Shown: positions 1 through 64,000 of the stretch, piece by piece
Layout of the letters: each line of letters opens with the position of its first letter
Position numbering within the stretch: the stretch's first letter is position 1
Source of the DNA: a virus
Taxonomy: Duplodnaviria; Heunggongvirae; Uroviricota; Caudoviricetes
Reading direction: 5' to 3' (one strand)
IMG/VR virus record: IMGVR_UViG_3300022822_000008
Length of the DNA stretch: 64,000 bases
The notes under the pieces: model-generated
What the model was told of the DNA's origin: nothing
The model's database searches: none
What the model saw: only the letters and a program-made list of their open reading frames with translations
Translations under genes and position numbers: made by a program

Positions 1-122
1 TGCATATGAACTGTCCGAATGACAATTATAGTCATAACGTCCACAGATACCGTTTCTACCATTACCGAATTTTTTAATTCTTACGAAAAAGACGCAGTTT
101 CCGCAAGTTCGTCCTGTCGGCA

Positions 123-578
123 TTATGCTGATGTTATAATGATAGTTAGCGGTGGCATAAAATGATCAAAAGGCATACCTGAATATATCTTAGGTTGATT
201 ATATGTTTTAAAGTTTTGCAAAATGTCTTTATACCTACTTTGGCCTTGATCTGAAACTAACATTATTGCCTTGTCACCATTGAGTAGATAATAAAAGTCG
301 CAGCGAGACACTCCTCTGTGAAATGATTCTTCATAGTTTAATTTGAACATACAGTATTCTGCCAAAGCATCTAATTCGGTTGTTTTGCCTGTTTGTCTAG
401 GTCTTATAATTCCGAATGTAAGATGTTCTGTCATCGTAGATGCGATCCTGTCAAGAGACGGTATATGAGAAGGAAAACCTTTCAATAAATCAAGTGGTTT
501 AGAACCAATTTCCGTATAATATTTTTTGTCTATTAATTTAATACTGTGATATTCATCTATCAAATCTTTAAAATTCAT
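123..578 (-). CDS. Small P-loop NTPase (Walker A RPRQTGKTTE)
   Basis: 151-aa ORF with a Walker A motif. Confidence 0.45.
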   Translation of the reverse strand: MNFKDLIDEYHSIKLIDKKYYTEIGSKPLDLLKGFPSHIPSLDRIASTMTEHLTFGIIRPRQTGKTTELDALAEYCMFKLNYEESFHRGVSRCDFYYLLNGDKAIMLVSDQGQSRYKDILQNFKTYNQPKIYSGMPFDHFMPPLTIIITSA

Positions 579-610
579 AATAAATTCCTCAATTGAGTGT
601 CATGCAAAGT

Positions 611-688
611 TGGAAGGTGAAGCCAGATTCGAACTGGCGGTTGTAGAGATTTGCAATCCCCTGCGTTGGGCCACTCCGCCATTCACCT
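611..688 (-). tRNA. tRNA-Cys (anticodon GCA), CCA encoded
   Basis: Minus-strand cloverleaf folded by hand: acceptor AGGTGAA/TTCACCT, T-arm GCCAG-TTCGAAT-CTGGC, anticodon loop TTGCAAA. Confidence 0.65.
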
Positions 689-733
689 AATTAATTTATA
701 TTATAACACAACAGTAGTTTTGCTAACTTTTAT

Positions 734-1000
734 TTAAGCTGCGTAACTGCATGTCCATTTGTATGTACCACTGATGTGATACCAATCGCTGGGAATCTTA
801 TGATTAACTAAGAAAACAACATAGTTATTATCGTCTCTTAATCGACAGGCAATTGACATCCCTGAAGTATTGTGAAACCTTATAAAGGTCTTACCTTCAG
901 GATTTAAAGTTTGTTCGGTAGTTATAGCTACACCTCTTTCAGTTGCACCTATAACTGCAATCATCCCTATTAAACATAAAATTAATATTATTTTTTTCAT
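734..1000 (-). CDS. Small secreted protein (N-terminal signal peptide) within the tRNA cluster
   Basis: Hydrophobic N-terminus MKKIILILCLIGMIAVIGA. Confidence 0.4.
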   Translation of the reverse strand: MKKIILILCLIGMIAVIGATERGVAITTEQTLNPEGKTFIRFHNTSGMSIACRLRDDNNYVVFLVNHKIPSDWYHISGTYKWTCSYAA

Positions 1001-1043
1001 TTAATAAATCTCGTTTATAAGTTATTGAATGATTATTTAAATT

Positions 1044-1126
1044 TGGTGGGTATGATAGGAATCGAACCTATATTGCCTTGCGGATCAGATTTACAGTCTG
1101 AACACGATCCATACGTGTCTACACGC
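1044..1126 (-). tRNA. tRNA-Tyr-like (anticodon GTA, 13-nt variable arm); acceptor stem has 2 mismatches
   Basis: T-arm ATAGG-TTCGATT-CCTAT; perfect anticodon stem TCAGA/TCTGA with loop CTGTAAA; 3' CCA encoded; acceptor pairing is imperfect, so possibly a pseudogene. Confidence 0.45.
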
Positions 1127-1179
1127 CCAATTTAATACAACTATTATAACAAACTTGAAGTGAAATGTCAACCTTTATT

Positions 1180-1265
1180 TGGTACGAGTGGTGGGAGTCG
1201 AACCCACATGATTTTTCAATCAGAAGATTTTAAGTCTCCCGTGTATACCGTTCCACCACACTCGT
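1180..1265 (-). tRNA. tRNA-Leu (anticodon TAA), type II with 15-nt variable arm, CCA encoded
   Basis: Acceptor ACGAGTG/CACTCGT; T-arm GTGGG-TTCGACT-CCCAC; anticodon loop CTTAAAA; variable hairpin TGATT...AATCA. Confidence 0.75.
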
Positions 1266-1654
1266 AAATTCTGGACGACTCTAAACTCATGTTACGACTA
1301 GTATCGCATGAATCCGTTTTATACCTTTCTCACCGCGAACGCCCCAGCGGATACCTTTCGGTTAAGGATTTTTAAACTATTTCAATGATGAATTCTTCTA
1401 CTCTTCCCGAGTGTCGCCCGTAATTATTAATTACAGTTCTTGCCGTCAATATTCCTGTAGGTGCAAATGTAAAACCTATATAATAACCGTCTTTGTGTAA
1501 AACTAATCTTACAGGTCTGATTTCCAATTTTGTGGAAATGAGCAATGTCATAGTCTCTGAAAGTTTTTAGTTTTTTGAGAAATTTCATGATCAACCCTTA
1601 AATTCATTTCACGTTTCACGAGCAAGACTTAACCTCTTATCTCAATTAAAATTT

Positions 1655-1748
1655 CGGAGGGACAGAGATTCGAACTCTGACGCCACTTGCGCGGCTAACG
1701 GTTTTCAAGACCGCATCCGGTACCCAGAATCTTTCGGATTACCCCTCC
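1655..1748 (-). tRNA. tRNA-Ser (anticodon TGA), type II, no encoded CCA; oversized 24-nt D-region
   Basis: Acceptor GGAGGGG/TCCCTCC; T-arm CAGAG-TTCGAAT-CTCTG; anticodon stem GCGGT/ACCGT with loop CTTGAAA; 18-nt variable arm. Confidence 0.55.
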
Positions 1749-1899
1749 ATTAATAATGCTACAACCAGTTTAGGACTCGAACCATATCAACCGTCACTTT
1801 TCACCAATCACTACAAAGGTTATTACGATCTGGTATGCGCCAATACATCACATAGGTTGTATCATCTACTCGCGACAGTGAATCGCTTTCGATAATTCT

Positions 1900-2235
1900 T
1901 TACTTATACCATCTAACAAATAATTCTGATTTTTCTGTTTCTTTTATAACAGCGTCATCTGCAGTCATAACTACAATTCTTCTAAATGTATATGATACTT
2001 CTTTTGTTTCTTCTATCTTCTTTCTTTGCCGTTCAACATAAACTTGATACGTGCAACATTTTTTCATAGGTTCATAACCTTGCATCATTTCAACTGATTT
2101 AGTAAACTCAGCAAGAGACATTATATTTTCATCTCTTTCTTCAGGCGTAAGATGCGAAACGTAATACATAAAATATGGCATATTATATCCTATTGTTGAA
2201 TTAGGAGCCGGCTCCACGATAAAATGGAGTATCAC
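1900..2235 (-). CDS. Hypothetical protein
   Basis: 111-aa ORF between tRNA genes. Confidence 0.4.
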   Translation of the reverse strand: MILHFIVEPAPNSTIGYNMPYFMYYVSHLTPEERDENIMSLAEFTKSVEMMQGYEPMKKCCTYQVYVERQRKKIEETKEVSYTFRRIVVMTADDAVIKETEKSELFVRWYK

Positions 2236-2351
2236 CCGGTATTATTTGTTAAATTCTGTGGTTTCATGTTGGAGTCGTACCACACGTCATTATCAAGCCA
2301 TCATGAAACCACGACGGGACGTCTTTTCTTTCTGCAAAAAATAATTATAGG

Positions 2352-2423
2352 GGTGGCCTGCGATGATCGAAATCGCACCTTCAAGGTCACAACCTGGAGC
2401 TCTGCCACTTGAGCTAAGACCAC
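2352..2423 (-). tRNA. tRNA-His-like (anticodon GTG); anticodon stem has a C27-A43 mismatch; no CCA
   Basis: Perfect T-arm GCGAT-TTCGATC-ATCGC; D-arm GCTC-AAGTGGCA-GAGC; acceptor GTGGTCT/AGGCCAC; anticodon loop TTGTGAC. Confidence 0.5.
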
Positions 2424-2436
2424 ACCTATAATTACT

Positions 2437-2664
2437 TTAAATATGTTTATCTGAAAGCTTGCCAAATATATTCCATATAAGCCTATACAAATCTTCAGTT
2501 TGTTTTGGAGAAAAATTATGACCATGCATATCATGATACTCATTTGTTACTTCTTCTACAAACTTTTCTTGTTCTATTATTCTGTTATGTACATTAGTAG
2601 TAACATTATGATTCTTGAGTTTTTTGTATTCTTGGTATTCTTCTTCGTTTAATAAATATTGCAT
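2437..2664 (-). CDS. Hypothetical protein
   Basis: 75-aa ORF with a promoter-like -35/-10 upstream at 2696-2725. Confidence 0.4.
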   Translation of the reverse strand: MQYLLNEEEYQEYKKLKNHNVTTNVHNRIIEQEKFVEEVTNEYHDMHGHNFSPKQTEDLYRLIWNIFGKLSDKHI

Positions 2665-2695
2665 AATTTAATTCCTTTATCAATTCAATATAGCT

Positions 2696-2725
2696 ATTAT
2701 ATCAAACTTGGTACCAAATGTCAAT
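2696..2725 (-). promoter_or_regulatory. Sigma70-type early promoter (-35 ATTGAC, -10 TTGATATAAT)
   Basis: Minus-strand TTGATATAAT with 17-bp spacing to the -35 box. Confidence 0.5.
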
Positions 2726-2732
2726 AGTTATT

Positions 2733-2960
2733 TTATCTAAATTTTTGTTTATTACCAATTTTAGCTAAACCCCAAGCTAAAGATAAACAAACGATTACAA
2801 TTGCGATTGTAATCCAAAATGGAGAAAGTACCCACAACCAAGACCACGCAATAAACCCAGTCAGTTTCAATACAATGAAGACAATCGTCAATAGACCTAA
2901 GAAGCCAATACCACCATCGTTATTGTTGTTATTCACATTATTTCTGTTACTCATTTTCAT
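2733..2960 (-). CDS. Small membrane protein; paralog of 3572..3820
   Basis: Track ORF 2733..3080 trimmed to the internal start MKMSNRNN, preceded by GAGAGG, because the upstream part overlaps a tRNA; shares LTIVFIVLKL.G.I.WSW.WVLSP.W with 3572..3820. Confidence 0.5.
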   Translation of the reverse strand: MKMSNRNNVNNNNNDGGIGFLGLLTIVFIVLKLTGFIAWSWLWVLSPFWITIAIVIVCLSLAWGLAKIGNKQKFR

Positions 2961-2981
2961 TCCTCTCTCATTATTAAAAAT

Positions 2982-3056
2982 TGGCTGGGATATCAAGGTA
3001 CGATCCTGAAATGACGGATTTAAAGTCCGTAGTGTTGCCAATTGCACCATATCCCA
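2982..3056 (-). tRNA. tRNA-Gln paralog with anticodon TTA (reads UAA); candidate ochre suppressor; non-canonical T-loop ATCGTAC; CCA encoded
   Basis: Acceptor TGGGATA/TATCCCA is identical to the 5' acceptor of tRNA-Gln(TTG) at 3838..3912, and the discriminator G is shared; perfect anticodon stem ACGGA/TCCGT with loop CTTTAAA; D-stem 3 bp; T-stem TCAGG/CTTGA. Confidence 0.6.
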
Positions 3057-3069
3057 TTTATTAATAAGT

Positions 3070-3172
3070 GATGTTGCCATGGAATCGAACCACGAGGCTG
3101 CCGTCGCATTTAGCTCTTCCAGAACACGCAGGAATCGAACCTACTTGCCTATCCTTATACAACATCATAATT
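3070..3172 (-). other. Degenerate tRNA-like region: two T-arm/acceptor-like modules without a foldable D-arm and anticodon arm (tRNA remnants)
   Basis: Two motifs (CATGG-AATCGAA-CCACG at 3078-3094; GCAGG-AATCGAA-CCTAC at 3128-3144) each with an adjacent acceptor-like 7-mer; no 5-bp stem with 7-nt loop found between them. Confidence 0.3.
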
Positions 3173-3250
3173 TGGTGGGTAGTCACAGAATCGAACTGTG
3201 TTCTCAGGATCTTCAATCCCGCGCTGAATTACCAAACTAGCTCACTACCC
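3173..3250 (-). tRNA. tRNA-Phe (anticodon GAA), CCA encoded
   Basis: Acceptor GGGTAGT/ACTACCC perfect; T-arm CACAG-TTCGATT-CTGTG; anticodon loop TTGAAGA. Confidence 0.7.
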
Positions 3251-3260
3251 TTTATAACTT

Positions 3261-3336
3261 TGGTGGCCCACCCTGGGATCGAACCAGAAACCTTTCGATT
3301 ATGAGTCGAGTGCTCTACCAGTTGAGCTAACGGGCC
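3261..3336 (-). tRNA. tRNA-Met or Ile2 (anticodon CAT), CCA encoded
   Basis: Acceptor GGCCCGT/GTGGGCC; D-arm GCTC-AACTGGTA-GAGC; anticodon loop CTCATAA; the body is nearly identical to the tRNA at 7629..7704 but the acceptor stem differs. Confidence 0.75.
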
Positions 3337-3341
3337 GTATT

Positions 3342-3415
3342 TGGTACTAGGTGGAAGAATTGAACTTCCGTCTGACCATTATCAGTGGTCCGTTCTACCA
3401 TTGAACTAACCCAGT
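3342..3415 (-). tRNA. tRNA-Ile (anticodon GAT), CCA encoded
   Basis: Perfect T-stem GGAAG/CTTCC; perfect anticodon stem GACCA/TGGTC with loop CTGATAA; perfect D-stem GTTC/GAAC. Confidence 0.8.
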
Positions 3416-3435
3416 ATATTTAAAATAGTTAAAGG

Positions 3436-3508
3436 GGTGAACGACGGGGCTCGAACCCGCACAATCTCGAATCACAATCGAGGACATTACCAATTCTGCC
3501 ACGTCCAC
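3436..3508 (-). tRNA. tRNA-His (anticodon GTG), no CCA
   Basis: Perfect anticodon stem CTCGA/TCGAG with loop TTGTGAT; T-arm GCGGG-TTCGAGC-CCCGT; acceptor GTGGACG/CGTTCAC. Confidence 0.7.
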
Positions 3509-3571
3509 GCCTTTAACTACTTTTCAATTATATAACCATCCTTGGTCATGTTTTTAGTACATAGTATCAAA

Positions 3572-3820
3572 CTATGATTGTTTTGTTAACTTATATTTAA
3601 TTTTTTTGAAGCCTTCGATACCAAGTATCGCCACGAAAAAGATTAAATAACCAATAGCTCCGCAAGAAATGACAACAGTGATAGGTAACCATAAAGGCGA
3701 AAGTACCCACCACCAAGACCACGTAATTGTACCGACCAACTTTAAAACAATAAAGACAATAGTCAATACTCCCATTGTACCTATACCATCTGAACTTACT
3801 TCTTTTTTCCTTGAACTCAT
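3572..3820 (-). CDS. Small membrane protein; paralog of 2733..2960
   Basis: RBS GAGGAAG upstream of the ATG; two transmembrane segments; conserved motif shared with the paralog. Confidence 0.5.
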   Translation of the reverse strand: MSSRKKEVSSDGIGTMGVLTIVFIVLKLVGTITWSWWWVLSPLWLPITVVISCGAIGYLIFFVAILGIEGFKKIKYKLTKQS

Positions 3821-3837
3821 TTTACTTCCTCATCATA

Positions 3838-3912
3838 TTAATAATCTTGGCAGGGACAGAAGGATTCGAACCTTCGATACCGGATTCAAAGTCCAGCGCC
3901 TTAACCGCTTGG
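3838..3912 (-). tRNA. tRNA-Gln (anticodon TTG), CCA encoded
   Basis: Acceptor TGGGATA/TGTCCCT; perfect T-arm GAAGG-TTCGAAT-CCTTC; anticodon loop CTTTGAA. Confidence 0.75.
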
Positions 3913-3930
3913 CCATATCCCAATTGTAAT

Positions 3931-4005
3931 TTTATTAATTTGGTGCAAGGTGATGATAACGATCCATCCTCTAGGGATTTTCAATACCTTACTAATACAT
4001 CTCAG
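3931..4005 (-). tRNA. tRNA-Phe-like (anticodon GAA), second copy with non-canonical T-loop ATCGTTA; CCA encoded
   Basis: Acceptor GCAAGTT/ACCTTGC (6 of 7 pairs); D-stem ACTG/TAGT; anticodon stem AGGTA/TCCCT (4 of 5) with loop TTGAAAA. Confidence 0.5.
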
Positions 4006-4022
4006 TTAAACTTGCAAATATT

Positions 4023-4099
4023 TGGTATCAAGAACTGGAATCGAACCAGTATCAATTATTCGTATCTCTCGAAATGCTCTACCATTGAGCTATCCTGAT
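4023..4099 (-). tRNA. tRNA of undetermined specificity (anticodon loop AGAGATA lacks U33); CCA encoded
   Basis: Perfect T-arm ACTGG-TTCGATT-CCAGT; D-arm GCTC-AATGGTA-GAGC; acceptor ATCAGGA/TCTTGAT; the anticodon arm is non-canonical. Confidence 0.5.
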
Positions 4100-4216
4100 G
4101 TTTGAGATCGTACACGGCTCTCGACCGCAGACTAGATGAACTATTGAAGTGCATGAATCAACAAAGACGTCTCTATGTTGCTTTCTCAACTCAATCTAGT
4201 TATACGAAATAAGGTT

Positions 4217-4266
4217 ATCACAACTTGACATTTCCGCTCTAATTGCTTGATGTGAGAGGTTGTGAT
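4217..4266. other. Long imperfect hairpin (ATCACAAC...GTTGTGAT) immediately 3' of tRNA-Asp; possible processing site or small stable RNA
   Basis: 8-bp terminal inverted repeat with a partly self-complementary interior. Confidence 0.25.
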
Positions 4267-4271
4267 ATATT

Positions 4272-4347
4272 TGGCGGTGTGTGCGGGATTTGAACCCGCG
4301 ACCTCTTGCGTGACAGGCAAGCATTCTTACCCCTGAACTAACACCCC
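4272..4347 (-). tRNA. tRNA-Asp (anticodon GTC), CCA encoded
   Basis: Perfect T-arm GCGGG-TTCAAAT-CCCGC; perfect anticodon stem CTTGC/GCAAG with loop CTGTCAC. Confidence 0.8.
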
Positions 4348-4354
4348 AAAAATT

Positions 4355-4573
4355 TTAACTACACTTAATTCTGTTACCTATATAATCTCTAAAGATTTTA
4401 GGTTTTGTTTTTTGATCTGATTCAATATGAACCACATAAAAATGTTTTACATTATCAATACAAACGTATTTTACATTATGCGTTGGGTTTAGAATTGCAT
4501 ATATGCAAAGACATATAACCGTAATAACAGCTCCAATAATTCGTTTATATTTCATATTGTTTTCTTTTTTCAA
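4355..4573 (-). CDS. Small membrane or secreted protein
   Basis: 72 aa with a hydrophobic segment; promoter-like element at 4575-4604. Confidence 0.4.
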   Translation of the reverse strand: MKKENNMKYKRIIGAVITVICLCIYAILNPTHNVKYVCIDNVKHFYVVHIESDQKTKPKIFRDYIGNRIKCS

Positions 4574-4574
4574 T

Positions 4575-4604
4575 TCAGTGTGTACATTGTATCAAATATC
4601 TTGC
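4575..4604 (-). promoter_or_regulatory. Sigma70-type promoter (-35 GTTGAC, -10 TTGATACAAT)
   Basis: Consensus boxes upstream of ORF 4355..4573. Confidence 0.45.
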
Positions 4605-4627
4605 CAATGTCAACAACTAATATAATT

Positions 4628-4695
4628 TGGTGCGTCACAAGGGAGTCGAACCCTCAATGATTGGGTTTAGAATCCTACATTAACCATTATGACGC
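4628..4695 (-). other. Truncated tRNA-like element: acceptor plus T-arm and CCA, no anticodon arm
   Basis: T-arm GAGGG-TTCGACT-CCCTT and acceptor GCGTCAT/GTGACGC pair well, but only ~40 nt remain and no 5-bp stem with 7-nt loop exists; the 5' part overlaps the 3' end of ORF 4680..4949. Confidence 0.3.
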
Positions 4696-4949
4696 AATGT
4701 AACTCCAATACTTAAAACCCATCTGGAGCCTTTTTCAATCTTTTTAACTTTGTGGAAGTTAGCATCTGCTCTAAATAGACAGAATCGCCACCAACGAAAT
4801 ACAACGTTGCTACAAACAAATTCACCACCCTTATCAGCTTTTTTCAATGTAATATTAAACCGATAATGACGACCATATTTACCAGGATCTTTATGTTTTG
4901 GTATAAAGGAGCCTGTTTTATAATGGAATATATAAATGTCTGTCTTCAA
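4680..4949 (-). CDS. Hypothetical protein
   Basis: 89-aa ORF. Confidence 0.4.
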   Translation of the reverse strand: MKTDIYIFHYKTGSFIPKHKDPGKYGRHYRFNITLKKADKGGEFVCSNVVFRWWRFCLFRADANFHKVKKIEKGSRWVLSIGVTLRHNG

Positions 4950-5494
4950 ACGTTTGCTATAGAATAAAGTAAATATTCGATACCCCGAATTAAATTTATC
5001 ATTACCCCAACGGAATAATCTTAAACTTGGCGTTTGCGTTTTCTTCTACATTTTAGCACCTTCTTGTTTATCGAAAAATTCATCAAAACTGCAATGACCC
5101 ACATGAGCAGCAATTTTGTTTAGTTCTACTATCATGATATCTAAATAAGACATCACTTTGTTAAAATCTTCATTACTCATTTTACATTTCCTTATTAATA
5201 TCAATCAAAGAGCGAGTAGCAAGTGAAGCAATAAACAGTATTCGCTTGCCCCGAAGGATACAATACGAACAAAACAAATCACAAAAAACAAATCACACTT
5301 GTCGTTACATTAGTTCAGTTAGCAATGGACAAGTCTTAAGACACCCAATATAGACTGTAGCAGTAACAAATTGACCGTAAAGGTCTCCATTAATGTTCTG
5401 AAATTAATCAGAGGTACTTGTTCTCTTTTCTCTTGATTGATAGTCATCTGTATAGGTCCCCCTAGGGTAGACTGTTTCCGATGACGCGAACTCT

Positions 5495-6067
5495 TTAAAT
5501 TAGATTTGATTTTGAAAGTGATGCCTCTACACTAGGTGAAAGATCAATTTCTGTTTTTATATTCAACTCTAACAATTTATCTTTTAAATTTTGTCTAGTT
5601 CTTTTGTACGTAGCAATCTCTTTTTCCGCGTTACTTAAATACGACTTACTAAGTACTGAAGTTGAAAAATTGCTCGACATTCTATCGTAAGATGAACTGG
5701 ATTCATTGCTTTTAATTTTCCAAATTTTACCTGCGATCAATTCAGCACTCATTTGCTCACCAGCCGTAATTGCATCTTTGGCGTCTTTCAAATGCGCTTC
5801 AATTAAAGCGATTTCGGTAAGCAAGTCACTGACGCCTGCTTTATGATTACTCCTTGATACATCTTTGCGTATTCTGTACAAAATATTAGTCAGATCAGAT
5901 TTTAAAACTTCTGCATCTTTGAAATTACTTCTTGCTGTGTCAATTTGCACATTGGCATCTTCATGCTCATTCAATCGAACTACTGCAAGAGAAGAAAGAT
6001 TAATGTTTTTAATTACACTTTGTATTTCTTGTTGTAAGGCATTTGCCTTTCTTAAACTAATTTTCAT
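5495..6067 (-). CDS. Hypothetical coiled-coil protein
   Basis: 190-aa ORF in the tRNA region. Confidence 0.5.
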   Translation of the reverse strand: MKISLRKANALQQEIQSVIKNINLSSLAVVRLNEHEDANVQIDTARSNFKDAEVLKSDLTNILYRIRKDVSRSNHKAGVSDLLTEIALIEAHLKDAKDAITAGEQMSAELIAGKIWKIKSNESSSSYDRMSSNFSTSVLSKSYLSNAEKEIATYKRTRQNLKDKLLELNIKTEIDLSPSVEASLSKSNLI

Positions 6068-6092
6068 TTTACATCCTCATTATAAATTATAT

Positions 6093-6170
6093 TGGTGTTC
6101 ACGGTTGGAGTCGAACCAACGACCTCAGGATTAGAAATCCCGTGTTCTTTCCAGCTGAACTACGCGAACG
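6093..6170 (-). tRNA. tRNA-Arg (anticodon TCT), CCA encoded
   Basis: Perfect T-arm GTTGG-TTCGACT-CCAAC; anticodon loop TTTCTAA; perfect D-stem GTTC/GAAC. Confidence 0.7.
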
Positions 6171-6178
6171 TTATTAGG

Positions 6179-6254
6179 CATCCCCACGTGGATTTGAACC
6201 ACGGTTTCTGCTCCGAACAGAGCATTGTCCTAGGCCTGACTAGACGATAGGGAT
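6179..6254 (-). tRNA. tRNA of uncertain specificity (possibly Asn GTT); anticodon loop is 6 or 8 nt, not 7
   Basis: Perfect T-arm CGTGG-TTCAAAT-CCACG; acceptor ATCCCTA/TGGGGAT; D-stem GTCT/GGAC; anticodon region TGCTC-TGTTCG-GAGCA does not give a 7-nt loop. Confidence 0.5.
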
Positions 6255-6263
6255 ATTAAAATG

Positions 6264-6333
6264 AGCAGGTAAAGGGAATCGAACCCTTTCTACACAGCTT
6301 GGAAGGCTGGCGGATAACCTTTATCTTACCTGC
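6264..6333 (-). tRNA. tRNA-Gly (anticodon TCC), no CCA
   Basis: Perfect acceptor GCAGGTA/TACCTGC; perfect T-arm AAGGG-TTCGATT-CCCTT; anticodon loop CTTCCAA. Confidence 0.65.
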
Positions 6334-6523
6334 ATTAAACTACTTAAAACGCTGGTTCATCCTTCTTGCGAAGATGTTGAACTATATTGGTATTACACTT
6401 AATTATATTATCTGCATTCGCGCCTATGTGTGCAGTACGTAATGATTCACATAGATTCTCTAATTCAACTAAAAACTCATAATGATCTTCTTTGTAATCA
6501 AACATAATAATTCCCAAATAATT

Positions 6524-6598
6524 TGGTACACCTAGAGAGAATCGAACTCTCATTGTCAGGTTGAAAACCTGGTGTCCTGACCGTTAGACGATAGGTGT
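6524..6598 (-). tRNA. tRNA-Glu (anticodon TTC), CCA encoded
   Basis: Perfect acceptor ACACCTA/TAGGTGT; perfect T-arm GAGAG-TTCGATT-CTCTC; anticodon loop TTTTCAA. Confidence 0.8.
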
Positions 6599-6604
6599 AA
6601 AAAT

Positions 6605-6682
6605 TGGTAGCGAGTAATGGAATCGAACCATTCTCTGTTCGGCTTATGAGACCGATGAGTTCTACCAGAACTCTAACTCGCG
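6605..6682 (-). tRNA. tRNA-Met/Ile2 (anticodon CAT), CCA encoded; body differs from the other CAT tRNAs
   Basis: T-arm AATGG-TTCGATT-CCATT; anticodon stem TCGGT/GCCGA with loop CTCATAA; D-stem GAGT/ACTC; C1-U72 mismatch. Confidence 0.7.
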
Positions 6683-6807
6683 TTTGTCATTTATTGGAAC
6701 GGTTATCACTGAACGATCCGCAATCAGTAGCTTTATCCGTTATAGTATTTTTCAACTAAACATATAAGGCAGGTATTTATTTCTTCGTGTTTCGATTCAA
6801 TATAAAC

Positions 6808-6837
6808 ATTATATCAAAAAACTAAAGCAAAGTCAAC
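6808..6837 (-). promoter_or_regulatory. Early promoter cassette with conserved leader, positioned to drive the tRNA sub-cluster 6682..6093
   Basis: GTTGAC-17-TTGATATAAT followed by TGTTTATATTGAATCGAAACACGAAGAA; no ORF follows, only tRNA genes. Confidence 0.6.
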
Positions 6838-7187
6838 CTTTATTTTCAATTATTCTGATATTATTCTTAATATTTTCCGGCAAATTTAAATGTGCAATTT
6901 TTTTGATAAAGTTATTTCGTGCATTTTCTTCATTCTTCGCCTTTAAAGTCAACCTTACAAATTCACCTTCTTGTATCCCATATTCACCAGTTACAATAAA
7001 AGTTTTCATTCAACCTCTTTAGGAAATAATGCCGCGACTGCAGTGAAAAGGTTAAGTTCTCTCAATGACAGTTTTGTAATTTCATCAACTGCCGCATCAG
7101 GATCTTCTTTAAACATTTCTCGCATTTCCCTAACATATTGCGCGCTTATTTCCGGGTGTAACATATCGTACTCCATAATAAAAAAAT

Positions 7188-7260
7188 TGGCACCAGAGTT
7201 AGGAATTGAACCCAACAGACGAGGGGTTGGAATCCTGTCGATACCCTGTATCTCTCTGGC
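7188..7260 (-). tRNA. Compact tRNA, anticodon ambiguous (CCA/Trp or TCC/Gly)
   Basis: Acceptor GCCAGAG/CTCTGGT; T-arm TTGGG-TTCAATT-CCTAA; the anticodon region GGTTGGAAT gives two alternative weak stems. Confidence 0.45.
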
Positions 7261-7270
7261 ATTGTAAATG

Positions 7271-7336
7271 TATTCACTCTAGGGATCGAACCTCGGCGTT
7301 CGTAGCACCGCGCTCTTCCATCTGAGCTAAGCAAAT
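7271..7336 (-). pseudogene. tRNA-Arg(ACG)-like remnant: D-arm, anticodon arm and T-loop present; variable loop and T-stem collapsed; acceptor does not pair
   Basis: D-arm GCTC-AGATGGAA-GAGC; anticodon stem CGGTG/CGCCG with loop CTACGAA; GGTTCGATCC T-loop lies directly against the anticodon stem (~6 nt missing). Confidence 0.35.
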
Positions 7337-7341
7337 ATCAG

Positions 7342-7433
7342 TGGCGGATAGACTAGGATTCGAACCTAGGGATCCCTGTAACAGGACCGACGAGTTAGCA
7401 ACCCGTTGCCTTAAGCCACTCAGCCATCTATCC
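7342..7433 (-). tRNA. tRNA-Ser (anticodon GCT), type II, CCA encoded
   Basis: Perfect acceptor GGATAGA/TCTATCC; perfect T-arm CTAGG-TTCGAAT-CCTAG; anticodon stem ACGGG/CTCGT with loop TTGCTAA; 20-nt variable arm. Confidence 0.75.
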
Positions 7434-7440
7434 AAATAAA

Positions 7441-7518
7441 TGGTGTGAACGGTGGGAGTCGAACCCACAAGCATCTGTTTCTAAAACAGATAGGTAAACC
7501 AATTCCCGTCACATTCAC
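7441..7518 (-). tRNA. tRNA with anticodon TAG (Leu-type anticodon) but a short type I variable loop
   Basis: Perfect T-arm GTGGG-TTCGACT-CCCAC; perfect anticodon stem TCTGT/ACAGA with loop TTTAGAA; acceptor GTGAATG/CGTTCAC. Confidence 0.55.
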
Positions 7519-7533
7519 AATAAAAGCATAATG

Positions 7534-7608
7534 TCAGAAAGGAAAGATTCGAACTTTCGACCCCACGGATCCAAACCGTGTACTCTGACCAGACTGAGCT
7601 ACTCTCTG
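7534..7608 (-). tRNA. tRNA-Pro (anticodon TGG), no CCA
   Basis: Perfect T-arm GAAAG-TTCGAAT-CTTTC; perfect anticodon stem CACGG/CCGTG with loop TTTGGAT. Confidence 0.8.
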
Positions 7609-7628
7609 ACATTATGCTCTTTAAATTT

Positions 7629-7704
7629 TGGTGCACCGCCCTGGATTCGAACCAGAAACCTTTCGATTATGAGTCGAGTGCTCTACCAGTTGAGCTAGCA
7701 GTGC
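7629..7704 (-). tRNA. tRNA-Met/Ile2 (anticodon CAT), CCA encoded; near-duplicate body of 3261..3336
   Basis: The internal ~60 nt are identical to the tRNA at 3261..3336 apart from a T-loop base; acceptor GCACTGC/GCGGTGC. Confidence 0.75.
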
Positions 7705-7727
7705 GTAATTTTAACTTTAAACAAATT

Positions 7728-7798
7728 TGGTGGAGAACCAGAGAATCGAACTCTGTTCTAGTCGGTGCAAGCGACCATCTGCATCCATGACGTTCCCC
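7728..7798 (-). tRNA. tRNA-Ala (anticodon TGC) with the G3:U70 identity pair, CCA encoded
   Basis: Acceptor GGGGAAC/GTTCTCC gives G3-U70; perfect T-arm CAGAG-TTCGATT-CTCTG; anticodon loop CTTGCAC. Confidence 0.8.
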
Positions 7799-7804
7799 AA
7801 TTTT

Positions 7805-8197
7805 TTACACCTTTAACTTATCATCTCTAGTAAGGTAGTTTTTCTTTCGCATAGTTGTTTTTGCTATAACATCTAATTCATCATTTCGTTTATCGTACTT
7901 AACCATAAAAGGTATGTTGATGTTTGAGTTAATGTCGAATAAAACTGCTTCGACACCTGGATTCATACCTCCGATTTTAGGTCCATGTTTTGCAAATACC
8001 TTCTTGAACATACTCATTAGCTCAACTATTGTAATTGCATTACCGTTTCTAGCATCGTTGACTCTTTCTCTAAAATGAGTACCAGATAAATCTATATCTA
8101 CACCAACAGCAGCGAATAACTTATCAGCAAATTTCTCTACTATACCAATATCTGTTCTTGAAAGTTCTTCTGAGAACATTTCTTTAAATCTTTTCAT
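7805..8197 (-). CDS. Hypothetical protein
   Basis: 130-aa ORF. Confidence 0.5.
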   Translation of the reverse strand: MKRFKEMFSEELSRTDIGIVEKFADKLFAAVGVDIDLSGTHFRERVNDARNGNAITIVELMSMFKKVFAKHGPKIGGMNPGVEAVLFDINSNINIPFMVKYDKRNDELDVIAKTTMRKKNYLTRDDKLKV

Positions 8198-8385
8198 TGT
8201 GACTACCTTATTATTTTTATCTATTTATCTATTTATGTACAAGGTTATCAACTAAATAATTATATGTCCAGTATCCTCACCTAAAAGAGGAATGCATCGG
8301 CCGTTTGCATCGCTAATCTTGACCCTATGCGTCCGAGGATTGGCATTTAGGAACGATCAATTTTGCATACTGGCATATAATTATT

Positions 8386-8461
8386 TGGTAGTGTGAAATG
8401 GATTTGAACCATTATCTAATCCCTTATGAGGAGATTTCTTTACCAATTAAGATACCACACT
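8386..8461 (-). tRNA. tRNA with anticodon CAT (fourth CAT tRNA), CCA encoded
   Basis: Perfect T-arm AATGG-TTCAAAT-CCATT; anticodon stem ATCTC/GGGAT with loop CTCATAA; acceptor AGTGTGG/TCACACT. Confidence 0.7.
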
Positions 8462-8472
8462 ATTAAAAAATT

Positions 8473-8548
8473 TGGTACTCGATGATGGGATCGAACCATC
8501 AACATCTGCCATGTAAAGGCAGTGCTCTGCCTATTGAGCTAATCGAGT
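8473..8548 (-). tRNA. tRNA-Val (anticodon TAC), CCA encoded
   Basis: Perfect acceptor ACTCGAT/ATCGAGT; perfect T-arm GATGG-TTCGATC-CCATC; perfect anticodon stem with loop TTTACAT. Confidence 0.8.
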
Positions 8549-8610
8549 TTTGGTGCCGAAACCCGGAACTGACCCGAGAACTAATGGTTACAAATCACTT
8601 GTTTTTCCAG

Positions 8611-9252
8611 TTAAACTATTTCGGCTATTTCGTTAATTGATTGCCAACTAAGTTGGCTCTTATTTAAAATTATTATTCTAACGCCATTCTGTTCTTCTAC
8701 TAGTTTTATCTTTTCACAATCTTTGAACCCAAGGCTTGGGTTGATGTTGTTAATTAGAAAGTCGTTTTTAGGGTCTAAATATAAATCATAGTCTATTAAA
8801 TATATGTCTGGTGTATAGGTTCTTGCTTTGCCTTTTGGGTCAATATAATTGAACCTCGAGCAAGTATCCCATTTAATGTCATTTTCATCTAAGCTCTTTG
8901 CAACTTCTAATTCGTAACTACTACCTAAAGTTTTACCTTTATATTTTATCCATCTAGACTGAGTTACGCCACCAAGGCCACGTTTTTTCGCGGCTATTGA
9001 TAATTTATTCCTAGCTTCTTGAGACCAATTACGATTTCTATTACGTTCGCTAATCTTATTTCTCGCGTCATCACTTAAAATATAAGGTATACCAGTTTCC
9101 GAAGATTTGATCCATTGATTGCTATTCTTCCTCTTATCATAATCAATTTTAGGGTCTGCAATTCTATCTGGATTTTCTGCGCATCTTGGTTGATGTGCGC
9201 TCAATACCCTTTTCTTTTCTATTTCTTTGTTACAATATTTGCAATTAAACAT
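8611..9252 (-). CDS. Putative free-standing homing endonuclease (N-terminal CxxC zinc finger, NUMOD3-like repeats, C-terminal nuclease-like domain)
   Basis: CKYCNKEI...HQPRC; repeated KIS/KLS.RNRNRNWSQEARNKLS motifs; located directly beside the tRNA cluster. Confidence 0.45.
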   Translation of the reverse strand: MFNCKYCNKEIEKKRVLSAHQPRCAENPDRIADPKIDYDKRKNSNQWIKSSETGIPYILSDDARNKISERNRNRNWSQEARNKLSIAAKKRGLGGVTQSRWIKYKGKTLGSSYELEVAKSLDENDIKWDTCSRFNYIDPKGKARTYTPDIYLIDYDLYLDPKNDFLINNINPSLGFKDCEKIKLVEEQNGVRIIILNKSQLSWQSINEIAEIV

Positions 9253-9424
9253 TAATGTTCTCTAATAATTTTAATATATTTATATTTATATAATTTAATT
9301 ATTCAAAACCAGTGCATCACCATCAATGCTTAATCGGCAGTTTGTTTATCTTCCCTTAGAGCCGTTAACGATAAACTTTGGCACGGTTATCAATTTTTCA
9401 ATTGTTCATCAATTCAGAACGTGT

Positions 9425-9454
9425 ATTATATCAAACTAATTTCTATTTGTCAAC
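9425..9454 (-). promoter_or_regulatory. Sigma70-type early promoter
   Basis: GTTGAC-17-TTGATATAAT upstream of the homing-endonuclease-like ORF. Confidence 0.55.
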
Positions 9455-9910
9455 CATTATTTTTGTTTTTATTTCATTTAATTTCGCAGTTAATCGTAAA
9501 AATGCTTTATGATATTTTTTCATCCGTTCGAAATCTTTATCTGTAATTCCTTTAAGTCGAGTTATATCACTGTTGTCTTTCAAATCAGCAAGTTTAACTC
9601 TTATTGAGTCAACATTCGTTTCTACACGACATAGATAATCTTCGTACGGTTCGCCTTTAATCTTTGTCATACATATAATACCTGAAATGACCCGTTCGGT
9701 GAATCCTTCTTGTCGTAAATAATTCAGCGTTATTTCTGGGCAATCTTCAACTGTATCATGAAGAACTGCAATTTGTTGTGTTTCATATCCATCAACAGAT
9801 TTCATTACTCTTAATGGATGTAGAATATATGGATGTCCACCTTTATCAACTTGATCTACGTGAGCTCTTGCAGCTATCATAATTGCTTTGCTTAACATAT
9901 CAATTTCCAT
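9443..9910 (-). CDS. HD-domain (p)ppGpp hydrolase (small alarmone hydrolase, SpoT/Mesh1-like)
   Basis: AARAHVDQ..GGHPYILHPLRV..AVLHDTVED motifs in a 155-aa single-domain protein. Confidence 0.7.
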   Translation of the reverse strand: MEIDMLSKAIMIAARAHVDQVDKGGHPYILHPLRVMKSVDGYETQQIAVLHDTVEDCPEITLNYLRQEGFTERVISGIICMTKIKGEPYEDYLCRVETNVDSIRVKLADLKDNSDITRLKGITDKDFERMKKYHKAFLRLTAKLNEIKTKIMVDK

Positions 9911-10433
9911 AATTATTCTCTTAATGTTTTATTCAATACAACTATTGTATCAAGTTTAATAATTTTGTCAATGACTAATTTGCCCAATCTATACTAAAAA
10001 AGGTTAACAAATAAATGTTAACCTTTAGTTTAATTTTTTAAATTAATACTTACGTTAACATCGGTAGATCCACTCATCATTATTTTTATGTGACGGCATC
10101 CCTACAGGACTAATTATAAAATACGCGCTCACAATAGACTGTCGCGTCGAGGCGAGTCTTAAGTTTGCTTGTATTAGTTGAATTATAGAATTCATTTTAA
10201 TCCTTTGTTTAATTATTAATTTTATTTATAACACTTTGCATCTTTCGTGAAAAACTTTTTACCTGATATTCGTCAGTTTATTTAACATTGTAAACAAACG
10301 TATACACTCCATTTCTTCCGGCTCGACACTAGGATTTGATTGAATTTCTTTTGCCGTTGGAGCTTTGTCGTATTGACCATAGACACCTGATGTTTTACTT
10401 TTATACATGTACTTCGTCATAATCACTTTCCTG

Positions 10434-10637
10434 TTATTCTGGAATGCTATTTAAACACTCATTCACTAATTGACTATTTTCATAGCCGTTTGCTGTTGCA
10501 TCTAGAACCTCACATGGAGTAAGATTCCTCGTTTTTTGTGGTTCAGTTGTGGTGTCTGTAGTGTATATTTTCAATAAGAACACACACATCAGCAAAAAAA
10601 TTAAAATTGCTGCTGTTTTAGTTGTTTTATCTTTCAT
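10434..10637 (-). CDS. Small secreted or membrane protein
   Basis: Hydrophobic N-terminus. Confidence 0.35.
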   Translation of the reverse strand: MKDKTTKTAAILIFLLMCVFLLKIYTTDTTTEPQKTRNLTPCEVLDATANGYENSQLVNECLNSIPE

Positions 10638-10751
10638 GTTATGTAACCCTCTACTAATTGTAAACCTAAGAACATTCCAACAAAAAGTATTACTAAAACT
10701 TTTATGATATGTCCTAATATTTTTGCTGTTTGATGTATTCTCAAAATATGA

Positions 10752-11351
10752 TCACTCAGTAGTATTTACTATTTTCTTGCCGGAGGTGCCTATCATTATT
10801 TTGGTATGCATTTTTCCGCCGATTTCACGCTGATAAAAGTAATCTTTTAACTGTGGTGTATATCGGACATTTTCATCATCATCTGGAACTTCACTTAATT
10901 CCTCTCCCGATATTTTCTCAGCTTCTTCAGGTGTCTTTGCATATTTAATAATGAAATCCAGACCTAGAATTTTTTTCGTAAAACCTAAGGCATTGCCTGA
11001 AATTTCCGAATATGACCTACCAAATTCATCTTTTTTGATGTCAATTAAAGCATCTTTACCAGCATCGGATCCATCAGTAAATGAAGCAACACCTTTTCGG
11101 CCGCCTTTATCTTTATAAAGGATTCCAGCTACGATTTTATCATTTTTTCTGACTATTTTCCAAAACGGAATTTTTTTAATCATATCTTCAGCAGAGTTAA
11201 AACCACTACCCTTAATTCCACCTTGTGATTTATATGATTGTTGTAGCATATCAAATACAGTATCAGCATACTTTTCACGTTCATCTTTATCTTTTGTGAA
11301 TAAATTTAACACTCGCTCATTTAACTGCATGTGATTTTTAAAACTTTCCAT
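10752..11351 (-). CDS. Hypothetical protein
   Basis: 199-aa ORF. Confidence 0.5.
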   Translation of the reverse strand: MESFKNHMQLNERVLNLFTKDKDEREKYADTVFDMLQQSYKSQGGIKGSGFNSAEDMIKKIPFWKIVRKNDKIVAGILYKDKGGRKGVASFTDGSDAGKDALIDIKKDEFGRSYSEISGNALGFTKKILGLDFIIKYAKTPEEAEKISGEELSEVPDDDENVRYTPQLKDYFYQREIGGKMHTKIMIGTSGKKIVNTTE

Positions 11352-11384
11352 CGATCCGTATTCCTATTAAACATTTAAAACTAT

Positions 11385-11921
11385 TTATAATTCACAATCG
11401 ACGAAGTAAGTGTTAAAAGCATAGTCGATCAACTCATTAACATTATCCATATTTTCAACTCTATGGTGTCCACCTTCGTGACATTTTAAATAAGACACAT
11501 CTTTCAACATCTTAATTGTTTTCGAGACTTCAATAATTTCGTCGCTTGTTTCGATGTAAACGTATTTCGGGACTCTATTTTTTAACTCATTTTCACTAAT
11601 ATTTGGATATGCCAAATGTGGCAAGCTTTTTTCTGGGAAAATTGCGGGGTTGATAATCACTGCAGGTATTTCATATTTCGCAGACATTTTCAATGCCCAA
11701 TAAGCACCCAAACTATGACCAACAAGCATTTCAGGTTTCGACGATTCTATTTGTTCAGAATAAAGTGCGTTAATCTCTGCATAGCTCAAGAAATCATAGT
11801 TTACGGTTTGACATTTTTTGTCATACCTTTTGATTTGAGTGAATTTATTTGTTTGACTACTTGATTGATAGCCATGGTAAAACATAATCATTTTGTAAAA
11901 CTCCGTAAATCGAAACAACAT
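11385..11921 (-). CDS. Alpha/beta-hydrolase fold esterase (GHSLGA nucleophile elbow)
   Basis: GxSxG motif MLVGHSLGAYWA; size and layout of YqiA-like esterases. Confidence 0.55.
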   Translation of the reverse strand: MLFRFTEFYKMIMFYHGYQSSSQTNKFTQIKRYDKKCQTVNYDFLSYAEINALYSEQIESSKPEMLVGHSLGAYWALKMSAKYEIPAVIINPAIFPEKSLPHLAYPNISENELKNRVPKYVYIETSDEIIEVSKTIKMLKDVSYLKCHEGGHHRVENMDNVNELIDYAFNTYFVDCEL

Positions 11922-11973
11922 TAATTCGATGTGTTAATTGTATCAAGCGCTGCAGAGACTGTCAACCTTTATT

Positions 11974-12261
11974 TTAATAAGCCTGTATTTGTATGATTTT
12001 CGTGTATTCACCTTCATAGTCATGAATATCATCTTCAGATATTTCATCAGCCAAATATTCAGCATCGTCTGATATATATGATAGACCAATCCAAGTGGCA
12101 CTCATCAGTTCTTGACCGTGGTCACAGCTAAGACGAACATTAGTATCCCCGCCGTATTCTTTTTTAAGTTCAATTATTGCTATTTCTAATTCGTTTAATG
12201 TCATGTTATTTACCTTCTGGTCTTTTTGCTTTTGCGTTTTTTGCCAATGCCAAACCGTCAC
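11974..12261 (-). CDS. Hypothetical protein
   Basis: 95-aa ORF. Confidence 0.4.
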   Translation of the reverse strand: MTVWHWQKTQKQKDQKVNNMTLNELEIAIIELKKEYGGDTNVRLSCDHGQELMSATWIGLSYISDDAEYLADEISEDDIHDYEGEYTKIIQIQAY

Positions 12262-12430
12262 GTTGCATCTTTTCGTAATAATGGAATCCCATATCGCTGA
12301 GTTTTTCTAAGTCCACGTAGTCAAGGCCTAGTGCCTTTGAATTCGTCTGTATAAATGTTGCAGCTTTAACAATTTCTGCTTCGTTTTTTGCTTTTTCTAA
12401 CAGCTCGCGAGCCATATGAAATTTGGACAT
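12206..12430 (-). CDS. Hypothetical protein
   Basis: 74-aa ORF. Confidence 0.35.
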   Translation of the reverse strand: MSKFHMARELLEKAKNEAEIVKAATFIQTNSKALGLDYVDLEKLSDMGFHYYEKMQRDGLALAKNAKAKRPEGK

Positions 12431-12693
12431 TATGATTTACCTTTTTTTAATTTCTTTTTGAGTTTCTTATTCTTTTCAGCAAGCTTTATGTATTCAGTCT
12501 TCAATTCATCGTACTTTCCTTGAAGTTCAACAAGTGCAATTTTGTTCCACATTTCAGTTAATAATTCTGACATTTTTGGCATATTAAGTAGCACCTCCAG
12601 TTGCGCCGGACAAAACGAACCAGCATATGATAAATACAGCGACCCAGAAAGCAAGACACACACCCTTTTTGAATGAGTCGAACCAACTCTCAC
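12430..12693 (-). CDS. Hypothetical protein (membrane N-terminus)
   Basis: 87-aa ORF. Confidence 0.35.
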   Translation of the reverse strand: MRVGSTHSKRVCVLLSGSLYLSYAGSFCPAQLEVLLNMPKMSELLTEMWNKIALVELQGKYDELKTEYIKLAEKNKKLKKKLKKGKS

Positions 12694-12751
12694 CGCCGAT
12701 TATCGCACCGATGATTATAAAGAACAGTATTAGAAGTATTATTTCCATGAC

Positions 12752-12973
12752 TTATTCAAACCCCAATTTATTCAGTGATTGTATAAAACTAAGTGCGCTT
12801 CCTTCTGTTTCGATTCCTATATAACTTGAGGCAAAGTAAACCTCAGCGATTACGAATGAATCGTTTTTTATCCAGTCTTGTAAATTTGTTGTAACTTCAG
12901 TTATCAAATTTCCGAAGGTAGAAATTATTTTTAAATTCTTTTCGCTACGTTCCAAGTGTATAATTGTTTTCAT
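12752..12973 (-). CDS. Hypothetical protein
   Basis: 73-aa ORF. Confidence 0.35.
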   Translation of the reverse strand: MKTIIHLERSEKNLKIISTFGNLITEVTTNLQDWIKNDSFVIAEVYFASSYIGIETEGSALSFIQSLNKLGFE

Positions 12974-12985
12974 AAGTTTCTCAGT

Positions 12986-13237
12986 CTAGACAAGTTCAAG
13001 GCATACGGCGTATGTTTTACCGATATGTAATAAGTCGGAGGTTTTATAAGAACCTTCGATAATTCCGTCTTGTATTTCAGTTGCGATATCAGTCACTTTG
13101 CAAGAATAAGAATCAACTTTGTATTCATTAGTTTCTATTGATCTTTCAGTTTTTGATTCATCCAATTTTCTATGAAATTTCACAAGTTTAATACTCATAA
13201 TTTCGTATGATTTGCAAAGTGATAATAAAGTTTTCAT
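12986..13237 (-). CDS. Hypothetical protein
   Basis: 83-aa ORF downstream of the promoter cassette at 13269-13299. Confidence 0.45.
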   Translation of the reverse strand: MKTLLSLCKSYEIMSIKLVKFHRKLDESKTERSIETNEYKVDSYSCKVTDIATEIQDGIIEGSYKTSDLLHIGKTYAVCLELV

Positions 13238-13268
13238 GTTTCTCTTTGTTGTTTCGATTCAATACAAA

Positions 13269-13299
13269 TATTATATCAAAATATGACGTCCGTGTCAAT
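13269..13299 (-). promoter_or_regulatory. Early promoter cassette with conserved leader (ATTGAATCGAAACA)
   Basis: -35 ATTGAC, -10 TTGATATAAT, then TATTTGTATTGAATCGAAACAACAAAGAG. Confidence 0.6.
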
Positions 13300-13302
13300 G
13301 GT

Positions 13303-13536
13303 TTACCGCGTATTTGTATAAGGATGATCCGATATATTTAAAGCATCATAAAGCCTTTTCAGTAACATACAGATTCCATAGCCTGTCACCAGACCGCCCG
13401 TAAATAACATCACATATTCAAAGATGAACCAAAATTGGAACGTAATAAAAAGCGCAATTATTAGGGATCCTATAGCAGTAGTAACAACAAACCAATATTG
13501 TTCTTTATCACTCATGTTTCTTAATCTATTCAACAT
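13303..13536 (-). CDS. Small membrane protein
   Basis: Two hydrophobic helices. Confidence 0.4.
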   Translation of the reverse strand: MLNRLRNMSDKEQYWFVVTTAIGSLIIALFITFQFWFIFEYVMLFTGGLVTGYGICMLLKRLYDALNISDHPYTNTR

Positions 13537-13538
13537 GA

Positions 13539-14645
13539 CTACATATCTCTCGCGGTTTTATATAATGCAATCGACACAGGAAATCTAGGAACCCCATCAG
13601 GAGTTCGCGTGAAGAATTTCACAGTGACTTCACCACCAACATATAATTCAGCATCTTCTAATAATTGTTTGGCATATGCAAAATTACCTTTCAAACCAGA
13701 ACCACATTCGCGGCCGTCTTCCAATTTAAAAACAACTCGTTTTGCGTGACCAGACCAATTACCTTTACCTTCTTCAACACGAACGATTTCAAATTCGGCG
13801 TCTTCGAAGTCTTTACGTTTCATCAACGATTTACTACGTTTTCCTTCGTAAGGTTCATCTAATCGAGCCATACCACCTTCATATCCTTCACTCATGAATT
13901 CGCCGTAATATTCATCAGCTTCAGATTCATTTTCAGCTCTGAAGGTAGGAACGAATTTAGTGTATTTCAAATCTTGCGTCAGTTCGAAGAGTTCAACAGT
14001 TCGTGAAGTAAAAACACCTGGATTGCTCGGCAAGTCATAAGTATGAAATTGAGCCATTTCTTTTGACTTCACAAGGTCGTCTTCAGATGGTTTGGTACGT
14101 CGAACGATAGAAATAATCTCATTGAAATCTTCTTTCAGGTCGTGGTTGTACAATTCGCCGTCAAGAATAAGATCAGGATTTTTCTCAAACAATGGTGCAA
14201 GCTCTTCGAGGATATGAGGAATTGTGGGAATTGGTTTGCCGTTGCGTGTAGTAGCGCCTGTTGAAGATATGATGCAGCGAATGCCATCAAGTTTTGGCTG
14301 AACGAATATGGGATAAGTTATTTTATCTTTACGATCTTCCCATTTACATGCAAGCATTGGTCCGAAAAAGATGAATTTTCCGACATCTTCAATTTTGTCA
14401 TGATAATTTTGTTCACGTTGCTTAGTGTACATAGCTGTCACCTTAGCGATAGCTTGTTCCTCATTTGTAGTTGCATTCGCCTTTCCTACATTAACGCCTT
14501 TAGCGGTCGTCCACTTCGCGACTACCATTTTGCCGCCATAAACACCAGCGACTGTGCGGTATTTGTCATCTTCTAATTCGCAGAACCATTCGCGGGTTTT
14601 GCCTTTTGTGTCCAGTTTGAATAACGAGCTCATTTGATAAATCAT
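13539..14645 (-). CDS. ATP-dependent DNA ligase (T7-type, ~368 aa)
   Basis: Motif I KLDGIR, motif III LDGELY, motif IV EGGMARL, motif V LMKRKDF, plus a C-terminal OB-like region. Confidence 0.7.
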   Translation of the reverse strand: MIYQMSSLFKLDTKGKTREWFCELEDDKYRTVAGVYGGKMVVAKWTTAKGVNVGKANATTNEEQAIAKVTAMYTKQREQNYHDKIEDVGKFIFFGPMLACKWEDRKDKITYPIFVQPKLDGIRCIISSTGATTRNGKPIPTIPHILEELAPLFEKNPDLILDGELYNHDLKEDFNEIISIVRRTKPSEDDLVKSKEMAQFHTYDLPSNPGVFTSRTVELFELTQDLKYTKFVPTFRAENESEADEYYGEFMSEGYEGGMARLDEPYEGKRSKSLMKRKDFEDAEFEIVRVEEGKGNWSGHAKRVVFKLEDGRECGSGLKGNFAYAKQLLEDAELYVGGEVTVKFFTRTPDGVPRFPVSIALYKTARDM

Positions 14646-14707
14646 AATATTTCTCTTTGTTGTTTATTTGATACAACCATAATAACAATAATGCAGGCAG
14701 CTGTCAA

Positions 14708-15031
14708 TCATTCTTTATAAGTAACATCAAACAATTCAAATAATTCTTCTAAAAGATTCTGGGCGACCTCATCAGAAAATTGAGAGCTGACACCACCCTT
14801 TTCTAGCATATCAACATACGTCTTATAAAGTGTATCGTAAGCACTTTTACTTTCCAGTTTCGCTAATTTCAATTTTAATTCTGCATTTTCTTTTTTCAAT
14901 TCTTCATAATTAGATAAGTTTGGGGTCGAGAAAGGCGGAGAACTTCCATCGATTCTTCTTGACGTGGCTTTACTGAGTTCTTGCCATGCCCTTGCGTTTT
15001 CATCTTTATCGTTAATGTGTGAACCTGCCAT
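14708..15031 (-). CDS. Hypothetical protein
   Basis: 107-aa ORF. Confidence 0.4.
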   Translation of the reverse strand: MAGSHINDKDENARAWQELSKATSRRIDGSSPPFSTPNLSNYEELKKENAELKLKLAKLESKSAYDTLYKTYVDMLEKGGVSSQFSDEVAQNLLEELFELFDVTYKE

Positions 15032-15061
15032 TATGTTTCCTCTTTTATTTTAATACGCAAA

Positions 15062-15085
15062 AAGGCCACCCGAAGGCAGCCGTTT
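15062..15085 (-). terminator. Rho-independent terminator (UUCG-tetraloop hairpin plus U-tract) downstream of the SPFH gene
   Basis: Minus strand reads GGCUGCC-UUCG-GGUGGCC-UUUUUGCG. Confidence 0.55.
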
Positions 15086-15098
15086 CATTATTTAATCA

Positions 15099-15983
15099 TT
15101 ACTGATTTTTTGTTCCGTAAATGCGATTTTGTGCACCGACGGTTGACATTGCTTCATAAGGCATAAACACAGCGGCCTTATTTTTTGCCATTTCACTTTG
15201 AACTTCTAAGGCGCGTAATGATAACAAGTCTTCGGTAATACCTTCTCCGATTATCTTGTTGGCATCACGAACCGCTTTAGCACGAGTGATTTCAATTTCG
15301 TAATCTTTCAGAGCAAGAACCAATTCGTTCTCTTTCTTGGTCATATCGATTGCGGCCTGTGCCTCTTCTTTTTCAATTGCGAGACGTCTTTCCTCGTTAG
15401 CTTCAATCGAGGCATTAATGACTTCAGGATAATTAATATTACCAATCATCACTTGAGACAATTCAATAGGCGTAGTTTTAAACGATAACAAAACAGCATC
15501 AGCGATTTGTTGGCTTATTCGTTTGTAATTAGTATGAACATCATCGACAGTATATTCGCTGATTATTTCACGAGTTTTATTACGGATGATCATTCGACCA
15601 TACACAGCATAAACTTCATCAAAAGCGACTCGACGATCATCACCAGCCACGATATCATTAAAGATCGTATTCACAACAGACGGATCACTTGAAATTCGAC
15701 CTGAGAACTTAACATCGACGAACAAAGTCAATTTGTCTTTCAGTTTAACTTCAATGTTATTTTCGCTATAAACTTTTGAAGATGTGTCTAAAATGACCAT
15801 ATCATCACGACCGAACAGGGTGTATTTACCAGGTTCTAATACTTCAGGTTGATAACCGGAGGTGGTTAGGATTTTACCTTTACTGGCAGGTTCGACAGTG
15901 TAAAAACCACAGCCGCCTAATGTGATTGCTGTTAATAGTAATAGTGTTTTACTTAGGGTTTTCATTGTTGATCTCATTTTCAA
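15099..15983 (-). CDS. SPFH/band-7 (prohibitin/HflC-like) lipoprotein
   Basis: Lipobox LTAITLGGC; band-7-type coiled-coil C-terminus AIEKEEAQAAIDMTKKENEL. Confidence 0.7.
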   Translation of the reverse strand: MKMRSTMKTLSKTLLLLTAITLGGCGFYTVEPASKGKILTTSGYQPEVLEPGKYTLFGRDDMVILDTSSKVYSENNIEVKLKDKLTLFVDVKFSGRISSDPSVVNTIFNDIVAGDDRRVAFDEVYAVYGRMIIRNKTREIISEYTVDDVHTNYKRISQQIADAVLLSFKTTPIELSQVMIGNINYPEVINASIEANEERRLAIEKEEAQAAIDMTKKENELVLALKDYEIEITRAKAVRDANKIIGEGITEDLLSLRALEVQSEMAKNKAAVFMPYEAMSTVGAQNRIYGTKNQ

Positions 15984-16386
15984 TTTCCTGTTGATTTTGT
16001 TTAATTACTTCAGCTTGTTTGCGGAAGTCTTGGTTTAAAGGGTCTTTTGCACCCTCGGATTTTTCTACGATTGATTTTTGTGTATTTGTGAAACTTGTTT
16101 TACCTGTCATGGAAGTACTTTCCAATCTGACGGGCATTCCTAACAACACAATAATAATAAGACTTACAGCACCGAGCATCTTATATTTGTGGTTTGAAAT
16201 CTTTGTTGCTGTTTCTTCTTCAAGAAACGGTTTTAATAATTTCGTATAAACTAAGCAGAAAACACTTAGCGCTAAAAATGCGGCTATATAGCTATAAATC
16301 ATTGTATTTCTCCACTTTTGTTTTATCATTCCTGAGTTTTTGAATAAACCCAAGGTTCTTTTTACATCTGATACATATTCCATCAC
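15949..16386 (-). CDS. NfeD-like membrane protein partnered with the SPFH gene (35-nt overlap)
   Basis: Two transmembrane helices followed by a soluble C-terminus; operon position typical of NfeD-SPFH pairs. Confidence 0.45.
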   Translation of the reverse strand: MMEYVSDVKRTLGLFKNSGMIKQKWRNTMIYSYIAAFLALSVFCLVYTKLLKPFLEEETATKISNHKYKMLGAVSLIIIVLLGMPVRLESTSMTGKTSFTNTQKSIVEKSEGAKDPLNQDFRKQAEVIKQNQQEIENEINNENPK

Positions 16387-16545
16387 ATGATCTGGTTTCG
16401 GTGTATATCAAATGTTCACAAAAATGCTGGTTTACAGATTCTCTTAATGCACCCATTAATTTTATAAACAACATGATAGTTTCACCCATTTCGTTACTCC
16501 GTATTTGTTTTGATAGACACATTATTACAAATTATATTAGTAATG

Positions 16546-17451
16546 TCAACCATTATATTCTTCCATGATGATATCTTTTATTTTGCTCATATCGTTATAT
16601 TCTGGCAAATCACTCGCCTCAAGTTTTTCCGTAACACTATCATACATATCAGTGATTATAGAAACAGCATCTTCTTGAGGTACTTGACCTAATTTGATTT
16701 TCATAATTTCGTCAGCACGAACCAAAGGAAATACTAAATCTCTTGTGTCGATTATTTCCTCAAGTTGGATAATAGCCCTGACTGCATGACTCAATGCCTT
16801 CCAATCGCCACCTGAATGTGAACTTACTACAGTTCGGTCACCGTAACGACTTATTTTTTGCTCCAAACAAGTTTTAAGATGCTCCATACGACAGGTAATT
16901 TGATTGCGGCTGCCACAAATATCAATGTTAGCAATAATATTATCTTTATGTGGAGTGAACGTAATATATTTAAAATCAGATCTCATTATTTGTTCAGGTA
17001 TCGTGGTTTCAGCAACTCTAACACTATCGTGATAAACATGCAACCAATTATTTAGTTCCTGCATTTCCTGATAACGTCTAACTTTATGGCCATATTTCGT
17101 AGACATCGTTTTTATATAACCAAGAATTCCTCTCATATTTTTACAATAAATGCCAGATCTATTTTTCTGAATTTCATCCCAAGCAGGCGTCGAGTTTAGT
17201 GTAAATTCCTTCGGTGTGTGTATCATATCAACAGAAACAGTATCACCCTTGTCTAGCATGCTGAAATATTTTCCAATTGCATACAGCGAAGTGTCAATAT
17301 CATCAGTTTGTTTTTCTATGACAGGTTGAAAATTTCCAAATACAACATCTTCTAAAGTAGGAACAAAAAGGCCTTTGTAATCTGTATCGCTCTGTGGCCT
17401 AGATAATCCATACAGATGCGAACCAAATACTCCATTAAATAAAATTTTCAT
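16546..17451 (-). CDS. Pol-beta-superfamily nucleotidyltransferase (GS..DxD motif)
   Basis: GVFGSHLYGLSRPQSDTDYKG plus a downstream acidic residue in VSVDMIH. Confidence 0.6.
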   Translation of the reverse strand: MKILFNGVFGSHLYGLSRPQSDTDYKGLFVPTLEDVVFGNFQPVIEKQTDDIDTSLYAIGKYFSMLDKGDTVSVDMIHTPKEFTLNSTPAWDEIQKNRSGIYCKNMRGILGYIKTMSTKYGHKVRRYQEMQELNNWLHVYHDSVRVAETTIPEQIMRSDFKYITFTPHKDNIIANIDICGSRNQITCRMEHLKTCLEQKISRYGDRTVVSSHSGGDWKALSHAVRAIIQLEEIIDTRDLVFPLVRADEIMKIKLGQVPQEDAVSIITDMYDSVTEKLEASDLPEYNDMSKIKDIIMEEYNG

Positions 17452-17732
17452 TAATAGGCACCTAAGTAGACTTTGCGAACTTCATAAGCAGGAATTTCTA
17501 TAAATCCTTGCTTCATTGCGGCAATGTAAGAAATAGATTTTCTTTCATGTGTATGGAATATATCAGCATTATCAAGGCTAGTAACTTCACTTACATTATT
17601 CAAATCATTTTTACCCCAACCTGCATCTTTAGAAACTCTTTTGGCATATAAACCTTTCGTGTTAATAAGTACAAAAGTTTTCGATATTGATTGAATTCCT
17701 TTTTCGTCATAAGACGTTTCGTTTTCTGACAT
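17451..17732 (-). CDS. Hypothetical protein, start/stop-coupled to the nucleotidyltransferase
   Basis: ATGA overlap at 17451. Confidence 0.4.
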   Translation of the reverse strand: MSENETSYDEKGIQSISKTFVLINTKGLYAKRVSKDAGWGKNDLNNVSEVTSLDNADIFHTHERKSISYIAAMKQGFIEIPAYEVRKVYLGAY

Positions 17733-18049
17733 TAGTAATCTCTTATTTTGCTATGTTTTGAATTCATCAACATTTGAAGCTGACGATCCATTAGAGTAAA
17801 CATACCTCGAGGCCAGTTATTTAACCGGCCATCTTTGCCGCATTCGATAGTTTCACCTTCGAATTTAAAAGACCAAGGTGCAATTTCACCAAGCATAACC
17901 CCAATTCTAAGCTCTGTAAATTGACAATCATTCGCTACGAAAACATGAGACTCGTTACTGGAAAGCATCGAGTCATACCAGGTTCTTAGCTCCGAGTCAG
18001 GTATGCAGTCATCAGGGTCTGTACTTATACAGAGGATTATATCTTTCAT
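17732..18049 (-). CDS. Hypothetical protein
   Basis: 105-aa ORF. Confidence 0.4.
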   Translation of the reverse strand: MKDIILCISTDPDDCIPDSELRTWYDSMLSSNESHVFVANDCQFTELRIGVMLGEIAPWSFKFEGETIECGKDGRLNNWPRGMFTLMDRQLQMLMNSKHSKIRDY

Positions 18050-18232
18050 TGTTTTAACAACTCTTTAAATTGGTTGTAAGTGCGAATGCTGCGAACTTCA
18101 CCTTTATCTACACGATCAACAAAGTTTTGCATGGCTTTTTCAAGGTCGATAATTCTTAGATTGAGAATTTGCGTCTCTGTTAGTTCAACATATGGCATTT
18201 GTTTATACTCTTTGTTATTAAAACGATATGTA

Positions 18233-18261
18233 TATTATAACAAGTAATGAGAGAATGTCAA
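18233..18261 (-). promoter_or_regulatory. Sigma70-type promoter (-35 GTTGAC, -10 GTTATAAT)
   Basis: Consensus boxes upstream of ORF 17732..18049. Confidence 0.45.
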
Positions 18262-18264
18262 CAA

Positions 18265-18504
18265 TTAAGTTGCATTCTCATCAAATAATTTTGCATCATA
18301 ACGAGTCATCCATTTGCCATTCATTTTCATCGCTCTGAGGAATATTTGATCAGTGTCAAGAAAACCTATAACAACCTCTTCGGGTGTTTTAACGATGTCA
18401 TATCCAGCTTGACTACAATCTTTAGCGATTTGATTAACGAATTTTTTGTCCCAAATTCTCACGACAGGACGAGCAATGTTGCTATGATTAAATGATTTTT
18501 TCAT
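18265..18504 (-). CDS. Hypothetical protein
   Basis: Preceded by the promoter/leader cassette at 18549-18579. Confidence 0.5.
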   Translation of the reverse strand: MKKSFNHSNIARPVVRIWDKKFVNQIAKDCSQAGYDIVKTPEEVVIGFLDTDQIFLRAMKMNGKWMTRYDAKLFDENAT

Positions 18505-18548
18505 GATTTTTTCTCTTAGGTTGTTTTCGTGTTTCGATTCAATATAAA

Positions 18549-18579
18549 TATTATATCAAAAACTCACCTTCAAGTCAAA
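18549..18579 (-). promoter_or_regulatory. Early promoter cassette with conserved leader
   Basis: TTTGAC-17-TTGATATAATATTTATATTGAATCGAAACACGAAAACAA, then the ATG of 18265..18504. Confidence 0.6.
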
Positions 18580-18582
18580 CAT

Positions 18583-18894
18583 TTATTTCAACAATTCATC
18601 ATTTAATTTTTCTGTATCCTTCTTATCACTGGCACGTGCAGCTGCTAAACTTTTTGCAACACACTTCATAGCTGCTCGGTGTACTATGATTTTACCTATA
18701 AACCCAAATGGACTATATTCAACAGGCGACCATACTCTACAAAACATAAACCCATTTGCTATCCACAATTTTTTATCGGTATTTGTTTTCTGTATAGTAA
18801 TAAAGGACGAGTCTGCGCGACTCCATATTGGTTCCCAAAGACCTTCGTCAATCTGTTTCGCAACTGCGCGTGCTAGTTTTATTCCGCTTTTCAT
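18583..18894 (-). CDS. Hypothetical protein; tandem paralog A
   Basis: Shares KLARAVAKQI.EG.W...LWIANG..FC....PV.Y.PFGFIG.IIVHRAA with 18891..19208. Confidence 0.5.
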   Translation of the reverse strand: MKSGIKLARAVAKQIDEGLWEPIWSRADSSFITIQKTNTDKKLWIANGFMFCRVWSPVEYSPFGFIGKIIVHRAAMKCVAKSLAAARASDKKDTEKLNDELLK

Positions 18895-19208
18895 AATGTA
18901 TCCAGTAATTTAGCATTCATTTGTTTTATTTGTTCCCTTTTAATCTCAGTCGGCTTTATCTTCATCCGACCAATATATTTCCAAGCGGCTCGATGTACTA
19001 TGATTCTACCTATAAAACCAAATGGGTTATATTGAACTGGTTTGTACATTTCACAGAAAAACCATCCATTTGCAATCCACAATTCGTTATCGGTTCTTAT
19101 CTTTTGCATCGTAACGTAACTAATAGTTGATGGATTCCAATATGGAATCCATTGTCCTTCCTCTATTTGTTTCGCAACTGCACGCGCCAGTTTTATCCCA
19201 TTTTTCAC
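18891..19208 (-). CDS. Hypothetical protein; tandem paralog B
   Basis: See 18583..18894. Confidence 0.5.
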   Translation of the reverse strand: MKNGIKLARAVAKQIEEGQWIPYWNPSTISYVTMQKIRTDNELWIANGWFFCEMYKPVQYNPFGFIGRIIVHRAAWKYIGRMKIKPTEIKREQIKQMNAKLLDTL

Positions 19209-19411
19209 GGTTTAAATCTTCCACAGCAATTGTCTTTGTTTAACTTACGCTCTAGATGTAAAATGTATTCGGCCATTTCTTCGAAGAGATGCGTCGAGCG
19301 CCAATCTTCAGTGTCTCTATACTTTACATAATCTCTCATTATGTGATTATCTAATTCTCCACCAGCTTCAAAGTAATCACGCAGTTTGTCTCTAGATTCT
19401 TTCAAATTCAT
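19205..19411 (-). CDS. Hypothetical protein
   Basis: 68-aa ORF. Confidence 0.35.
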   Translation of the reverse strand: MNLKESRDKLRDYFEAGGELDNHIMRDYVKYRDTEDWRSTHLFEEMAEYILHLERKLNKDNCCGRFKP

Positions 19412-19583
19412 TTGATAATTCTCCTATTATTTTAGCACATTGCATACAAAAAAATATAGTCATTCCTCTATTTCTAAGTGAATAAGTATAGATTAAATCA
19501 GTACCTTTTTTCATTTCTTTGTCACACCCGCGGCACATGCAAGTTCTTTCAGCCTTTCGCCTTATGATAGAATCAACACGCAT
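19392..19583 (-). CDS. Small C4 zinc-ribbon protein
   Basis: CMCRGC...CMQC. Confidence 0.4.
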   Translation of the reverse strand: MRVDSIIRRKAERTCMCRGCDKEMKKGTDLIYTYSLRNRGMTIFFCMQCAKIIGELSNEFERI

Positions 19584-19936
19584 TAGAATGGTATCCCATC
19601 TGGATCGTTTGGGTCAATTCCGTTTTCTAGACATAATCGACGTAAACGATCCACATCAGATTCCAATCTAGAAATTTCCCCGTGTAACGCATGTCTGTAA
19701 TTTTTTATACCATCAGGACTGAATATGTCTAACCAATTTCTAGACATTGATTCATAATCGGCCCAAGGTCTTATATTTTTATTGTCGGTATACATATACA
19801 GTTCACTCGAGCAATGACTTAAATCATAGGCACATCTTCTTGCCGCCTTTAAAGTTAATTCATATTGCTGTGCCAGCTCAGAAAAAGGTTTATTTCTTTG
19901 TTTCCAGCATATGATATAAAACCATAACATTTTCAT
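19583..19936 (-). CDS. Hypothetical protein
   Basis: 117-aa ORF adjacent to thyA. Confidence 0.45.
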   Translation of the reverse strand: MKMLWFYIICWKQRNKPFSELAQQYELTLKAARRCAYDLSHCSSELYMYTDNKNIRPWADYESMSRNWLDIFSPDGIKNYRHALHGEISRLESDVDRLRRLCLENGIDPNDPDGIPF

Positions 19937-19939
19937 TAT

Positions 19940-20803
19940 TTATACCGCCATAGGAGCTTTTATGTTCGGATGTGGATTGTAGTTTTCTAATTCGTAATCG
20001 CTTGTCTTTGTTTCGAGTAACTCTTCAAGAGTAGTAAAGGCGGGCATTTTCAATGTAGGTGCTTTTCTTGTTGTTCTGCTCAACTGTTCTTCAGCCTGTT
20101 CGACGTGATTAGAATAGACATGAGCGTCACCAATTGTATGGATGAAATCACCTACTTTTAAATCGCAAATCTGAGCTAGCATATGAGTCAACAGCGAATA
20201 ACTTGCTATATTGAATGGTACACCTAAAAAGAAATCAGCGCTGCGTTGATACAACTGACAACTTAATTCACCGTCTTGGACGTGAAATTGAGCAAGACAA
20301 TGACAGGGAGGTAGAGCCATAAATTCGACTTCATTAGCATTCCACGCAGACAATATATGTCTACGGCTATTTGGGTTGTTTTGAAGATCATTAATAAGTT
20401 TTGCTATTTGGTCGTTACCCCAAAATCTCCACTGGAATCCATATACAGGCCCAAGTTCTTTAATCATGGGAGTATTTTCATAACCCAATGCAACACCTTG
20501 ATTGTCAGCGTTTTCTGTCCAAATTGTAGTCTTATCTGCAAGTTCGGCACGAGGTTTTTCAAACCGAATCTCTGCCAACCTGCGTTCGTCTGTATTTCCT
20601 TCAAGGAACCACAACAGTTCTGATACAACACCTTTCCAAGCAAGTTTCTTTGATGTTGGTGCAGGAAATCCATTGCGGAGATTGTATCGAGTTTGCATGC
20701 CAAAAAGACCAATCGTGCCTGTACCCGTTCGGTCGTCGCGGCGTTTGCCATTTTCTAGGATGTATCTTAAATCGCATAAATATCGGTTCATTTTAGCACT
20801 CAT
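19940..20803 (-). CDS. thyA: Thymidylate synthase
   Basis: Hallmark ThyA motifs including the catalytic LPPCH. Confidence 0.95.
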   Translation of the reverse strand: MSAKMNRYLCDLRYILENGKRRDDRTGTGTIGLFGMQTRYNLRNGFPAPTSKKLAWKGVVSELLWFLEGNTDERRLAEIRFEKPRAELADKTTIWTENADNQGVALGYENTPMIKELGPVYGFQWRFWGNDQIAKLINDLQNNPNSRRHILSAWNANEVEFMALPPCHCLAQFHVQDGELSCQLYQRSADFFLGVPFNIASYSLLTHMLAQICDLKVGDFIHTIGDAHVYSNHVEQAEEQLSRTTRKAPTLKMPAFTTLEELLETKTSDYELENYNPHPNIKAPMAV

Positions 20804-20838
20804 TGTTAATTATAGACTGCGATTGATCTCTATTCAGA

Positions 20839-21045
20839 TCAATCAGTATTTTGAACGTAGTCACACATTGCCATCATTGCATTGCAGAACCAACCCATCA
20901 TGAATTCTTCATCTATAACAATATCAGGATTTTCTTCAATTGTTTTCATAAAGAATTGAGCCCAAGCTTGACCGTCGGGATTTTGATGTATACTCATATC
21001 ATAACCTCCCATTTGTGCTGTTTCTTCCCCGTTGTAATCTTTCAT
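20839..21045 (-). CDS. Hypothetical protein
   Basis: 68-aa ORF. Confidence 0.35.
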   Translation of the reverse strand: MKDYNGEETAQMGGYDMSIHQNPDGQAWAQFFMKTIEENPDIVIDEEFMMGWFCNAMMAMCDYVQNTD

Positions 21046-21356
21046 TTTAAACTCCTGTTATATTCTATTTCTATTTCTTTCTTAGCGTTGCGTTTACCAA
21101 AGTAAGCTCTCATTAATATAAAGATAGGTAATAAGGGGATAACAATTATTAAAGATATTAAATGCCCCACCGTATACTCAATTGGGTTTTTGTGTACTAC
21201 TTCCTTTATTTCCCTACAAAGATAAAAAGCAGATAGTTTTACTCTTTTTATAAAACTTTGGTGATACATAGCCCTAGGTGAATTTCCATTTATATCAAAG
21301 TCAGATTTTAGCTGAGCTTTTCTGTATTGCTCATTTTCATATTCTTCAAAAGTCAT
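21042..21356 (-). CDS. Hypothetical membrane protein
   Basis: Transmembrane segment LISLIIVIPLLPIFILM. Confidence 0.4.
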   Translation of the reverse strand: MTFEEYENEQYRKAQLKSDFDINGNSPRAMYHQSFIKRVKLSAFYLCREIKEVVHKNPIEYTVGHLISLIIVIPLLPIFILMRAYFGKRNAKKEIEIEYNRSLK

Positions 21357-21545
21357 AATTTATCCTTTATTCCACGATAGCTGAAACACACCAGTCAATT
21401 GTCATTACAAGTACTGTAAAACCAGTCATAACAATGTTGCCGATGGTGAATGCCATAAAAATGCTGAAGTCACTCTGATCTAAAATTAAACCAGTTATGG
21501 GGATGAGGAACATACACCATAAAATAACCCATGCTATAATTTTTT

Positions 21546-21854
21546 TCATCTTTTGTTCTCCAATTTCATAAAGTGTCTGAATTGATCTGCGCTCATAACG
21601 ACTGGGCAGGCTATACTATGTGGATAATCGTGATAGTCGTCCTGATATATCCAACATTCTTCGTTGTTAAACCATTTGAATGTTTTCAGTTGCAACTCGA
21701 ATACTTCTTGGTGATATTTTCTAGCGAATTTACTTAATGATTCAAGTTTCATTTTTAAGGTATCACGTTCGGCAATAACTTCATCAAGTTGTTCTTGTAC
21801 AGTTTTCATAGTTGATTGTCCATTAAGTTTTTCCAGAGGTGTCTGGGGAATCAA
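21546..21854 (-). CDS. Hypothetical protein
   Basis: 102-aa ORF. Confidence 0.4.
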   Translation of the reverse strand: MIPQTPLEKLNGQSTMKTVQEQLDEVIAERDTLKMKLESLSKFARKYHQEVFELQLKTFKWFNNEECWIYQDDYHDYPHSIACPVVMSADQFRHFMKLENKR

Positions 21855-22233
21855 CTATGATATCATAACACCACGAAAAGATCATCATGATCATTACAAG
21901 CACAAATAAAATAAGTAGAACCACATTTGCTATTGCGAATGCTGGTAATATAGAGCCGTGTTCTAAATAAAGAGGAAAAGTAATCATAGAGGTTGCCATA
22001 ACATAAAGGATAATAACTGCTAGTATTTTTTTCATAGTTGATTGTCCATTAAGTTTTCTTCAGCGGTGTCTGGCCTATACAATGGTTTAAAACTTGAAAT
22101 GCAGTGATTTCCATCTTGTTTGTAATCCCATTCATCAAACATATAACAATGTTGACCTTCTTTTTTGTCGGGCCAAGTGGCATTTTTATTAAAATATTGA
22201 CAACCACTGCATTTTGGCCCGTTAGGATTAAAT

Positions 22234-22722
22234 CTAGTATTCATCGCCATTCTCATCGAAATCATCTTCACACCAATATGAGTCTTCGTCTTCGTCTTCA
22301 TAGAAATCATCTTCTTGATGATCGAAAATTTCAGAATCACTTGGGAGAGTTGCAATTTTTGTGTATTCGATATTAAAACGAACAGCATAATCTACGATAG
22401 TATCAAGAGCAAGTTCAACGTATTTAGTAATAGTAGAATAACTGTCTGTGTTGGTAAGCGGAATTATAAGGTCCAAAGAATCTTTTAATTCTTTGTAATC
22501 TTCATTTTTGAAATTTGGCAATAAACAAAGATTCAAGAAAATTGCGGCGCCTGAGGTGTTGTTGAGGAAACCGTTATTGAATGCATCATAATAAAGTTTC
22601 ATCGCACCGCGCAACACTTCACCGCCCAGAGTATCACACGCACCAGAATGTGGTACAAGAGTCGTAGACATAGCATCAAGTTCTGTTTGGTACGTACCTG
22701 CGTTATTCCAATATTTTGTCAT
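22234..22722 (-). CDS. Hypothetical protein with a highly acidic C-terminus
   Basis: Promoter cassette at 22764-22793; tail DEDEDSYWCEDDFDENGDEY. Confidence 0.5.
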   Translation of the reverse strand: MTKYWNNAGTYQTELDAMSTTLVPHSGACDTLGGEVLRGAMKLYYDAFNNGFLNNTSGAAIFLNLCLLPNFKNEDYKELKDSLDLIIPLTNTDSYSTITKYVELALDTIVDYAVRFNIEYTKIATLPSDSEIFDHQEDDFYEDEDEDSYWCEDDFDENGDEY

Positions 22723-22763
22723 AATAATTACCTTTTGTTTTTCGTGTTTCGATTCAATATAAA

Positions 22764-22793
22764 CATTATATCAAATCTTCAAGCAGAGTCAAC
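22764..22793 (-). promoter_or_regulatory. Early promoter cassette with conserved leader
   Basis: GTTGAC-17-TTGATATAATGTTTATATTGAATCGAAACACGAAAAACAA. Confidence 0.6.
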
Positions 22794-22798
22794 AACTA

Positions 22799-23098
22799 TT
22801 ATAAAGGAGTCCCGTTTTTTTCGCATTTAATTAACACTGGAGCTATTACTGCGTTCCAATGTGATACTTCGCCGCATTTGCCACAGGTTGTAATAGATCC
22901 AATATCAACCTCATCAATGTCGAATAATGCTTCATATTTGTGATTGTATTGTATTGCACTTATGCTATACCAAGTTTGGCAATTTGTACAAAGAATATCA
23001 GTTTTATGCTTTGCAAGATGTTGTTCTTTAATTTTAGATTCGGACCTTACATACATTGCGGTATAAAACTTTTGCATACAATTAGTTAAACTAAACAT
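22799..23098 (-). CDS. Small zinc-finger protein (two CxxC pairs)
   Basis: CTNCQTW...CGKCGEV. Confidence 0.4.
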   Translation of the reverse strand: MFSLTNCMQKFYTAMYVRSESKIKEQHLAKHKTDILCTNCQTWYSISAIQYNHKYEALFDIDEVDIGSITTCGKCGEVSHWNAVIAPVLIKCEKNGTPL

Positions 23099-23495
23099 TA
23101 CGCATCTTCTTTTTTATTTTCGCAAGATTTTCTTCGGCTATACTAAGTGCTTTATTATCTTTCAATTTTTCAGACAATACTTTTCTCATTTCTTTTGCGT
23201 CAACTCTTTGCTGCAAACGGACGAAATACGACTGGCGTTTTTCTTCATCCAACAAATCGTCAGGCAAAATACCAAAACTATATTCATCATCACTACAACC
23301 GCGTAGATATTTAGTACCCTCAAATGAAATCTCTCCGTACTCATCGAATCCTGTATAACTTAATAATTCATAACCATCAATAGGTTCGATTAGGTTGTGG
23401 TCCGAAAGGAAGTTTTTAGCTAAATCCTCAACAGCATTTTGTAGTGCTATTCTATCGGAATTCATTTTGTGTACGGCTTTCAATAAGTTATTCAT
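23091..23495 (-). CDS. Hypothetical protein
   Basis: 134-aa ORF. Confidence 0.45.
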   Translation of the reverse strand: MNNLLKAVHKMNSDRIALQNAVEDLAKNFLSDHNLIEPIDGYELLSYTGFDEYGEISFEGTKYLRGCSDDEYSFGILPDDLLDEEKRQSYFVRLQQRVDAKEMRKVLSEKLKDNKALSIAEENLAKIKKKMRNV

Positions 23496-23549
23496 AATTT
23501 TCTCGTTTATTTGATTGAGGTTACATCATAACAAAATTAGTCTTAATTG

Positions 23550-24014
23550 TCAACCTTCATTTAACGATATTGGAGTTTTTGTGGAAAATATTCCTACAAA
23601 CTCGGACAGTTCACAATCAAGTAATACGACATCTGCTTTGTTATATGAGTGACGTATGAACCGTTTCAATGTAACGCAAGACGCCTTCAACCGATATTTT
23701 ACATTACAAAACTGTTCAGCTTTATATACGCAACCTTCAACATAATTATTCATGTATCTTAAGGCAAGCATCTTTTCCTGTATGCTATCATAAGAATTAT
23801 CTCCTCGAAATACGCTACCCAAATGAGTTCTTAGTATTTCGGATTTAGTTTTCTCACGCTTCCAGAAAAGTATTCCAGTGGTCACACCTTTGAAATCTTC
23901 ATAAAAATCACTGGTCCCTTTTTTATAGTTGGCATTCTGCAATTCATATTCTTTGTCGTAATTATCTACAGCATTTTTAATATCGCCGCATTTTATTTCT
24001 CTTAAGCCTTCCAT
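23550..24014 (-). CDS. Hypothetical protein
   Basis: 154-aa ORF. Confidence 0.45.
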   Translation of the reverse strand: MEGLREIKCGDIKNAVDNYDKEYELQNANYKKGTSDFYEDFKGVTTGILFWKREKTKSEILRTHLGSVFRGDNSYDSIQEKMLALRYMNNYVEGCVYKAEQFCNVKYRLKASCVTLKRFIRHSYNKADVVLLDCELSEFVGIFSTKTPISLNEG

Positions 24015-24237
24015 AATTAATTAATCCATTTTACTCTGTGAATTTCTGGGATCGTATCGCAAGAATCTCTTCTGCCATTATCATGTTCAATTCGGATACA
24101 AGCTCTCGTCTCGTTTGACATAATCACAATCGGAGCTTCAGCCATTTCTAAAACATATGTTACTTGTCTTTGTAGAATGAAAGCCATTGTACAAGTAAGT
24201 ATCACAACTATACCAAAAAATATTCTAAATTTAATGT

Positions 24238-24534
24238 TCATATCACACCTGATTGTTTTAAGATCGTTTCGTAGTTAAAATCAGCGATTCTTAAGTTTAA
24301 AGTTTCGCCCCATTTTTGAGTTTTGAAGTTGTAAGTATCAACATAGAATCTACTTTTATCTTGATTAGCATCTCGTACGTCAATGAAGTAGTTTGAAGTG
24401 GCCACGCGATAATTGTCTTTACCAGACTGAGCATGATCAATGACAGATTTTGTTGGTATATCATCATTTAATTTAATGACGATTTCTGGGACTGGATACT
24501 TACGAGCCATTATAATGCCTCTTTTAATTGGCAA
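24238..24534 (-). CDS. Hypothetical protein
   Basis: 98-aa ORF. Confidence 0.4.
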   Translation of the reverse strand: MPIKRGIIMARKYPVPEIVIKLNDDIPTKSVIDHAQSGKDNYRVATSNYFIDVRDANQDKSRFYVDTYNFKTQKWGETLNLRIADFNYETILKQSGVI

Positions 24535-24701
24535 ATCGAATCTTCTAAATCAGCAATACGACTTTTGTATATTGAAATTCCGTTTCGACCGTCGATTTTT
24601 TCATAAATTCTTAATGATATTTTCGCCGATTGAAGATCTTGTTCATAAGATACGAGGAATACTTCAGCATTATCTAATTCGTGTTGATTTAAAGGTTTCA
24701 T
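24510..24701 (-). CDS. Small protein; tandem paralog of 24772..24963
   Basis: Shares GISIYKSR(I/V)ADLE..ICQLKE; has its own promoter/leader cassette. Confidence 0.45.
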   Translation of the reverse strand: MKPLNQHELDNAEVFLVSYEQDLQSAKISLRIYEKIDGRNGISIYKSRIADLEDSICQLKEAL

Positions 24702-24736
24702 AATTTTCTCTTTTCGTGTTTCGATTCAATACAACT

Positions 24737-24765
24737 ATTATATCAAAACTCACGTTAAAGTCAAC
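24737..24765 (-). promoter_or_regulatory. Early promoter cassette with conserved leader
   Basis: GTTGAC..TTGATATAATAGTTGTATTGAATCGAAACACGAAAAGAG. Confidence 0.6.
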
Positions 24766-24771
24766 ACTTAT

Positions 24772-24963
24772 TTACAAATATTCTTTTAATTGACAAATAG
24801 CAGCTTCTAAATCAGCAACACGACTTTTGTATATTGAGATTCCTGGAGGATATTCAATTTTAGTCATTTCAGCTAGCTTTTCTTCAGCATCAACAATATA
24901 TCTTTCATAGTCTGAAATGAATATAGCCGCGTTTTTTATTACAAATGGAGTCATTAATCTCAT
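24772..24963 (-). CDS. Small protein; tandem paralog of 24510..24701
   Basis: See 24510..24701. Confidence 0.45.
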   Translation of the reverse strand: MRLMTPFVIKNAAIFISDYERYIVDAEEKLAEMTKIEYPPGISIYKSRVADLEAAICQLKEYL

Positions 24964-25289
24964 TTTTGCATCTCTATCAATAATTGCTTAGCGCTTTCTA
25001 ATCTTTCAATAAGAACGTCGAAGGAAGCAACATTGTCCGAAATTATTTGATAGTGTGCGTTTTTTTGTAAGTAATCATCTTCCTCGTCGGGTTCAACTAG
25101 AACACCGTCAATCATATAATTTGCGCCCACAGATCTAGGCTTGTTACTGTTTGTGAATGAGACACCTGCATAACCTTCGTCAGGATTAGACATAGTACCA
25201 ACTAAGGTACTTCCATTACCTAACACCAAAGTATCTATCTGTAAATCATCTAAATCTGGGTATATAAAAGTACATTGACCATAATTCAT
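24960..25289 (-). CDS. Hypothetical protein
   Basis: 109-aa ORF. Confidence 0.4.
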   Translation of the reverse strand: MNYGQCTFIYPDLDDLQIDTLVLGNGSTLVGTMSNPDEGYAGVSFTNSNKPRSVGANYMIDGVLVEPDEEDDYLQKNAHYQIISDNVASFDVLIERLESAKQLLIEMQK

Positions 25290-25475
25290 TTTTGTATTTC
25301 CTCTGCATAAACTGACCAGAACGTATCAATATCTCGTGAATTTTTCTGGCAATAATAATTTGAACCTTCCATATTACAAGCTATGGCTTCACCAAGTGCA
25401 ATTGCGCTGTCATAAGAATTAGCTTGTATTTGCATGGAGACCTCAGCGCCAAGTCGTGATAATGAGAATATTAAT

Positions 25476-25883
25476 TTATAATCCATCATAACCACGATGT
25501 CCAATCCATTTCTTGACATTTTCTTTGGAACCTCTGGCTGAATTGGGGAATTCATTATACATAAATTCTACAATACGAAGCATTAAACGACGGTTTACAA
25601 AGTCGGCACAACCGAACGAATCTGTAAGGTCATTTTCCAACACAGCATTAAGGAAACTGCCACATTCAATGCCATGTTTTAGGTAGCGATTGAGACTAGG
25701 TTCTAAGTGAACCAAGTCGGAATATTGTGTAAAATCTAATTCTCTCATACATTTCTCTTTGTTGTTTATTTCAATACAACCATTAAGGAAACTGCCACAT
25801 TCAATCCCATGATGTAAATAGCGATTAAGAACAACCCAGAAACTGAGCCAATAGCAAAACCTTGTAAAAAATCTCTCATACAT
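25476..25883 (-). CDS. Hypothetical protein whose N-terminal extension comes from a divergent ~145-bp tandem duplication that includes the 5' leader
   Basis: Internal repeat RYL(H/K)HGIECGSFLN; the peptide CIEINNKEKCM is the translated duplicate of the leader ...tgaaataaacaacaaagagaaatgtatg. Confidence 0.45.
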   Translation of the reverse strand: MYERFFTRFCYWLSFWVVLNRYLHHGIECGSFLNGCIEINNKEKCMRELDFTQYSDLVHLEPSLNRYLKHGIECGSFLNAVLENDLTDSFGCADFVNRRLMLRIVEFMYNEFPNSARGSKENVKKWIGHRGYDGL

Positions 25884-25912
25884 TTCTCTTTGTTGTTTAT
25901 TTCAATACAACC

Positions 25913-25941
25913 ATTATATCAAACATTCAAGCAGAGTCAAC
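25913..25941 (-). promoter_or_regulatory. Early promoter cassette (leader variant TTGTATTGAAATAAACAACAAAG)
   Basis: GTTGAC-17-TTGATATAATGG. Confidence 0.55.
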
Positions 25942-26226
25942 AATTAATTTATCTATATAAGAGATTTCATCTTTTGCGTCTTGGATGATTTCTAATAATT
26001 GTTCGCGTCTCTTTCCATGTAAGTTATAATGTACGAATAAATCTGCTGGGTGTGAGAATAGTATCGGAAAGTTGCCTTCAACTAATGATACTGCTAAGAA
26101 ATCTTGGCGATAATCTTCAAACAAAAATGCTTTTCTTATAGTATATAGGGCGTCAACCTTTAAATAGTTTTTTTCATCTTCTTCTACACAGACAACAGGG
26201 TCTCCGACTTTAAATTTAGGTATCAT
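25927..26226 (-). CDS. Hypothetical protein
   Basis: 99-aa ORF. Confidence 0.4.
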   Translation of the reverse strand: MIPKFKVGDPVVCVEEDEKNYLKVDALYTIRKAFLFEDYRQDFLAVSLVEGNFPILFSHPADLFVHYNLHGKRREQLLEIIQDAKDEISYIDKLIVDSA

Positions 26227-26671
26227 TGTCTATCCACTCCCAACCAAGCATTTCTTTGTGGTTATCAATATATTTCTGCAATGGTCTTTCTTCAAGGTAA
26301 ACCTCTAAACCATCACAGATTTTATATCTGCCTGCATTAACGGGATATGAAAATGTAAGTGTTGTGTGCATTAGTGAGCTATTCGTTAGGTTATCACTTA
26401 TCGAATATGTATCGGAACCTTTCTGTGGACGTTCATTCTGATCTTCATAATCATTTACGGGTTCATAATCATCCATATTATTTAATCCTCTCTTAGATAA
26501 TAGTTGTCAGCTTGAAATTGCGTGTAAGTTTTTGTGCATTCAGCGCCAACGTGATTGATATAATTAACGAAACCTGCATAGATTAATGCACCTTCCGAGT
26601 CATATTTGCTTTCTTTTAAGGAAGTCACACTTACTGGTTGTGGTTGTTTAGGCAAATAAGTTCCGCCTACT

Positions 26672-27148
26672 TTAATTTCTTCCATAACTCATTCTCCTGA
26701 AATATTCATTAATCGTCAACCAATCAGGAAAACGAACACTGCCAAACTGTATAAGTTCACCGTCGAATCTGTCTTGGCCTTTTCCTGATATACAATCATC
26801 TATCAATATATCGCCCTTTGATAGATGTTTAACTGGGCTTATGATGAGTCGTTGCAACACATCAAGGCCCAAATGTTTTTCGATGGAGTTTCTCTTTTCA
26901 GTGTAACAAAGGGGATTCATTACAGAAGGTGCTGTCAAGATGTAGGGGTCGAAATCTGTATGTTTCAGCAATCTATTAAAGGTTTTAATGGCACCTTCGA
27001 TTGGATGGAGATTTTCAAAGAAACCATACTGTGATTGTGGATATTGTATGCTTGGATTTTTTTTGATCATTTCATCAAAACGTCTAGTGAAATGGAACAT
27101 GGTATCATCCATATCAAAGTATACAATAATCTTAGTGTGAAACGTCAT
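26672..27148 (-). CDS. HAD-family 5'(3')-deoxyribonucleotidase-like protein
   Basis: N-terminal DxDxT motif VYFDMDDTMF. Confidence 0.55.
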   Translation of the reverse strand: MTFHTKIIVYFDMDDTMFHFTRRFDEMIKKNPSIQYPQSQYGFFENLHPIEGAIKTFNRLLKHTDFDPYILTAPSVMNPLCYTEKRNSIEKHLGLDVLQRLIISPVKHLSKGDILIDDCISGKGQDRFDGELIQFGSVRFPDWLTINEYFRRMSYGRN

Positions 27149-27648
27149 TACATTTGCTCTTTACAAATAGTCTGGATATATTGCATATATTCAATAGCAT
27201 CTTCGGGTGTGGAAGTGTCAAGTTGCAAATGAGGGAATGAGTCATGAAACAACCCAGCATCTATAGCTGCTTCGTTTCTGACATCGAAAGATTCGTCGTA
27301 GATAGAAATTGCCAAATCATTACCTAATAAAAATTTCAATTTGTCGGCTACAATCATGGCCATATCTGTGAGTATATCGATGGCCGTGTATTCTGGATTT
27401 TCTACAATTGCTTGATATCCACAAATGCAGGCGGTTGTTCCACAAAAGTGTTGCTGGTCATTCAGACTAAATCTATTATTGTTCGGTGTTATAAATTGAG
27501 ACATATCAAAATTTGCTTTTTCTTCTAATTTATCTGTAAACTTATTGTAGTCAATAACTTGCTGCATCGTGTTGATGAATTCTTGCAGATATAAAATCGC
27601 GTCTCTAGGTTCAGGTATTGTCGTTAACATTGGTTCTAATTTTCTCAT
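27148..27648 (-). CDS. Cys-motif family protein, tandem copy 3 (CGTTACICGYQAI ... DAIEYMQYIQTICKEQM)
   Basis: Translationally coupled triplet with 27648..28115 and 28115..28621; a distant fourth member is at 42675..43115. Confidence 0.5.
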   Translation of the reverse strand: MRKLEPMLTTIPEPRDAILYLQEFINTMQQVIDYNKFTDKLEEKANFDMSQFITPNNNRFSLNDQQHFCGTTACICGYQAIVENPEYTAIDILTDMAMIVADKLKFLLGNDLAISIYDESFDVRNEAAIDAGLFHDSFPHLQLDTSTPEDAIEYMQYIQTICKEQM

Positions 27649-28115
27649 TACATTTTTTCCTTACAAACAGTCTGGATGTATTCCATATATTCAATTGCAT
27701 CTTCTATTGTAGGATATTCACACTGTAAATGTCTGAAGTCAACATCTAGGTGTTTGCATTTTTTGGCGTATTTTCTTCGGCGCTCGGCCGTTGTTGAGTA
27801 AATTGAAAATGCTATATTTTCACCTAATCTTTTTCTAAGTTTGTAAGTAATTCCTAATGCAAGATTCCCAAGCTCGAATGCACATTTTTCTTTTGGGTTT
27901 TCTGCGATTGCTTGATACCCACAAATACAACCTGTCGTCCCGCAAAGATTATTTAGTTCACGCAAGTGCGAAGGCAAAACAAAGTCTTGCATCTTGAACT
28001 TTGCTTTTTGATTAAAATTGCCTTGCAGTAGACCGTTATAGTCATTAACTTTATGCATGGTATTAATAATTTCTTGTAAATAATCAAAAGATTCAGAAGG
28101 TTGTAGTATTTCCAT
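27648..28115 (-). CDS. Cys-motif family protein, tandem copy 2
   Basis: N-terminus FDYLQEIINTMHKVNDYN, CGTTGCICGYQAI, C-terminus DAIEYMEYIQTVCKEKM. Confidence 0.5.
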   Translation of the reverse strand: MEILQPSESFDYLQEIINTMHKVNDYNGLLQGNFNQKAKFKMQDFVLPSHLRELNNLCGTTGCICGYQAIAENPKEKCAFELGNLALGITYKLRKRLGENIAFSIYSTTAERRRKYAKKCKHLDVDFRHLQCEYPTIEDAIEYMEYIQTVCKEKM

Positions 28116-28621
28116 TACATCTGTTCCTTACAAATAGTCTGGATGTATTGCATATATTGAATAGCATCTAAAGGCGTTGGTGTATCTAAAATTAAATGTG
28201 AAAATGTTATATCATCCATCTCACAATCTTCAGCGTGTGACATTCTGTATCCGGAACTTTCTTCATAAATGCTACTTGCTAATTCTTCGCCCAACAATTT
28301 GTCCAGTTTATATGATACTTTAGCTGCTTTAGATTTAAGTATGACGGTGAGACTATATTGATTCGAAACATTATAAATGCTTAAATCGGCAAGTTTGTTT
28401 TCTTCAATTGCTTGATAGCCACAAATGCAAGCGGAAGTACCACAAAGATGCTCACTAGTTACACTATTAATTTTGATAAACTCAGTCATATTAAACTTTG
28501 TTTTTTTATTTTCATCAGGAGTAATTGCATTGTAGTCATTAACTTTATGCATGGTATTAATAATTTCTTGTAAATAATCAAACGCAAGTTTTGGATGTGG
28601 TACTGCATATTTAGTTTGCAT
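28115..28621 (-). CDS. Cys-motif family protein, tandem copy 1
   Basis: Same conserved blocks as the other two copies. Confidence 0.5.
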   Translation of the reverse strand: MQTKYAVPHPKLAFDYLQEIINTMHKVNDYNAITPDENKKTKFNMTEFIKINSVTSEHLCGTSACICGYQAIEENKLADLSIYNVSNQYSLTVILKSKAAKVSYKLDKLLGEELASSIYEESSGYRMSHAEDCEMDDITFSHLILDTPTPLDAIQYMQYIQTICKEQM

Positions 28622-28679
28622 ATTTTTCTCAATTTATTATCTAACAAAAAGGACCGACAATCGCCAGTCTATTTCTTTA

Positions 28680-29075
28680 CTATAACGCAGCGATACGAGA
28701 CTTAATATCCTCTTCGGATAAATTCTCAAGACCTGCATCTTGTTTACGCGACAGAATTTCAAGCAATTTCGCTTTTTCCGCTCTTTTGTTAGCGACCGCA
28801 GCACGTTCTAAGACTTCGTTTTGTCTGTCTGCGATTATTTCTTTCACAATATCCAATTGCAATTCAAGAGTAGATGATTTATTTGATTTTTTGACAACAA
28901 AGCTCTCATCAGCAAGTTCTTTAATTTGGCGACTCAGTGCAATAGCAACACCATCAAGAGAAGGACGAGTTGCTGCAGCTGACAATGGCAAATCAAAAAG
29001 ATCTTGTATTGTAATTTTGCCTGCTGGGCATGGAAACAAGAGTTTTAATGCGAGTACAGTTTTAAATTTGTTCAT
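28680..29075 (-). CDS. Hypothetical protein
   Basis: 131-aa ORF. Confidence 0.45.
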   Translation of the reverse strand: MNKFKTVLALKLLFPCPAGKITIQDLFDLPLSAAATRPSLDGVAIALSRQIKELADESFVVKKSNKSSTLELQLDIVKEIIADRQNEVLERAAVANKRAEKAKLLEILSRKQDAGLENLSEEDIKSRIAAL

Positions 29076-29166
29076 AATGTAATTCCTTTATTCGATTATT
29101 CGATTTATTGAGGTTGTATTATAACAAAATGGCAAACAGTTGTCAACCATTTTGTTTGTTTATTGA

Positions 29167-31182
29167 TTAAAAATTAACCTTCAATACCCGATTGAAAGAA
29201 CCTTTGACGCGAACAACAACACTGTTGCGTTGAGTTGAACTGAAACCTAATCCACTTAGTTGTTCCTTTGTGTGTTCAGCTTTAAATTTACTACTTAATA
29301 CTTCAAACACTTTACGATGTTTTACCAAACTTCCGTTCAGGAATTCGTTGTAAAAACCACGCGCGGGTTCAGGATTCAGACAACCATCAAGAATAAAGAA
29401 AACATGCTTGTTGCCAGTTTCACAGTTATCCCAATGATTAGGACTATTCATGATCATAGACACCTTCGTCCATTCGTTTGTATTTACACCCCAAACTTCT
29501 TTTGATGAAGTAGTACTTTCCATCGATTTGGTTATAACCACACCTTTAGATTTGCTGTAATTAAAATGCAACACAGTAACTTTTTTGCCATCGGGTAAAG
29601 CATCAGGATGTTTAATTAATTGAGTAGCGCCTTTTATATCAAGTTCCAATTCAAAACCCACATTAGATGTAGATCGTTTGGAATAATTATGAACAATAAC
29701 TTTATAATTACCTTCAATCATTGTCGATAAGCGATTCCAAGTAATATTTTCTACTGGGTCTGTTTTATTTGAAGGACCTCCAGCATTCATATCAACATCA
29801 AGGAGACCACCGCTGGCACCTTTCTTTGAAGAAAAGTATATAGCATTACCACTAGGTTCGATTACACTTAAGTCCAAATCGTCGCCATTGTACCACGCAA
29901 GACTAAATCGTAATTCACCAGTGACGGATCCACCAGCAGTCTTAACACGTTCCTTTATACCGTCTGTAACTTCTCCATTGTAACTCCAAGAGAAATTATT
30001 ATCCCATTTCAGCATGTTATTTGAATCTGCATCAACAGGCGCGACAACACTCATAAGATTATTAACTTGATTGTTGGCAACTTGCATCTCTATGCTATCA
30101 ACCTTCGGAAGCACTTTTGAGATGAAATCATCAATTGCAATTTCTTCAATTTTATCTGTTTTAGGTATTGAAGATTTAGTCGGTGATAGACCAAGGACGC
30201 CCATTTGTTCTTTAGCAGCTCTGTCTGCAAACAGCACATTATTGATCGTAATGTCATGAACATTAGCAAATCTGCGTTGAAGCGAATTTTCCAGACCAAG
30301 TTCAGTCACGGTCGCTTCTGCACTTGTTATCATGGACTGTGTAATAAGTGAAGTTGTGCGTTTGTAATTCGTTGGCGCAACTTTCGACTCAAATGATTTC
30401 ACTGCTTTTTCAAGTTCAACACCTTCACTTATATCAGCAATAAGAGTTCCAATTACATCATTGCGGAAACGAGCAGCACCTTTTAATTTTGCGGCAAGTG
30501 ACCATATAAAATTGGATTTATTTTGAGTTACAAGAACCGTATAATCAATTTTATATTGTTTGATTGTATTAACCAACTGACGTTTTTCAGTACCGCGATA
30601 TAAGCTGTTTTGTTCAATCAAGTCACTCACGATGTGGATCGCCTCAAGATTAAATTCACGAAGGCTACGTTCCAATACCTGCGAATCAGCAAGTTTACCG
30701 CCTGCGAAGTCACCGTATGATTTACCATGTGGCAATACATATTGTTTAGGAAGTTCAATAAAGAAATGCTCATGTTCAACGGTCTGACCTGAATCAGTCA
30801 GTTCGATATTCATTTTATTGCCGATTTTCTTTTCGTCAGACATAAATTGATTTCTGATATCAAGCGATTTTACATAAGCACTCATTGCATTAGCAACTTC
30901 TTGATAATAACCTTCAACTTCAATATCCCAAATACTTGATATGGATAAGTCTGCATTGATAGAAACTACTCCACCCATTCTACGAATAAATGTTTTGCAA
31001 CAGTTACAGTCATGAACAGTACGTTCTCGATGAATTGGATTTGTGCCTTCAGGAAAAGATGGCAGATATACATTATAATAGATTTCGTCTTTGTCGAAGT
31101 CAACTACAAATAAGGTTTCACCATTCGCTGTCATTTTCTTGAATTGTTTTTCAACTGCTTGTTGAAATATACTGAATTTCAT
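29167..31182 (-). CDS. Large hypothetical protein (671 aa), function unknown
   Basis: Long uninterrupted ORF with an HDCNCC motif near the N-terminus and a beta-rich C-terminal half. Confidence 0.6.
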   Translation of the reverse strand: MKFSIFQQAVEKQFKKMTANGETLFVVDFDKDEIYYNVYLPSFPEGTNPIHRERTVHDCNCCKTFIRRMGGVVSINADLSISSIWDIEVEGYYQEVANAMSAYVKSLDIRNQFMSDEKKIGNKMNIELTDSGQTVEHEHFFIELPKQYVLPHGKSYGDFAGGKLADSQVLERSLREFNLEAIHIVSDLIEQNSLYRGTEKRQLVNTIKQYKIDYTVLVTQNKSNFIWSLAAKLKGAARFRNDVIGTLIADISEGVELEKAVKSFESKVAPTNYKRTTSLITQSMITSAEATVTELGLENSLQRRFANVHDITINNVLFADRAAKEQMGVLGLSPTKSSIPKTDKIEEIAIDDFISKVLPKVDSIEMQVANNQVNNLMSVVAPVDADSNNMLKWDNNFSWSYNGEVTDGIKERVKTAGGSVTGELRFSLAWYNGDDLDLSVIEPSGNAIYFSSKKGASGGLLDVDMNAGGPSNKTDPVENITWNRLSTMIEGNYKVIVHNYSKRSTSNVGFELELDIKGATQLIKHPDALPDGKKVTVLHFNYSKSKGVVITKSMESTTSSKEVWGVNTNEWTKVSMIMNSPNHWDNCETGNKHVFFILDGCLNPEPARGFYNEFLNGSLVKHRKVFEVLSSKFKAEHTKEQLSGLGFSSTQRNSVVVRVKGSFNRVLKVNF

Positions 31183-31212
31183 TTTAATCTCACTTTTCTC
31201 ATTTTATAATGT

Positions 31213-31235
31213 GGGCGCTTTGTGTAACAGCGCCC
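31213..31235. terminator. GC-rich hairpin (GGGCGCT-N9-AGCGCCC), possible terminator after ORF 31246..31446; the U-tract is better on the + strand
   Basis: Perfect 7-bp stem; GUGAUUUUGG follows on the + strand, while the minus-strand flank is A-rich. Confidence 0.3.
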
Positions 31236-31245
31236 GTGATTTTGG

Positions 31246-31446
31246 TTAGTAAACGCCGCGTTCGGCTACCGATTGAGCGTAATCATAAAGTTTCGTGTGT
31301 ACTGATTTTGTAATATATTCTTGTGCCCATAATGCGTCAGCTGTTCCTCTAACTGCGTTTAATTTGCACATATAAGATCTACCTTCTAAATCTTTGGGTG
31401 TCATAAATTGCGTTTTCTTAGCTTGTGCAACAGTCATTTTTTTCAT
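31246..31446 (-). CDS. Hypothetical protein
   Basis: 66 aa downstream of the promoter cassette at 31488-31517. Confidence 0.45.
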   Translation of the reverse strand: MKKMTVAQAKKTQFMTPKDLEGRSYMCKLNAVRGTADALWAQEYITKSVHTKLYDYAQSVAERGVY

Positions 31447-31487
31447 AATAATTACCTTTTGTTTTCGTGTTTCGATTCAATGTAAAT

Positions 31488-31517
31488 ATTATATCAAAAC
31501 CCAAAGATGCTGTCAAC
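31488..31517 (-). promoter_or_regulatory. Early promoter cassette with conserved leader
   Basis: GTTGAC-17-TTGATATAATATTTACATTGAATCGAAACACGAAAACAA. Confidence 0.6.
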
Positions 31518-31610
31518 CGTTTTATGCAAATACAAAAAAAATAATCATCACTGCGCAACAGATTACCAAAGCAAAAAGCGCACCAATTGCAAAACCTTCC
31601 ATAAAATGCT

Positions 31611-31931
31611 TCATTTTAGTTGCTCTTTGATGTATTTTTCTAACAAAGCATCATATGCTGTAATTGCATTCGTCCAACCGAAGGTATAATCATCATGATA
31701 GTCATCATTTAAGTCAAGACTGCCTGATTGCATAGCTTCTCGAACTGCAGCAGCTTTATTTACTGCAGCTGCGTCTGCACCCATCGTTTCAGAATGACTT
31801 AATTTTTTTCGTAATGCTTCTGTTATTTCTTGCATTTTAATAAAATTGCATTCATGGATCGTTGCAGTAGTTTCTAGAGTTTTAATGCGTTCTAGTAAAT
31901 ATAATTCTGTTTTACTTGTCATCATTCTCAT
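31611..31931 (-). CDS. Hypothetical protein
   Basis: 106-aa ORF. Confidence 0.4.
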   Translation of the reverse strand: MRMMTSKTELYLLERIKTLETTATIHECNFIKMQEITEALRKKLSHSETMGADAAAVNKAAAVREAMQSGSLDLNDDYHDDYTFGWTNAITAYDALLEKYIKEQLK

Positions 31932-32083
31932 TCCTTAATTCGTGTATTTTTTTCATTGCTAGTCTAAAATCTTCGGTGTGTTTTGCAGACCATACAAAGT
32001 CTGGGTTAATTTCGGATCCGTCGTTTATATGTACTGTTTTCTTTTCATCTTTTCTAAATAACGACTTTATGAACTCGAGCAAA

Positions 32084-32416
32084 TTATTTTTCATCTTCAC
32101 TTAACCTTTCAAAGCCAGTTTCTACAAAATAATAATCCTGAATTCCTTTAGTAAAAAACACTTTGACGGTTTCAACTTCACAAAAGTTTTCAACAGCCAT
32201 GTGTTTGCAGATTTTAATCCAATCCTCTGGTTCTTCATCTGATTTGGGATTTGCATTTGATATGCAGCTTAATGTAAAATCAGCAACTTGATTTTTAATC
32301 TCAGTAGTTGAACAAAATGATCTACTTTCTAATCGTACCATATGTTCAATTTCTTTAGGATCAGCACACCCTGTAAGAACTGTAATTGACATAGCAAGCA
32401 TTAATAATTTTTTCAT
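32084..32416 (-). CDS. Lipoprotein (lipobox LTGC)
   Basis: MKKLLMLAMSITVLTGCADP. Confidence 0.5.
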   Translation of the reverse strand: MKKLLMLAMSITVLTGCADPKEIEHMVRLESRSFCSTTEIKNQVADFTLSCISNANPKSDEEPEDWIKICKHMAVENFCEVETVKVFFTKGIQDYYFVETGFERLSEDEK

Positions 32417-32512
32417 GAGTTTTCCTTGTTAATTCGATATACAAACTATAACAAAAAGGTCAACCGAAGTCAACCTTTTTTATAAAACAATTCACGTTCG
32501 ATTTAATCGTCT

Positions 32513-34261
32513 TTAGATCGAATCAAGAACGTTTTTACGCACTTCTTCGAGCGTTGTTGTCAATATCATTTTAGAGTCCTTAAAAATCGTTTTGAGTTCG
32601 CCTTGTTTTTCTTGTTCCTGAGTTTGCCCATCATATTGAACATAGACGCCATCTTCAAGTTCGATACGTAATAAACCAAATGCAGATTTCTTTTTAGAAT
32701 CAGTTTTTGGGTCTTTACAAACATTAACAGAATTTCCGTTTTCTTCAATGTAAGTTGCTTTTACAGCAGAACCGTGGGTGTCACGACTAACAAACTGATA
32801 AGAATATGAACCAACACCCATTACGACAAGTGGAGCGAAACCTTTTTCCATCAAACGACGGTAAATTTCAGTTTGTCTAACAAGCGTAATTGAATCACCG
32901 TAGATTGCGCCAATTTGGTCGTGCAAGATTTTATATCCAACTTCAGTTTCAACACCACCAAAGATATCCCACAAACATTCAACCAAACCTTTGTCTTCGG
33001 AAGACAATTGCATCTCAGTAAATGTACAAAAGTCAAGATCATCACCGTAGTTATCAACATAATAATAAGTTTTATCATGGCGATTCAGTTCAGGTTCATA
33101 TGTGACTTTATAAGGAGTTCCGTCTGGAGCTCTATAGAATCCAGTTGAGCAGCTTATTGGGTTTGTGCAGTCTTCAGCCAATTCATCACAAAATTCCTCA
33201 TCTAATTCTGCAGCAACGGCTTCTTTCCAAGATTGTACGTTATCATTAAAATCAGTTACTTTTTTGAATTCACGACCACAAAGAACTTCTACAGGATCAC
33301 CAGAATCAGGCCGAACAACAAATTTACCAGAACGAGCAAGGATGTCTTCTTTCAATAAAGGAATACCTTCAGATACAAATTTCCAAAAGTCAAAAGAATC
33401 AGAAACATGCGAAAGGATTTTATTTTCTTTAACTTTAGTAAATAAATATCTGACATACATCAATTCAGCGTCGAATTTGCTAATTCCTTCTTTTTGAGCA
33501 ATTGCCATAATGAATGAAGTTGCTGTGCTGTGTTCAGTTGCATAAACGCTTTTACCTACACATTCACCTTTAACTTTCGCACCATAGTATTTTTCGACAC
33601 CCATAATACCAGCGATAGTATCAGTTCCGAATGAGCTTGTTAATTGACCCATTGAACTCATCATAGCGGCCTCCGGTCCGAACATACCGCGCGCCGAAAA
33701 ATCGTGATTCATAAACCAAGCAACACCTGGATCTACACCAGATGCCAAATAAGCTTTAATGGTATTTTTCAGATAGGCGCGTGAAGTTGTAGCTGAAGTT
33801 TGTAAAGGCCAAACGCATTGACTGTGTAGCGTTTCTAAGTAGTTTCCAATCCAAGCAAAATCATCATGAGTTGTTTGATAAGTAGTACTAGCAACACCGT
33901 AAGGAACCATAACACCTTCAGGTAGAGATTTAATTTCGAGCGGCAAATATTGCAAATCATGCAAAGCTTCAAAGTGCGAAACATCTACATCTTCATCAAG
34001 AATAGCATCAACATGTGACTTTAAAAACTTACAAGCGATAGCTTTATCAACTTGAAAGAAAGTCTCATTCCATTGTTTAATAAGATATTCAGTCACATAA
34101 TACTGATTACCAAAGTTCATAACACCGTCACGTTCTTCATGTGGGATATTACTCAACCGAGAGTTTCGGTTTGTCATGTTACCATAAACTTTAGTTATTC
34201 CATCGATGTAAGCATCTTTATGGAATAACTTATAAGCATCTGTTGCTAGTGCTACAAACAT
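32513..34261 (-). CDS. nadV: Nicotinamide phosphoribosyltransferase (NAMPT/NadV)
   Basis: N-terminus LATDAYKLFHKDAYIDGITKVYGNMTNR matches the NAMPT signature. Confidence 0.8.
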   Translation of the reverse strand: MFVALATDAYKLFHKDAYIDGITKVYGNMTNRNSRLSNIPHEERDGVMNFGNQYYVTEYLIKQWNETFFQVDKAIACKFLKSHVDAILDEDVDVSHFEALHDLQYLPLEIKSLPEGVMVPYGVASTTYQTTHDDFAWIGNYLETLHSQCVWPLQTSATTSRAYLKNTIKAYLASGVDPGVAWFMNHDFSARGMFGPEAAMMSSMGQLTSSFGTDTIAGIMGVEKYYGAKVKGECVGKSVYATEHSTATSFIMAIAQKEGISKFDAELMYVRYLFTKVKENKILSHVSDSFDFWKFVSEGIPLLKEDILARSGKFVVRPDSGDPVEVLCGREFKKVTDFNDNVQSWKEAVAAELDEEFCDELAEDCTNPISCSTGFYRAPDGTPYKVTYEPELNRHDKTYYYVDNYGDDLDFCTFTEMQLSSEDKGLVECLWDIFGGVETEVGYKILHDQIGAIYGDSITLVRQTEIYRRLMEKGFAPLVVMGVGSYSYQFVSRDTHGSAVKATYIEENGNSVNVCKDPKTDSKKKSAFGLLRIELEDGVYVQYDGQTQEQEKQGELKTIFKDSKMILTTTLEEVRKNVLDSI

Positions 34262-34263
34262 AA

Positions 34264-34593
34264 TTATTTTCCTTCTTCATTTTGAATTAATTCAAAATAC
34301 ACCACGGCGCGGCATATTGCTTTTTCGTGCGTTTCATCTTCATTTTCAAATGCGAGAAACCTTTCAAGTTCTTGATTTTCGTGGCACCAGTAATTAGGAC
34401 CAAGACAATCGTAATCTTCATAGCTTTTATTTACGTTGAATTCTTGTGCTATGTAAGCACCACCCGACAATGAAAAGGGATCCAATGGAGCAATCATCCA
34501 TTCATATGAGTTACATATTGCGATTATTGCTTCACTCAACTCGTCATCGGTCATATCGAATACTTTATAATATAATGGTAATTCTTCTCTCAT
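34264..34593 (-). CDS. Hypothetical protein
   Basis: 109 aa between nadV and the prs-like gene. Confidence 0.4.
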   Translation of the reverse strand: MREELPLYYKVFDMTDDELSEAIIAICNSYEWMIAPLDPFSLSGGAYIAQEFNVNKSYEDYDCLGPNYWCHENQELERFLAFENEDETHEKAICRAVVYFELIQNEEGK

Positions 34594-35471
34594 TGTATTT
34601 TACTCATTTTGTTTTTTATTCGTTGATCATCATTATAGGTATTTAGTGATTTTTCAGTTACATAGTCAGCAATGATATTATGAGTATAAATTGCGTCAAT
34701 ATGATCTTTGAATATCTCTAGACCTTTTGCAGCGATTAAGTGAGTGACGTAGAGATCTACTTCATATCCCATTTCTTTCAATTTTACGGCGAGTGGAATA
34801 AAAGTACCTCCACCGTCTAAGATATCATCCACAATTAATACTCTTCGCTTGGATTTAACTAAATCTGCATGTGATTTGCAATTCAATTCCACACTTTCAA
34901 TTCTGCCAGTTTCAAGATTACGTTTCTTTAATGCATACAAAACAGGAACTCCAGACATTTCAGATATCTTTTGTATTTTGGTAACAGCGCCAGCGTCAGG
35001 AGAAACTATATAATCGTAATCTGCCATTTGGATATGAGATTTTTTCAAAGTTTCCCGTAGGCAAGTCGCCTGTGTATTAATAACGTAGTTAAGATAATGA
35101 TGATCTAAGGCCTGTTCATTATGCGGGTCGTTGATGTGGATTTCGTCAAAGTTAAATCTTGACAACCAATCTTGAAATACTCTCAGAGGCTCAGTATTTC
35201 CAGTTTGAAAGATTCTATCCGCACGAGCGTAAGGTAAATATCCCAATACTAGAATTTCTTGAATATTATCCATATCGAAAGTATCATAAATTGCATAGTA
35301 AAGCATTTCCATTTTTTCTTTCATTAGAGGAATGTTGTTAGTTTCATCTGTCACATCGATTGAGATGTATTTTTCAATTACTGCATCTGGGTCAACACGA
35401 CAGGTAATAGCAGAATCAGAGAAGGTTAACCATTGTACGTCGATCACTTCGTTGTTAGATATTAGTTGCAT
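34590..35471 (-). CDS. prs: Ribose-phosphate pyrophosphokinase-like protein (PRPP synthetase family)
   Basis: VSPDAGAV..KI flexible-loop motif and PRPP-binding loop RRVLIVDDILDGGGT. Confidence 0.65.
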   Translation of the reverse strand: MQLISNNEVIDVQWLTFSDSAITCRVDPDAVIEKYISIDVTDETNNIPLMKEKMEMLYYAIYDTFDMDNIQEILVLGYLPYARADRIFQTGNTEPLRVFQDWLSRFNFDEIHINDPHNEQALDHHYLNYVINTQATCLRETLKKSHIQMADYDYIVSPDAGAVTKIQKISEMSGVPVLYALKKRNLETGRIESVELNCKSHADLVKSKRRVLIVDDILDGGGTFIPLAVKLKEMGYEVDLYVTHLIAAKGLEIFKDHIDAIYTHNIIADYVTEKSLNTYNDDQRIKNKMSKIQ

Positions 35472-35554
35472 TATATAGATTCTCTTTATGTTGTTTAACG
35501 CGATAGGTCTATTATAACAAGATTATAACGACCTGTCAACCCTTATTTCAATTA

Positions 35555-36136
35555 TTAATGAATTAAAGCACCAGCGGGCATTTTTGGGAATTTGTAAATT
35601 GTTGCAGTTTTCGTAGGCGTTTTAACAATCGGAGTTTGTGTTACCTTAGCGTCTGGATGTATCAGAACAACCGCAGGTTCGAACGTCTCAGCGACACCCT
35701 TTGTGAGGATATATGGCTTATCGTGTGAACCGATGTTGATGTCTACGTAGTGTGAGCGGTGAAAATAATCAGTCATCGTATCGTCATCATTAAAAAATGA
35801 TGGTCCTTCCATTGCAGTTTTCAATTCCTCAAGGAACTGAGTGACAGTAGGACAATCGAACGACTCTGATATCCAATATGTGTTAACATCAATGCAATCT
35901 CTCGTTAGAACGTAGTTGAGGCGTTGTACATCATAAACATCATACATATCGTTTTTAAGACTTTTCAAAGCATTTCGTTTGTTCGCGGCAAGAAGGTCAA
36001 GGTCGCCTGATTTTATGTTAACGATGAGTGTGCTATGATGACGGACACCGATTGTACCTTTCATTCCAAATTTTTTCAAAACAGCCTTGATAGCCGGAGC
36101 GAGGTTTTTTTTGTTTTCTTGTGAAATATAAGCCAT
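35555..36136 (-). CDS. Hypothetical protein
   Basis: 193-aa ORF. Confidence 0.45.
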   Translation of the reverse strand: MAYISQENKKNLAPAIKAVLKKFGMKGTIGVRHHSTLIVNIKSGDLDLLAANKRNALKSLKNDMYDVYDVQRLNYVLTRDCIDVNTYWISESFDCPTVTQFLEELKTAMEGPSFFNDDDTMTDYFHRSHYVDINIGSHDKPYILTKGVAETFEPAVVLIHPDAKVTQTPIVKTPTKTATIYKFPKMPAGALIH

Positions 36137-36184
36137 GATTGTAATTCCTAATGATTGTTGTTTGTGTTTCGATTCAATATAAAT

Positions 36185-36214
36185 ATTATATCAAAGATTC
36201 ATCTTCAAGTCAAC
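36185..36214 (-). promoter_or_regulatory. Early promoter cassette with conserved leader
   Basis: GTTGAC-17-TTGATATAATATTTATATTGAATCGAAACACAAAC. Confidence 0.6.
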
Positions 36215-36226
36215 GTTTATTTCAGG

Positions 36227-36547
36227 TTATTTTTCAAGTAAGCGATGTTTTTTCAGTTTATTTTGAAACTTTATTTCTTCATGATGCATTTCAACGATTG
36301 TGTAAGCAAGAGCGTGCATTTTAATACCTACATAAGATATGGTGTGAGTGCTTCCATTCATTTCAATTTCAGCTGTCATTGTATTGTAGTCAATAAGAGC
36401 GTAGGCAATAATCTGGCCAAATCCGTCGATAACTGTAACTCGGGGAGAAGGCATTTCTTTTCTGAAGGTTGCACCGTATATTTTATTTTCGTAATCAAAA
36501 ACATAATCAGCATAAGCGTAGATGTAGAATTGTGGTTTTGTATTCAT
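36227..36547 (-). CDS. Hypothetical protein
   Basis: 106-aa ORF. Confidence 0.4.
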   Translation of the reverse strand: MNTKPQFYIYAYADYVFDYENKIYGATFRKEMPSPRVTVIDGFGQIIAYALIDYNTMTAEIEMNGSTHTISYVGIKMHALAYTIVEMHHEEIKFQNKLKKHRLLEK

Positions 36548-36594
36548 GATTTAATTCCTAATAATTGTCGTTTGTGTTTCGATTCAATACAACT

Positions 36595-36624
36595 ATTATA
36601 TCAAGTCTCACCTTCAAGTCAACT
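36595..36624 (-). promoter_or_regulatory. Early promoter cassette with conserved leader
   Basis: GTTGAC-17-TTGATATAATAGTTGTATTGAATCGAAACACAAACG. Confidence 0.6.
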
Positions 36625-36687
36625 TTATTATGAATCTTTTTCGTTTCTTTTGAAACGAAACCATCAGAATACACGAAAATAGATAAT

Positions 36688-36933
36688 TTATCTTTTTGAC
36701 CTCCCGATACACTGCCGAGTAAATGTATCTTGAAAAATTGACCAACCCCTATCCCAAGATATATGACGTCTCAAGGCCCAAAATTCGTCTGCGTATTGCT
36801 CGATATCATCTTCAAATATATAATGCCAAGGAGTTTCGTTGTGCGTTATAGAAACCCATTCATCAATAGAAAAAGATGGGTGAGTGAGTTTGTTACCGAG
36901 TCTCAGCGACTCCATTGCCTCTAATCTGTTCAT
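36688..36933 (-). CDS. Hypothetical protein
   Basis: 81-aa ORF. Confidence 0.4.
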   Translation of the reverse strand: MNRLEAMESLRLGNKLTHPSFSIDEWVSITHNETPWHYIFEDDIEQYADEFWALRRHISWDRGWSIFQDTFTRQCIGRSKR

Positions 36934-37340
36934 GATCTTTCCTGAATTGCTTTATAACCTTCCTCAATATAATCTAAACATGATGAAGGTAAATGCCCAG
37001 CATTTGTGCGAGTTGCAATGCGACACGCAAAGTCATGAACAAACCCAACTAGAGCATTTCCGTGGTGTAGCACATCATGAGATAGCTGTATATCAACCAT
37101 GCATTTATTTGTATAGGTATCAACTGTACCATATTTTTTGTTTATATATCCCAGTTGTATCAACTTTTCTACTGTAAACTCTTCAAGTTCGGGTGTATAC
37201 AAATCATCAGGAATAACTTGACCAACAGCACATTTAAAATTTCCACATTGCGATCTATAAACGCAGCCACCGTTAGAATTTACAGAAATTCTACCTTGCA
37301 ACATAGTTTTTACTATCATATCTCTCAATATTAATGACAT
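36930..37340 (-). CDS. LQG...GGC.YRS...C.IGQ.IP family protein (paralog 2)
   Basis: Shares MLQG....GGCxYRS....KCA(I/V)GQ(L/V)IP and C-terminal LP..CL.YIEE with 37340..37780; a weaker copy is at 40500..40916. Confidence 0.5.
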   Translation of the reverse strand: MSLILRDMIVKTMLQGRISVNSNGGCVYRSQCGNFKCAVGQVIPDDLYTPELEEFTVEKLIQLGYINKKYGTVDTYTNKCMVDIQLSHDVLHHGNALVGFVHDFACRIATRTNAGHLPSSCLDYIEEGYKAIQERS

Positions 37341-37780
37341 TATACTTCCTCAATATAGGTTAGACAAATTTCAGGTAAGACACCTTCCGCGACAGCATCC
37401 TTTATAAGACTAATGAATGATTTTACAAATAAATGTGGCTGCCTGCTAGAGCAGTCATGGGAAGCCTGTATTCTTTGTAATTGAAAATCTTTCTTTGCAG
37501 TAAGTTTACCATATTTTTTATACATCAAACCCTTCGCAAACAGTTTTTTTATAGACAGGCCTTCTATTTTGACATCATATTTTTTATTTGGTATTAATTG
37601 CCCAATTGCGCATTTATATTGTAAATCATTAGAACGATAGGCGCAGCCGCCTAAATAACCCACACAAGCCTTTCCCTGCAATATAGTTTTTTGTATTGAA
37701 TCTTTTAATACCTTTGACATAATTTTTATCTCATTTTGTTTCAGTGTGTTTATTCTATCAAATGTAAAATAGTATGTCAA
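37340..37780 (-). CDS. LQG...GGC.YRS...C.IGQ.IP family protein (paralog 1)
   Basis: See 36930..37340. Confidence 0.5.
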   Translation of the reverse strand: MTYYFTFDRINTLKQNEIKIMSKVLKDSIQKTILQGKACVGYLGGCAYRSNDLQYKCAIGQLIPNKKYDVKIEGLSIKKLFAKGLMYKKYGKLTAKKDFQLQRIQASHDCSSRQPHLFVKSFISLIKDAVAEGVLPEICLTYIEEV

Positions 37781-37828
37781 CCATTATTACAGCCTATACT
37801 AAAAAAGTTGACATAAGTCAACTTTGTT

Positions 37829-38164
37829 TTATTCAGGATAATCAATATTAATCCAGTCGGTGTCTTCGTCCATCAAGACAACGACTTCGCCGTATATGTC
37901 TTTCAGTTGTTGGTAAATACCTGTTGTGTTCATTCGTAAACCAAAACCATTTTTATGGCAGACATAAATAGAACCTGACGAACCATGGAAAAGATAGTTA
38001 TCTCCTTCTCTTGTCACTTTGACGATTCCGCTGTTCATGCGCCAAGAATCTCCGTCTAAGTATCCGCCGCTCCATCCTCCCAATACTTTATATAAACTTT
38101 TCTTCGTTGGCTTTACTATTTTTATTTCTAAAATCACCCAATTGTCTGGTGTGTATTGATTCAT
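37829..38164 (-). CDS. Hypothetical protein
   Basis: 111-aa ORF. Confidence 0.4.
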   Translation of the reverse strand: MNQYTPDNWVILEIKIVKPTKKSLYKVLGGWSGGYLDGDSWRMNSGIVKVTREGDNYLFHGSSGSIYVCHKNGFGLRMNTTGIYQQLKDIYGEVVVLMDEDTDWINIDYPE

Positions 38165-38475
38165 AATTTAAATTCCTTGACTAATTTACTATTTATTTTA
38201 CCAAAAACTAGGTCGTCTTTATCATATCTTGTTAATGATACCTCCTCATCAACAATTGCAAGATCATACCTCAATCCCCTTAATCGACCAGGATCTTCCA
38301 TTGAAATGAATTTATATTGCAGTAGGTCTACATCTAAAATAATATAATTTCCACTAACCACGGCTTTGTGACCGGACTCACATAACAGTCGGTATAATTT
38401 TATTTTTTCTTCATGCGCTTCTTGAGCAGAATTATAAACCTTCAGGACGCTTTTCATTTCTATAATCCAATTCAT
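38161..38475 (-). CDS. Hypothetical protein
   Basis: 104-aa ORF. Confidence 0.4.
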   Translation of the reverse strand: MNWIIEMKSVLKVYNSAQEAHEEKIKLYRLLCESGHKAVVSGNYIILDVDLLQYKFISMEDPGRLRGLRYDLAIVDEEVSLTRYDKDDLVFGKINSKLVKEFKL

Positions 38476-38827
38476 TTAGCATTGCTTGACGCATCTGGGG
38501 ATACATATAAGGACAGTCGGCGATCACAGCGTAAATGTGAGCGGTGTCCATGTCTCGTACAGATACATAAGTTTTTGGTTGATCACCTTTAGGTCCGTAG
38601 GTTCCCCACGTAGCAGCTTCACGAACAATTTCATGGCCGTCTGAAGTGCGTATAGAAAGGTCAACTTGATCGGCATGCGTTGAGCATCTAATGTAACTGA
38701 GACCACCATCGACCATATATTCTAAACCTGAAATTTCATCAGTATGTGTTTTATAGTCATGGCGAGTCAAGCTTTCAATTATCGTTCCGTCTGGAGTCTG
38801 AATTGCGTTTCTAATTAAATCGCTCAT
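38432..38827 (-). CDS. Hypothetical protein
   Basis: 131-aa ORF. Confidence 0.4.
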   Translation of the reverse strand: MSDLIRNAIQTPDGTIIESLTRHDYKTHTDEISGLEYMVDGGLSYIRCSTHADQVDLSIRTSDGHEIVREAATWGTYGPKGDQPKTYVSVRDMDTAHIYAVIADCPYMYPQMRQAMLNELDYRNEKRPEGL

Positions 38828-39087
38828 TATAATTTGCCTTGTGCCTGTTGATTAACCAGTTGAATTCTCCCACCTTCGAACATGTCATCCATGAAACCTG
38901 ATATGGGTGTACAGAATGATGGTTCGCCCATATCGTAAACTTTGTCTTCAGAAACCGCTTCGATAATATCACAAAAATATAAACCACGTGCTGCGTCAAT
39001 GTCGGTAATTGTACCTGTTATGTAGCAGTCCGTGCGGCCTGGGAAATCGAAAGATTTGATCGTCTCTCCAATTAGAAATCTAGTCAT
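38827..39087 (-). CDS. Hypothetical protein
   Basis: 86 aa downstream of the promoter cassette at 39123-39151. Confidence 0.4.
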   Translation of the reverse strand: MTRFLIGETIKSFDFPGRTDCYITGTITDIDAARGLYFCDIIEAVSEDKVYDMGEPSFCTPISGFMDDMFEGGRIQLVNQQAQGKL

Positions 39088-39122
39088 AATTTAATTCCGT
39101 TCGTTGTTTAATTCAATACAAT

Positions 39123-39151
39123 TATTATATCAAGATTGGCAGCATTGTCAA
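39123..39151 (-). promoter_or_regulatory. Early promoter cassette (leader variant ATTGAATTAAACAACGAACGG)
   Basis: GTTGAC-17-TTGATATAATAATTGTATTGAATTAAACAACG. Confidence 0.55.
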
Positions 39152-39360
39152 CCGTTATTTCAAATTTCGCCATCATATCTTTTAAACTCAGCACCATTTG
39201 AACATTTAAAGGAGGTAAAATCATAGTACACCAATTCTGCATCTACTGATAAACACTTTCTAGACAATGGCCCTTCTCGGGGTGATGTGTCAGTAAAAGA
39301 TGCAGCTGCCAAAGTAATAAGAACCCCAAGGATCAAACCTACAAAAAATACCATCATCGT

Positions 39361-40536
39361 TCATAATTTCATCCCTAACCAAGTTGAAAATTTATCCCAC
39401 TTAGTATTTGATCCTACATTAGATTTCACTTTAGACATCATCATATCTTCAACCTTCTTTGAATCAAGATATCCGAATATAAAGTAACCCAGAGACTTGT
39501 CGTCAAGTTGAGTAATGAATTCCAGCGCAATTGCTTTGCGATTGTCTCCGTACATATTCACAACAAACTTACACATCAGTCCTATTTCAAGTTCTTTATC
39601 TTCGATAGATTTGAAAAACAAGGCTTGTGTATCTTTAACTTTTTTCACATCAGCTTCAAGTAAAATAGGCAACACATCATCAACTTCGTTATTAATAATT
39701 AAATTAATAATATTACGCTGAGAACGTACTAAGTCTTTTACTTTATGAATGCGAACATACCACTCGTTTTTGATTTTAATCATATGACCGGAATCAAATC
39801 GAATAACGACACCCTCGCGTCCTTCCTCTAATTTTATTCCATCAGAAAACCCTTTTAAATTCTTATCAACTTGTCCGTATTCAGGTGCTTTATTAAAAGG
39901 AGGGTAATCTTCGAGAGGTAAGTATTCGCCTGTAATGTTATGACGAAGTGCTAACAAAACCAAATCAGCTGCTTCATATTCCAATACTATTTGATTATCA
40001 GGCGCGATAAATTCAAACAAAGGAGTCACATTAAATCTTAGACATTTTTCCATCCATCCGTAGGATATAGCAGAATCTTCCAATCCTGCAAGATAGGTTT
40101 CAGCCTGCATTGCAACATCAGTCACTCCCATTTTTGTACCTAAGCGAATATGACCATCAACCACAAAAGGGCGAATCATCGAACCATCCATTTTTTCCAT
40201 GACCGTATGAGGTTGAGTAATATCTACAACAGATGGTTGTGTTTCCTCACGTTCATTAAGATTGAAGAACTTATGGAATGGACGGCTGATGATTCGGCCC
40301 GTAGTATCGAAGATTAAACCGCGACATTCTCGGCGCATTGAACCAGTAAGAGGATTTCCTGCAATATCAAAAGTATCATCTTTACAGACGACATAGTTAA
40401 TTACAGTATAACCTTCTTTTTCGACTACAACAAACTCGGTGCGGCCTTCGATGTGCGGTAATACATCTTCGATTGTGTTGATAATTGGAAATTTATAATT
40501 CATTTTTTGCTTCCGCCTTGACCCATTGAAATCCAT
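39361..40536 (-). CDS. rnlA: RNA ligase 1 (T4 RnlA / gp63 family)
   Basis: ECRGLIFD, KFFNLNE and nucleotidyltransferase motif I EKMDGSM align with T4 Rnl1. Confidence 0.8.
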   Translation of the reverse strand: MDFNGSRRKQKMNYKFPIINTIEDVLPHIEGRTEFVVVEKEGYTVINYVVCKDDTFDIAGNPLTGSMRRECRGLIFDTTGRIISRPFHKFFNLNEREETQPSVVDITQPHTVMEKMDGSMIRPFVVDGHIRLGTKMGVTDVAMQAETYLAGLEDSAISYGWMEKCLRFNVTPLFEFIAPDNQIVLEYEAADLVLLALRHNITGEYLPLEDYPPFNKAPEYGQVDKNLKGFSDGIKLEEGREGVVIRFDSGHMIKIKNEWYVRIHKVKDLVRSQRNIINLIINNEVDDVLPILLEADVKKVKDTQALFFKSIEDKELEIGLMCKFVVNMYGDNRKAIALEFITQLDDKSLGYFIFGYLDSKKVEDMMMSKVKSNVGSNTKWDKFSTWLGMKL

Positions 40537-40916
40537 ACATCAATATTTGGATTGCTAACATCTAAGCCGTAAGACATAAATATGGGTTTTAGCGATCCTC
40601 TGTACTTAGCATTAACTATATCGTGAAAGCTTTGAATGTCTTTAAACAGATTTGCGTTATCTAAAATAATGTCGGGTAACAGATGTCTATCAAATGTATT
40701 AATTAAATCTTCTACATCACCCTGAAATTCCATTAAGTCTTTATTGTTATGATCCAATAAAAATCCTATTGAGCAATGTAGGCCGTCCCGGGTTCCATAT
40801 GCACAAGTGCCAAATAGTGTTATTGATTGCTCTCCTTGAAGTACCAATCGATCAATTACATAGTCGAAATTTTCTTGTAAGTTCATTTCAATATCTCCTG
40901 TTATTAATTTATGCAA
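40500..40916 (-). CDS. Hypothetical protein, distant member of the LQG..C.YG..C.IG family
   Basis: VLQGEQSITLFGTCAYGTRDGLHCSIGFLL; lies between the pnk kinase ORF and rnlA. Confidence 0.4.
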   Translation of the reverse strand: MHKLITGDIEMNLQENFDYVIDRLVLQGEQSITLFGTCAYGTRDGLHCSIGFLLDHNNKDLMEFQGDVEDLINTFDRHLLPDIILDNANLFKDIQSFHDIVNAKYRGSLKPIFMSYGLDVSNPNIDVWISMGQGGSKK

Positions 40917-40932
40917 CCATTATAACAAAATT

Positions 40933-41475
40933 TTAATCAGTGTCAACGACTAATTGACTCATTAACAAACCAGCCATCTCGCCATAAATATCTATAAATA
41001 TCACAGTATCAAATCCTTCTTTAAGAGTAGGTTCTTGATAAGATTCCTTCATGCTTTTTAATATGCCTGGCGGTATAGTCTTACCTGGTCGACTTTCAAG
41101 ACGTCGATTCCATTCCGCAATATCTTTTTCTGTTTTTGCAGGCAAAAAAGTCTGGCAAACTACTGTATAGCCTGCTTTGGTCATACGTTCCACGATCACT
41201 TTTCGCTTTTTAGAAGTGAGGTTAGTTTGATCCCATATAACATCTTGATTGTTCACTATGGCTTGAGTTAAACCCACTTCGCAAACTTTAATAGCAGGTT
41301 TAATCGTTTCCATAAAAACATCATTATATGTTTTATCTTCCAATTTAGCTACGGATTCTATATAAGCATCCGACGAATACACAAAAATATTTTTTGATGC
41401 TTTAGACGTCATTGTGCTTTTTCCTGAGGCAGGAAGACCAACCATTACGTGACAGAACTTTTGTTTCGTTTCCAT
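40933..41475 (-). CDS. pnk: Polynucleotide 5'-kinase domain protein (T4 Pnk N-terminal-domain homolog) as a stand-alone ORF
   Basis: Walker A GLPASGKST; SSDAYIE and DQTNLTSKKRK align with T4 Pnk kinase motifs. Confidence 0.65.
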   Translation of the reverse strand: METKQKFCHVMVGLPASGKSTMTSKASKNIFVYSSDAYIESVAKLEDKTYNDVFMETIKPAIKVCEVGLTQAIVNNQDVIWDQTNLTSKKRKVIVERMTKAGYTVVCQTFLPAKTEKDIAEWNRRLESRPGKTIPPGILKSMKESYQEPTLKEGFDTVIFIDIYGEMAGLLMSQLVVDTD

Positions 41476-41933
41476 TAGAAATCTACTCCACTTTGATTAC
41501 AATCAAATACCCAGATGCCTTCTTCGCGCCACATTTTGACAACACGAGGACGATCATCGAATACCATATCAGGCATCTGTTTATAACTTTCTATGATACC
41601 ATATAAGATTTCTCTCTTTACGATTGAGTCGCAGCGATAGTCACCGAATCTACGCATGTATAAATCATCATATTCTCCCATGCCATTTTCGCTCAACCAC
41701 GTTTCAGTATCTTTTCGTGTATCGTCAGAACGCCCAGATGCAAAGATTACATACACATTTGGATCTTCAATATAACGGATGCAAACGTCAACGGTTGCTT
41801 TAATAGGCAAATCAAATTTAATGGCCTTATTAAAAGCAGGCCAGTTTTTTGGTTTACATCTCACATATTTTAAACGGTGATCCAAGTTTGCAACAGTTCC
41901 ATCAATGTCAAACACTACTAATAATTTACTCAT
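41475..41933 (-). CDS. Polynucleotide 3'-phosphatase domain protein (HAD; T4 Pnk C-terminal-domain homolog) as a stand-alone ORF upstream of the kinase ORF
   Basis: DxDGT motif VVFDIDGTVA; C-terminus DDRPRVVKMWREEGIWVFDCNQSGVDF closely matches the T4 Pnk C-terminus. Confidence 0.7.
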   Translation of the reverse strand: MSKLLVVFDIDGTVANLDHRLKYVRCKPKNWPAFNKAIKFDLPIKATVDVCIRYIEDPNVYVIFASGRSDDTRKDTETWLSENGMGEYDDLYMRRFGDYRCDSIVKREILYGIIESYKQMPDMVFDDRPRVVKMWREEGIWVFDCNQSGVDF

Positions 41934-41942
41934 AATAATCTC

Positions 41943-42380
41943 TTAATCCGTAAAATCAATAAAGGGGCAAATTTTTGCTTTCTTAGCTTTAATATAAGAT
42001 ACGACTAATCCATCTTCAACTGGGACAAAGTCTCTGCTAAGGTATCTGCGATTTTTATAACGAGAATATATTTTTAATGCATAACTTCCACTATTCCATA
42101 CAAGCAATGCGTAAGAACCCGTTCCGAATATTAATGTAGCAGCTAAGATACCATCAGGCGAAAGTGTCACAACACCAAACAAAGTAAGGGGTACTGTGAA
42201 TATACCAACTAAGCATGCTAATGCCAAAATTACAATAGCAGATAAAATTAACAGCGCTATCCCAGGAAATATAGTGGTTGAAAACACGACTTGCCATAAA
42301 TATACGCACAAACTTCGACTTTGTACTATTTTCAATTTGCTTAACCATCTGTAATGCCACGACTTTGTACTAATTTTCAT
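41943..42380 (-). CDS. Integral membrane protein
   Basis: Several hydrophobic helices. Confidence 0.45.
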   Translation of the reverse strand: MKISTKSWHYRWLSKLKIVQSRSLCVYLWQVVFSTTIFPGIALLILSAIVILALACLVGIFTVPLTLFGVVTLSPDGILAATLIFGTGSYALLVWNSGSYALKIYSRYKNRRYLSRDFVPVEDGLVVSYIKAKKAKICPFIDFTD

Positions 42381-42381
42381 T

Positions 42382-42678
42382 TTAATCTTTCCTCATATAT
42401 GTATCTTTGGTTAATGGATGTACCATCAACATGTAGTCAATTGCTCTATGGCGGCTGACAAAACCGTAAACTAACGTAGGTATTTTATGTTTATATGTGT
42501 ACTCATCACCATAAACCATACATACCCAACTGTTATCATTTCTGGTGCCACTTTTGCCTATGCATCCTATGCTCGTTTCGCCAAGATGAAATGAATAATC
42601 AAATGGATGTGCATCAGATAATTTTTTAAATTTAAAATCATGAGGCACACCTTCGACAAATGCAAAATATTTACTCAT
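42382..42678 (-). CDS. Hypothetical protein
   Basis: 98-aa ORF. Confidence 0.4.
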   Translation of the reverse strand: MSKYFAFVEGVPHDFKFKKLSDAHPFDYSFHLGETSIGCIGKSGTRNDNSWVCMVYGDEYTYKHKIPTLVYGFVSRHRAIDYMLMVHPLTKDTYMRKD

Positions 42679-43115
42679 CTTAATTTAGACCTTAACATTT
42701 TCATATAAGATATTGCTTCTTTCAAGGAAGTGTCACTGTTTAAGTGAGGATGGTTTAATTCCTCAGGCGTGAAATAACCTGATGCCACAGCACGGTGCCT
42801 GCGTACCTTTTCCCCTGGCCCAGTGATAGAATCAGATAGGTCAAGGCCAATCACTCGAGTTATTTCTCTTTCAACAGCACTAGCTTCGTTTCTAATTCTA
42901 TTCTCATAATCTTCATCATTCTCTGTAGGTTGTCGATCCGATAGAGTACGCAAAGCCACAAAGCCGCATATACAGGCGGCATAACCACAAAAATGTGTGC
43001 TCTCATATCTAAATTGAACCCACTCTCTCATATCTAAAACTTCTTCCCTTGAGTTTGATAATTCTAAGGTTTCTATCAAATACGATAATAGTTGAACTTT
43101 ATTTAAACCATTCAT
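42675..43115 (-). CDS. Distant member of the CGY..CICG Cys-motif family
   Basis: HFCGYAACICGFVAL ... KEAISYMKMLRSKL. Confidence 0.4.
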   Translation of the reverse strand: MNGLNKVQLLSYLIETLELSNSREEVLDMREWVQFRYESTHFCGYAACICGFVALRTLSDRQPTENDEDYENRIRNEASAVEREITRVIGLDLSDSITGPGEKVRRHRAVASGYFTPEELNHPHLNSDTSLKEAISYMKMLRSKLR

Positions 43116-43654
43116 TTACTTAGACTCTCCAATAATTCTTCCGCTGTGTATGTACCATCAACTCTGATACCCCAATGGAGTAACGCCTGACGTCTCACAG
43201 GACTGCCAGTATTTTTTGTCCACGTGTCCATTTCAAAACGATTAGTAATATAAGTCAAATGTCGCTTAATTTTTTTCCAGCGCATAATTTGTCTAGCATC
43301 ATCATCGGTGCGGCGACCCATATAGAAACGGCAGTACCATTGAAACCAACCGCGCGGATCTTGTTCGTGAATCCAGCCACTATCACGCCACTCTTTAAGA
43401 TTTTGACTTGCCTTGCATTTGAAGAAATTAAGATTTACGTTGTATTTCTTTGAATCCAATTTAGCATTATCGAACCAAACAGCAGGAAATTCATCACGAC
43501 AGTCGGTCATGTATTTTCCGCCAAAGACGCCCATTTCAAGCATATCTTTTGGAGTCGCTGTAGGATTGAAGTTGTCTGGCAAATCGCCTACATTTGCGGG
43601 GCAGCCGTATTGATAATTCGACTGCATTTTATCATTAACAGTGACTAACCGCAT
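43112..43654 (-). CDS. Hypothetical protein
   Basis: 180-aa ORF. Confidence 0.45.
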   Translation of the reverse strand: MRLVTVNDKMQSNYQYGCPANVGDLPDNFNPTATPKDMLEMGVFGGKYMTDCRDEFPAVWFDNAKLDSKKYNVNLNFFKCKASQNLKEWRDSGWIHEQDPRGWFQWYCRFYMGRRTDDDARQIMRWKKIKRHLTYITNRFEMDTWTKNTGSPVRRQALLHWGIRVDGTYTAEELLESLSK

Positions 43655-43854
43655 ATGACAATCTCCAGTTTTTTGTCGTCTTCGAAGTGAAGGATTTCAT
43701 AATTCATAAAACCCATATTGGAAGCCAATTCTTGAAGTTCGAGTATCAAGAAATCTCTATCAATAGAGTCGTCTGTGACTATATCAAGAATACCTGAATG
43801 TGGGTTGAAAGTGAATTCGTGGTAAGATAAACCTTTTTTAAATACATTTCGCAT
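43645..43854 (-). CDS. Hypothetical protein
   Basis: Downstream of the promoter cassette at 43889-43917. Confidence 0.4.
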   Translation of the reverse strand: MRNVFKKGLSYHEFTFNPHSGILDIVTDDSIDRDFLILELQELASNMGFMNYEILHFEDDKKLEIVICG

Positions 43855-43888
43855 AATTATTCCGTTTGTTGTTTAATTCAATACAACT

Positions 43889-43917
43889 ATTATATCAAGC
43901 CTAATCTTAAAATCAAC
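43889..43917 (-). promoter_or_regulatory. Early promoter cassette (-35 variant GTTGAT)
   Basis: GTTGAT..TTGATATAATAGTTGTATTGAATTAAACAACAAACGG. Confidence 0.5.
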
Positions 43918-43919
43918 CA

Positions 43920-44120
43920 TTATTTTGATTTTAATTTAAAACAGACAATTACGAGCTCGTCGTCTTTTAATTTACCAACTATACGAAATCTTGTTGCGGC
44001 ATGTTCAGATTTCAATACAGATTTCAATTCATCGACTGCGTAACTTGGTACTCTATATGCAGCGTGAGTTTGCACCGGATCAAAAAGAGTTTGTACGCTG
44101 TAATCTAAAATGTTATGCAT
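43920..44120 (-). CDS. Hypothetical protein
   Basis: Downstream of the promoter cassette at 44157-44185. Confidence 0.4.
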   Translation of the reverse strand: MHNILDYSVQTLFDPVQTHAAYRVPSYAVDELKSVLKSEHAATRFRIVGKLKDDELVIVCFKLKSK

Positions 44121-44156
44121 GATTTATTTCCGTTTGTTGTTTAATTCAATACAACT

Positions 44157-44185
44157 ATTATATCAAAACTCACCTTCAAGTCAAC
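44157..44185 (-). promoter_or_regulatory. Early promoter cassette
   Basis: GTTGAC-17-TTGATATAATAGTTGTATTGAATTAAACAACAAACGG. Confidence 0.55.
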
Positions 44186-44447
44186 AATTATCTTCGCTAA
44201 ACCAAAAAACTTTTCTTGCATTATTGAACTCTAAACATTTAGTCGGTAGTTCTTTTCTCGCTTTAAATGAAATATGATCTCGCAATACGTCTGACATATA
44301 AACCATGTCTTTGAATGCCCAAGGACTGTTTAGCACCAGTGTATAATAAGTCATCTTGGATTCAACCTCACCTGATATGCATAGATCTTCATTGCTGCAT
44401 GCTAGAAATTGATTCAAATCTGCAATAAATTCGTGTTCGGTTTTCAT
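44181..44447 (-). CDS. Hypothetical protein
   Basis: 88-aa ORF. Confidence 0.4.
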   Translation of the reverse strand: MKTEHEFIADLNQFLACSNEDLCISGEVESKMTYYTLVLNSPWAFKDMVYMSDVLRDHISFKARKELPTKCLEFNNARKVFWFSEDNC

Positions 44448-44460
44448 TGTTTAATTACCT

Positions 44461-44775
44461 CTAGTAGTTCTTACATTCGCCTTTGACAGCTGGAAATACT
44501 CGCCCATCTTTTGTGGTTCGTCTCTTTAAACTTTCCGCTTCACATTGTTCTACTTGTCTGTTGTGCTTTTCCCAATCGCAAGTCATACCAAAATCTTTAT
44601 CGCTATTTCTATACGTGATACACTCCAGTCCGTTGTATCTGTGTACTTCGTCAAAATGAACCTCCAATGGAGTTTTTTGAGTACCAGGTGTGTTATAGCT
44701 GTATATAAAAAACACTACAATCACACAAGCTAATATGACATTAACAGTCTTCCAACTCATAATTTTAAACTTCAT
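44461..44775 (-). CDS. Membrane-anchored protein
   Basis: N-terminal transmembrane segment. Confidence 0.4.
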   Translation of the reverse strand: MKFKIMSWKTVNVILACVIVVFFIYSYNTPGTQKTPLEVHFDEVHRYNGLECITYRNSDKDFGMTCDWEKHNRQVEQCEAESLKRRTTKDGRVFPAVKGECKNY

Positions 44776-45160
44776 GATCGAGTGACATTTTAAGGTTATC
44801 TATGTTCTTGATTTCGCCAACGAAAGTTTGATATGAAACTCCAAATTTTGCGGCAAGGCCTTTTGCGTTAGGATTTGCTTTTTGAAAAATGGTTTTTGAT
44901 TCGCCTTCAATAAGGCCTTTGGATAGAAGTGATAAGCAAGCGTTATATGAGATTTTACTTTTGTTAGATTGACCGTAAATTCTTCCGTATGTAAAACCGA
45001 TACGGTTGATAGATTCTTTAAGTAATTTTCTTTCAGCTTTATTGAGGAACATAATTTTCTCTTTTGTGTTTTGATTCAATACAACTATTATATCAAAGTC
45101 CCAAGTAGAGTCAACCCTTTTATGCACTATACTAAAAAAGTTGCAAACAAACGTCTGCAA
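44765..45160 (-). CDS. Hypothetical protein
   Basis: 131-aa ORF. Confidence 0.4.
   Translation of the reverse strand: MQTFVCNFFSIVHKRVDSTWDFDIIVVLNQNTKEKIMFLNKAERKLLKESINRIGFTYGRIYGQSNKSKISYNACLSLLSKGLIEGESKTIFQKANPNAKGLAAKFGVSYQTFVGEIKNIDNLKMSLDHEV
45087..45115 (-). promoter_or_regulatory. Early promoter cassette
   Basis: GTTGAC-17-TTGATATAATAGTTGTATTGAATCAAAACACAAAAGAG. Confidence 0.55.
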
Positions 45161-45347
45161 CCTTTTCTCTAGTCTAAGTAAGCTTCACCGAAACCCCAAT
45201 CTTCTTCTTGAGTTTTCATTATATTCTCTTTATGTTAATCCCAGTAGCCGTCTTCGTAATTGTTGACTCTGCTTGTTGGGAGTTGATACCACAAACATAT
45301 TAAATATCTATAATATGTTTTGCAATGCTGATTTGCTAGGCTGTTCA

Positions 45348-45830
45348 TCAACATACCAAATTTTGAAAATATTTGCCAAACAATACAAACCCACGATCTA
45401 CTCTCTGATAAAACTGAAACATTTTATCGTCATCGCATTTATAAGTATGATTTTTACCTTCTTTCATATTTTTTCCTATATATTCAATTGCACCAGTCGC
45501 GTAAAAGTAGTCTTCATTGTAGTCTGGATCGTTTTGACATTTGTAAGTATGATTAAATGAAAAGATCATCTCATCAAGAATCCAGGCCCAGCGCTTTTCA
45601 CTAAAACCTTCATGTTTTTCTTCTGGATCAAGTTGTAATAAAAAAGGAACATCCAATTTATCAGTTAATGGTGTTCCTTTTTTATTTTTTCTCAACTGTT
45701 TCAGCATCGGCAATATAACAGGAGAAAGTGTGCAGCCGAAATCCCAGCTGTCATGCTTGTCCAATCTTAGTTTGTATCTTGCGCCATAATTCTTTTTTGT
45801 GTTATCGAACTTATAACTATATTTCATCAT
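45348..45830 (-). CDS. Hypothetical protein
   Basis: 160-aa ORF. Confidence 0.45.
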   Translation of the reverse strand: MMKYSYKFDNTKKNYGARYKLRLDKHDSWDFGCTLSPVILPMLKQLRKNKKGTPLTDKLDVPFLLQLDPEEKHEGFSEKRWAWILDEMIFSFNHTYKCQNDPDYNEDYFYATGAIEYIGKNMKEGKNHTYKCDDDKMFQFYQRVDRGFVLFGKYFQNLVC

Positions 45831-46185
45831 TTAATCCTTTCAACCACGGGTGCCGTCAATCCTCTTGTATATCATGCTTAATATACGCATCGAGAATTCT
45901 TTGTTTTTGTTACAATTTTCAGGTAATATCATATAGCCATCTTCATCAGTTAGAGCTGGACTGAATTTGGCGTGATTTGGTCTCTTTGTAGTAACTCTCA
46001 TTCTTTCCCCTCTACATACGAATCAAGTTTCTTTCCTATAAACCTACCGAGGTGCCAACCTCCTATCACGGTCATCATAGGAACACTAACTTGATATGCT
46101 AATACGATAGTCACTGAAACAAGACACAGTATTATCAGTGATAATACAATTCTAAACTTCTTACTTTCAAACATAATCCCAACCT

Positions 46186-47205
46186 TTATTTTTCTTTCAA
46201 CAGATATTTATTGCTTATTGCTTTGAAACTTTTTTGGCCGTCATGGCTTTTAAATACTAAACCTTCTCGATTAGTACTATTTAGAATACTCATTCCGTCT
46301 GCATCTTTAATAATATCAGAAGCAGTTGTATATCGTACAGACAGAGGCGTATAGTATAAAACAGGCACTGAATCTATCCCAACACGTTTAAATTCGAATC
46401 TTGCATCTGGGGTTAAGTATCGTTGTGTTTGTATATCGAATATATCAAATACCTTAAATTGAGTTTTATCAAGTTTGTAGATGTTTTTCTGAATGCCTGG
46501 TCCGATAAGCTCACCTTGAATCGCAATATTATCCCAATATCTACCATCAATAAATCCACAATTTCTCATCTTTGTTTCGATATCTAAACGTCTTGCGCAT
46601 TCCCAAAAGCCATTACCTTCGGTCTCTTTAAGATCGAGATTTCTGCTACATACACCAAATTCACCGTCAATTAGATAACAGGTCATTGAACTGCCTTCTA
46701 ATTTTTCTGTAATTTCCCATGATTCAGGAGAAGTCAAATAGTTGGCAACATGAGACATACAATTTTGAATTCTTTCTTGATCTGTTTTTCTTATTTGCGG
46801 AGGGAAATTACCTTTGGCCATACCTGCAAGTTGAGCATTTACGGGAGGATCGTATTTAGCGATATTCAAAATTTCAGAAACATCGTCACCGATATCCCAA
46901 AAGTCAGTTAGGAGTTCAGTAGATAATATTAGACCTTGACTAATTTGCCCGCGCAATTTAATTGTTCTGAGGCGTTCACCTTTCACGCCTTCATACGTGC
47001 GAGGTTCTTTTCCTTTAGATAGAAACGGTGCCAAATCTATAGGTATCCAACTGTCAATTTCACAAAAAACAATTATCTGTCCTTCGTTGTATTCACCTTT
47101 TCTGATTACAACTTTCCAGCCGTCTACGGTCGCGACTTCAATTGCGTCAGCGTTTTCGATTGGGCTCACGTCGCTAATCATTCGTACTGTTGCCATCTGT
47201 CTCAT
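46186..47205 (-). CDS. Rnl2-superfamily RNA ligase with an extra N-terminal (OB-like) domain and no Rnl2 C-terminal domain (Rnl5/DraRnl-like architecture)
   Basis: Motif I EKLEGSS; GELIGPGIQKNIYKLDKTQFKVFDIFD aligns with T4 Rnl2 GEFAGPGIQKNV...FYVFDI; motif IV EGLVFKS; motif V KAISNK. Confidence 0.7.
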   Translation of the reverse strand: MRQMATVRMISDVSPIENADAIEVATVDGWKVVIRKGEYNEGQIIVFCEIDSWIPIDLAPFLSKGKEPRTYEGVKGERLRTIKLRGQISQGLILSTELLTDFWDIGDDVSEILNIAKYDPPVNAQLAGMAKGNFPPQIRKTDQERIQNCMSHVANYLTSPESWEITEKLEGSSMTCYLIDGEFGVCSRNLDLKETEGNGFWECARRLDIETKMRNCGFIDGRYWDNIAIQGELIGPGIQKNIYKLDKTQFKVFDIFDIQTQRYLTPDARFEFKRVGIDSVPVLYYTPLSVRYTTASDIIKDADGMSILNSTNREGLVFKSHDGQKSFKAISNKYLLKEK

Positions 47206-47277
47206 AATATAATTCCAGTTTATTTAAGTTTATAGGTGTATTATACGTAAAATTTGTTTTACTGTCAACATTTATTT

Positions 47278-48252
47278 TTATTTTCTTTCCCACATATAAG
47301 GTGTCATATTAAAGAATTGTTTTTCCATTTTTACATAGCCTTTATCACGCATAAGTTGGTTGAATCTTCTACTTATTTTCTTCCAATCAATTATGTCAGT
47401 GCCAACAAAGAAATTACTATCTTTATATTCTTTGAAGTGCCCGATGCCTACAGTACCGAAAGAGTTGGCGATTATCATATATCTAGGATTGTTTGCTTCA
47501 ATAACCTCAGCAAGATGTTCTAGCGGATATTCGATGTGTTCAAAGTATTCACAAGCAAATAATATATCAATTTCACCCAAGTTGAGTGAATTTTCTTCTA
47601 GTCGGAAATCGCAGGTTTTTTGTAACGCCTGGGATATTTTCCATTGTTCGCAGTCTTTAAAATTTGTAGCAATAACCTCTGCATCTGGATATAGGCTTTT
47701 CCAACCTACAGTCGTTCTACCTATACCGTTACCGAGATCCAATATGCGTTTCACGTCTGAAAATATGTGTAAGTGTTTAGAAAGACCTTTCATAACATTT
47801 CGAGTATAAACCATCCAGCAAGCATAAGCCTCTACATAATAATCATCGTCAGAATAAACCGAGTAGTCTATTTCGCCTTTATCTAGAGCATCAATCCATT
47901 GTCGCTCTAAATGCTCCAATGGATTTGCCGGGCGTTCTGGATCTTTAGAACCGTAGGAATAATATTTAATTAAAGAATTAACTTTTGCTGTTGCTTCATC
48001 AGCATCTAGCGTCCTTACATTTTCATTAAATAGTTCGATGAACTGTCTTAAATCTTCTATAGGTCGTATTTCTAAACTGTTCATAATGTATATTGCCTTA
48101 CTGTCGAATATTATTTTGGATTCGTTTTCAATTTTCCTAGGTATGTATAATTTCCCATCCAATACAATTTTAGTTTTAACGTCAAAAGGGTCTCTTGTGT
48201 TGAACTCATCGACCGTAAAATTTGCATCGGCTCCTTTCCGACAGTGTACCAA
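47278..48252 (-). CDS. Hen1-like SAM-dependent methyltransferase (candidate RNA 3'-terminal 2'-O-methyltransferase)
   Basis: SAM motif I ILDLGNGIGRTT; motif II DAEVIATNF; motif IV DILFACEYFEHIE plus downstream LEHL resemble the Hen1 metal-binding E..EH/H signature; gene is adjacent to the RNA ligase. Confidence 0.5.
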   Translation of the reverse strand: MVHCRKGADANFTVDEFNTRDPFDVKTKIVLDGKLYIPRKIENESKIIFDSKAIYIMNSLEIRPIEDLRQFIELFNENVRTLDADEATAKVNSLIKYYSYGSKDPERPANPLEHLERQWIDALDKGEIDYSVYSDDDYYVEAYACWMVYTRNVMKGLSKHLHIFSDVKRILDLGNGIGRTTVGWKSLYPDAEVIATNFKDCEQWKISQALQKTCDFRLEENSLNLGEIDILFACEYFEHIEYPLEHLAEVIEANNPRYMIIANSFGTVGIGHFKEYKDSNFFVGTDIIDWKKISRRFNQLMRDKGYVKMEKQFFNMTPYMWERK

Positions 48253-48370
48253 TTTTCGTATACCGTCTTTACACCTTTGTAATAAATTGTCTTAAGTTCT
48301 TCATAGGTATCAACGATGTACTTGTTATCAACATCAAAGTAAATGTAATTAATTAAATCAGAACCTTCTT

Positions 48371-48787
48371 CTACATTAGACATAATTTTTCTTCCATTTC
48401 ATAGGCTTCAATTTCCCATGGACGTTCTAAGTAAGGCGTTCCAAAATAATCAACGCCTTCCCATGTAAAATCATCAAGGCGACCAGACAAGAATTGCTGT
48501 ACGTGTACCAACTCGTGAGCTATGTTGCGCAGCATTTCGTCGATTGGTATCACGCCTTGAGAGTCATGTTGAGCGATTGAAACGTAAGCGGTTTGGTCGT
48601 CACCGCTTGATCCTCCGCCGTGTCCATCCAAGTCGTGAAGAAATTCAATATCAACGAAGCCTTCATAGTCATAGATATTTAGTTCTTCGCAAACTCTACC
48701 GATGAATGAAACCAAATAATTAAAAGATTCACATAGGTTTGAAGGTTTGTGTATAGTTACATTTTCAATTGTTTTCATTTTATCCAA
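48371..48787 (-). CDS. Small HExxH protein (putative zinc metallopeptidase)
   Basis: IAHELVHVQQF. Confidence 0.4.
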   Translation of the reverse strand: MDKMKTIENVTIHKPSNLCESFNYLVSFIGRVCEELNIYDYEGFVDIEFLHDLDGHGGGSSGDDQTAYVSIAQHDSQGVIPIDEMLRNIAHELVHVQQFLSGRLDDFTWEGVDYFGTPYLERPWEIEAYEMEEKLCLM

Positions 48788-48807
48788 ACTAGGCTTTTTG
48801 AGTGAAT

Positions 48808-49374
48808 CTATTTTTCATTAGATTTATAATTATTCAAACTTTTTTCTAGATTCTTAATGTGAGACTTATAAAGTTCTGAGTCAGCATGAAGTTTATCGTT
48901 TTCAAGTTGGAGTTCGGATTTTGTATCGGATATAGTTTTGTATTTAGCTAATAGTGCTTTGAATTCACCGTAGAGTTTCTCATGTTTATCTCGCATCGCA
49001 TGTCTTTCTTGTGGTTCGGCGCTTAATTCTTCAATATGAGACTTATAGATTTTTACATCGGCGTCAATCCTAAGTAGCGAAACTCTAAGAGTATTATTAG
49101 CATTTGTCAATTTCAAAACGTCATCCTGCAATTTTGAAATTTTAATGTCTTTATCATCAGGTTCGGGATTTACATTTTTCACCAGACTTTGTTCATGTGT
49201 TTCTTGCAATTCTTCAAACCGCAGCTGATAAATTGTGTACATACCTAGTAATGCATTAAGTATGTTATCTTTATTATCGCCGAAATCAGTATCACTTATG
49301 TTACGGTACAACAAATCAATATCATCCACGACCTGCCATGCTTTCATGTATTTGTCTTCAACTGTATATTTCAT
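48808..49374 (-). CDS. Coiled-coil protein
   Basis: 188-aa ORF with heptad-rich sequence. Confidence 0.45.
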   Translation of the reverse strand: MKYTVEDKYMKAWQVVDDIDLLYRNISDTDFGDNKDNILNALLGMYTIYQLRFEELQETHEQSLVKNVNPEPDDKDIKISKLQDDVLKLTNANNTLRVSLLRIDADVKIYKSHIEELSAEPQERHAMRDKHEKLYGEFKALLAKYKTISDTKSELQLENDKLHADSELYKSHIKNLEKSLNNYKSNEK

Positions 49375-49562
49375 TTTATAGCTCCTAAGAATTCTTCATA
49401 ATTCATACTACCATTTTTCAGTAATATGTTCAATTTTAATATAACGTGGTCCGCATAATCGACACCACACTTTGTACACTCTAGAAAAAACATTTGTTCG
49501 CCGTTGTATCTTTCGGATTTAATTTTAATTTCAGAACGTTCTCCACATACGTCACAGTTCAT
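49371..49562 (-). CDS. Small zinc-ribbon protein
   Basis: CDVCGE...CTKCG. Confidence 0.4.
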   Translation of the reverse strand: MNCDVCGERSEIKIKSERYNGEQMFFLECTKCGVDYADHVILKLNILLKNGSMNYEEFLGAIK

Positions 49563-49848
49563 GCTTGCGCATCCGATCGGGATAAAAATCCGAATCTGTT
49601 ATGATAATATCGTTAATTTCCAAAGATGTGTATGTTGTGCCATCCATACATAATACACGTATATGTTTTGTTGATTTCATGTTAGCAGTGGCTGGAAAGG
49701 GATAAAACTCATACATCCCACCATTATCTTTACAAATAAATTTTCCTTTTGCTATGTGCATATTGCTCATCTTGCCGCAACCAAATATGATTGCAATTGC
49801 AAAAAGCAAACATATAGGTTTGCTAAACTTTTTCATATTCACTAACAC
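49552..49848 (-). CDS. Small secreted protein or lipoprotein
   Basis: Signal-like N-terminus ending in FGCGK. Confidence 0.4.
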   Translation of the reverse strand: MLVNMKKFSKPICLLFAIAIIFGCGKMSNMHIAKGKFICKDNGGMYEFYPFPATANMKSTKHIRVLCMDGTTYTSLEINDIIITDSDFYPDRMRKHEL

Positions 49849-50266
49849 CTCTGAACTGCAATTCGTCTAAAACATAGGTCAAGCCTGCACAATGTAAAGC
49901 CATTCCGTGAGAACCGTCTTGACAAGATGCCCAATGTTCGTTTTTATCTCTTATCGAGAAACATTCAGCGCGTAATTCTTCAATTGTCATTTCTTTTACG
50001 TTCATGGTTATTACCTGTTTTTTGATTAGGATGTAATCATATCAAATGCTAATGTCAGTGTCAATGTTTAAATTGTAAAATCTAAAATTACTTTCTGATA
50101 TGCCGTAATGTGTTCTTCGATAATATCAATGTCTTGCAGATTATTATTATAGACAAAAATATTCAGACTCTCGCCTGCTCTTATTTTCTTTGCGCTTTCT
50201 TGGAGGAACATGAGTCCTTCCTGTAAACTTTTTCGTACTATGGATTCTACCATTTCATCATTTAAC

Positions 50267-50812
50267 TTAATCTTCATAACCGTACTCCACAAGTAATGAT
50301 TCTCTAAAGCGTTGTTCTTTTAATTGATGTAAATTTACAGGCTTATACCTTACGTTTTCACAAGATACATTAATGAAGCCCGGGTCGCGCACAGTGTTTC
50401 CGTGAACGTGACCATGGATATTAATACAGCCCCTAAGTTCATCTGGATGAATTGGAGGATGAGTCAACCAAAAACCTGACTGTTTGAACATGGAACCTAC
50501 CTTTGCGTAATATCCTTGCTTGATAGACTCTTTTAAAATCTCAACTCTCTCGGCGTTGTCCGTATCGTGGTTACCTGGAACAAAATTAATACGCTCATAA
50601 TATGGCGCAATTTCTTGAAGAAACTTATACGATTCCCAAGTGAAGAAACAGTCACCTAGCATCCAGAGTTGATTTCTTTTGCTGCCCGCAAGTTTAATAT
50701 TTTCTTTCAAAAGTTCGTCGTGTTCTTCAATCGAAGAAAACTCAGGTCTGTACTTAATTATTGAGCCGTGCCCAATGTGAAGGTCGCTGATAATATAACT
50801 ACTGCTCATCAT
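50267..50812 (-). CDS. Calcineurin-like metallophosphoesterase (Ser/Thr phosphatase or diadenosine tetraphosphatase family)
   Basis: SDLHIGH, GDCFF, GNHD and HGHVHG motifs. Confidence 0.7.
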   Translation of the reverse strand: MMSSSYIISDLHIGHGSIIKYRPEFSSIEEHDELLKENIKLAGSKRNQLWMLGDCFFTWESYKFLQEIAPYYERINFVPGNHDTDNAERVEILKESIKQGYYAKVGSMFKQSGFWLTHPPIHPDELRGCINIHGHVHGNTVRDPGFINVSCENVRYKPVNLHQLKEQRFRESLLVEYGYED

Positions 50813-50824
50813 GTTTTGCTCCTG

Positions 50825-51043
50825 TTAATTATATTCTTTGTCGTATTCATCTTGAGTTAAGTCTCTGAAAGACTCATAAACAATTAAACCCTCTTTGCCC
50901 CTGCCTACTTGTAAGCAAGGCGCACCATCTTTATCTTTATGTCTACCATGCCAACCTCCATGCGTACACCACCATCCAGCACCGTCCTTTTTAAAGTAAG
51001 TTTTAATAATACCTCTTTCATATACTCTATAAGGATTACTCAT
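50825..51043 (-). CDS. Hypothetical protein
   Basis: 72-aa ORF. Confidence 0.35.
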   Translation of the reverse strand: MSNPYRVYERGIIKTYFKKDGAGWWCTHGGWHGRHKDKDGAPCLQVGRGKEGLIVYESFRDLTQDEYDKEYN

Positions 51044-51528
51044 GTAAAGATGCCTTTTCTGAAAACATCATCAATAATATGAGTCGTACCTTCGGTGTAC
51101 TTGCTTTAATACTTTCTAGCGTTTGTAGTTCAGACATTAGCTTTACCATCCCCCGCCGCTTGAATTTTTAAGATTAAAACAAAACATTACATTTTCATGT
51201 AGTGGTTTCATCACTATGTCTTCCGTATGTGTAGGCCCACACATTAGATTGAGATTATTGCTATCCTCTAAATACCAATTTATATTTTGGTCTGAGTCCG
51301 TTTGTATCTCATCTCTAGCATCATTTAATGCTTTAACGGCTCTTTTAATTTTATTATATTGCTTTGTCGTCAATTCAATCATTACTCTACACTCCCGTTA
51401 AATAATTAAAACATTCTTGTCATTGTCGGAACTGAGGTATTCCATTTGTTCATATATAACCTTATCGCTAGACATATCGCTGGTATATACTGCACCATCT
51501 GAATTTCTTTTAACTTTGATCATCATAT

Positions 51529-52080
51529 TTATCCTTGTTTCATTGATTTTGTGAATATGTCCCAAAGGCGATCTTCTGACCATTGTTTTCTGTCAAAATC
51601 CTCATCAGGTTTCACGTTTACTTTACAGTATGAATGAGCGCCTACGTTTTCAGAATGTGTTTTTGTCATTAAAGTAACTGTGATATCTTCGCACTGAGTG
51701 GAGTGAAGCATATAAGGATTCATTTCATAGCTTTCTCCAGGCAGTATTATTCTTGGTTCTCCTACCTTTTCAAGTAAACAAGGATAAACTTTCAGCCAAG
51801 GTCGATTGCCAAATTTAGTTCTTTCGCCTTCGTGCAAATATGACCAGTGAGTCACTTTTTCAGAATTATGTATTTCTCTGTAAAGTTGATTCACTTGTGT
51901 CCCAATAAGCACTTTAGAAACAAAGCCAAATCGATGATCGTGAATAGAAGAACTTTCAAAGCAACTGCGTCTTGGTAGATCAGGATGCCATACATGCAAC
52001 CTTTGATCGCCTGGTAATATCACTTGAAGAAATCCGAGACCATGTAGAGTTATTTGTTCTTTTGTTTTTTCAAACTTCAT
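51529..52080 (-). CDS. Hypothetical protein
   Basis: 183-aa ORF. Confidence 0.45.
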   Translation of the reverse strand: MKFEKTKEQITLHGLGFLQVILPGDQRLHVWHPDLPRRSCFESSSIHDHRFGFVSKVLIGTQVNQLYREIHNSEKVTHWSYLHEGERTKFGNRPWLKVYPCLLEKVGEPRIILPGESYEMNPYMLHSTQCEDITVTLMTKTHSENVGAHSYCKVNVKPDEDFDRKQWSEDRLWDIFTKSMKQG

Positions 52081-52669
52081 CTTTTTTATCCTCTAATAGA
52101 TTCGCATATGATACCAACTCTTGTTTTAGCACAGCAAACCCAGGTAAAGCAGATGCGACGGGATGTAAGTTAATATCACAGTGCGTTAAAGCTTCTCGGA
52201 TGCCATCAATCTTTGCAGCAGCTAAACGATTTGGTATAGACCACAATTCTTTGGAAATTAAACCATTATCATTGTATTGTTTCAGATACTTAGTTCTCCA
52301 GTGATCAATCGCTTTGCTTTCAGAGGTTGAGTATCCTGCATCATATAAGTTTTCCGCAAAATCACAACACAAAGAATCCAATTTACATTCTGCGTAGCTT
52401 AACATTTTATCAACCGCTTTTTCTTTTGCGGTTATCTCTGGGTCTGGTACAAGTCTATATTGCGGCTGTTTAACAGCTATGCTATATATAGAAATTTGTT
52501 TATTGTTCATAAGATTTTCAACAAAGAACTGGACTCCGTCTGCATGATGTCCTACTACTTTATGAGTAGCTTTACACCACCATTCTTCAATACCTTTACT
52601 TCCAAAAACTTTACCCGTATCTAACTGTGTACCTAAAAGAGGCACTCCGATGCCGTTCCACTTATTCAT
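52070..52669 (-). CDS. Hypothetical protein
   Basis: 199-aa ORF. Confidence 0.45.
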   Translation of the reverse strand: MNKWNGIGVPLLGTQLDTGKVFGSKGIEEWWCKATHKVVGHHADGVQFFVENLMNNKQISIYSIAVKQPQYRLVPDPEITAKEKAVDKMLSYAECKLDSLCCDFAENLYDAGYSTSESKAIDHWRTKYLKQYNDNGLISKELWSIPNRLAAAKIDGIREALTHCDINLHPVASALPGFAVLKQELVSYANLLEDKKDEV

Positions 52670-53006
52670 TGTCTTTACCTTCTAGTTGTTTGGTGTTCTT
52701 TATTTTGAAATGTAAACAAAAGTTACGTAAAAAAGGAATTAAGCTATTTGAATATATTTTTATATTGTTGTGTGTCCATAGGTAATCGCTAATCTCTTCG
52801 TTTGATATATTGAAAGCATCAGCCTTTGCACTAGCTAACTGCTCGCGTAATCTTTTAATTTCATTTTCTTTCTCAAGAAGTAACTTCAGTGACTCACGCA
52901 ATGCCTTGTTTTTTTCTCTCGCATTGCTTGGAATTGTTATTTCATAACTATAACCCCCAGATAACTCATCCGTAACTGACGCTTTGCCCACATTTACTGT
53001 TGTCAT
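52662..53006 (-). CDS. Hypothetical protein
   Basis: 114-aa ORF. Confidence 0.4.
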   Translation of the reverse strand: MTTVNVGKASVTDELSGGYSYEITIPSNAREKNKALRESLKLLLEKENEIKRLREQLASAKADAFNISNEEISDYLWTHNNIKIYSNSLIPFLRNFCLHFKIKNTKQLEGKDNE

Positions 53007-53587
53007 TAGCCTTTACCCTCTAGTAATTCAAAATGTGGGTTTTCCATCCAAGCTACAATTTTCTTGCTTGCATTTTCAACAAATGAATTTGATCTTTGCC
53101 AGCATCCGCCAACCTCTAAATCTGAATTAAAGTAAGATAAAGAATAAACTAAACCTATATCACATAAACCTATAACTCTTTTTGACCAAGTACCATTCGC
53201 TGATCTTGGCAAGTATTCATCAACACTTATCCATTTTGGCGCACTAGCTAACTGCTCATTTAAACAAACATTATCCCAAACTATGTTTCTGTTTTGTGAG
53301 TCCATAGAATTAAAAGCACTTGTCATTTCAGCTAACTGTTCACGTAAACTATCAATCTCTTTCAACTGGTCTATCTGTTTTTCTATGTCAGCGAGTGAGC
53401 GCATTAAAAGAATGTTATAACCATCTGCAATAATCCATTCGCCATCTTCAAAAATAAACCATTCATCAAATAATTTGCATTTAGTGTTTTGGAGTACTTT
53501 TATGAATAAGTTTGTCTTTTCTTCTATATGAGTAGCCCTTTCTGGCTTATCCGCGATAATACTTTCTAGCGTTTCTAATTCATTCAT
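53006..53587 (-). CDS. Hypothetical protein
   Basis: 193-aa ORF. Confidence 0.45.
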   Translation of the reverse strand: MNELETLESIIADKPERATHIEEKTNLFIKVLQNTKCKLFDEWFIFEDGEWIIADGYNILLMRSLADIEKQIDQLKEIDSLREQLAEMTSAFNSMDSQNRNIVWDNVCLNEQLASAPKWISVDEYLPRSANGTWSKRVIGLCDIGLVYSLSYFNSDLEVGGCWQRSNSFVENASKKIVAWMENPHFELLEGKG

Positions 53588-53877
53588 TAGCTAAATATCT
53601 CATATAGGTGATAGATTATTTTGTTATGTTTAACACTACGAATATATTGGACATTTTTATATCCAATCGGAGTTCCTGTATAGTAATAGACAAAGGTTCT
53701 GACATCATGAACACAAGAACCAACATCCTCTTCGAAGAATACCCACAATTTTTCGTATTCCGTATTGTCGCCTACTTGCATTTCAGCACCCAATAATTCA
53801 GAACCACAAGGAACGGTTATCTTTTCTCTTTGCCCCTCGCCCCATCTTATTTGATATTTTCGGATTATTCTATTCAT
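53587..53877 (-). CDS. Hypothetical protein
   Basis: 96-aa ORF. Confidence 0.4.
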   Translation of the reverse strand: MNRIIRKYQIRWGEGQREKITVPCGSELLGAEMQVGDNTEYEKLWVFFEEDVGSCVHDVRTFVYYYTGTPIGYKNVQYIRSVKHNKIIYHLYEIFS

Positions 53878-54171
53878 GTGTACCTCTACTAATTCATTAC
53901 AGCAATCATATCACAGAAACAAGCAAAAGTCAAATAATTGTCGCTTTGAACTTTTCAAAAGTTCTTGTGTTCATTAATATTTTTGATTCTGTTTTCAATA
54001 TTTGGTCGTCAATGAGTATTTCTGTGAGTGTCGTACTTGTTTTTGTTCTTTTGAAGGACCAAGGTCTTTCTGTGAAAAATTGGCGCAATGTTCGCTTTCT
54101 TACTATTTTTGTTTCAACCGGAGGTACTATATAAACTTGATATCCTCCATAACAACATTGATATTCGTGGC

Positions 54172-54645
54172 TCATTTTACCTCCAAAGACCTGTAATGAG
54201 AACGCAAAGTTGTTATTCCGCTCCTTTCCATGAGAGCGTTATAGACCATTCTGTTATGCATCTCGTAACCGACGAGTTGCTGACAATCTATATTATAAAA
54301 ATCTCTATAATATTTAGCGATTGCGGCGCTACGACTGATGCCCGCGAAGCAATGAACTAATAACATCTTGTTTTGTTTTTTAGTCTCTGCTAGGAATTCA
54401 ATTATCTTGTCAACTTTTGCATCAGTAAGACCTGAACTATATTCGTCTTCGGTATCGGCAAAGTTAAGGAATATAGCGGCGCTCATTGGACCTTTGGTTA
54501 TTTTCCAGACGTTGTGCATATGTTCTTTTTCTTTGTTGGTATCACTTACGCTTATGAAGTCTACTTTACCGTCTTCTAAATTTTCATCGTCTTCAATAAA
54601 CTTTAAAGCTTCAGCACGTCCTATGAAAGCAATTTTTAAATTCAT
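54172..54645 (-). CDS. Cys-based protein phosphatase (dual-specificity/PTP fold, HCxxGxxRS)
   Basis: P-loop VHCFAGISRSAA. Confidence 0.7.
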   Translation of the reverse strand: MNLKIAFIGRAEALKFIEDDENLEDGKVDFISVSDTNKEKEHMHNVWKITKGPMSAAIFLNFADTEDEYSSGLTDAKVDKIIEFLAETKKQNKMLLVHCFAGISRSAAIAKYYRDFYNIDCQQLVGYEMHNRMVYNALMERSGITTLRSHYRSLEVK

Positions 54646-54872
54646 AACAATCCTTTGTAATTCTTAAGTATATATGCTGGGCATTCTTCATGCACTGTGA
54701 CTATATAATAAGGTTCATTTAAGTAAGACTCTGGATCATAGACTATAGGGTTATTTTTAATCCATTCGAAAGGAACCTCAGGACAATTGGACACGAACTT
54801 AGTTGTGCTTGAAATACCTTCGTGATCAAACTCTAGTATTTCTTCAACTATGTAATAAAATTTATTCATCAT
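54642..54872 (-). CDS. Hypothetical protein
   Basis: 76-aa ORF. Confidence 0.35.
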   Translation of the reverse strand: MMNKFYYIVEEILEFDHEGISSTTKFVSNCPEVPFEWIKNNPIVYDPESYLNEPYYIVTVHEECPAYILKNYKGLL

Positions 54873-55177
54873 TGTTCTCCTGAAATTCCTTCAAGGGCAA
54901 AACCGCCTGGGGCGAAGTCATATATTTGCATGGTAACCTGAAAATCACCAGTTAAACCATTGACCTTTTTTGATAAGTAAGTTCTTTGTAAAATTTCTTT
55001 TTGATACATATTGACCAGCTCTCCTGTTTTCAAGTTATGCATGTCTTCCAAGTCTGTAAGTTGTTTATTGATATTGTCGTTACCCATAAACAAGATTGTT
55101 TGGTCGAGAGTAAATCCTAAAGATGAGATAGTTACATCAAGCATCGGACGATACATTTCAAGAATTGTATTTTTCAT
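54869..55177 (-). CDS. Hypothetical protein
   Basis: 102-aa ORF. Confidence 0.4.
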   Translation of the reverse strand: MKNTILEMYRPMLDVTISSLGFTLDQTILFMGNDNINKQLTDLEDMHNLKTGELVNMYQKEILQRTYLSKKVNGLTGDFQVTMQIYDFAPGGFALEGISGEQ

Positions 55178-55395
55178 AATAGTTCCTTTACAGCGCTGAT
55201 TTGATTGCAGAGTCAGGCGTGTCGCCGTTCATAAAATAATCGTACCATTCGATAAGTGATATTTCCGATATTCTCTCAAAAGAAGCACGTTGTGAAATGG
55301 CCAACATAAATTCTTCAAATTTTGATTTTTCGTTTTCGCAAAGGTCGTCATAAAAATCGTTCATAAAATGTAATTCCTTATTAATTCAATACAAC

Positions 55396-55424
55396 TATTA
55401 TATCAAAGTCTCAAGCAGAGTCAA
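55396..55424 (-). promoter_or_regulatory. Early promoter cassette
   Basis: GTTGAC..TTGATATAATAGTTGTATTGAATTAATAAG. Confidence 0.55.
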
Positions 55425-55768
55425 CCATTAATATATGCTTCCATAACTTTAATTTCAGTTACTTCTAGATTTTGTCTTTTGACTTGTTGTTCCTTAATTT
55501 GAACAATGTAACCGTAATTAGGATATTTGCTCTTGTTGTTTGCAGTTACTTCTTCATCTAATTTTTCGGATTTCTTGGCGTCAGTAGTAAAATAATATTC
55601 ATTATCAATATTATAGTCACCATCCTTGGACAATTGTCTGATTCCTTTTTGGGCGTTTTTAGCATTTGTAAATATGCTTGCCATGTTGATATCGTGGGTG
55701 AAAGCCTGATAATTTAGGCTTCTGAGATATGTTTCAGTGAGGGTGTCTTTGATGGTAAATAATTTCAT
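55421..55768 (-). CDS. Hypothetical protein
   Basis: 115-aa ORF. Confidence 0.4.
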   Translation of the reverse strand: MKLFTIKDTLTETYLRSLNYQAFTHDINMASIFTNAKNAQKGIRQLSKDGDYNIDNEYYFTTDAKKSEKLDEEVTANNKSKYPNYGYIVQIKEQQVKRQNLEVTEIKVMEAYING

Positions 55769-55781
55769 TTTATACGACCAT

Positions 55782-56063
55782 TTAAGTTAAATAATTAGAA
55801 ATTATTGTTGCGGATGTTCCGTGTTTTTCTTTAATAAATTCCGTCATTTCTTTTATTGTAGATTTGATTACTGTTTCTCCATAAGAACCCCAAGCTGATT
55901 GTTTGGTCTCTGTAACATTTTCCCATTTACCAAACCAAGCTATTTTATATTTTGCGTAATAATAAATACCATCTTGAGCCACAACTGGGTATATTTTAAC
56001 TTGCATGTTCTTCATTATATTTTCCAACCTTGATCTTGTGCTATGTTTCGTATCATTTGACAA
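55782..56063 (-). CDS. Hypothetical protein
   Basis: 93-aa ORF. Confidence 0.4.
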   Translation of the reverse strand: MSNDTKHSTRSRLENIMKNMQVKIYPVVAQDGIYYYAKYKIAWFGKWENVTETKQSAWGSYGETVIKSTIKEMTEFIKEKHGTSATIISNYLT

Positions 56064-56299
56064 ATCGTCTCATTATCTTTATCCTTACTCTCTGATAATT
56101 TCACAACCTCTTTTTCAAGTAAGACAATTCGCTGTTCAAGGCTAGCTGTATAAGAATCTTCAGGTGCTGAGGTGTTGACAAATTTAGCTTCATAAAGTTC
56201 TTTAAATCTTTCGTCTGTCATACCGCTCCTTTCAAGTTCGTCCATTTGAAACCAACTTTTTTCTGTACCCCAGTCATATGGTGGTGTGCTACTCATAAT

Positions 56300-56554
56300 T
56301 TATAACTCCTCTTCTTTTATGAATTCTATCATTCTCAGTCTTTCTGAGATTCTAATCATCTGTGAAGTGTGTCCTAGTTTATCATAAAAACCTTTACAAC
56401 ATACATCGCCATCGTCAGCAATGCTTGACTTATGACATACAAAATAACCTTGTTCGCCAGTTATTTCTTTCAATAGCTGTACTCTACGTTCATCACTTAC
56501 AACCTTGTTCTTGTACATCAGACATTCATTGCAGCAGGTTTTCATGACTCTCAT
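56300..56554 (-). CDS. Cys-rich small protein
   Basis: CCNEC...C..C. Confidence 0.35.
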   Translation of the reverse strand: MRVMKTCCNECLMYKNKVVSDERRVQLLKEITGEQGYFVCHKSSIADDGDVCCKGFYDKLGHTSQMIRISERLRMIEFIKEEEL

Positions 56555-57076
56555 AATTGATTCTTCTTCTTTACGACTGCAATGATATGTTCCATTAAAT
56601 GAATATTATTGAAATCATCACCTTCTAAGAATTTGATAATATTCTCAAGTGTTACATAACCATCAATATCTCCTGATAGCTTATTTCTAAATTCATCGCG
56701 TAAATACGACACATCAGAAGCGATTGATTCAATTTGGTGTATTGTTAAACTCATTTTGCGTAGCTCTCATATTTTGATTTAGTGATATAAAGAGAGTCAG
56801 CAATTATTATTGCCAACACATTAAGAGGTGTATCAGAAATGGCATCAAGAGGTGTATCAGAAACGACATCAAATTCATCTTCAATATCAGTTTCTAATCT
56901 TTCTGCAAAGGCTTCTATCGCCTCCTCAGAATAAGCGTCGATTAATATCAACACTTCGGCATAACTGTTAAGAATGATTTGTATGTTTTTTTTGAGTTCT
57001 TCGGTTGAAGACATAATATATTTCCTTTAATTCAATACAAGCACAATAACAAGTTATTGTGCTGCTGTCAACCATT

Positions 57077-58234
57077 TTACTCGTCAGATAAGATATCACA
57101 AATTTCGTCTGCAAGAGCAGAGAAGAAACCATAATCATTTTTTGGATTGCATCTTGTTGTTTCAGCTGCTGTACCTAATCTAATACCGCTTGTTTGAACG
57201 AATGACCTCGGATCATTAGGAACACTATTTTTGTTTACCGTTATATGTCTTAATTCTAAAAGATCAGCTGCTTCTCTACCGCTATATTTTGAATTACTTA
57301 AATCAAGCAATATGATATGACATTCAGTACCTCCAGTCAGAACTTTAAATCCTCTTTCAATAAAAATATTGGCCATGGTTTGAGCATTAGAAATAACTCT
57401 TTTTGCGTAGCTTATAAATTCTGGTGTATCTGCTTCAATAAAACACTGAGCCTTCGCTGCAATAATATGCATCAATGGACCGCCTTGAGTACCTGGGAAT
57501 ATAGCGCTGTTGATTCGTTTGGATAAGCATTCAGAATTCCATAAAATAAATCCACCACGCGGGCCGCGTAAAGTTTTGTGTGTTGTAGAAGTTACTACAT
57601 CAGCATAGGGTACGGGTGAAGGATAAGCTTTTGCAGCAATTAAACCAGAGTAGTGTGACATATCAGCAACTAAAAAAGCGCCTATTTCGTCTGCAATTTC
57701 TCTGAAGATATGCCATTCGATTATACCTGAATATGCACTAGCACCAGCAACAATAACTTTAGGTTTAAATGTTAACGCTTTGTTTCTAACGTCTTGCATA
57801 TCGATATAGCCATCTTCATCAACTCCATAGGAATAAGAGTCGTAAGTTTTACCTGATATATTTACAACACTGCCATGCGAAAGATGACCGCCTGCAGATA
57901 ATGACATTCCTAACAAAACATCACCAGGTTCAAGAAGTGCTTGATAAACAGCTGTGTTTGCATTCGCGCCAGAATGGGGTTGGACATTTGCAAATCTTGC
58001 ACCATATAACTTACAAACAGAATCAATTGCTAATTGCTCAATTTCGTCCATATGATCGCAGCCATTATAATAACGCCTGCCTGGATATCCTTCAGCATAT
58101 TTGTTAGTAAAGACAGAACCGCACAAATCCATAACTTCTTGACTAGCGAAATTTTCACTAGCAATTAGCTCGATTGTTCTATCTTGTCTTTTCGTTTCTT
58201 TATATAATATTTTTGCTATGCTGTTATCTATCAT
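57077..58234 (-). CDS. glyA: Serine hydroxymethyltransferase
   Basis: SHMT motifs LIASENFAS, YSGLIAA and the PLP-lysine loop TSTTHKTLRGPRGG. Confidence 0.9.
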   Translation of the reverse strand: MIDNSIAKILYKETKRQDRTIELIASENFASQEVMDLCGSVFTNKYAEGYPGRRYYNGCDHMDEIEQLAIDSVCKLYGARFANVQPHSGANANTAVYQALLEPGDVLLGMSLSAGGHLSHGSVVNISGKTYDSYSYGVDEDGYIDMQDVRNKALTFKPKVIVAGASAYSGIIEWHIFREIADEIGAFLVADMSHYSGLIAAKAYPSPVPYADVVTSTTHKTLRGPRGGFILWNSECLSKRINSAIFPGTQGGPLMHIIAAKAQCFIEADTPEFISYAKRVISNAQTMANIFIERGFKVLTGGTECHIILLDLSNSKYSGREAADLLELRHITVNKNSVPNDPRSFVQTSGIRLGTAAETTRCNPKNDYGFFSALADEICDILSDE

Positions 58235-58681
58235 TTATAACCCCATTGTCTTTAGTATATCGTCGTATTCCATTTGACGTCTTTTATCATCTGATAGAAT
58301 TGCCTGTGCTCGTTTTTCCAGTTGCGCCAATGCAGTTTCTTTTTGTTTTAGCTCTATCATGGACATTCTTTTCTTGATGTCAGTAGTCCAATCTTTAACG
58401 TAAAAGCTTTTAAACAATATAGGTTTTGCTATCTGATTCAACGTTGCATCTGCACGACCTCTAAATTCTTCCCACATTAAAAGTTGAGTCAATGATTCAA
58501 CTAACACAGGCGCCGATGCTGTGGCGATATTAATAGAATCAGAATTTCCGAACTTCAAGGAACAATTGGTAACCCAACAACTCTGAAGCTCTGATTTAAC
58601 TTTTGCAATTTCTGTTCTGTCGCTTTCTATTTTTTGGATGATTGCTTCGATCTTATCGTCGATGCCGTAATCTTTACTCAT
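58235..58681 (-). CDS. Hypothetical protein
   Basis: 148-aa ORF, start/stop-adjacent to glyA. Confidence 0.45.
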   Translation of the reverse strand: MSKDYGIDDKIEAIIQKIESDRTEIAKVKSELQSCWVTNCSLKFGNSDSINIATASAPVLVESLTQLLMWEEFRGRADATLNQIAKPILFKSFYVKDWTTDIKKRMSMIELKQKETALAQLEKRAQAILSDDKRRQMEYDDILKTMGL

Positions 58682-58693
58682 TTTTATTTCTCC

Positions 58694-59908
58694 TTAGTAT
58701 CTACGTACAGGGGTAGATGTGCCGTTTGAACAAACCAGAGTAGCCACTTTAAACCCAGTTACTTCTAGCTGTTGTAATAATCTTTCTCTTGTTGTTTCTG
58801 TTTTATTTTCAAAAATAATACTTTCATAGCGCGCCAAAATTTCTCTGGAAGCGGAATCTGGATCGTAATCTTTTATCATTTGACCGTCGATAAATTCTAC
58901 AATTGCAAATAAGTTTCTATTTCTTCCGTTTCCGTAACCGTTATGAAAATGTCTTCTATCATATCTACTTACTAAATTTGATTGGTGATAATAACTTATA
59001 GTGCCATCGAATGTAACGAATTTACCCTTCGTCTCAATCTCTTTAAAAAAAGATACATTACCGGAATAATTGTTTGCAAGTAAATAAGCATCACTTTCTT
59101 TCTTTGTTACATCAGTCAACTTATAACCTGTAATGGGCTGACTTAGTCGCGATTTTTCAAATTCAATTACACGATCTGCATAGTCATCCACACATTCGTC
59201 AAGGATACATTCAGCAAGTTGGGAAGTAGACGGTACAATAAATGTCCTTCTTTCAAAACTGTATTCACAGCAATCTGTGTATTGAAAGATGTGTTTGTTA
59301 CCCTTCAATAACATTCTTCGGCTCATTGCGTTTGAATTGAGTGTGCCGTGAGATTCCTCTTGATACCACGGACGAAATCCGATATAAATCAGTTTGTTTT
59401 CGTTACTTTTCATACTGTAGGTATGACCTTTAACAAAGTCTTTAGTGGATAAGTTTTTGGACTGTTTCTTGGTGTGAATTACGGATTCTCTGTACTGTTC
59501 GGAGTTTGTAGGTAACAACACTAAGTCTTTGCCGCACCAAGCATAAACGCATTCTTCAACAATATCGCGCTTGGATACGTCTGAGTGCATGAGAATACCG
59601 ATTAGATTATCTACTGAAATTTCAAATTCGAAATCGCGCTCATCGTGTACTCTGACTACGCTTCGCCCAGAACCAAAATGTGATCCAGATCTTTCAATTC
59701 CCTTATTGAACATAAAGGAGGTTTGTGGTTTGTTTTCAAGTTCTAAAGTTCCGAGCTGATGATTTCTCCAACTGTCCCATGAGGGTTTCTTCCTGTGTAC
59801 GCCTTTATCATCAACATAGACAATGTAAGCAAGTTTACCAGTGAAGGTACCATAACGTTCTTGAAATCCTACCATAATGGTTTTTGGTATATACAATTTA
59901 CTATTCAT
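58694..59908 (-). CDS. Hypothetical protein (404 aa)
   Basis: Long ORF with no recognisable motif. Confidence 0.55.
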   Translation of the reverse strand: MNSKLYIPKTIMVGFQERYGTFTGKLAYIVYVDDKGVHRKKPSWDSWRNHQLGTLELENKPQTSFMFNKGIERSGSHFGSGRSVVRVHDERDFEFEISVDNLIGILMHSDVSKRDIVEECVYAWCGKDLVLLPTNSEQYRESVIHTKKQSKNLSTKDFVKGHTYSMKSNENKLIYIGFRPWYQEESHGTLNSNAMSRRMLLKGNKHIFQYTDCCEYSFERRTFIVPSTSQLAECILDECVDDYADRVIEFEKSRLSQPITGYKLTDVTKKESDAYLLANNYSGNVSFFKEIETKGKFVTFDGTISYYHQSNLVSRYDRRHFHNGYGNGRNRNLFAIVEFIDGQMIKDYDPDSASREILARYESIIFENKTETTRERLLQQLEVTGFKVATLVCSNGTSTPVRRY

Positions 59909-59915
59909 AATTTAG

Positions 59916-60176
59916 TTACTCTCTGCTCTTTGGCCTAACATCACTGCATGGGGTTTCCATATAATCATTTTTCATTTTGTTGATAATTTCTATACACTCA
60001 CGAATAGCACCATTATATGCCATCTCATATTCGTCATTTCCGAATAATTCTAGGCTCATAATTTCTTCGACTATGTCATAAGTCATTAGCGATATATTTA
60101 TATCAGATACAGATCTATTCTTCATCTTATTTCTTCCACAATTTTTTGGCGAGTTTAAGTGCGGATATAATAGCAT
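59916..60176 (-). CDS. Hypothetical protein
   Basis: 86-aa ORF. Confidence 0.35.
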   Translation of the reverse strand: MLLYPHLNSPKNCGRNKMKNRSVSDINISLMTYDIVEEIMSLELFGNDEYEMAYNGAIRECIEIINKMKNDYMETPCSDVRPKSRE

Positions 60177-60351
60177 CTACATCATCCATTTTTAAATGTC
60201 CAACTTTTTTGCCTTCCCAGGTAATTAAATCAATATTGCCGCCACAGTGCATACCTTTCATAGAAGCGATCATTTCAGTTCCACCACTACCTGTAGTAAA
60301 CTGTAATTCATTAACACTTTCCGAACCATTACCTATAAATATTTTAGTCAT
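60127..60351 (-). CDS. Hypothetical protein
   Basis: 74-aa ORF. Confidence 0.35.
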   Translation of the reverse strand: MTKIFIGNGSESVNELQFTTGSGGTEMIASMKGMHCGGNIDLITWEGKKVGHLKMDDVDAIISALKLAKKLWKK

Positions 60352-60353
60352 TT

Positions 60354-60632
60354 TTATTTCTTTCCCGTTAATGTTGCAAGTTTGTTAAAAGTGAATGGGA
60401 TACCTTTTGCAAAAGTAAGAGTTATGGTTACGCTTATTAACAATAATATTATTCCCAATAAAGATATCGGCCAGATTAAACATCCACAAAATAATGCAAT
60501 TGTCCATCTGTTGAAGAATTCTTTATTATCGTCTGTTATTTTTCTGAACCTGGCATGACAGAATGAAACTATGCAGCCCAAAAATACGCCGGAAATTAAC
60601 ATAGTCAAAACTGTATCGGGTTGAATTATCAT
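60354..60632 (-). CDS. Small membrane protein
   Basis: Two transmembrane helices. Confidence 0.4.
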   Translation of the reverse strand: MIIQPDTVLTMLISGVFLGCIVSFCHARFRKITDDNKEFFNRWTIALFCGCLIWPISLLGIILLLISVTITLTFAKGIPFTFNKLATLTGKK

Positions 60633-61066
60633 TATTCACATCTCTCTAAGATTTCATAAACATCAAAGAATAAATCACGAACAACGGTGTCTAGATGGTA
60701 AATTGAGGCGATCAATTCTTGGTCATCACGATCCGTTTTGTAAGCTTTGATGAATAAATCCATAGCGGCAAGATCATCTGCAATCATTTCTGCAATCGTT
60801 TCTTTTAATTCGACATCGCCGTCATACTCTTCTTGATCTTTATTATCACTTAAATACGCTGCGCGGATAGAATCTAGTTTGTCAATAACATTCCAAACTG
60901 TAACTTCTTCAGGTGCCGGTTCACATCCACGTTCTCTCATTATCTGGGCCTGTAAATCACTAACCTGAGTTTCCAAGTTGTGAATATAAGTAAACATGTT
61001 GGCAATATCTTCATCAGAAGTGCCATGTTCTAGGTGATGGGCAAGTACAACGTTTGGTTTAATCAT
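60632..61066 (-). CDS. Hypothetical protein
   Basis: 144 aa downstream of the promoter cassette at 61101-61129. Confidence 0.45.
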   Translation of the reverse strand: MIKPNVVLAHHLEHGTSDEDIANMFTYIHNLETQVSDLQAQIMRERGCEPAPEEVTVWNVIDKLDSIRAAYLSDNKDQEEYDGDVELKETIAEMIADDLAAMDLFIKAYKTDRDDQELIASIYHLDTVVRDLFFDVYEILERCE

Positions 61067-61100
61067 AATTATTCCGTTTGTTGTTTAATTCAATATAACT

Positions 61101-61129
61101 ATTATATCAAAGACTCAAGTAAAGTCAAC
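61101..61129 (-). promoter_or_regulatory. Early promoter cassette
   Basis: GTTGAC-17-TTGATATAATAGTTATATTGAATTAAACAACAAACGG. Confidence 0.55.
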
Positions 61130-61355
61130 AAAATATTTTGATTTATCCATCAGCATATACTTTGTTACTATTGATTGTTCAGTCCAATCAGGAAGATAAG
61201 TTTCTTCTTTATCGTAATGGTAGATTGTGTTGTCTATCATTTTTTCTATAACATGTGATTGTTTTGTAGTTTCGCAAGTCTCGATGCATTTTTGAATCTT
61301 TAAAAGTGCCTGCCAATAATTTAATCGTAGTGGTTTTTTCATTTAATACTCCAGT

Positions 61356-61757
61356 TTATTTGTGAGCTTCAATAAAGTCGCGGTAGAAATATATCTCCTT
61401 TCCACTAACCAGCGTGACTGTATCGTTTGTTTTTAGTGCACTGTGCAGTTTAATCAAAAACATAGCATAATCATTATAGTACACTTGTTTATCTTTATCA
61501 TCCCAAAACCTTCGACCCATTGAACTTAGTGCGGGATGATCTGTAAACCGTTCGAGAGCCGCCGTATCAAGGACTTTCTTTTTGTATTTGATAAATCCTA
61601 AACGTGTTACCTTCACAGTCTTAAGAAACGTTTTGGGTCTGGTTTCAAATAAGTCACGAATGTTGATCATATATTCAGTTAATGCCACCTTTGTTTCAGG
61701 TGATGCCTTTATGTCTTGATTCATTTTAAATTTACCTTTATTAATTTCAATACTCAA
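61356..61757 (-). CDS. Hypothetical protein
   Basis: 133-aa ORF. Confidence 0.4.
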   Translation of the reverse strand: MSIEINKGKFKMNQDIKASPETKVALTEYMINIRDLFETRPKTFLKTVKVTRLGFIKYKKKVLDTAALERFTDHPALSSMGRRFWDDKDKQVYYNDYAMFLIKLHSALKTNDTVTLVSGKEIYFYRDFIEAHK

Positions 61758-61782
61758 ATTGTATCAAGTTTAAAAGTGAGTG

Positions 61783-62124
61783 TCAACAACTATCTTTGCT
61801 CATTTGTTCTTCAATGTTCTCTTCCCAAGATCCGCCGCCATTATGATGATTCGTTAAGAAACTAATGTTGCCGTTTTTCTCATAATTCAGAACCGTGAAT
61901 TCACTTTCTCCATGCGTTTCATGTTTTAATAATGTATACCATTCGCCGTTGAATTTTCGCATATTAATATCTTCTACATGATCTAAAAAATATTCACACA
62001 TCTCGCTAAAGTCTTCATAGAATTTTCTTATGTCAGGTTCTTCTTCCCACATATAAACACAAACTTGATAATCATTCATATTGCTAGGTCTCAAAAGACC
62101 TTTGTTTATTTCCATGTTGCTCAT
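61783..62124 (-). CDS. Hypothetical protein
   Basis: 113-aa ORF. Confidence 0.4.
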   Translation of the reverse strand: MSNMEINKGLLRPSNMNDYQVCVYMWEEEPDIRKFYEDFSEMCEYFLDHVEDINMRKFNGEWYTLLKHETHGESEFTVLNYEKNGNISFLTNHHNGGGSWEENIEEQMSKDSC

Positions 62125-62773
62125 AAGTCACCAAACGGGCTTATCAAAATGTATTCTTTAGGTTTGTAACTTTCAATCGTCCTGTCGTTTCTACGCATTA
62201 CCGCTTTATAGGCTTTCATGCCACGTTTACCTTCTTCTGTTACACCCTCACCCATTGATTCACAACTAGCTGCACAATCCATAAGAGCGTCAAGTTCTTT
62301 TTGAGTTATTAACAGATGCTTTGTCATTTCTTTTCAGCCTTTTCGTGTGCAATCGCCATGTTTACTATTGTTTTTTCAAGCGTCTGAATTTTAAGAATTA
62401 ACTTTTCATTTTCATTCTTTAGTTTATTAGTATTGTCTTGATTAAGGATAGAAGTGCAGGGAGCACAGGAAAAGTCACGTTTCCTTCCCATGAAATTATC
62501 ACCACATTTAGTGCACGTGCAGGTATAACCTTGATTTTTCGCATTAAAACCACTATACATTATTAGTGCCTCTATTTAACTTTTTCGTTTCAGTATTATA
62601 CCTAATTGTAAATGTTCTTGCCAAGGCGACAATAGTAAATATTGCAGTTGCTACCACGCTTATAACAAGCGTGCTTTTTATTTGTAATACATCAATCAAC
62701 AAATATAGTATTACAATATTCAAAGGAAAATTGATAGCAAGACCTGAGAAAACTAACCACATGGTCTCTTTTG

Positions 62774-63292
62774 CTATTTCTTTTTTGTTTGCTTTTTGCA
62801 TCTTTTAAATCCTATAATGAATAAAACTAAAATAAAAAACCCCATTGTTCCGAAAAAACTTGGCGCCGAAACTTCATATACAGGTTTATTTTTAAATTGT
62901 GGTATGGGTTGGGTCTCAATAGGTATTACAACTTGATACCATTGTTCACCTCTCATTAATACCATAAAATTATTAGTGCCTGTTTGTGGTAAAAATTTAG
63001 GTTGATCGACCACTTCAGTCAAGTTCTTATTAATTAATACCACCAAAACGCTAGATGTTTCTAGTTCAAGTATGTAATCACGACGAACTTTTGAATAATA
63101 TTCGTAGTTGTCATTCATACCGCAATCAATATAAAGTTTAAATTCGTTTGGCGCAAAGGCAACATTGTAATCTTGATTATTACAAGCGATGGGTTTATTC
63201 ATCAACTTGCCGTCGTCTTTAAAATACAAATTATCGCCAGCAACTATGCCGAATGATATTATAAAAAATAACAGTATGAATGATTTTTTCAC
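62774..63292 (-). CDS. Secreted/membrane-anchored protein (signal peptide plus C-terminal transmembrane segment and basic tail)
   Basis: MKKSFILLFFIISFGIVAG ... FFILVLFIIGFKRCKKQTKKK. Confidence 0.45.
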   Translation of the reverse strand: MKKSFILLFFIISFGIVAGDNLYFKDDGKLMNKPIACNNQDYNVAFAPNEFKLYIDCGMNDNYEYYSKVRRDYILELETSSVLVVLINKNLTEVVDQPKFLPQTGTNNFMVLMRGEQWYQVVIPIETQPIPQFKNKPVYEVSAPSFFGTMGFFILVLFIIGFKRCKKQTKKK

Positions 63293-63295
63293 GAG

Positions 63296-63574
63296 TTAAT
63301 CAGCCTTTGCCTGAGTGATATCTTTGCCGTCAAAACTTACTAAAGAGTCAACGCGGAACGAACGCCATTGCTGTATTCCAGTATCGAAACACCGCACGAC
63401 AGATTCGTTTTCTTTAGCGGGTTCTTGGCCTTCTTTCAAGACAGGTAGTAATTCTTTTGGGATGTAACCGCTGTTTAAAGTTCCAGTCATTACTCTTTTT
63501 TCACCGTTCACTTTCGTGAAGGTGAACATTACAACTTCTTGTCTAAGTGCGTCTTGTATTTGTGATCTGTTCAT
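63296..63574 (-). CDS. Hypothetical protein
   Basis: 92-aa ORF. Confidence 0.4.
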   Translation of the reverse strand: MNRSQIQDALRQEVVMFTFTKVNGEKRVMTGTLNSGYIPKELLPVLKEGQEPAKENESVVRCFDTGIQQWRSFRVDSLVSFDGKDITQAKAD

Positions 63575-64000
63575 TTTGCTTCCTTTGTTTTAACGGCTAT
63601 GCCGTAGTCATTTTTGAGTTTATGTCTTTTAAAGTTTTCAATTGTACGTTCTGCATCTTTATAGGTATGATGACAGAACTCATGTACGTATGAGTTTTCC
63701 TTTCCCAAGAAGATGGAAATCCAGGACCCACAGATTGTGGCATATTCATACCAAAATAACCCAAGATGGCGTCTTCGAACGCCAAATTTACCATCGTTAA
63801 ATTCTACAATTTTCATGATTATGCCTTAGCGCCTGGAGTGAATTTATAAGAGATAGGTACAGTGGTATCCTTAACTTTAAAAACTAGCATTTCTTTAATT
63901 AAGGTATTAATGCCGGTTTTTTCATCATCGTTTAATTCATCATAGATTACCGTGGTTTTACGAACAAGAGCGGCGACTGCCATACGAGTTGGCCTACTGC

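What the first reader, a model, noticed from the sequence alone, without database searches (positions are those of the whole stretch)
2982..3056. tRNA-Gln paralog with anticodon UUA, a candidate phage-encoded ochre (UAA) suppressor
The element folds into a full 75-nt cloverleaf with encoded CCA. Its 5' acceptor strand TGGGATA, G73 discriminator, U8-G9 and CUUUNAA anticodon-loop context match the bona fide tRNA-Gln(UUG) at 3838..3912. The single G36-to-A change gives anticodon UUA, which pairs with the UAA stop codon. This is the classic route to glutamine-inserting ochre suppressors. UAA terminates many genes in this window, including thyA, so expression would cause readthrough or point to stop-codon recoding elsewhere in the genome. 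The T-loop is ATCGTAC, i.e. positions 54 and 58 are A and T rather than the near-invariant T54/A58; the T54-A58 pair is therefore swapped to A54-T58, which looks like a compensated rather than broken interaction.
Basis: partly seen in the sequence, partly recalled or inferred. Interest (0 to 1): 0.75.

Follow-up and report, generated by a model that had tools for sequence, protein, structure and literature searches.

The report
Glutamine-type UUA suppressor tRNA in phage
An uncultured 210-kb phage carries a well-formed glutamine-type tRNA whose anticodon reads the stop codon UAA, yet the 64-kb window studied (TAA ends about 57% of its genes) shows no sign of an altered genetic code, so this is a rare new example of the unexplained "orphan suppressor tRNAs" seen in large phages.

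Summary
Window 2982..3056 (minus strand) encodes a 75-nt tRNA with anticodon UUA. ARAGORN calls it tRNA-Stop(tta), and Rfam scores it 47.5 bits against a threshold of 29. All stems are intact, the loop is C32-U33…A37-A38, and G73-CCA is encoded. The sequence is identical in three independent metagenome assemblies.

It is a glutamine-type tRNA: 20 of its 30 nearest neighbours are tRNA-Gln. It is not a one-base derivative of the neighbouring tRNA-Gln(UUG), which lies at 3848..3922 (not 3838..3912) and differs at 27 of 75 positions. Its closest relative is the tRNA-Gln(UUG) of Vibrio phage nt-1 (79%).

The odd T-loop (A54/U58) is a recurrent co-varying variant. In 1,097 phage tRNAs, every U58 (26 of 26) comes with A54.

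The gene sits in a promoter-driven tRNA operon. The genome shows no adaptation to ochre suppression. TAA ends 57% of ORFs, as expected for 35% GC. No gene contains an in-frame TAA, and coding density does not rise under any alternative code. None of about 2,070 tRNAs in 160 related loci has UUA. The late genes could not be reached.

Verdict: a probable weak Gln-inserting ochre suppressor, and a new member of a known but unexplained kind. Recoding is unsupported.

The parts
2982..3056 (-). tRNA with anticodon UUA and a glutamine-type body, 75 nt, G73-CCA encoded
   Evidence: ARAGORN tRNA-Stop(tta). Rfam RF00005 47.5 bits against 29. Stems 7/7, 5/5 and 5/5. Fits the covariation-supported tRNA-Gln cloverleaf. 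Identical in three assemblies.
3021..3023 (-). Anticodon U34 U35 A36 within the loop C32-U33-UUA-A37-A38
   Evidence: Read from the sequence. ARAGORN places the anticodon at position 34.
2998..3004 (-). T loop ATCGTAC with A54 and U58 in place of T54 and A58
   Evidence: Sequence. A54/U58 is a recurrent co-varying variant: 26 of 26 U58 cases have A54 among 1,097 phage tRNAs.
2733..2954 (-). orf73, a small predicted membrane protein starting 27 nt downstream of the tRNA(UUA); paralogue of orf82
   Evidence: 62% amino-acid identity over 47 residues to orf82, E = 4e-22. Called as a gene in metagenome records.
3848..3922 (-). Co-resident tRNA-Gln(UUG) with a bacterial-type D arm and a U1.U72 mismatch
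   Evidence: ARAGORN. Rfam 63 bits. 48 of 75 positions identical to the tRNA(UUA).
3572..3820 (-). orf82, a small predicted membrane protein starting 27 nt downstream of tRNA-Gln(UUG); paralogue of orf73
   Evidence: It has the same spacing and the same level of DNA divergence (62-68%) as the tRNA pair (64%), which fits an old cassette duplication.
4586..4613 (-). Near-consensus sigma-70 promoter (TTGACA-16-TACAAT with TG) at the head of the transcription unit Asp-Ser-Gln-orf82-His-Ile-Met-Phe-tRNA(UUA)-orf73
   Evidence: Promoter scan, 11 of 12 matches. No terminator-like site lies between it and the tRNA on the minus strand except a weak one inside orf82.
2696..2724 (-). Perfect consensus sigma-70 promoter (TTGACA-17-TATAAT with TG) that starts the next transcription unit just downstream of orf73
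   Evidence: Promoter scan, 12 of 12 matches.
3057..3172 (-). Spacer between tRNA-Phe and tRNA(UUA) with two T-arm-like hairpins, probably tRNA remnants
   Evidence: Sequence and fold. Not called by ARAGORN or Rfam. Fold z-score is -1.6.

Best explanation
The element is an intact, co-transcribed tRNA gene of the glutamine family whose anticodon has become UUA. It lies in the large tRNA array of an uncultured jumbo phage (210,608-bp contig, 35% GC) that otherwise uses the standard code.

Most likely mechanism. The tRNA is transcribed from the promoter at 4613..4586 together with seven ordinary tRNAs and is processed normally. The host glutaminyl-tRNA synthetase charges it with glutamine, though less well than a UUG tRNA because G36 is an identity element. 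The acceptor-stem, G10 and G73 identity elements and U35/A37 are all present. On the ribosome it competes with RF1 and RF2 at UAA, and by U34 wobble more weakly at UAG. It inserts Gln at low frequency and so acts as a weak ochre suppressor during infection.

Origin (inferred). The lineage holds two cassettes, each a tRNA-Gln followed by a small membrane ORF. Once a second tRNA-Gln(UUG) was available, the copy with the phage-type body was free to take the G36A change.

Shown: the gene, its structure, its family, its operon context and its reproducibility. Inferred: transcription, charging with Gln, and suppression. Its benefit to the phage is unknown, and nothing in the 64-kb window shows a dedicated readthrough target.
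For: - Real tRNA.
- Canonical loop and stems; among the best-formed members of the array.
- Deviates from the 24 near-invariant tRNA-Gln columns at only four positions: G36A, the paired T54A and A58T, and one D-loop base shared with a fecal-phage tRNA-Gln(CUG).
- Keeps 19 of the 20 pairs in a cloverleaf in which 19 of 20 pairs show compensatory change. Its only non-pair (13-22) is non-canonical in 4 of the 14 tRNAs aligned (this one and three genuine Gln tRNAs).
- T stem differs from nt-1 tRNA-Gln by double compensatory changes (50-64 A-U to C-G; 51-63 G-C to A-U).
- Gln family by nearest neighbours (20 of 30); also by BLAST to nt-1, a fecal phage and about 200 mycobacteriophage tRNA-Gln genes.
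- A54/U58 is a conserved functional variant in sense tRNAs.
- Operon context with near-consensus promoters.
- Identical in three independent assemblies.
- Precedent from background knowledge: E. coli supB (glnU UUG to UUA) and supE (CUG to CUA) insert Gln despite the G36A change, and T4 psu2+ ochre suppressors map to the T4 tRNA-Gln gene.
- Orphan suppressor tRNAs are reported in other standard-code large phages: PMC8386662, PMC6102473, PMC5852040.
Against: - There is no experimental evidence of expression, charging or readthrough.
- The gene is lineage-specific. None of about 1,245 plus 823 tRNAs in 160 distantly related loci has UUA, and UUA variants of this tRNA body are absent from 2.9 million IMG/VR contigs. 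There is therefore no evidence of long-term selection for the UUA anticodon.
- The phage shows no accommodation to suppression. TAA ends 82 of 144 ORFs, at the share predicted by GC content. Unsuppressible TGA back-up stops are not enriched after TAA (40% after both TAA and TGA).
- G36 is a GlnRS identity element, and UAA is read by both release factors, so activity may be very low.
- The host is unknown. If it lacks GlnRS, charging would depend on a non-discriminating GluRS.
Confidence: 0.5

Rival explanations
1. Tolerated relic. The UUA tRNA is a redundant tRNA-Gln copy that took a G36A mutation after a second tRNA-Gln(UUG) became available. It is still transcribed and folded but is charged so poorly, or competes so poorly with RF1 and RF2, that it has no meaningful decoding activity. 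It persists because it is nearly neutral in a lytic phage.
For: - Lineage-specific, with no UUA homologue in about 2,070 tRNAs of related loci or in IMG/VR.
- The genome has a second, fully canonical tRNA-Gln(UUG) 0.8 kb away.
- The same array holds clearly aberrant members: a 6-nt anticodon loop at 6177..6254, a loop without U33 at 4023..4099, and tRNA remnants at 3057..3172. Degenerate copies are therefore tolerated here.
- No TAA avoidance and no enrichment of back-up stops.
- All assemblies are near-identical, so there is no population-level evidence of constraint.
Against: - Every stem is intact, CCA is encoded, and the anticodon loop is canonical.
- Only four deviations at 24 near-invariant Gln positions, two of which are a co-varying pair.
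- Compensatory T-stem changes relative to the nearest relative. These could, however, pre-date the anticodon change.
- The classical supE and supB suppressors show that G36A tRNA-Gln is charged in vivo (background knowledge).
Confidence: 0.28
2. Stage-specific recoding or programmed readthrough. The tRNA is needed to read in-frame TAA codons (or TAG codons by wobble) in late structural or lysis genes that lie outside the window, as in TAG- and TGA-recoded crAss-like, Lak and other gut phages.
For: - A suppressor tRNA is the hallmark accessory of recoded phages, and recoding concentrates in late genes (10.1101/2021.08.26.457843).
- The window holds mainly tRNA, nucleotide-metabolism and RNA-repair genes. 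No structural genes were recognised among the ORFs scanned, and a structural gene starts just beyond window position 1.
- Those late genes could not be retrieved.
- A large-terminase search did not return an intact terminase from the 210,608-bp contig among the best 120 hits. This is weak, ambiguous evidence.
Against: - TAA is the commonest terminator (57-58%) at exactly the GC-expected frequency. Recoded phages, by contrast, are reported to have largely given up the reassigned codon as a stop.
- Reading TAA, TAG or TGA as sense does not raise coding density.
- All seven same-frame TAA junctions separate independent genes, each with its own start and domain boundaries.
- No release factor or GlnRS was found among the ten ORFs of 294 aa or more that were scanned.
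- No TAA recoding has been found in large phage surveys (PMC13037316).
Confidence: 0.06
3. Non-decoding role. The molecule acts as a decoy, inhibitor or resistant substitute in the conflict over host tRNA-targeting defences (anticodon nucleases or T-loop-directed enzymes), or as a processing or regulatory element for the downstream orf73, rather than as a translational suppressor.
For: - The phage carries a full tRNA-repair kit: Rnl1, a PNKP-type phosphatase, an Rnl2-like ligase and an RlaP nucleotidyltransferase. This implies exposure to tRNA-cleaving defences.
- This tRNA is the only one in the array with an A54/U58 T loop, which cannot be a substrate for m5U54 formation.
- Both Gln-type tRNAs are coupled, with identical 27-nt spacing, to paralogous small membrane ORFs.
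Against: - Nothing in the sequence requires such a role.
- A54/U58 also occurs in many ordinary sense tRNAs of other phages.
- The anticodon loop is fully canonical for decoding.
- No known anticodon nuclease is reported to target a UUA anticodon (background knowledge).
Confidence: 0.08
4. Suppressor with a different amino-acid identity. The tRNA is active at UAA but is charged mainly with another amino acid, such as Lys, because the UUA anticodon weakens GlnRS recognition and resembles UUU.
For: - Five of the 30 nearest neighbours are tRNA-Lys(UUU).
- U34 and U35 are shared with the Lys anticodon.
- The phiKp24 'tRNA-Sup-TTA' was assigned a non-Gln (arginine) identity by its authors (PMC8386662). 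Phage UUA tRNAs are therefore not all Gln-type.
Against: - G73, U1-A72, G2-C71, G3-C70 and G10 match the Gln identity set, whereas tRNA-Lys has A73 (plus background knowledge).
- The six closest tRNAs are all Gln.
Confidence: 0.06

Closest known systems
E. coli glutamine nonsense suppressors supB (glnU, UUG to UUA, ochre) and supE (glnV, CUG to CUA, amber); background knowledge, not found in the searchable library
   Same: Same route: a tRNA-Gln whose position 36 has changed from G to A. The acceptor-stem and G73 identity elements are retained. The predicted result is Gln insertion at UAA, and at UAG by wobble.
   Different: Those are laboratory or strain alleles of chromosomal genes and differ from wild type by one base. 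This is a natural phage gene of a separate tRNA-Gln lineage, with an A54/U58 T loop, sitting beside an intact tRNA-Gln(UUG).
Phage T4 psu2+ ochre suppressors derived from the T4 tRNA-Gln gene (Comer, Seidman and McClain, 1974; background knowledge, not corroborated in the library)
   Same: A phage-encoded tRNA-Gln in a phage tRNA cluster that becomes an ochre suppressor through an anticodon change.
   Different: The T4 suppressors were selected in the laboratory from a phage with a single tRNA-Gln gene. Here the UUA form is the wild-type state in environmental populations from at least three samples.
Orphan suppressor tRNAs in standard-code large phages: Klebsiella jumbo phage phiKp24 tRNA-Sup-TTA (PMC8386662), Xanthomonas XacN1 with two Sup-CUA genes (PMC5852040), Agrobacterium Atu_ph07 Sup-UCA (PMC6102473)
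   Same: A lone stop-anticodon tRNA inside a large tRNA array of a lytic jumbo phage whose genes use all three stops normally. No readthrough targets were identified (XacN1 authors; this work).
   Different: The phiKp24 UUA tRNA was given an arginine-type identity by its authors, whereas this one is clearly Gln-type. There is no sequence similarity to any of them by BLAST.
Suppressor tRNAs of stop-codon-recoded phages (crAss-like, Lak and others; TAG to Gln, TGA to Trp; 10.1101/2021.08.26.457843, PMC9523058)
   Same: A phage-encoded suppressor tRNA, often Gln-inserting, in a large phage genome.
   Different: Those phages have in-frame reassigned stops, higher coding density under the alternative code, and depletion of the reassigned stop as a terminator. 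All three were tested here and none was met in the 64-kb window. TAA recoding has not been reported for any phage (PMC13037316).
tRNA-Gln(UUG) of Vibrio phage nt-1 (Straboviridae, Mylasvirus; NC_021529.2 95232..95305, unannotated in the record)
   Same: Nearest sequence relative, 78.7% over the full length. It shares the acceptor stem TGGGATA/TATCCCA, the D-arm type, the anticodon stem ACGGA/TCCGT and G73-CCA.
   Different: nt-1 has anticodon UUG, a standard TTCGAAT T loop and a U13-G22 pair.

Membership tests
Canonical elongator tRNA (Rfam RF00005) | Covariance-model score above the curated gathering threshold | tested here: met
   47.5 bits against 29, E = 7.7e-8, full-length match to model positions 1-71. 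ARAGORN also calls it.
Canonical elongator tRNA (Rfam RF00005) | Cloverleaf with 7-bp acceptor, D stem, 5-bp anticodon stem, 7-nt loop with U33 and a purine at 37, and 5-bp T stem ending in G53-C61 | tested here: met
   Stems 7/7, 5/5 and 5/5; loop C-U-UUA-A-A; G53-C61 present. The D stem has 3 pairs plus C13.A22, a position that is non-canonical in 4 of the 14 aligned tRNAs.
Canonical elongator tRNA (Rfam RF00005) | Conserved tertiary nucleotides U8, A14, G18-G19, U55-C56 and the T54-A58 reverse-Hoogsteen pair | tested here: inconclusive
   U8, A14, G18 G19, U55 C56 and an A15-U48 Levitt pair are present. Positions 54 and 58 are A and U instead of T and A. The swap co-varies perfectly in 26 phage tRNAs, which argues that it is functional, but its three-dimensional equivalence was not tested.
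tRNA-Gln family | Overall sequence kinship with tRNA-Gln genes, ignoring the anticodon | tested here: met
   20 of the 30 nearest neighbours, including the top 6, are Gln, although Gln is 38 of 925 tRNAs in the set. The best BLAST hits are tRNA-Gln of nt-1, a fecal phage and cluster-C mycobacteriophages.
tRNA-Gln family | E. coli-type GlnRS identity set: weak 1-72 pair, G2-C71, G3-C70, G10, G73, U35, G36, A37 (set recalled from the literature) | tested here: not met
   All elements are present except G36, which is A. This is the suppressor change itself. The supE and supB precedent shows that it is tolerated in vivo at reduced efficiency (background knowledge).
tRNA-Gln family | Aminoacylation with glutamine | not testable with these tools
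   Needs in vitro charging or mass spectrometry. The host, and therefore its Gln-charging pathway, is unknown (one search gave no host lead).
Functional ochre suppressor tRNA | Anticodon complementary to UAA in a standard 7-nt loop | tested here: met
   U34 U35 A36 at window 3023..3021. The same hairpin appears in the unconstrained fold.
Functional ochre suppressor tRNA | Expression as a mature tRNA | not testable with these tools
   Context only: the gene lies inside a tRNA operon downstream of an 11/12 sigma-70 promoter with no strong terminator in between, and CCA is encoded.
Functional ochre suppressor tRNA | Measurable readthrough of UAA | not testable with these tools
   Requires a reporter assay.
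Stop-codon-recoded phage (alternative genetic code) | Higher coding density or longer genes when the stop is read as sense | tested here: not met
   Coding fraction is 0.846 under the standard code, 0.834 with TAA as sense, and 0.849 with TAG or TGA as sense.
Stop-codon-recoded phage (alternative genetic code) | In-frame reassigned stops inside conserved genes | tested here: not met
   Seven same-frame TAA junctions were examined. All downstream ORFs have their own starts, and the Pfam domains (SHMT, ThyA, Metallophos, HAD_PNKP, WYL_2) end or begin at ORF boundaries. The late genes outside the window were not tested.
Stop-codon-recoded phage (alternative genetic code) | Depletion of the reassigned codon as a terminator | tested here: not met
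   TAA ends 82 of 144 ORFs. Its 58% share compares with 56% predicted from GC content and 60 +/- 17% in 32 related loci of similar GC.

The most novel reading that the evidence does not exclude
The tRNA(UUA) is required to decode in-frame TAA codons (or TAG codons by wobble) in late structural or lysis genes of this 210-kb phage, which lie outside the window. That would make it the first phage known to reassign, or to read through in a programmed way, the ochre codon. The suppressor, produced from the upstream tRNA operon, would then gate late-gene translation.
Probability: 0.05. Interest if true: 0.9.

Novelty: new member of a known kind. Interest (0 to 1): 0.45.

Why it matters
Natural suppressor tRNAs keep turning up in the tRNA arrays of large lytic phages that otherwise use the standard code, and nobody knows why. 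UUA (ochre) suppressors are the rarest and the most paradoxical, because UAA is the main terminator of AT-rich phages and their hosts.

This example is unusually clean. It has an unambiguous Gln-type body, all stems are intact, CCA is encoded, it lies in an operon, and it is reproducible across samples. It could be synthesised directly and tested in a reporter strain.

If it is active, it would show that a phage can tolerate, or exploit, genome-wide low-level ochre readthrough during infection. If the unseen late genes hold in-frame TAA, it would be the first case of ochre recoding in a virus of bacteria.

The side observation has its own bearing on tRNA structural biology and on phage evasion of tRNA-directed host enzymes. 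The supposedly universal T54-A58 pair is replaced by a co-varying A54-U58 pair in about 2% of these phage tRNAs.

Tried and rejected
1. Searching IMG/VR for the anticodon arm CGGACTTTAAATCCG gave 56 loci, none with a homologous tRNA. One gut-phage family has a D-armless tRNA-like element that scores only 19.5 bits.
2. A Gln acceptor plus UUA arm pattern gave no hits in IMG/VR. A phage-type Gln D-arm plus CTTTAAA pattern gave one truncated tRNA fragment.
3. Relatives found through the 190-aa ORF in IMG/VR and in metagenomes were all 49% identical or less and had no UUA tRNA. Comparative analysis of true orthologues was therefore impossible.
4. Reaching the late genes failed three ways. Walking along ENA contig k141_107833 returned only a 95% variant whose contig ends 2 kb further on. 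A KB57 terminase query returned no hit carrying the 210,608-bp contig fingerprint among the best 120. The 59-aa gene beyond window position 1 led to unrelated phages.
5. Host identification from the co-resident tRNA-Gln hit only Acidobacteria and Chloroflexota MAGs, which is not credible for a 35% GC phage.
6. A sample-accession search in the literature found nothing.
7. The idea that the C13.A22 mismatch or the A54/U58 loop marks a pseudogene was rejected on family statistics.
8. The idea that the run of three same-frame genes 59908..57077 (967 aa with TAA read as sense) is one readthrough protein was rejected. SHMT starts at its own ATG, and its Pfam match begins at profile position 1.
9. 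The spacer 3057..3172 as a structured RNA was rejected: z = -1.6 and no Rfam or ARAGORN call.
Full report
**1. What is there.** ARAGORN finds 23 tRNA genes between window 611 and 8625, all on the minus strand. One of them is "tRNA-Stop, anticodon (tta)" at exactly 2982..3056. Rfam's tRNA covariance model matches 2985..3056 full-length at 47.5 bits against a gathering score of 29, E = 7.7e-8. That is within the 36.8-68.9 bit range of the other tRNA-model matches in the region.

Read on the minus strand, the 75-nt sequence is TGGGATA TG GTGC AATTGGCA ACAC T ACGGA CTTTAAA TCCGT CATT TCAGG ATCGTAC CTTGA TATCCCA G CCA.
- The acceptor stem is 7/7, the anticodon stem 5/5 and the T stem 5/5 with one G.U.
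- The loop is C32-U33-U34-U35-A36-A37-A38, and G73-CCA is encoded.
- U8, A14, G18-G19, U55-C56, G53-C61 and an A15-U48 Levitt pair are present.
- The anticodon hairpin also appears in the unconstrained minimum-free-energy fold, so no alternative fold offers a different anticodon.
- The same 75 nt occur, base for base, in independent assemblies from JGI 3300022841, ENA ERZ27315966 and ENA ERZ27315695.

Three details need correcting. The gene is on the minus strand. The bona fide tRNA-Gln(UUG) lies at 3848..3922, not 3838..3912. The two tRNAs differ at 27 of 75 positions, not one.

**2. Which tRNA family.** I compared the tRNA with 925 unique tRNAs of 80 nt or less, taken from the window and all fetched phage loci. 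Its top six neighbours are tRNA-Gln, as are 20 of the top 30, although Gln makes up only 38 of the 925.

BLAST against GenBank phages gives these best matches:
- an unannotated stretch of Vibrio phage nt-1 and CZ01 (78.7% over all 75 nt), which ARAGORN calls tRNA-Gln(UUG);
- a fecal-phage tRNA-Gln(CUG) (74%);
- about 200 mycobacteriophage tRNA-Gln genes (85.7% over positions 8-56).

The window tRNA shares with these a phage-type D arm (GTGYAATTGGYAACAC), the anticodon stem ACGGA/TCCGT and the variable loop. The co-resident tRNA-Gln(UUG) instead has a bacterial-type D arm (GCCAAGCGGTTAAGGC) and a U1.U72 mismatch. The UUA tRNA carries U1-A72, G2-C71, G3-C70, G10, G73, U35 and A37, which is the E. 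coli GlnRS identity set minus G36 (set recalled from the literature). It is therefore a glutamine-type tRNA, but it belongs to a different lineage from its neighbour.

**3. Is it decaying?** I aligned it with 38 bona fide tRNA-Gln genes. It departs from the 24 columns that are at least 90% conserved at only four positions: G36A, T54A, A58T, and one D-loop base that the fecal-phage tRNA-Gln also carries.

RNAalifold on 14 Gln-type tRNAs recovers the cloverleaf, with compensatory changes at 19 of 20 pairs. The UUA tRNA keeps every pair except 13-22 (C.A), and that position is also non-canonical in three genuine Gln tRNAs, so 4 of the 14 sequences in all. Relative to nt-1, two T-stem pairs have changed on both sides: A-U to C-G and G-C to A-U.

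Within its own array it is among the best-formed members. The aberrant ones are a Glu-like gene with a 6-nt anticodon loop (6177..6254) and a "Ser(aga)" gene without U33 (4023..4099).

**4. The T loop.** Among 1,097 unique, well-registered tRNAs from the fetched phage loci, positions 54/58 are T/A in 1,050, A/T in 26 and A/A in 16. Every one of the 26 U58 cases has A54.

The A/T cases are ordinary sense tRNAs: Asp, Ile, Lys, Glu, Gln, Thr, Asn, Trp and Leu. Some, such as tRNA-Asp with ATCGTTA, recur in many contigs with different T stems, which indicates conserved, functional genes. A review of T-loop biology treats U54 as universal apart from the eukaryotic initiator and does not mention this variant (PMC7912444).

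**5. Context and expression.** The window has 35% GC, and all long ORFs are on the minus strand. It encodes T4-type RNA ligase 1, an Rnl2-like ligase, an RlaP nucleotidyltransferase, a PNKP-type phosphatase, NAMPT, SHMT, ThyA and a DNA ligase.

Exact-protein look-ups place the window proteins on a 210,608-bp contig, so this is a jumbo phage. The nearest described phages are only about 53% identical in a 671-aa protein, and there is no close DNA match in GenBank phages.

On the minus strand there are perfect or near-perfect extended -10 sigma-70 promoters at 9453, 6836, 4613, 2724 and 1171. The UUA tRNA lies in the unit that starts at 4613..4586. That unit reads Asp, Ser(aga), Gln(UUG), orf82, His, Ile, Met, Phe, a 116-nt spacer with tRNA remnants, tRNA(UUA) and orf73, and it ends before the promoter at 2724..2696. 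Co-transcription with ordinary tRNAs is thus likely, but it is inferred.

orf73 and orf82 are paralogous small membrane proteins (62% identity over 47 residues). Each starts 27 nt after its Gln-type tRNA. The tRNA pair (64%) and the ORF pair (62-68%) have diverged to the same degree. This fits an old duplication of a tRNA-Gln-plus-ORF cassette, with one copy later acquiring a different D arm. This origin is an inference.

**6. Does the genome show recoding or accommodation to ochre suppression?** No, within what could be examined.
- Of 144 minus-strand ORFs of at least 50 aa, 82 end in TAA, 45 in TGA and 17 in TAG.
- The TAA share (58% with an 80-aa cut-off) matches the 56% predicted from GC content across 73 related phage loci. 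It also matches the 60 +/- 17% seen in 32 loci of similar GC, none of which has the suppressor.
- Coding density is 0.846 under the standard code and does not rise if TAA (0.834), TAG (0.849) or TGA (0.849) is read as sense.
- After a TAA, the next in-frame stop is TGA in 40% of cases, the same as after TGA-terminated genes. Unsuppressible back-up stops are therefore not enriched.
- Seven gene pairs are separated by a single in-frame TAA. In each, the downstream ORF has its own start within 0-4 codons and a typical N-terminus.
- Pfam domains (SHMT from profile position 1; ThyA 2-266 of 266, ending at the TAA; Metallophos; HAD_PNKP; WYL_2) never cross a junction.
- The ENA contig that extends 9.3 kb beyond the window end carries densely packed standard-code gene calls.
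- No release factor or GlnRS was found among the ten ORFs of 294 aa or more that were scanned.

**7. Distribution.**
- None of about 1,245 tRNAs in 80 IMG/VR loci, and none of 823 tRNAs in 80 metagenome loci, has a UUA anticodon. These loci encode relatives of a neighbouring 190-aa protein at 49% identity or less.
- Two IMG/VR pattern searches designed to catch UUA variants of Gln-type bodies found nothing except one truncated fragment.
- The UUA state is therefore a rare, lineage-specific event. No orthologue was available to test for purifying selection on the anticodon.
- The assemblies that cover the locus are 99.97-100% identical to the window.

**8. What is known.**
- Surveys of recoded phages report TAG and TGA reassignment with matching suppressor tRNAs, concentrated in late genes (10.1101/2021.08.26.457843). 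A 2026 jumbo-phage survey states that no phage recodes TAA (PMC13037316).
- Lone suppressor tRNAs have been noted in standard-code large phages. phiKp24 has a tRNA-Sup-TTA that its authors assigned an arginine identity (PMC8386662). XacN1 has two CUA suppressors, for which in-silico readthrough found no targets (PMC5852040). Atu_ph07 has a UCA suppressor (PMC6102473).
- From background knowledge, not corroborated in the searchable library: E. coli supB and supE, and T4 psu2+, show that G36A tRNA-Gln molecules are charged with Gln and suppress ochre and amber codons. Ochre suppression is generally weak because both release factors read UAA.

**9. Interpretation.** The best-supported reading is a structurally sound, co-transcribed glutamine-type tRNA that acts as a weak Gln-inserting ochre suppressor, and to a lesser extent an amber suppressor, during infection. 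It probably arose by G36A in the older of two tRNA-Gln cassettes once a second tRNA-Gln(UUG) made it redundant (confidence about 0.5).

The rivals are:
- **Tolerated relic (about 0.28).** The same molecule is functionally silent. I cannot separate this from the best reading without an assay. The lack of conservation and of any genomic accommodation favours it. The intact structure and the supE/supB precedent argue against complete inactivity.
- **Late-gene recoding or programmed readthrough (about 0.06).** This is not excluded, because the structural genes lie outside the window and could not be fetched. A tail-fibre-like gene starts just beyond window position 1. The normal use of TAA as the main terminator makes it unlikely.
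- **A non-decoding, anti-defence or decoy role (about 0.08).**
- **A different amino-acid identity (about 0.06).**

**10. Verdict.** The interpretation as a Gln-type candidate ochre suppressor with a compensated T-loop is supported. The "single-mutation paralogue" claim and the hint of recoding are not. The element is a new member of a known, unexplained kind: orphan suppressor tRNAs in jumbo-phage tRNA arrays. It is notable as a clean Gln-type UUA example. Interest is moderate (0.45). It would rise sharply only if the unseen late genes carry in-frame TAA or TAG.

Noticed in passing
Fetched phage loci L057-L220 (examples: tRNA-Asp with T loop ATCGTTA in at least 8 contigs); window 2998..3004: About 2.4% (26 of 1,097) of unique phage tRNAs have the T54-A58 pair swapped to A54-U58, and U58 never occurs without A54. 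Another 16 have A54/A58, mostly tRNA-His with ATCGATA. The variant sits in ordinary sense tRNAs and is conserved across contigs with different T stems. A T-loop review (PMC7912444) does not mention it.
   Followed up: partly
window 6177..6254 (-): A Glu-like tRNA, called 'tRNA-???' by ARAGORN, has an intact acceptor stem and T arm but a 6-nt anticodon loop (stem TGCTC/GAGCA, loop TGTTCG). Its homologue in the closest relative (L141) is a normal tRNA-Glu(UUC).
   Followed up: partly
window 4023..4099 (-): The gene called 'tRNA-Ser(aga)' has a class-I body with no long variable arm and an anticodon loop AGAGATA that lacks U33. It is unlikely to be a serine tRNA, and its decoding role is unclear.
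   Followed up: no
window 3057..3172 (-): The spacer between tRNA-Phe and tRNA(UUA) contains two T-arm-like hairpins with TTCGATT loops, closed by a 9-bp stem. Neither ARAGORN nor Rfam calls it a tRNA, and the fold z-score is only -1.6. These are probably remnants of older tRNA genes.
   Followed up: yes
window 1047..1128 (-), 6264..6333 (-), 7728..7798 (-): Rfam finds two more tRNA-model matches that ARAGORN misses. One (36.8 bits) has a GUA anticodon and a long variable arm (Tyr-like), and the other scores 39.2 bits. Rfam also gives a sub-threshold tmRNA-model hit (26 bits) next to tRNA-Met.
   Followed up: no
window ~7651..7671 (L137 7650..8416); window 4578..5060 (L140): There is strain-level indel polymorphism inside the tRNA array. 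One ENA assembly has a 767-bp insertion carrying a 215-aa ORF, possibly a homing endonuclease. Another assembly lacks about 480 bp, including the 89-aa 2OG-Fe(II)-like ORF.
   Followed up: partly
window 39361..40536, 41475..41933, 46186..47205, 16546..17451 (all -): The phage carries a complete tRNA-repair toolkit: T4-type RNA ligase 1, a PNKP-type HAD phosphatase, an Rnl2-like ligase and an RlaP nucleotidyltransferase. This suggests that it faces host tRNA-cleaving defences.
   Followed up: partly
window 9425..9453, 2696..2724, 1143..1171 (all -): Three perfect 12/12 sigma-70 promoters with an extended -10 TG (TTGACA-17-TATAAT), plus two 11/12 promoters, punctuate the tRNA array. This implies a host with E. 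coli-like sigma-70 recognition rather than, for example, a Bacteroidota host.
   Followed up: no
just beyond window position 1 (L138 7962..8198; L226 1517..1771): A gene with a tail-fibre-like N-terminus (PISLSEYYG...ISFS.FRG) starts about 215 nt beyond the window start. It shows amino-acid differences between samples, and five assemblies break within or shortly before it. The structural module probably begins here, as in the NAMPT-tRNA-terminase synteny of Klebsiella phage KB57.
   Followed up: partly
L010, L021, L028 (9312..9376), L033, L035 (gut IMG/VR contigs of about 190 kb): A conserved D-armless tRNA-like element sits inside the tRNA arrays of gut jumbo-phage contigs. It has the anticodon loop CUUUAAA (UUA), a long variable arm and a normal T arm. 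ARAGORN does not call it, and it scores only 19.5 bits to the tRNA-Sec model.
   Followed up: partly
L221 6001..6074 (Vibrio phage nt-1, NC_021529.2 95232..95305): The nt-1 RefSeq record lists no tRNA features in this 12-kb stretch, where ARAGORN finds 28 tRNA genes, including the tRNA-Gln(UUG) closest to the window's tRNA(UUA).
   Followed up: yes

Follow-up and report, generated by a model that had tools for sequence, protein, structure and literature searches.

The window, i.e. the whole stretch of 64,000 nucleotides analyzed here (IMG/VR record IMGVR_UViG_3300022822_000008, a virus of the Caudoviricetes), contains a cluster of tRNA genes whose relevant features are compiled in Table 1. Within this cluster, between a tRNA designated 'Ser-aga' by ARAGORN and a tRNA-Gln(UUG), lies a degenerate tRNA-Phe(GAA) gene with an altered T-loop, hereafter called the candidate. 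The first-pass annotation had described a complete cloverleaf with the anticodon GAA at 3931..4005. A tRNA shape carrying GAA on the minus strand was indeed recovered, but the cloverleaf is not complete, as it contains two mismatches, a G53·U61 wobble and U19, and the gene had been placed with a shift of 10 nt, by which tRNA positions 1-10 were cut off and 10 nt of spacer were added. Parsing of the sequence confirmed the T-loop ATCGTTA, with A54 and T58 instead of TTCGAxx, as well as the same exchange in the tRNA at 2982..3056. Likewise, the gene at 3173..3250, of which the candidate had been proposed to be a duplicate, was called as tRNA-Phe(GAA) by both ARAGORN and Rfam. According to the alignment it belongs to another tRNA-Phe lineage than the candidate, from which it is about 690 nt away.

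Table 1. Features of the candidate gene and of its surroundings in the window (L120, L126 and L128 are loci discussed in the text).
Feature	Position	Strand	Remarks
Degenerate tRNA-Phe(GAA) gene of the swapped-T-loop family (candidate)	3941..4015	minus	sequence parse, R1 model, syntenic ortholog
Candidate, parse			GCAAGTT TA ACTG AGATGTAT TAGT A AGGTA TTGAAAA TCCCT AGAG GATGG ATCGTTA TCATC ACCTTGC A CCA
Candidate, anticodon GAA (positions 34-36)	3980..3982	minus	7-nt loop UUGAAAA intact, with U33 and A37
Candidate, T-loop ATCGTTA	3957..3963	minus	A54 = 3963, T58 = 3959; canonical T54/A58
Candidate, discriminator A73 and encoded CCA	3941..3944	minus	AAT follows, as it does after most tRNAs nearby (3'-end table of all cluster tRNAs)
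Candidate, U19 replacing G19, loss of the G19-C56 elbow pair	3997	minus	only non-G-C 19:56 among 72 aligned members
Candidate, U61, G53·U61 wobble replacing G53-C61	3956	minus	only G·U at 53:61 among 72
Candidate, U6 against C67 (3950), acceptor-stem mismatch	4010	minus	G6-C67 in the L120, L126 and L128 alleles
Candidate, U30 against C40 (3976), anticodon-stem mismatch	3986	minus	only unpaired 30:40 among 72
tRNA with anticodon UUA (ochre-suppressor type), T-loop ATCGTAC	2982..3056	minus	ARAGORN; Rfam 47.5 bits; R1 48.4 bits
Intact canonical tRNA-Phe(GAA), T-loop TTCGATT	3173..3250	minus	ARAGORN; Rfam 45.1 bits
Downstream neighbour, tRNA-Gln(UUG)	3848..3922	minus	18 nt from the candidate; 98.8% identical to L120
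Upstream neighbour, tRNA called 'Ser-aga' by ARAGORN	4023..4099	minus	7 nt from the candidate; block 98.0% identical to L120
Promoter-like site TTGACA-16-TACAAT, TG-extended	4586..4613	minus	11/12 consensus match only

Below the promoter-like site, the unit consists of an ORF, tRNA-Asp, a spacer, 'Ser-aga', the candidate, tRNA-Gln and an ORF of 82 aa, and no terminator-like site was found between the promoter-like site and the candidate. Because of its position inside this tRNA transcription unit, the candidate is almost certainly transcribed. The tRNA with the UUA anticodon, the second A54/T58 tRNA of the cluster, is a paralog of the tRNA-Gln at 3848..3922. The segmental duplication of tRNA-Gln and the membrane ORF, from which the UUA tRNA originated, was considered as a source of the candidate as well, but it covers the tRNA and the ORF and stops short of the candidate. 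Two other presumed elements were dismissed. The 767-bp insertion of the variant contig L037 was suspected to harbour a group I intron, but Rfam gave no match for one, the insertion containing only an intact tRNA and a free-standing ORF. The conserved 172-nt spacer 4100..4271, taken as a possible structured RNA, yielded a fold z-score of -0.95 and no Rfam match.

The candidate possesses the 7-nt anticodon loop, the discriminator and the 3' CCA of a canonical tRNA. The conserved core (U8, A14, G18, G19, U33, G53-C61, U54...A58, U55, C56) is incomplete: U8, A14, G18, U33, U55 and C56 were kept, G19 and C61 were each changed to U, and U54/A58 is replaced by A54/U58. Its T-arm, GATGG-ATCGTTA-TCATC, fits the pattern A54-U55-C56-R57-U58 closed by a 5-bp T-stem. 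Neither of the two general tRNA search tools recognized the gene. ARAGORN did not call it at the default setting or at thresholds lowered to 60%, and the Rfam tRNA model RF00005, the gathering score of which is 29 bits, gave no match at E<=10. Only after a single in silico change of T19 to G did ARAGORN call tRNA-Phe(gaa), at the 90% threshold. In addition, a covariance model (R1) was built from 15 A54/T58 tRNAs, all of them from other phages. Only tRNAs with a 4-nt variable loop were used for training and the cloverleaf was supplied explicitly, MAFFT having misplaced single-base length differences. R1 matched the candidate over its full length (model positions 1-75) with 44.3 bits and an E value of 3.8e-12, the third best score of the cluster and above most of the called tRNAs there. 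The first-pass annotation was to fall if search tools placed no tRNA here; formally, this is what ARAGORN and Rfam (E<=10) gave, but the R1 match and a syntenic ortholog tell otherwise.

Attempts were made to find the candidate in other genomes. Exact-protein look-ups at first led back to this phage alone (~100% identity), in which the candidate does not vary, and so yielded neither a covariation nor a polymorphism signal. The contigs available for this phage do not differ from each other anywhere in the candidate and thus provide no population signal of relaxed constraint. A near-identity DNA search with the candidate region against 50,697 phage records disclosed only short matches to tRNA-Asp, an exact 21-mer from the candidate T-arm did not occur in IMG/VR, and short-word BLAST detected no homolog in distant relatives identified by help of the HD phosphohydrolase, the 82-aa membrane ORF and a 190-aa ORF (30-56% amino acid identity). 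It was in these distant relatives that the swapped-T-loop class came to light.

An ortholog was identified in a related phage (L120-L122), where a 75-nt tRNA-Phe(GAA) occupies the same slot between 'Ser-aga' and tRNA-Gln (L120:865-939). This gene has the T-loop ATCGTTA, perfect stems, G18G19 and G53-C61, is called by ARAGORN and scores 56.6 bits with R1 and 47.1 bits with Rfam, compared to no Rfam match at E<=10 for the candidate. The two genes differ at 15 of the 75 positions (80% identity). Eight of these differences make up four both-sided compensatory changes (10:25, 27:43, 28:42 and 31:39), which point to past selection on the structure of the candidate, and the change at 10:25 was compensated, to A-U, within the candidate's own lineage. 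One-sided changes fall at 6:67, 30:40, 19:56 and 53:61. Two further members, L126 and L128, are 77-78% identical to the candidate; their alleles, each the sole tRNA-Phe observed at its locus, have two anticodon-stem mismatches each. No second tRNA-Phe was seen in the stretches of L120 (7.6 kb), L126 or L128. At positions invariant in all three, the candidate exhibits six changes of its own, all from G/C to A/T. Since the flanks of the slot are 98-99% identical between the window and L120 but the tRNA only 80%, the candidate is an old, separate allele in a slot prone to recombination, so that its defects are not datable.

These data effectively refute a chance cloverleaf in AT-rich spacer DNA that is not derived from a tRNA. 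The silence of ARAGORN and Rfam would agree with it, as would the finding that loose A-T-C-R-T-loop patterns also arise in shuffled sequence (30, versus 84 in the real one). Against it stand the full-length R1 match, the 80% identity to a bona fide tRNA-Phe in the syntenic position, relative to which four pairs show compensatory changes, the 77-78% identity to members of the family that unrelated phages carry, and the encoded ACCA in the same register as in the neighbouring tRNAs.

By the L120 slot and by its identity to L126 and L128, the candidate belongs to a tRNA-Phe(GAA) family characterized by the D-arm GCTGAGATGGATTAGC, a length of 75 nt, a 4-nt variable loop and A73-CCA. It aligns without gaps with 71 other members, with which it shares the layout, the anticodon, the variable loop and the 3' end. 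Its D-arm ACTGAGATGTATTAGT agrees with that of the family at 13 of 16 positions, the differences being the compensatory pair G10A and C25T, and G19T. Its carriers are T5-like, T4-like and Bacillus phages as well as bacterial tRNA arrays. A scan of 185,579 species genomes for the D-arm signature gave 97 places, of which 95 could be parsed and 16 had the swapped loop; nearly all of these bacterial places are tRNA-rich stretches, commonly with 14-30 tRNAs per 8 kb. Because sampling of the family relied on exact words of the D-arm or the T-arm, degenerate members are under-sampled. Among 77 unique IMG/VR members, ATCGTTA is the commonest swapped loop (36), and position 54 is not U in 49 (A in 40, C in eight and G in one). 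In the 72-member alignment, the 54:58 pair is A-U in 46, U-A in 19 and another combination in seven sequences. Despite this variation at position 54, U55, C56, G53-C61 and G18G19 are nearly invariant: 53:61 is G-C in 73 of the 77 members, and GG is present in the D-loop of 60 out of 61 tRNAs anchored on the T-arm. Alleles with the identical T-stem GTTGG/CCAAC differ from each other only at positions 54 and 58 (TTCGATA versus ATCGTTA).

The first-pass annotation had also regarded the exchange as the mark of a distinct sub-class, and this part of its reading was supported. Among 1414 tRNAs called by ARAGORN in 119 phage loci and the window, A54/T58 is present in 41, and it occurs in about half of the members of the tRNA-Phe family. 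The A54/T58 T-loop thus marks a recognizable and recurrent class. Positions 54 and 58 covary: the combinations T/A, A/T, A/A and T/T were encountered 1356, 41, 12 and 0 times, respectively. The swap is an inherited family trait, a compensatory double substitution that preserves the structure, and nothing peculiar to the locus studied here. A54/A58 is a plausible intermediate toward A54/U58. A GATC site in the DNA, formed by G53-A54-T55-C56, was rejected as the reason for A54, as it leaves the covariation of T58 unexplained. According to reviews, on which the rarity of the swap in cellular tRNAs rests, U54 is universal in cellular tRNAs and A54 absent from bacterial ones; the T-loop motif as such is reported to accommodate various 1-5 pairs. 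In the literature, we found no published description of an A54·U58 T-loop.

A non-translational role, which had been suggested for the class, did not gain support. Clusters bearing A54 tRNAs mostly comprise 22-34 tRNAs, and 1-5 out of roughly 20-34 tRNAs per cluster are swapped. Outside this phage, 47 of the 50 A54 tRNAs have no second tRNA with the same anticodon beside them in the cluster, and class members retain U33 and CCA besides G18G19 and G53-C61. Furthermore, the tRNA-Phe of phage T5 is documented, as cited in a review (its ref. 199), as a substrate of E. coli PheRS. For these reasons, the swapped tRNAs can be regarded as ordinary, working decoders.

The candidate itself deviates from this class. 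It lacks the elbow combination of G53-C61 and G18G19, carrying G53·U61 and U19 instead, and a G·U pair at 53:61 was found in none of the 77 IMG/VR family members. Of the 21 cloverleaf pairs (stems of 7, 4, 5 and 5 bp) 19 can form, the exceptions being U6·C67 and U30·C40. The four defects of the candidate compare with none in 44 members, one in 15, two in 18, three in three and four in two. A cloverleaf energy of only -5.3 kcal/mol was predicted, whereas the family has its median at -20.8 and ranges from -27.4 to -14.2, so that about 9 kcal/mol separate the candidate from the next weakest member. Its best fold, at -15.0 kcal/mol, is not a cloverleaf and is predicted to be 9.7 kcal/mol more stable than the cloverleaf, a gap exceeding that of all 71 others, in 46 of which the cloverleaf is the minimum-energy fold. 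The candidate is thus the most degenerate member of its family, though it has no indels and has retained length and register.

Taken together, the candidate is a genuine tRNA-derived gene and a degenerate family copy, and we consider it probably a decaying redundant paralog with little or no decoding activity. This conclusion is drawn from the four defects and from the intact tRNA-Phe(GAA) in the same cluster; as is typical of a pseudogene, conserved positions of the structure that the orthologs have kept are gone from the gene, and an intact isoacceptor exists in the same genome. Since it is probably decaying, it would be a surplus duplicate of that intact tRNA-Phe. In many members of the phage and mobile-array tRNA-Phe(GAA) family, A54·U58 has taken the place of the T54·A58 reverse-Hoogsteen pair. 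The candidate, a copy with this T-loop, has lost G19-C56, retains only a G·U wobble where the others have G53-C61, and has two mismatched stem pairs besides. It is probably still processed out along with the neighbouring tRNAs, and its function has probably been lost. On constraint, the candidate shows the six lineage-specific G/C to A/T changes, yet indels are missing, one pair was compensated and the available contigs are not polymorphic. The missing indels and the intact length, register, anticodon loop, T-loop, A73 and CCA imply that the decay, if real, is recent or that the RNA is still used. It should be mentioned that mismatches are tolerated within the family, not only in the L126 and L128 alleles, as 18 of 77 members have them in the anticodon stem and about 10% have one in the acceptor stem; this speaks against decay.

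A less probable, though serious, possibility is that the candidate is a working but structurally weak tRNA-Phe(GAA), whose L-shape is stabilized by modifications, Mg2+ or protein partners, so that the phage keeps two tRNA-Phe species, one with the canonical and one with the swapped T-loop. For decoding and charging, GAA, U33, A37, A73, CCA and U59 are all available, there are no indels, and the R1 score surpasses that of most called tRNAs of the cluster. Stems with mismatches are also found in family members that are the sole tRNA-Phe of their locus, the 10:25 pair was compensated, and AT-rich tRNAs often do not adopt the cloverleaf as their minimum-energy fold, as the 25 exceptions among the 71 family members illustrate. 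What weighs against a functional tRNA is that four defects, three of them seen in no other sequence of the 72, come together at structural positions of highest conservation, and that the predicted cloverleaf is very weak. Moreover, G19 is kept by 60 of 61 class members, an intact isoacceptor (3173..3250) is at hand, and Rfam, which gives the ortholog 47.1 bits, no longer detects the candidate.

That the candidate has been repurposed as a non-decoding tRNA-like RNA, be it as processing punctuation, as a stable RNA like those of T5 or as a decoy for nucleases or other enzymes, we regard as improbable. Functional tRNAs of the same transcription unit flank it at distances of 7 nt and 18 nt, its acceptor stem, A73 and CCA would leave it recognizable to end-processing enzymes, and the record of phage T5 annotates RNA1, RNA2 and RNA3, of unknown functions, and a tRNA pseudogene within a tRNA cluster. 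However, the degenerate state is conserved in no other genome, the only close ortholog being a normal tRNA, nothing in the candidate sequence indicates a new function, and the swapped class overall behaves as decoders. In addition, the candidate would be a poor tRNA mimic, as loss of the G19-C56 elbow removes the face used by tRNA-binding factors. Decay of a redundant copy remains our preferred explanation.

At the level of the class, and compatible with each of these readings, the loss of U54 (A54·U58 or C54) might confer on phage or mobile-element tRNAs resistance to host factors reading U54-U55-C56, with U58 as the compensatory change by which the fold of the loop would be maintained. We put this forward only tentatively, and with slightly greater reserve the assumption that A54·U58 and C54 are an anti-defence adaptation, in which case the Phe relic and the UUA suppressor of the window would belong to the resistant set. 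The idea gains plausibility from a published Schlafen nuclease which cleaves the T-loop and for which U54 is indispensable: CbCash (a Schlafen/Cash nuclease) cuts tRNAs 5' of U55 in a UUC motif, and single mutations of U54 or U55 abolish cleavage. T-loop-cleaving Schlafen nucleases were reported in 2026, and the authors of the CbCash study left the targeting of phage tRNAs as an open question. In favour of escape are the loss of U54 in 49 of 77 family members with nearly invariant U55, C56, G53-C61 and G18G19, the alleles with identical T-stems that differ only at 54/58, the described universality of U54 in cells and absence of A54 from bacteria, and the fact that loop mutations are already known to free phage tRNAs from anticodon nucleases. 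The same pattern would, however, also result from a tolerated, near-neutral pair that spreads with a mobile gene family, and escape from a nuclease of broad specificity is disfavoured, since with only 1-5 swapped tRNAs per cluster little protection would be gained.

The locus itself is of minor import, being probably a tRNA gene on its way out, an instance of turnover in phage tRNA clusters shuffled by homing endonucleases. For annotation, it illustrates that standard finders miss phage tRNAs that are degenerate or have a non-canonical elbow; even intact swapped tRNA-Phe genes lack annotation in some GenBank phage records, as in those of CHI14 and Stubb. Biologically, a reversed 54-58 pair is common in tRNAs of mobile elements, in contrast to the U54 described as a cellular universal. 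Natural allele pairs differing only at 54/58 offer a direct and cheap test of escape from T-loop-directed defence or modification, because the T-loop-cleaving Schlafen nucleases need U54 and the targeting of phage tRNAs has been left open.

Phage tRNAs departing, like the swapped tRNAs, from the host consensus at sites that tRNA-targeting factors of the host recognize have been described by van den Berg et al. 2023 (PMC10264068) and in PARIS and retron studies. The escape mutations in PMC10264068 affect the anticodon loop, the T-loop or T-arm being unmentioned, whereas the swapped tRNAs differ in the T-loop. Eukaryotic initiator tRNA-Met and tRNA-Ala(AGC) have A54·A58 T-loops and are thus also functional without U54. 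Their pair is purine-purine with A58 kept and is reported to be absent from bacteria and archaea, while phage A54·U58 exchanges both partners. Bacterial tRNA gene arrays are dense mobile clusters carrying the same family, but the window is a phage genome and not a chromosomal array.

Among cultured phages, swapped tRNA-Phe(GAA) genes of the same family are present in Salmonella phage vB_SenS_SB9 (SB9_t007), Citrobacter phage Tr1 and Bacillus phage vB_BanH_Emiliahah (EMILIAHAH_57) and, unannotated, in Serratia phage CHI14 (MF036690) and Proteus phage Stubb (MH830339). These genes have 75 nt, the D-arm GCTGAGATGGATTAGC, the T-arm GRTGG-ATCGTTA-CCAYC, GAA and A73-CCA, and the candidate shares their T-loop, length, register and most of the D-arm. 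Their stems are fully paired and G18G19 and G53-C61 are intact, unlike the candidate with U6·C67, U30·C40, U19 and U61, which is missed by the standard tools. The tRNA-Phe genes of phage T5 (T5t19, NC_005859 35096..35170) and Providencia phage PR1 belong to the same family with an identical D-arm, and the acceptor stem of the former is that of Proteus phage Stubb. Unlike the candidate, both possess canonical T54/A58 loops (TTCAATT and TTCGATA, respectively), which shows both states to be present in the family and the swap to be a covariation of two positions. Phage T5 also provides an analogy to a degenerate element of this kind, as its RNA1, RNA2, RNA3 and pseudo tRNA-Gln2 are likewise degenerate, end with CCA and lie among tRNA and homing-endonuclease genes. 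They have no sequence kinship to the candidate, and their stability and expression were demonstrated by experiment according to the notes in the record, whereas the candidate is known from its sequence.

The minus-strand tRNA cluster that occupies the first 8.6 kb of the window comprises 23 tRNA genes called by ARAGORN and two more found by Rfam above threshold. The first-pass annotation had additionally placed a complete tRNA-Phe(GAA)-like cloverleaf at 3931..4005. Such a unit is indeed present, but its register was off by 10 nt. The corrected candidate (see table) has the anticodon GAA in a loop of the normal 7 nt, the T-loop ATCGTTA with A at position 54 and T at position 58, as had been described, and an encoded A73 followed by CCA and then AAT, as in most of the neighbouring tRNAs. 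The description as complete went too far, since the cloverleaf is not clean: it contains the mismatches U6·C67 and U30·C40, G53·U61 instead of G53-C61, and U instead of G at position 19. Two further observations were borne out, namely that an intact canonical tRNA-Phe(GAA) exists and that the UUA tRNA, an ochre-suppressor-type tRNA, shares the A54/T58 state (T-loop ATCGTAC).

Neither ARAGORN nor Rfam, the latter tried up to E<=10, reported anything at 3931..4005, and ARAGORN made no call for the candidate even at a threshold of 60%. It was, however, matched by R1, a covariance model from 15 A54/T58 tRNAs of other phages, which was built with a supplied cloverleaf and without window sequences, and run on 1..12000 with filters off. 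The R1 matches indicate that the candidate is tRNA-derived and belongs to the A54/T58 class.

Features of the tRNA cluster with their scores
Feature	Coordinates	Strand	R1 (bits)	Remarks
Candidate tRNA-Phe(GAA)-shaped unit	3941..4015	-	44.3	E 3.8e-12, model positions 1-75; GCAAGTT TA ACTG AGATGTAT TAGT A AGGTA TTGAAAA TCCCT AGAG GATGG ATCGTTA TCATC ACCTTGC A CCA
UUA tRNA	2982..3056	-	48.4	
tRNA-Glu			44.5	
Canonical tRNA-Phe	3173..3250		29.9	
tRNA-Thr(UGU)	8551..8625	-		T-loop GTCAGTT (G54, A57, G58)
ARAGORN tRNA, identity undetermined	6177..6254	-	18.3 (weak)	two-base 'anticodon' (tt); no Rfam match at E<=10
Weak tRNA-like match	7728..7798	-	23.1	Rfam tmRNA 26.1 bits; no ARAGORN call
Weak tRNA-like match	7269..7336	-	17.9	no ARAGORN call
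Weak tRNA-like match	7188..7260	-	9.2	no ARAGORN call
Weak tRNA-like match	4628..4695	-	14.3	Rfam tRNA-Sec 24.2 bits at 4631..4696; no ARAGORN call

An ortholog of the candidate was found by help of the adjoining gene for an 82-aa membrane protein, whose homolog (82% identity) lies on three contigs (L120-L122) of a related phage from the same and sister metagenomes. The gene order Asp, spacer, 'Ser-aga', candidate, Gln, 82-aa ORF of the window corresponds on L120 to Asp, spacer, 'Ser-aga', Ile, Phe, Asn, GIY-YIG endonuclease, Gln, D12 methyltransferase, 82-aa ORF; no second tRNA-Phe was seen in the 7.6 kb available. The L120 gene (L120:865-939) is a 75-nt tRNA-Phe(GAA) whose stems are perfectly paired; it has the T-loop ATCGTTA and possesses both G18G19 and G53-C61. 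It was called by ARAGORN and scored 56.6 bits with R1 and 47.1 bits with Rfam. Thus, an intact swapped T-loop alone does not hide a tRNA, and the candidate is missed by the standard tools because of its extra defects. A single in-silico change, T19 to G, gave an ARAGORN tRNA-Phe(gaa) at a threshold of 90%, and repair of all defects a call at default.

Candidate and ortholog differ at 15 of 75 positions. Eight of them pair up as four compensatory changes affecting both partners (10:25 G-C to A-U, 27:43 U-A to A-U, 28:42 A-U to G-C, 31:39 U-A to A-U), while four are one-sided and damaging (G6 to U, G30 to U, G19 to U, C61 to U). Window and L120 are 98.0% identical over Asp, spacer and 'Ser-aga' and 98.8% over Gln, but only 80% over the candidate. 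We therefore concluded that the slot is mosaic and that the candidate did not arise in place from the L120 gene but is an older allele in its own right. The L120 slot holds a homing endonuclease, which fits recombinational turnover. SegB of phage T4 acts similarly on the T4 tRNA region.

The candidate belongs to a family of tRNA-Phe(GAA) genes with a common D-arm signature. A pattern over T-arm and acceptor revealed alleles in two otherwise unrelated phage tRNA clusters (L126, L128), each without any further tRNA-Phe seen. Both alleles agree almost completely with L120 in acceptor, D-arm and T-arm, whereas the anticodon stems are wholly unlike and contain two pyrimidine-pyrimidine mismatches each. 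When the L120 gene was compared with cultured phages by BLAST, 179 records matched, six of which were inspected. In Citrobacter Tr1, Salmonella SB9 and Bacillus Emiliahah the gene has the swapped loop ATCGTTA and is annotated as tRNA-Phe, while intact genes with the same loop lack any annotated feature in Serratia phage CHI14 (MF036690, 72818..72889) and Proteus phage Stubb (MH830339, 27683..27751). The member of Providencia PR1 has the canonical loop TTCGATA. Several matches in further Serratia, Kosakonia, Erwinia and Proteus phages bore the annotation 'none' in the BLAST table.

Scanning IMG/VR for the D-arm word disclosed at least 77 unique members. Among the 77 matches listed, positions 54/58 were A/T in 38, T/A in 25, C/A in eight and A/A in two; G53-C61 was kept in 73 and replaced by G·U in none. 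A D-loop-independent scan for the commonest swapped T-arm showed that 60 of 61 parsed tRNAs retain the D-loop GG. On a gapless alignment of 72 sequences, the cloverleaf with 19:56 and 54:58 had 96.7% paired cells (64.9% in shuffles) and a covariation score of 0.773 (0.163), reached by none of 500 shuffles, a control that overstates significance because the sequences are related. The family structure is secured by the slid controls (all <=0.14) and by the variety of pair types at each position. Pair 54:58 was A-U in 46 sequences, U-A in 19 and other in seven. In a collection of 185,579 species genomes the D-arm word occurred at 97 places (95 parsed, 16 swapped), nearly all in many-tRNA stretches, commonly with 14-30 tRNAs per 8 kb. 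The copies from this collection (L353-L449) came predominantly from MAGs assigned to Pyrinomonadaceae, Blastocatellia and other Acidobacteriota, in dense arrays (chromosomal, prophage or binned phage contig) usually with the canonical loop TTCGATT. Phages and mobile tRNA arrays are thus the carriers of the family.

Within this family the candidate is an outlier. It alone among the 72 aligned sequences has a non-G-C 19:56, G·U at 53:61, an unpaired 30:40 or A-U at 10:25. It has four structural defects and its ortholog none; among 82 cleanly parsed members 44 had no defect, 15 one, 18 two, three had three and two had four. Its cloverleaf energy is -5.3 kcal/mol (family median -20.8, range -27.4 to -14.2), and a non-cloverleaf fold is better by 9.7 kcal/mol, a difference that no other member reaches. 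The six changes that set its lineage apart where L120, L126 and L128 all agree are without exception G/C to A/T; the genome has a G+C content of 35%. The candidate lies 7 nt and 18 nt from functional flanking tRNAs, downstream of a strong promoter-like site (4613..4586, 11/12 matches with TG) with no terminator-like site seen in between, and is thus, judging from this context, almost certainly transcribed. The intact tRNA-Phe(GAA) at 3173..3250 is of a different lineage. Probably, the candidate is a redundant copy in early decay, which would keep enough tRNA shape to be excised with its neighbours and would decode poorly or not at all. The main rival, a weak but functional tRNA-Phe, appears less likely but is sustained by several observations: the candidate contains no indels, its anticodon loop and CCA are intact, pair 10:25 is compensated and stem mismatches are tolerated in other members. 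Co-option as a tRNA-like RNA, of the kind annotated in T5, finds no specific support and is improbable. The locus is an ordinary product of tRNA-cluster turnover.

Other elements of the cluster also deserve mention. The UUA tRNA is a diverged paralog of tRNA-Gln(UUG) (3848..3922) with a common 5' TGGGATATGG, and downstream of both lie small membrane-protein ORFs (74 and 82 aa, phrog_1374) that are likewise paralogs. The stretches 2733..3056 and 3572..3922 (minus strand) are products of an old duplication of the segment, after which one of the two tRNAs changed its anticodon and gained the A54/T58 loop. The unannotated 116 nt between canonical tRNA-Phe and UUA tRNA (3057..3172, minus strand), which ARAGORN, Rfam and R1 did not match, hold two T-arm-like motifs (GTAGG-TTCGATT-CCTGC, CGTGG-TTCGATT-CCATG) and a possible acceptor pairing ATGTTGT...GCAACAT; they have the appearance of tRNA remnants or of an unusual, long element resembling a tRNA. 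The four weak matches in the table are possibly further degenerate remnants. The 'Ser(aga)' tRNA of ARAGORN (4023..4099, minus strand) lacks a long variable arm, resembles tRNA-Ile and has the anticodon loop AGAGATA with G for U at 33; it matches L120:698-774 within the 98%-identical block. So does the 172-nt non-coding spacer towards tRNA-Asp (4100..4271, minus strand; L120:526-697), which has no Rfam match and no unusual predicted fold (z -0.95); T5 encodes stable RNAs of unknown function at comparable positions. Endonuclease-like ORFs are polymorphic within the phage population: L037:7649-8417 contains, relative to 7651..7671, an extra 767 bp (no intron by Rfam) with a 215-aa ORF beside the partly duplicated tRNA-Met(CAU), and L039 lacks a 483-bp segment (4578..5060) carrying an 89-aa ORF (4680..4949).

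A search of 50,697 phage records gave no close relative of the window phage; the identity of its proteins to those of myoviruses infecting Klebsiella, Proteus and Salmonella is about 53%. We ran ARAGORN on 119 loci with tRNA clusters of distantly related phages. The 1414 tRNAs had the 54/58 states T/A (1356), A/T (41), A/A (12), G/G (2), C/A (1) and T/T (0), so the swap is recurrent. The A54/T58 tRNAs are well formed apart from the T-loop and have anticodons for Asp, Ile, Lys, Thr, Glu, Gln, Trp, Gly, Met, Leu and Asn. In alleles with identical T-stems, positions 54 and 58 are the sole difference, and the swap behaves as a compensatory exchange of both partners of the intraloop pair. The A54/A58 state is a plausible intermediate; it is tolerated in eukaryotic initiator tRNA and tRNA-Ala, and T-loop motifs reportedly accommodate various 1-5 pairs. 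The tRNA-Thr(UGU) adds a third non-canonical state to the window cluster. Five loci (L053:1789-1862, L065:2120-2193, L067:7469-7542, L069:2729-2802, L072:3578-3651) carry a tRNA-Thr(GGU), missed by ARAGORN, with T-loop AGCATTA and D-loop AAAAGCA; compared to its L086 ortholog (ATCGTTA/AAAGGTA), G18 to A covaries with U55 to G, so that another non-canonical elbow appears to be maintained.

A concrete lead for the high frequency of the swap in mobile tRNAs is a possible escape from U54-dependent T-loop nucleases. CRISPR-associated Schlafen nucleases cut tRNA 5' of U55 in the motif U54-U55-C56 and are blocked by single U54 mutations; phage tRNAs stand outside the substrates tested, as that study itself states. 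Consistent with such escape, U54 was lost in 49 of the 77 family members listed with U55 and C56 fixed, but only one to five tRNAs per cluster are swapped, which counts against it. A literature search for 'A54-U58' found no paper, and the T-loop goes unmentioned in the main publication on the escape of phage tRNAs (van den Berg et al. 2023, PMC10264068). Among the enzymes encoded by the window phage are an HD phosphohydrolase, a nucleotidyltransferase, and one Rnl1-like and one Rnl2-like RNA ligase (9443..9910, 16546..17451, 39361..40536 and 46186..47205, minus strand). This set resembles a tRNA repair/maturation kit, which suggests that the phage may face tRNA-directed host defences. The widespread, apparently undescribed A54·U58 T-loop is a by-product worth following up, and the natural 54/58 allele pairs are ready test material for U54-dependent nucleases.

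The first-pass annotation had proposed a distinct sub-class, perhaps resistant to a host anticodon/T-loop nuclease or with a non-translational role. As a sequence class it holds, while the non-translational role is not supported. In relatives, 47 of 50 A54 tRNAs are the sole copy of their anticodon, mostly in clusters of 22-34 tRNAs (for canonical tRNAs, a duplicate with the same anticodon exists in 6.7% of cases), and every other conserved feature is retained. The tRNA-Phe of phage T5, a member of the tRNA-Phe family with its D-arm and the acceptor of Stubb but the canonical loop TTCAATT, is a known PheRS substrate. Taken together, these data argue that the class consists of working decoders, to which the T5 tRNA is a canonical-loop counterpart.
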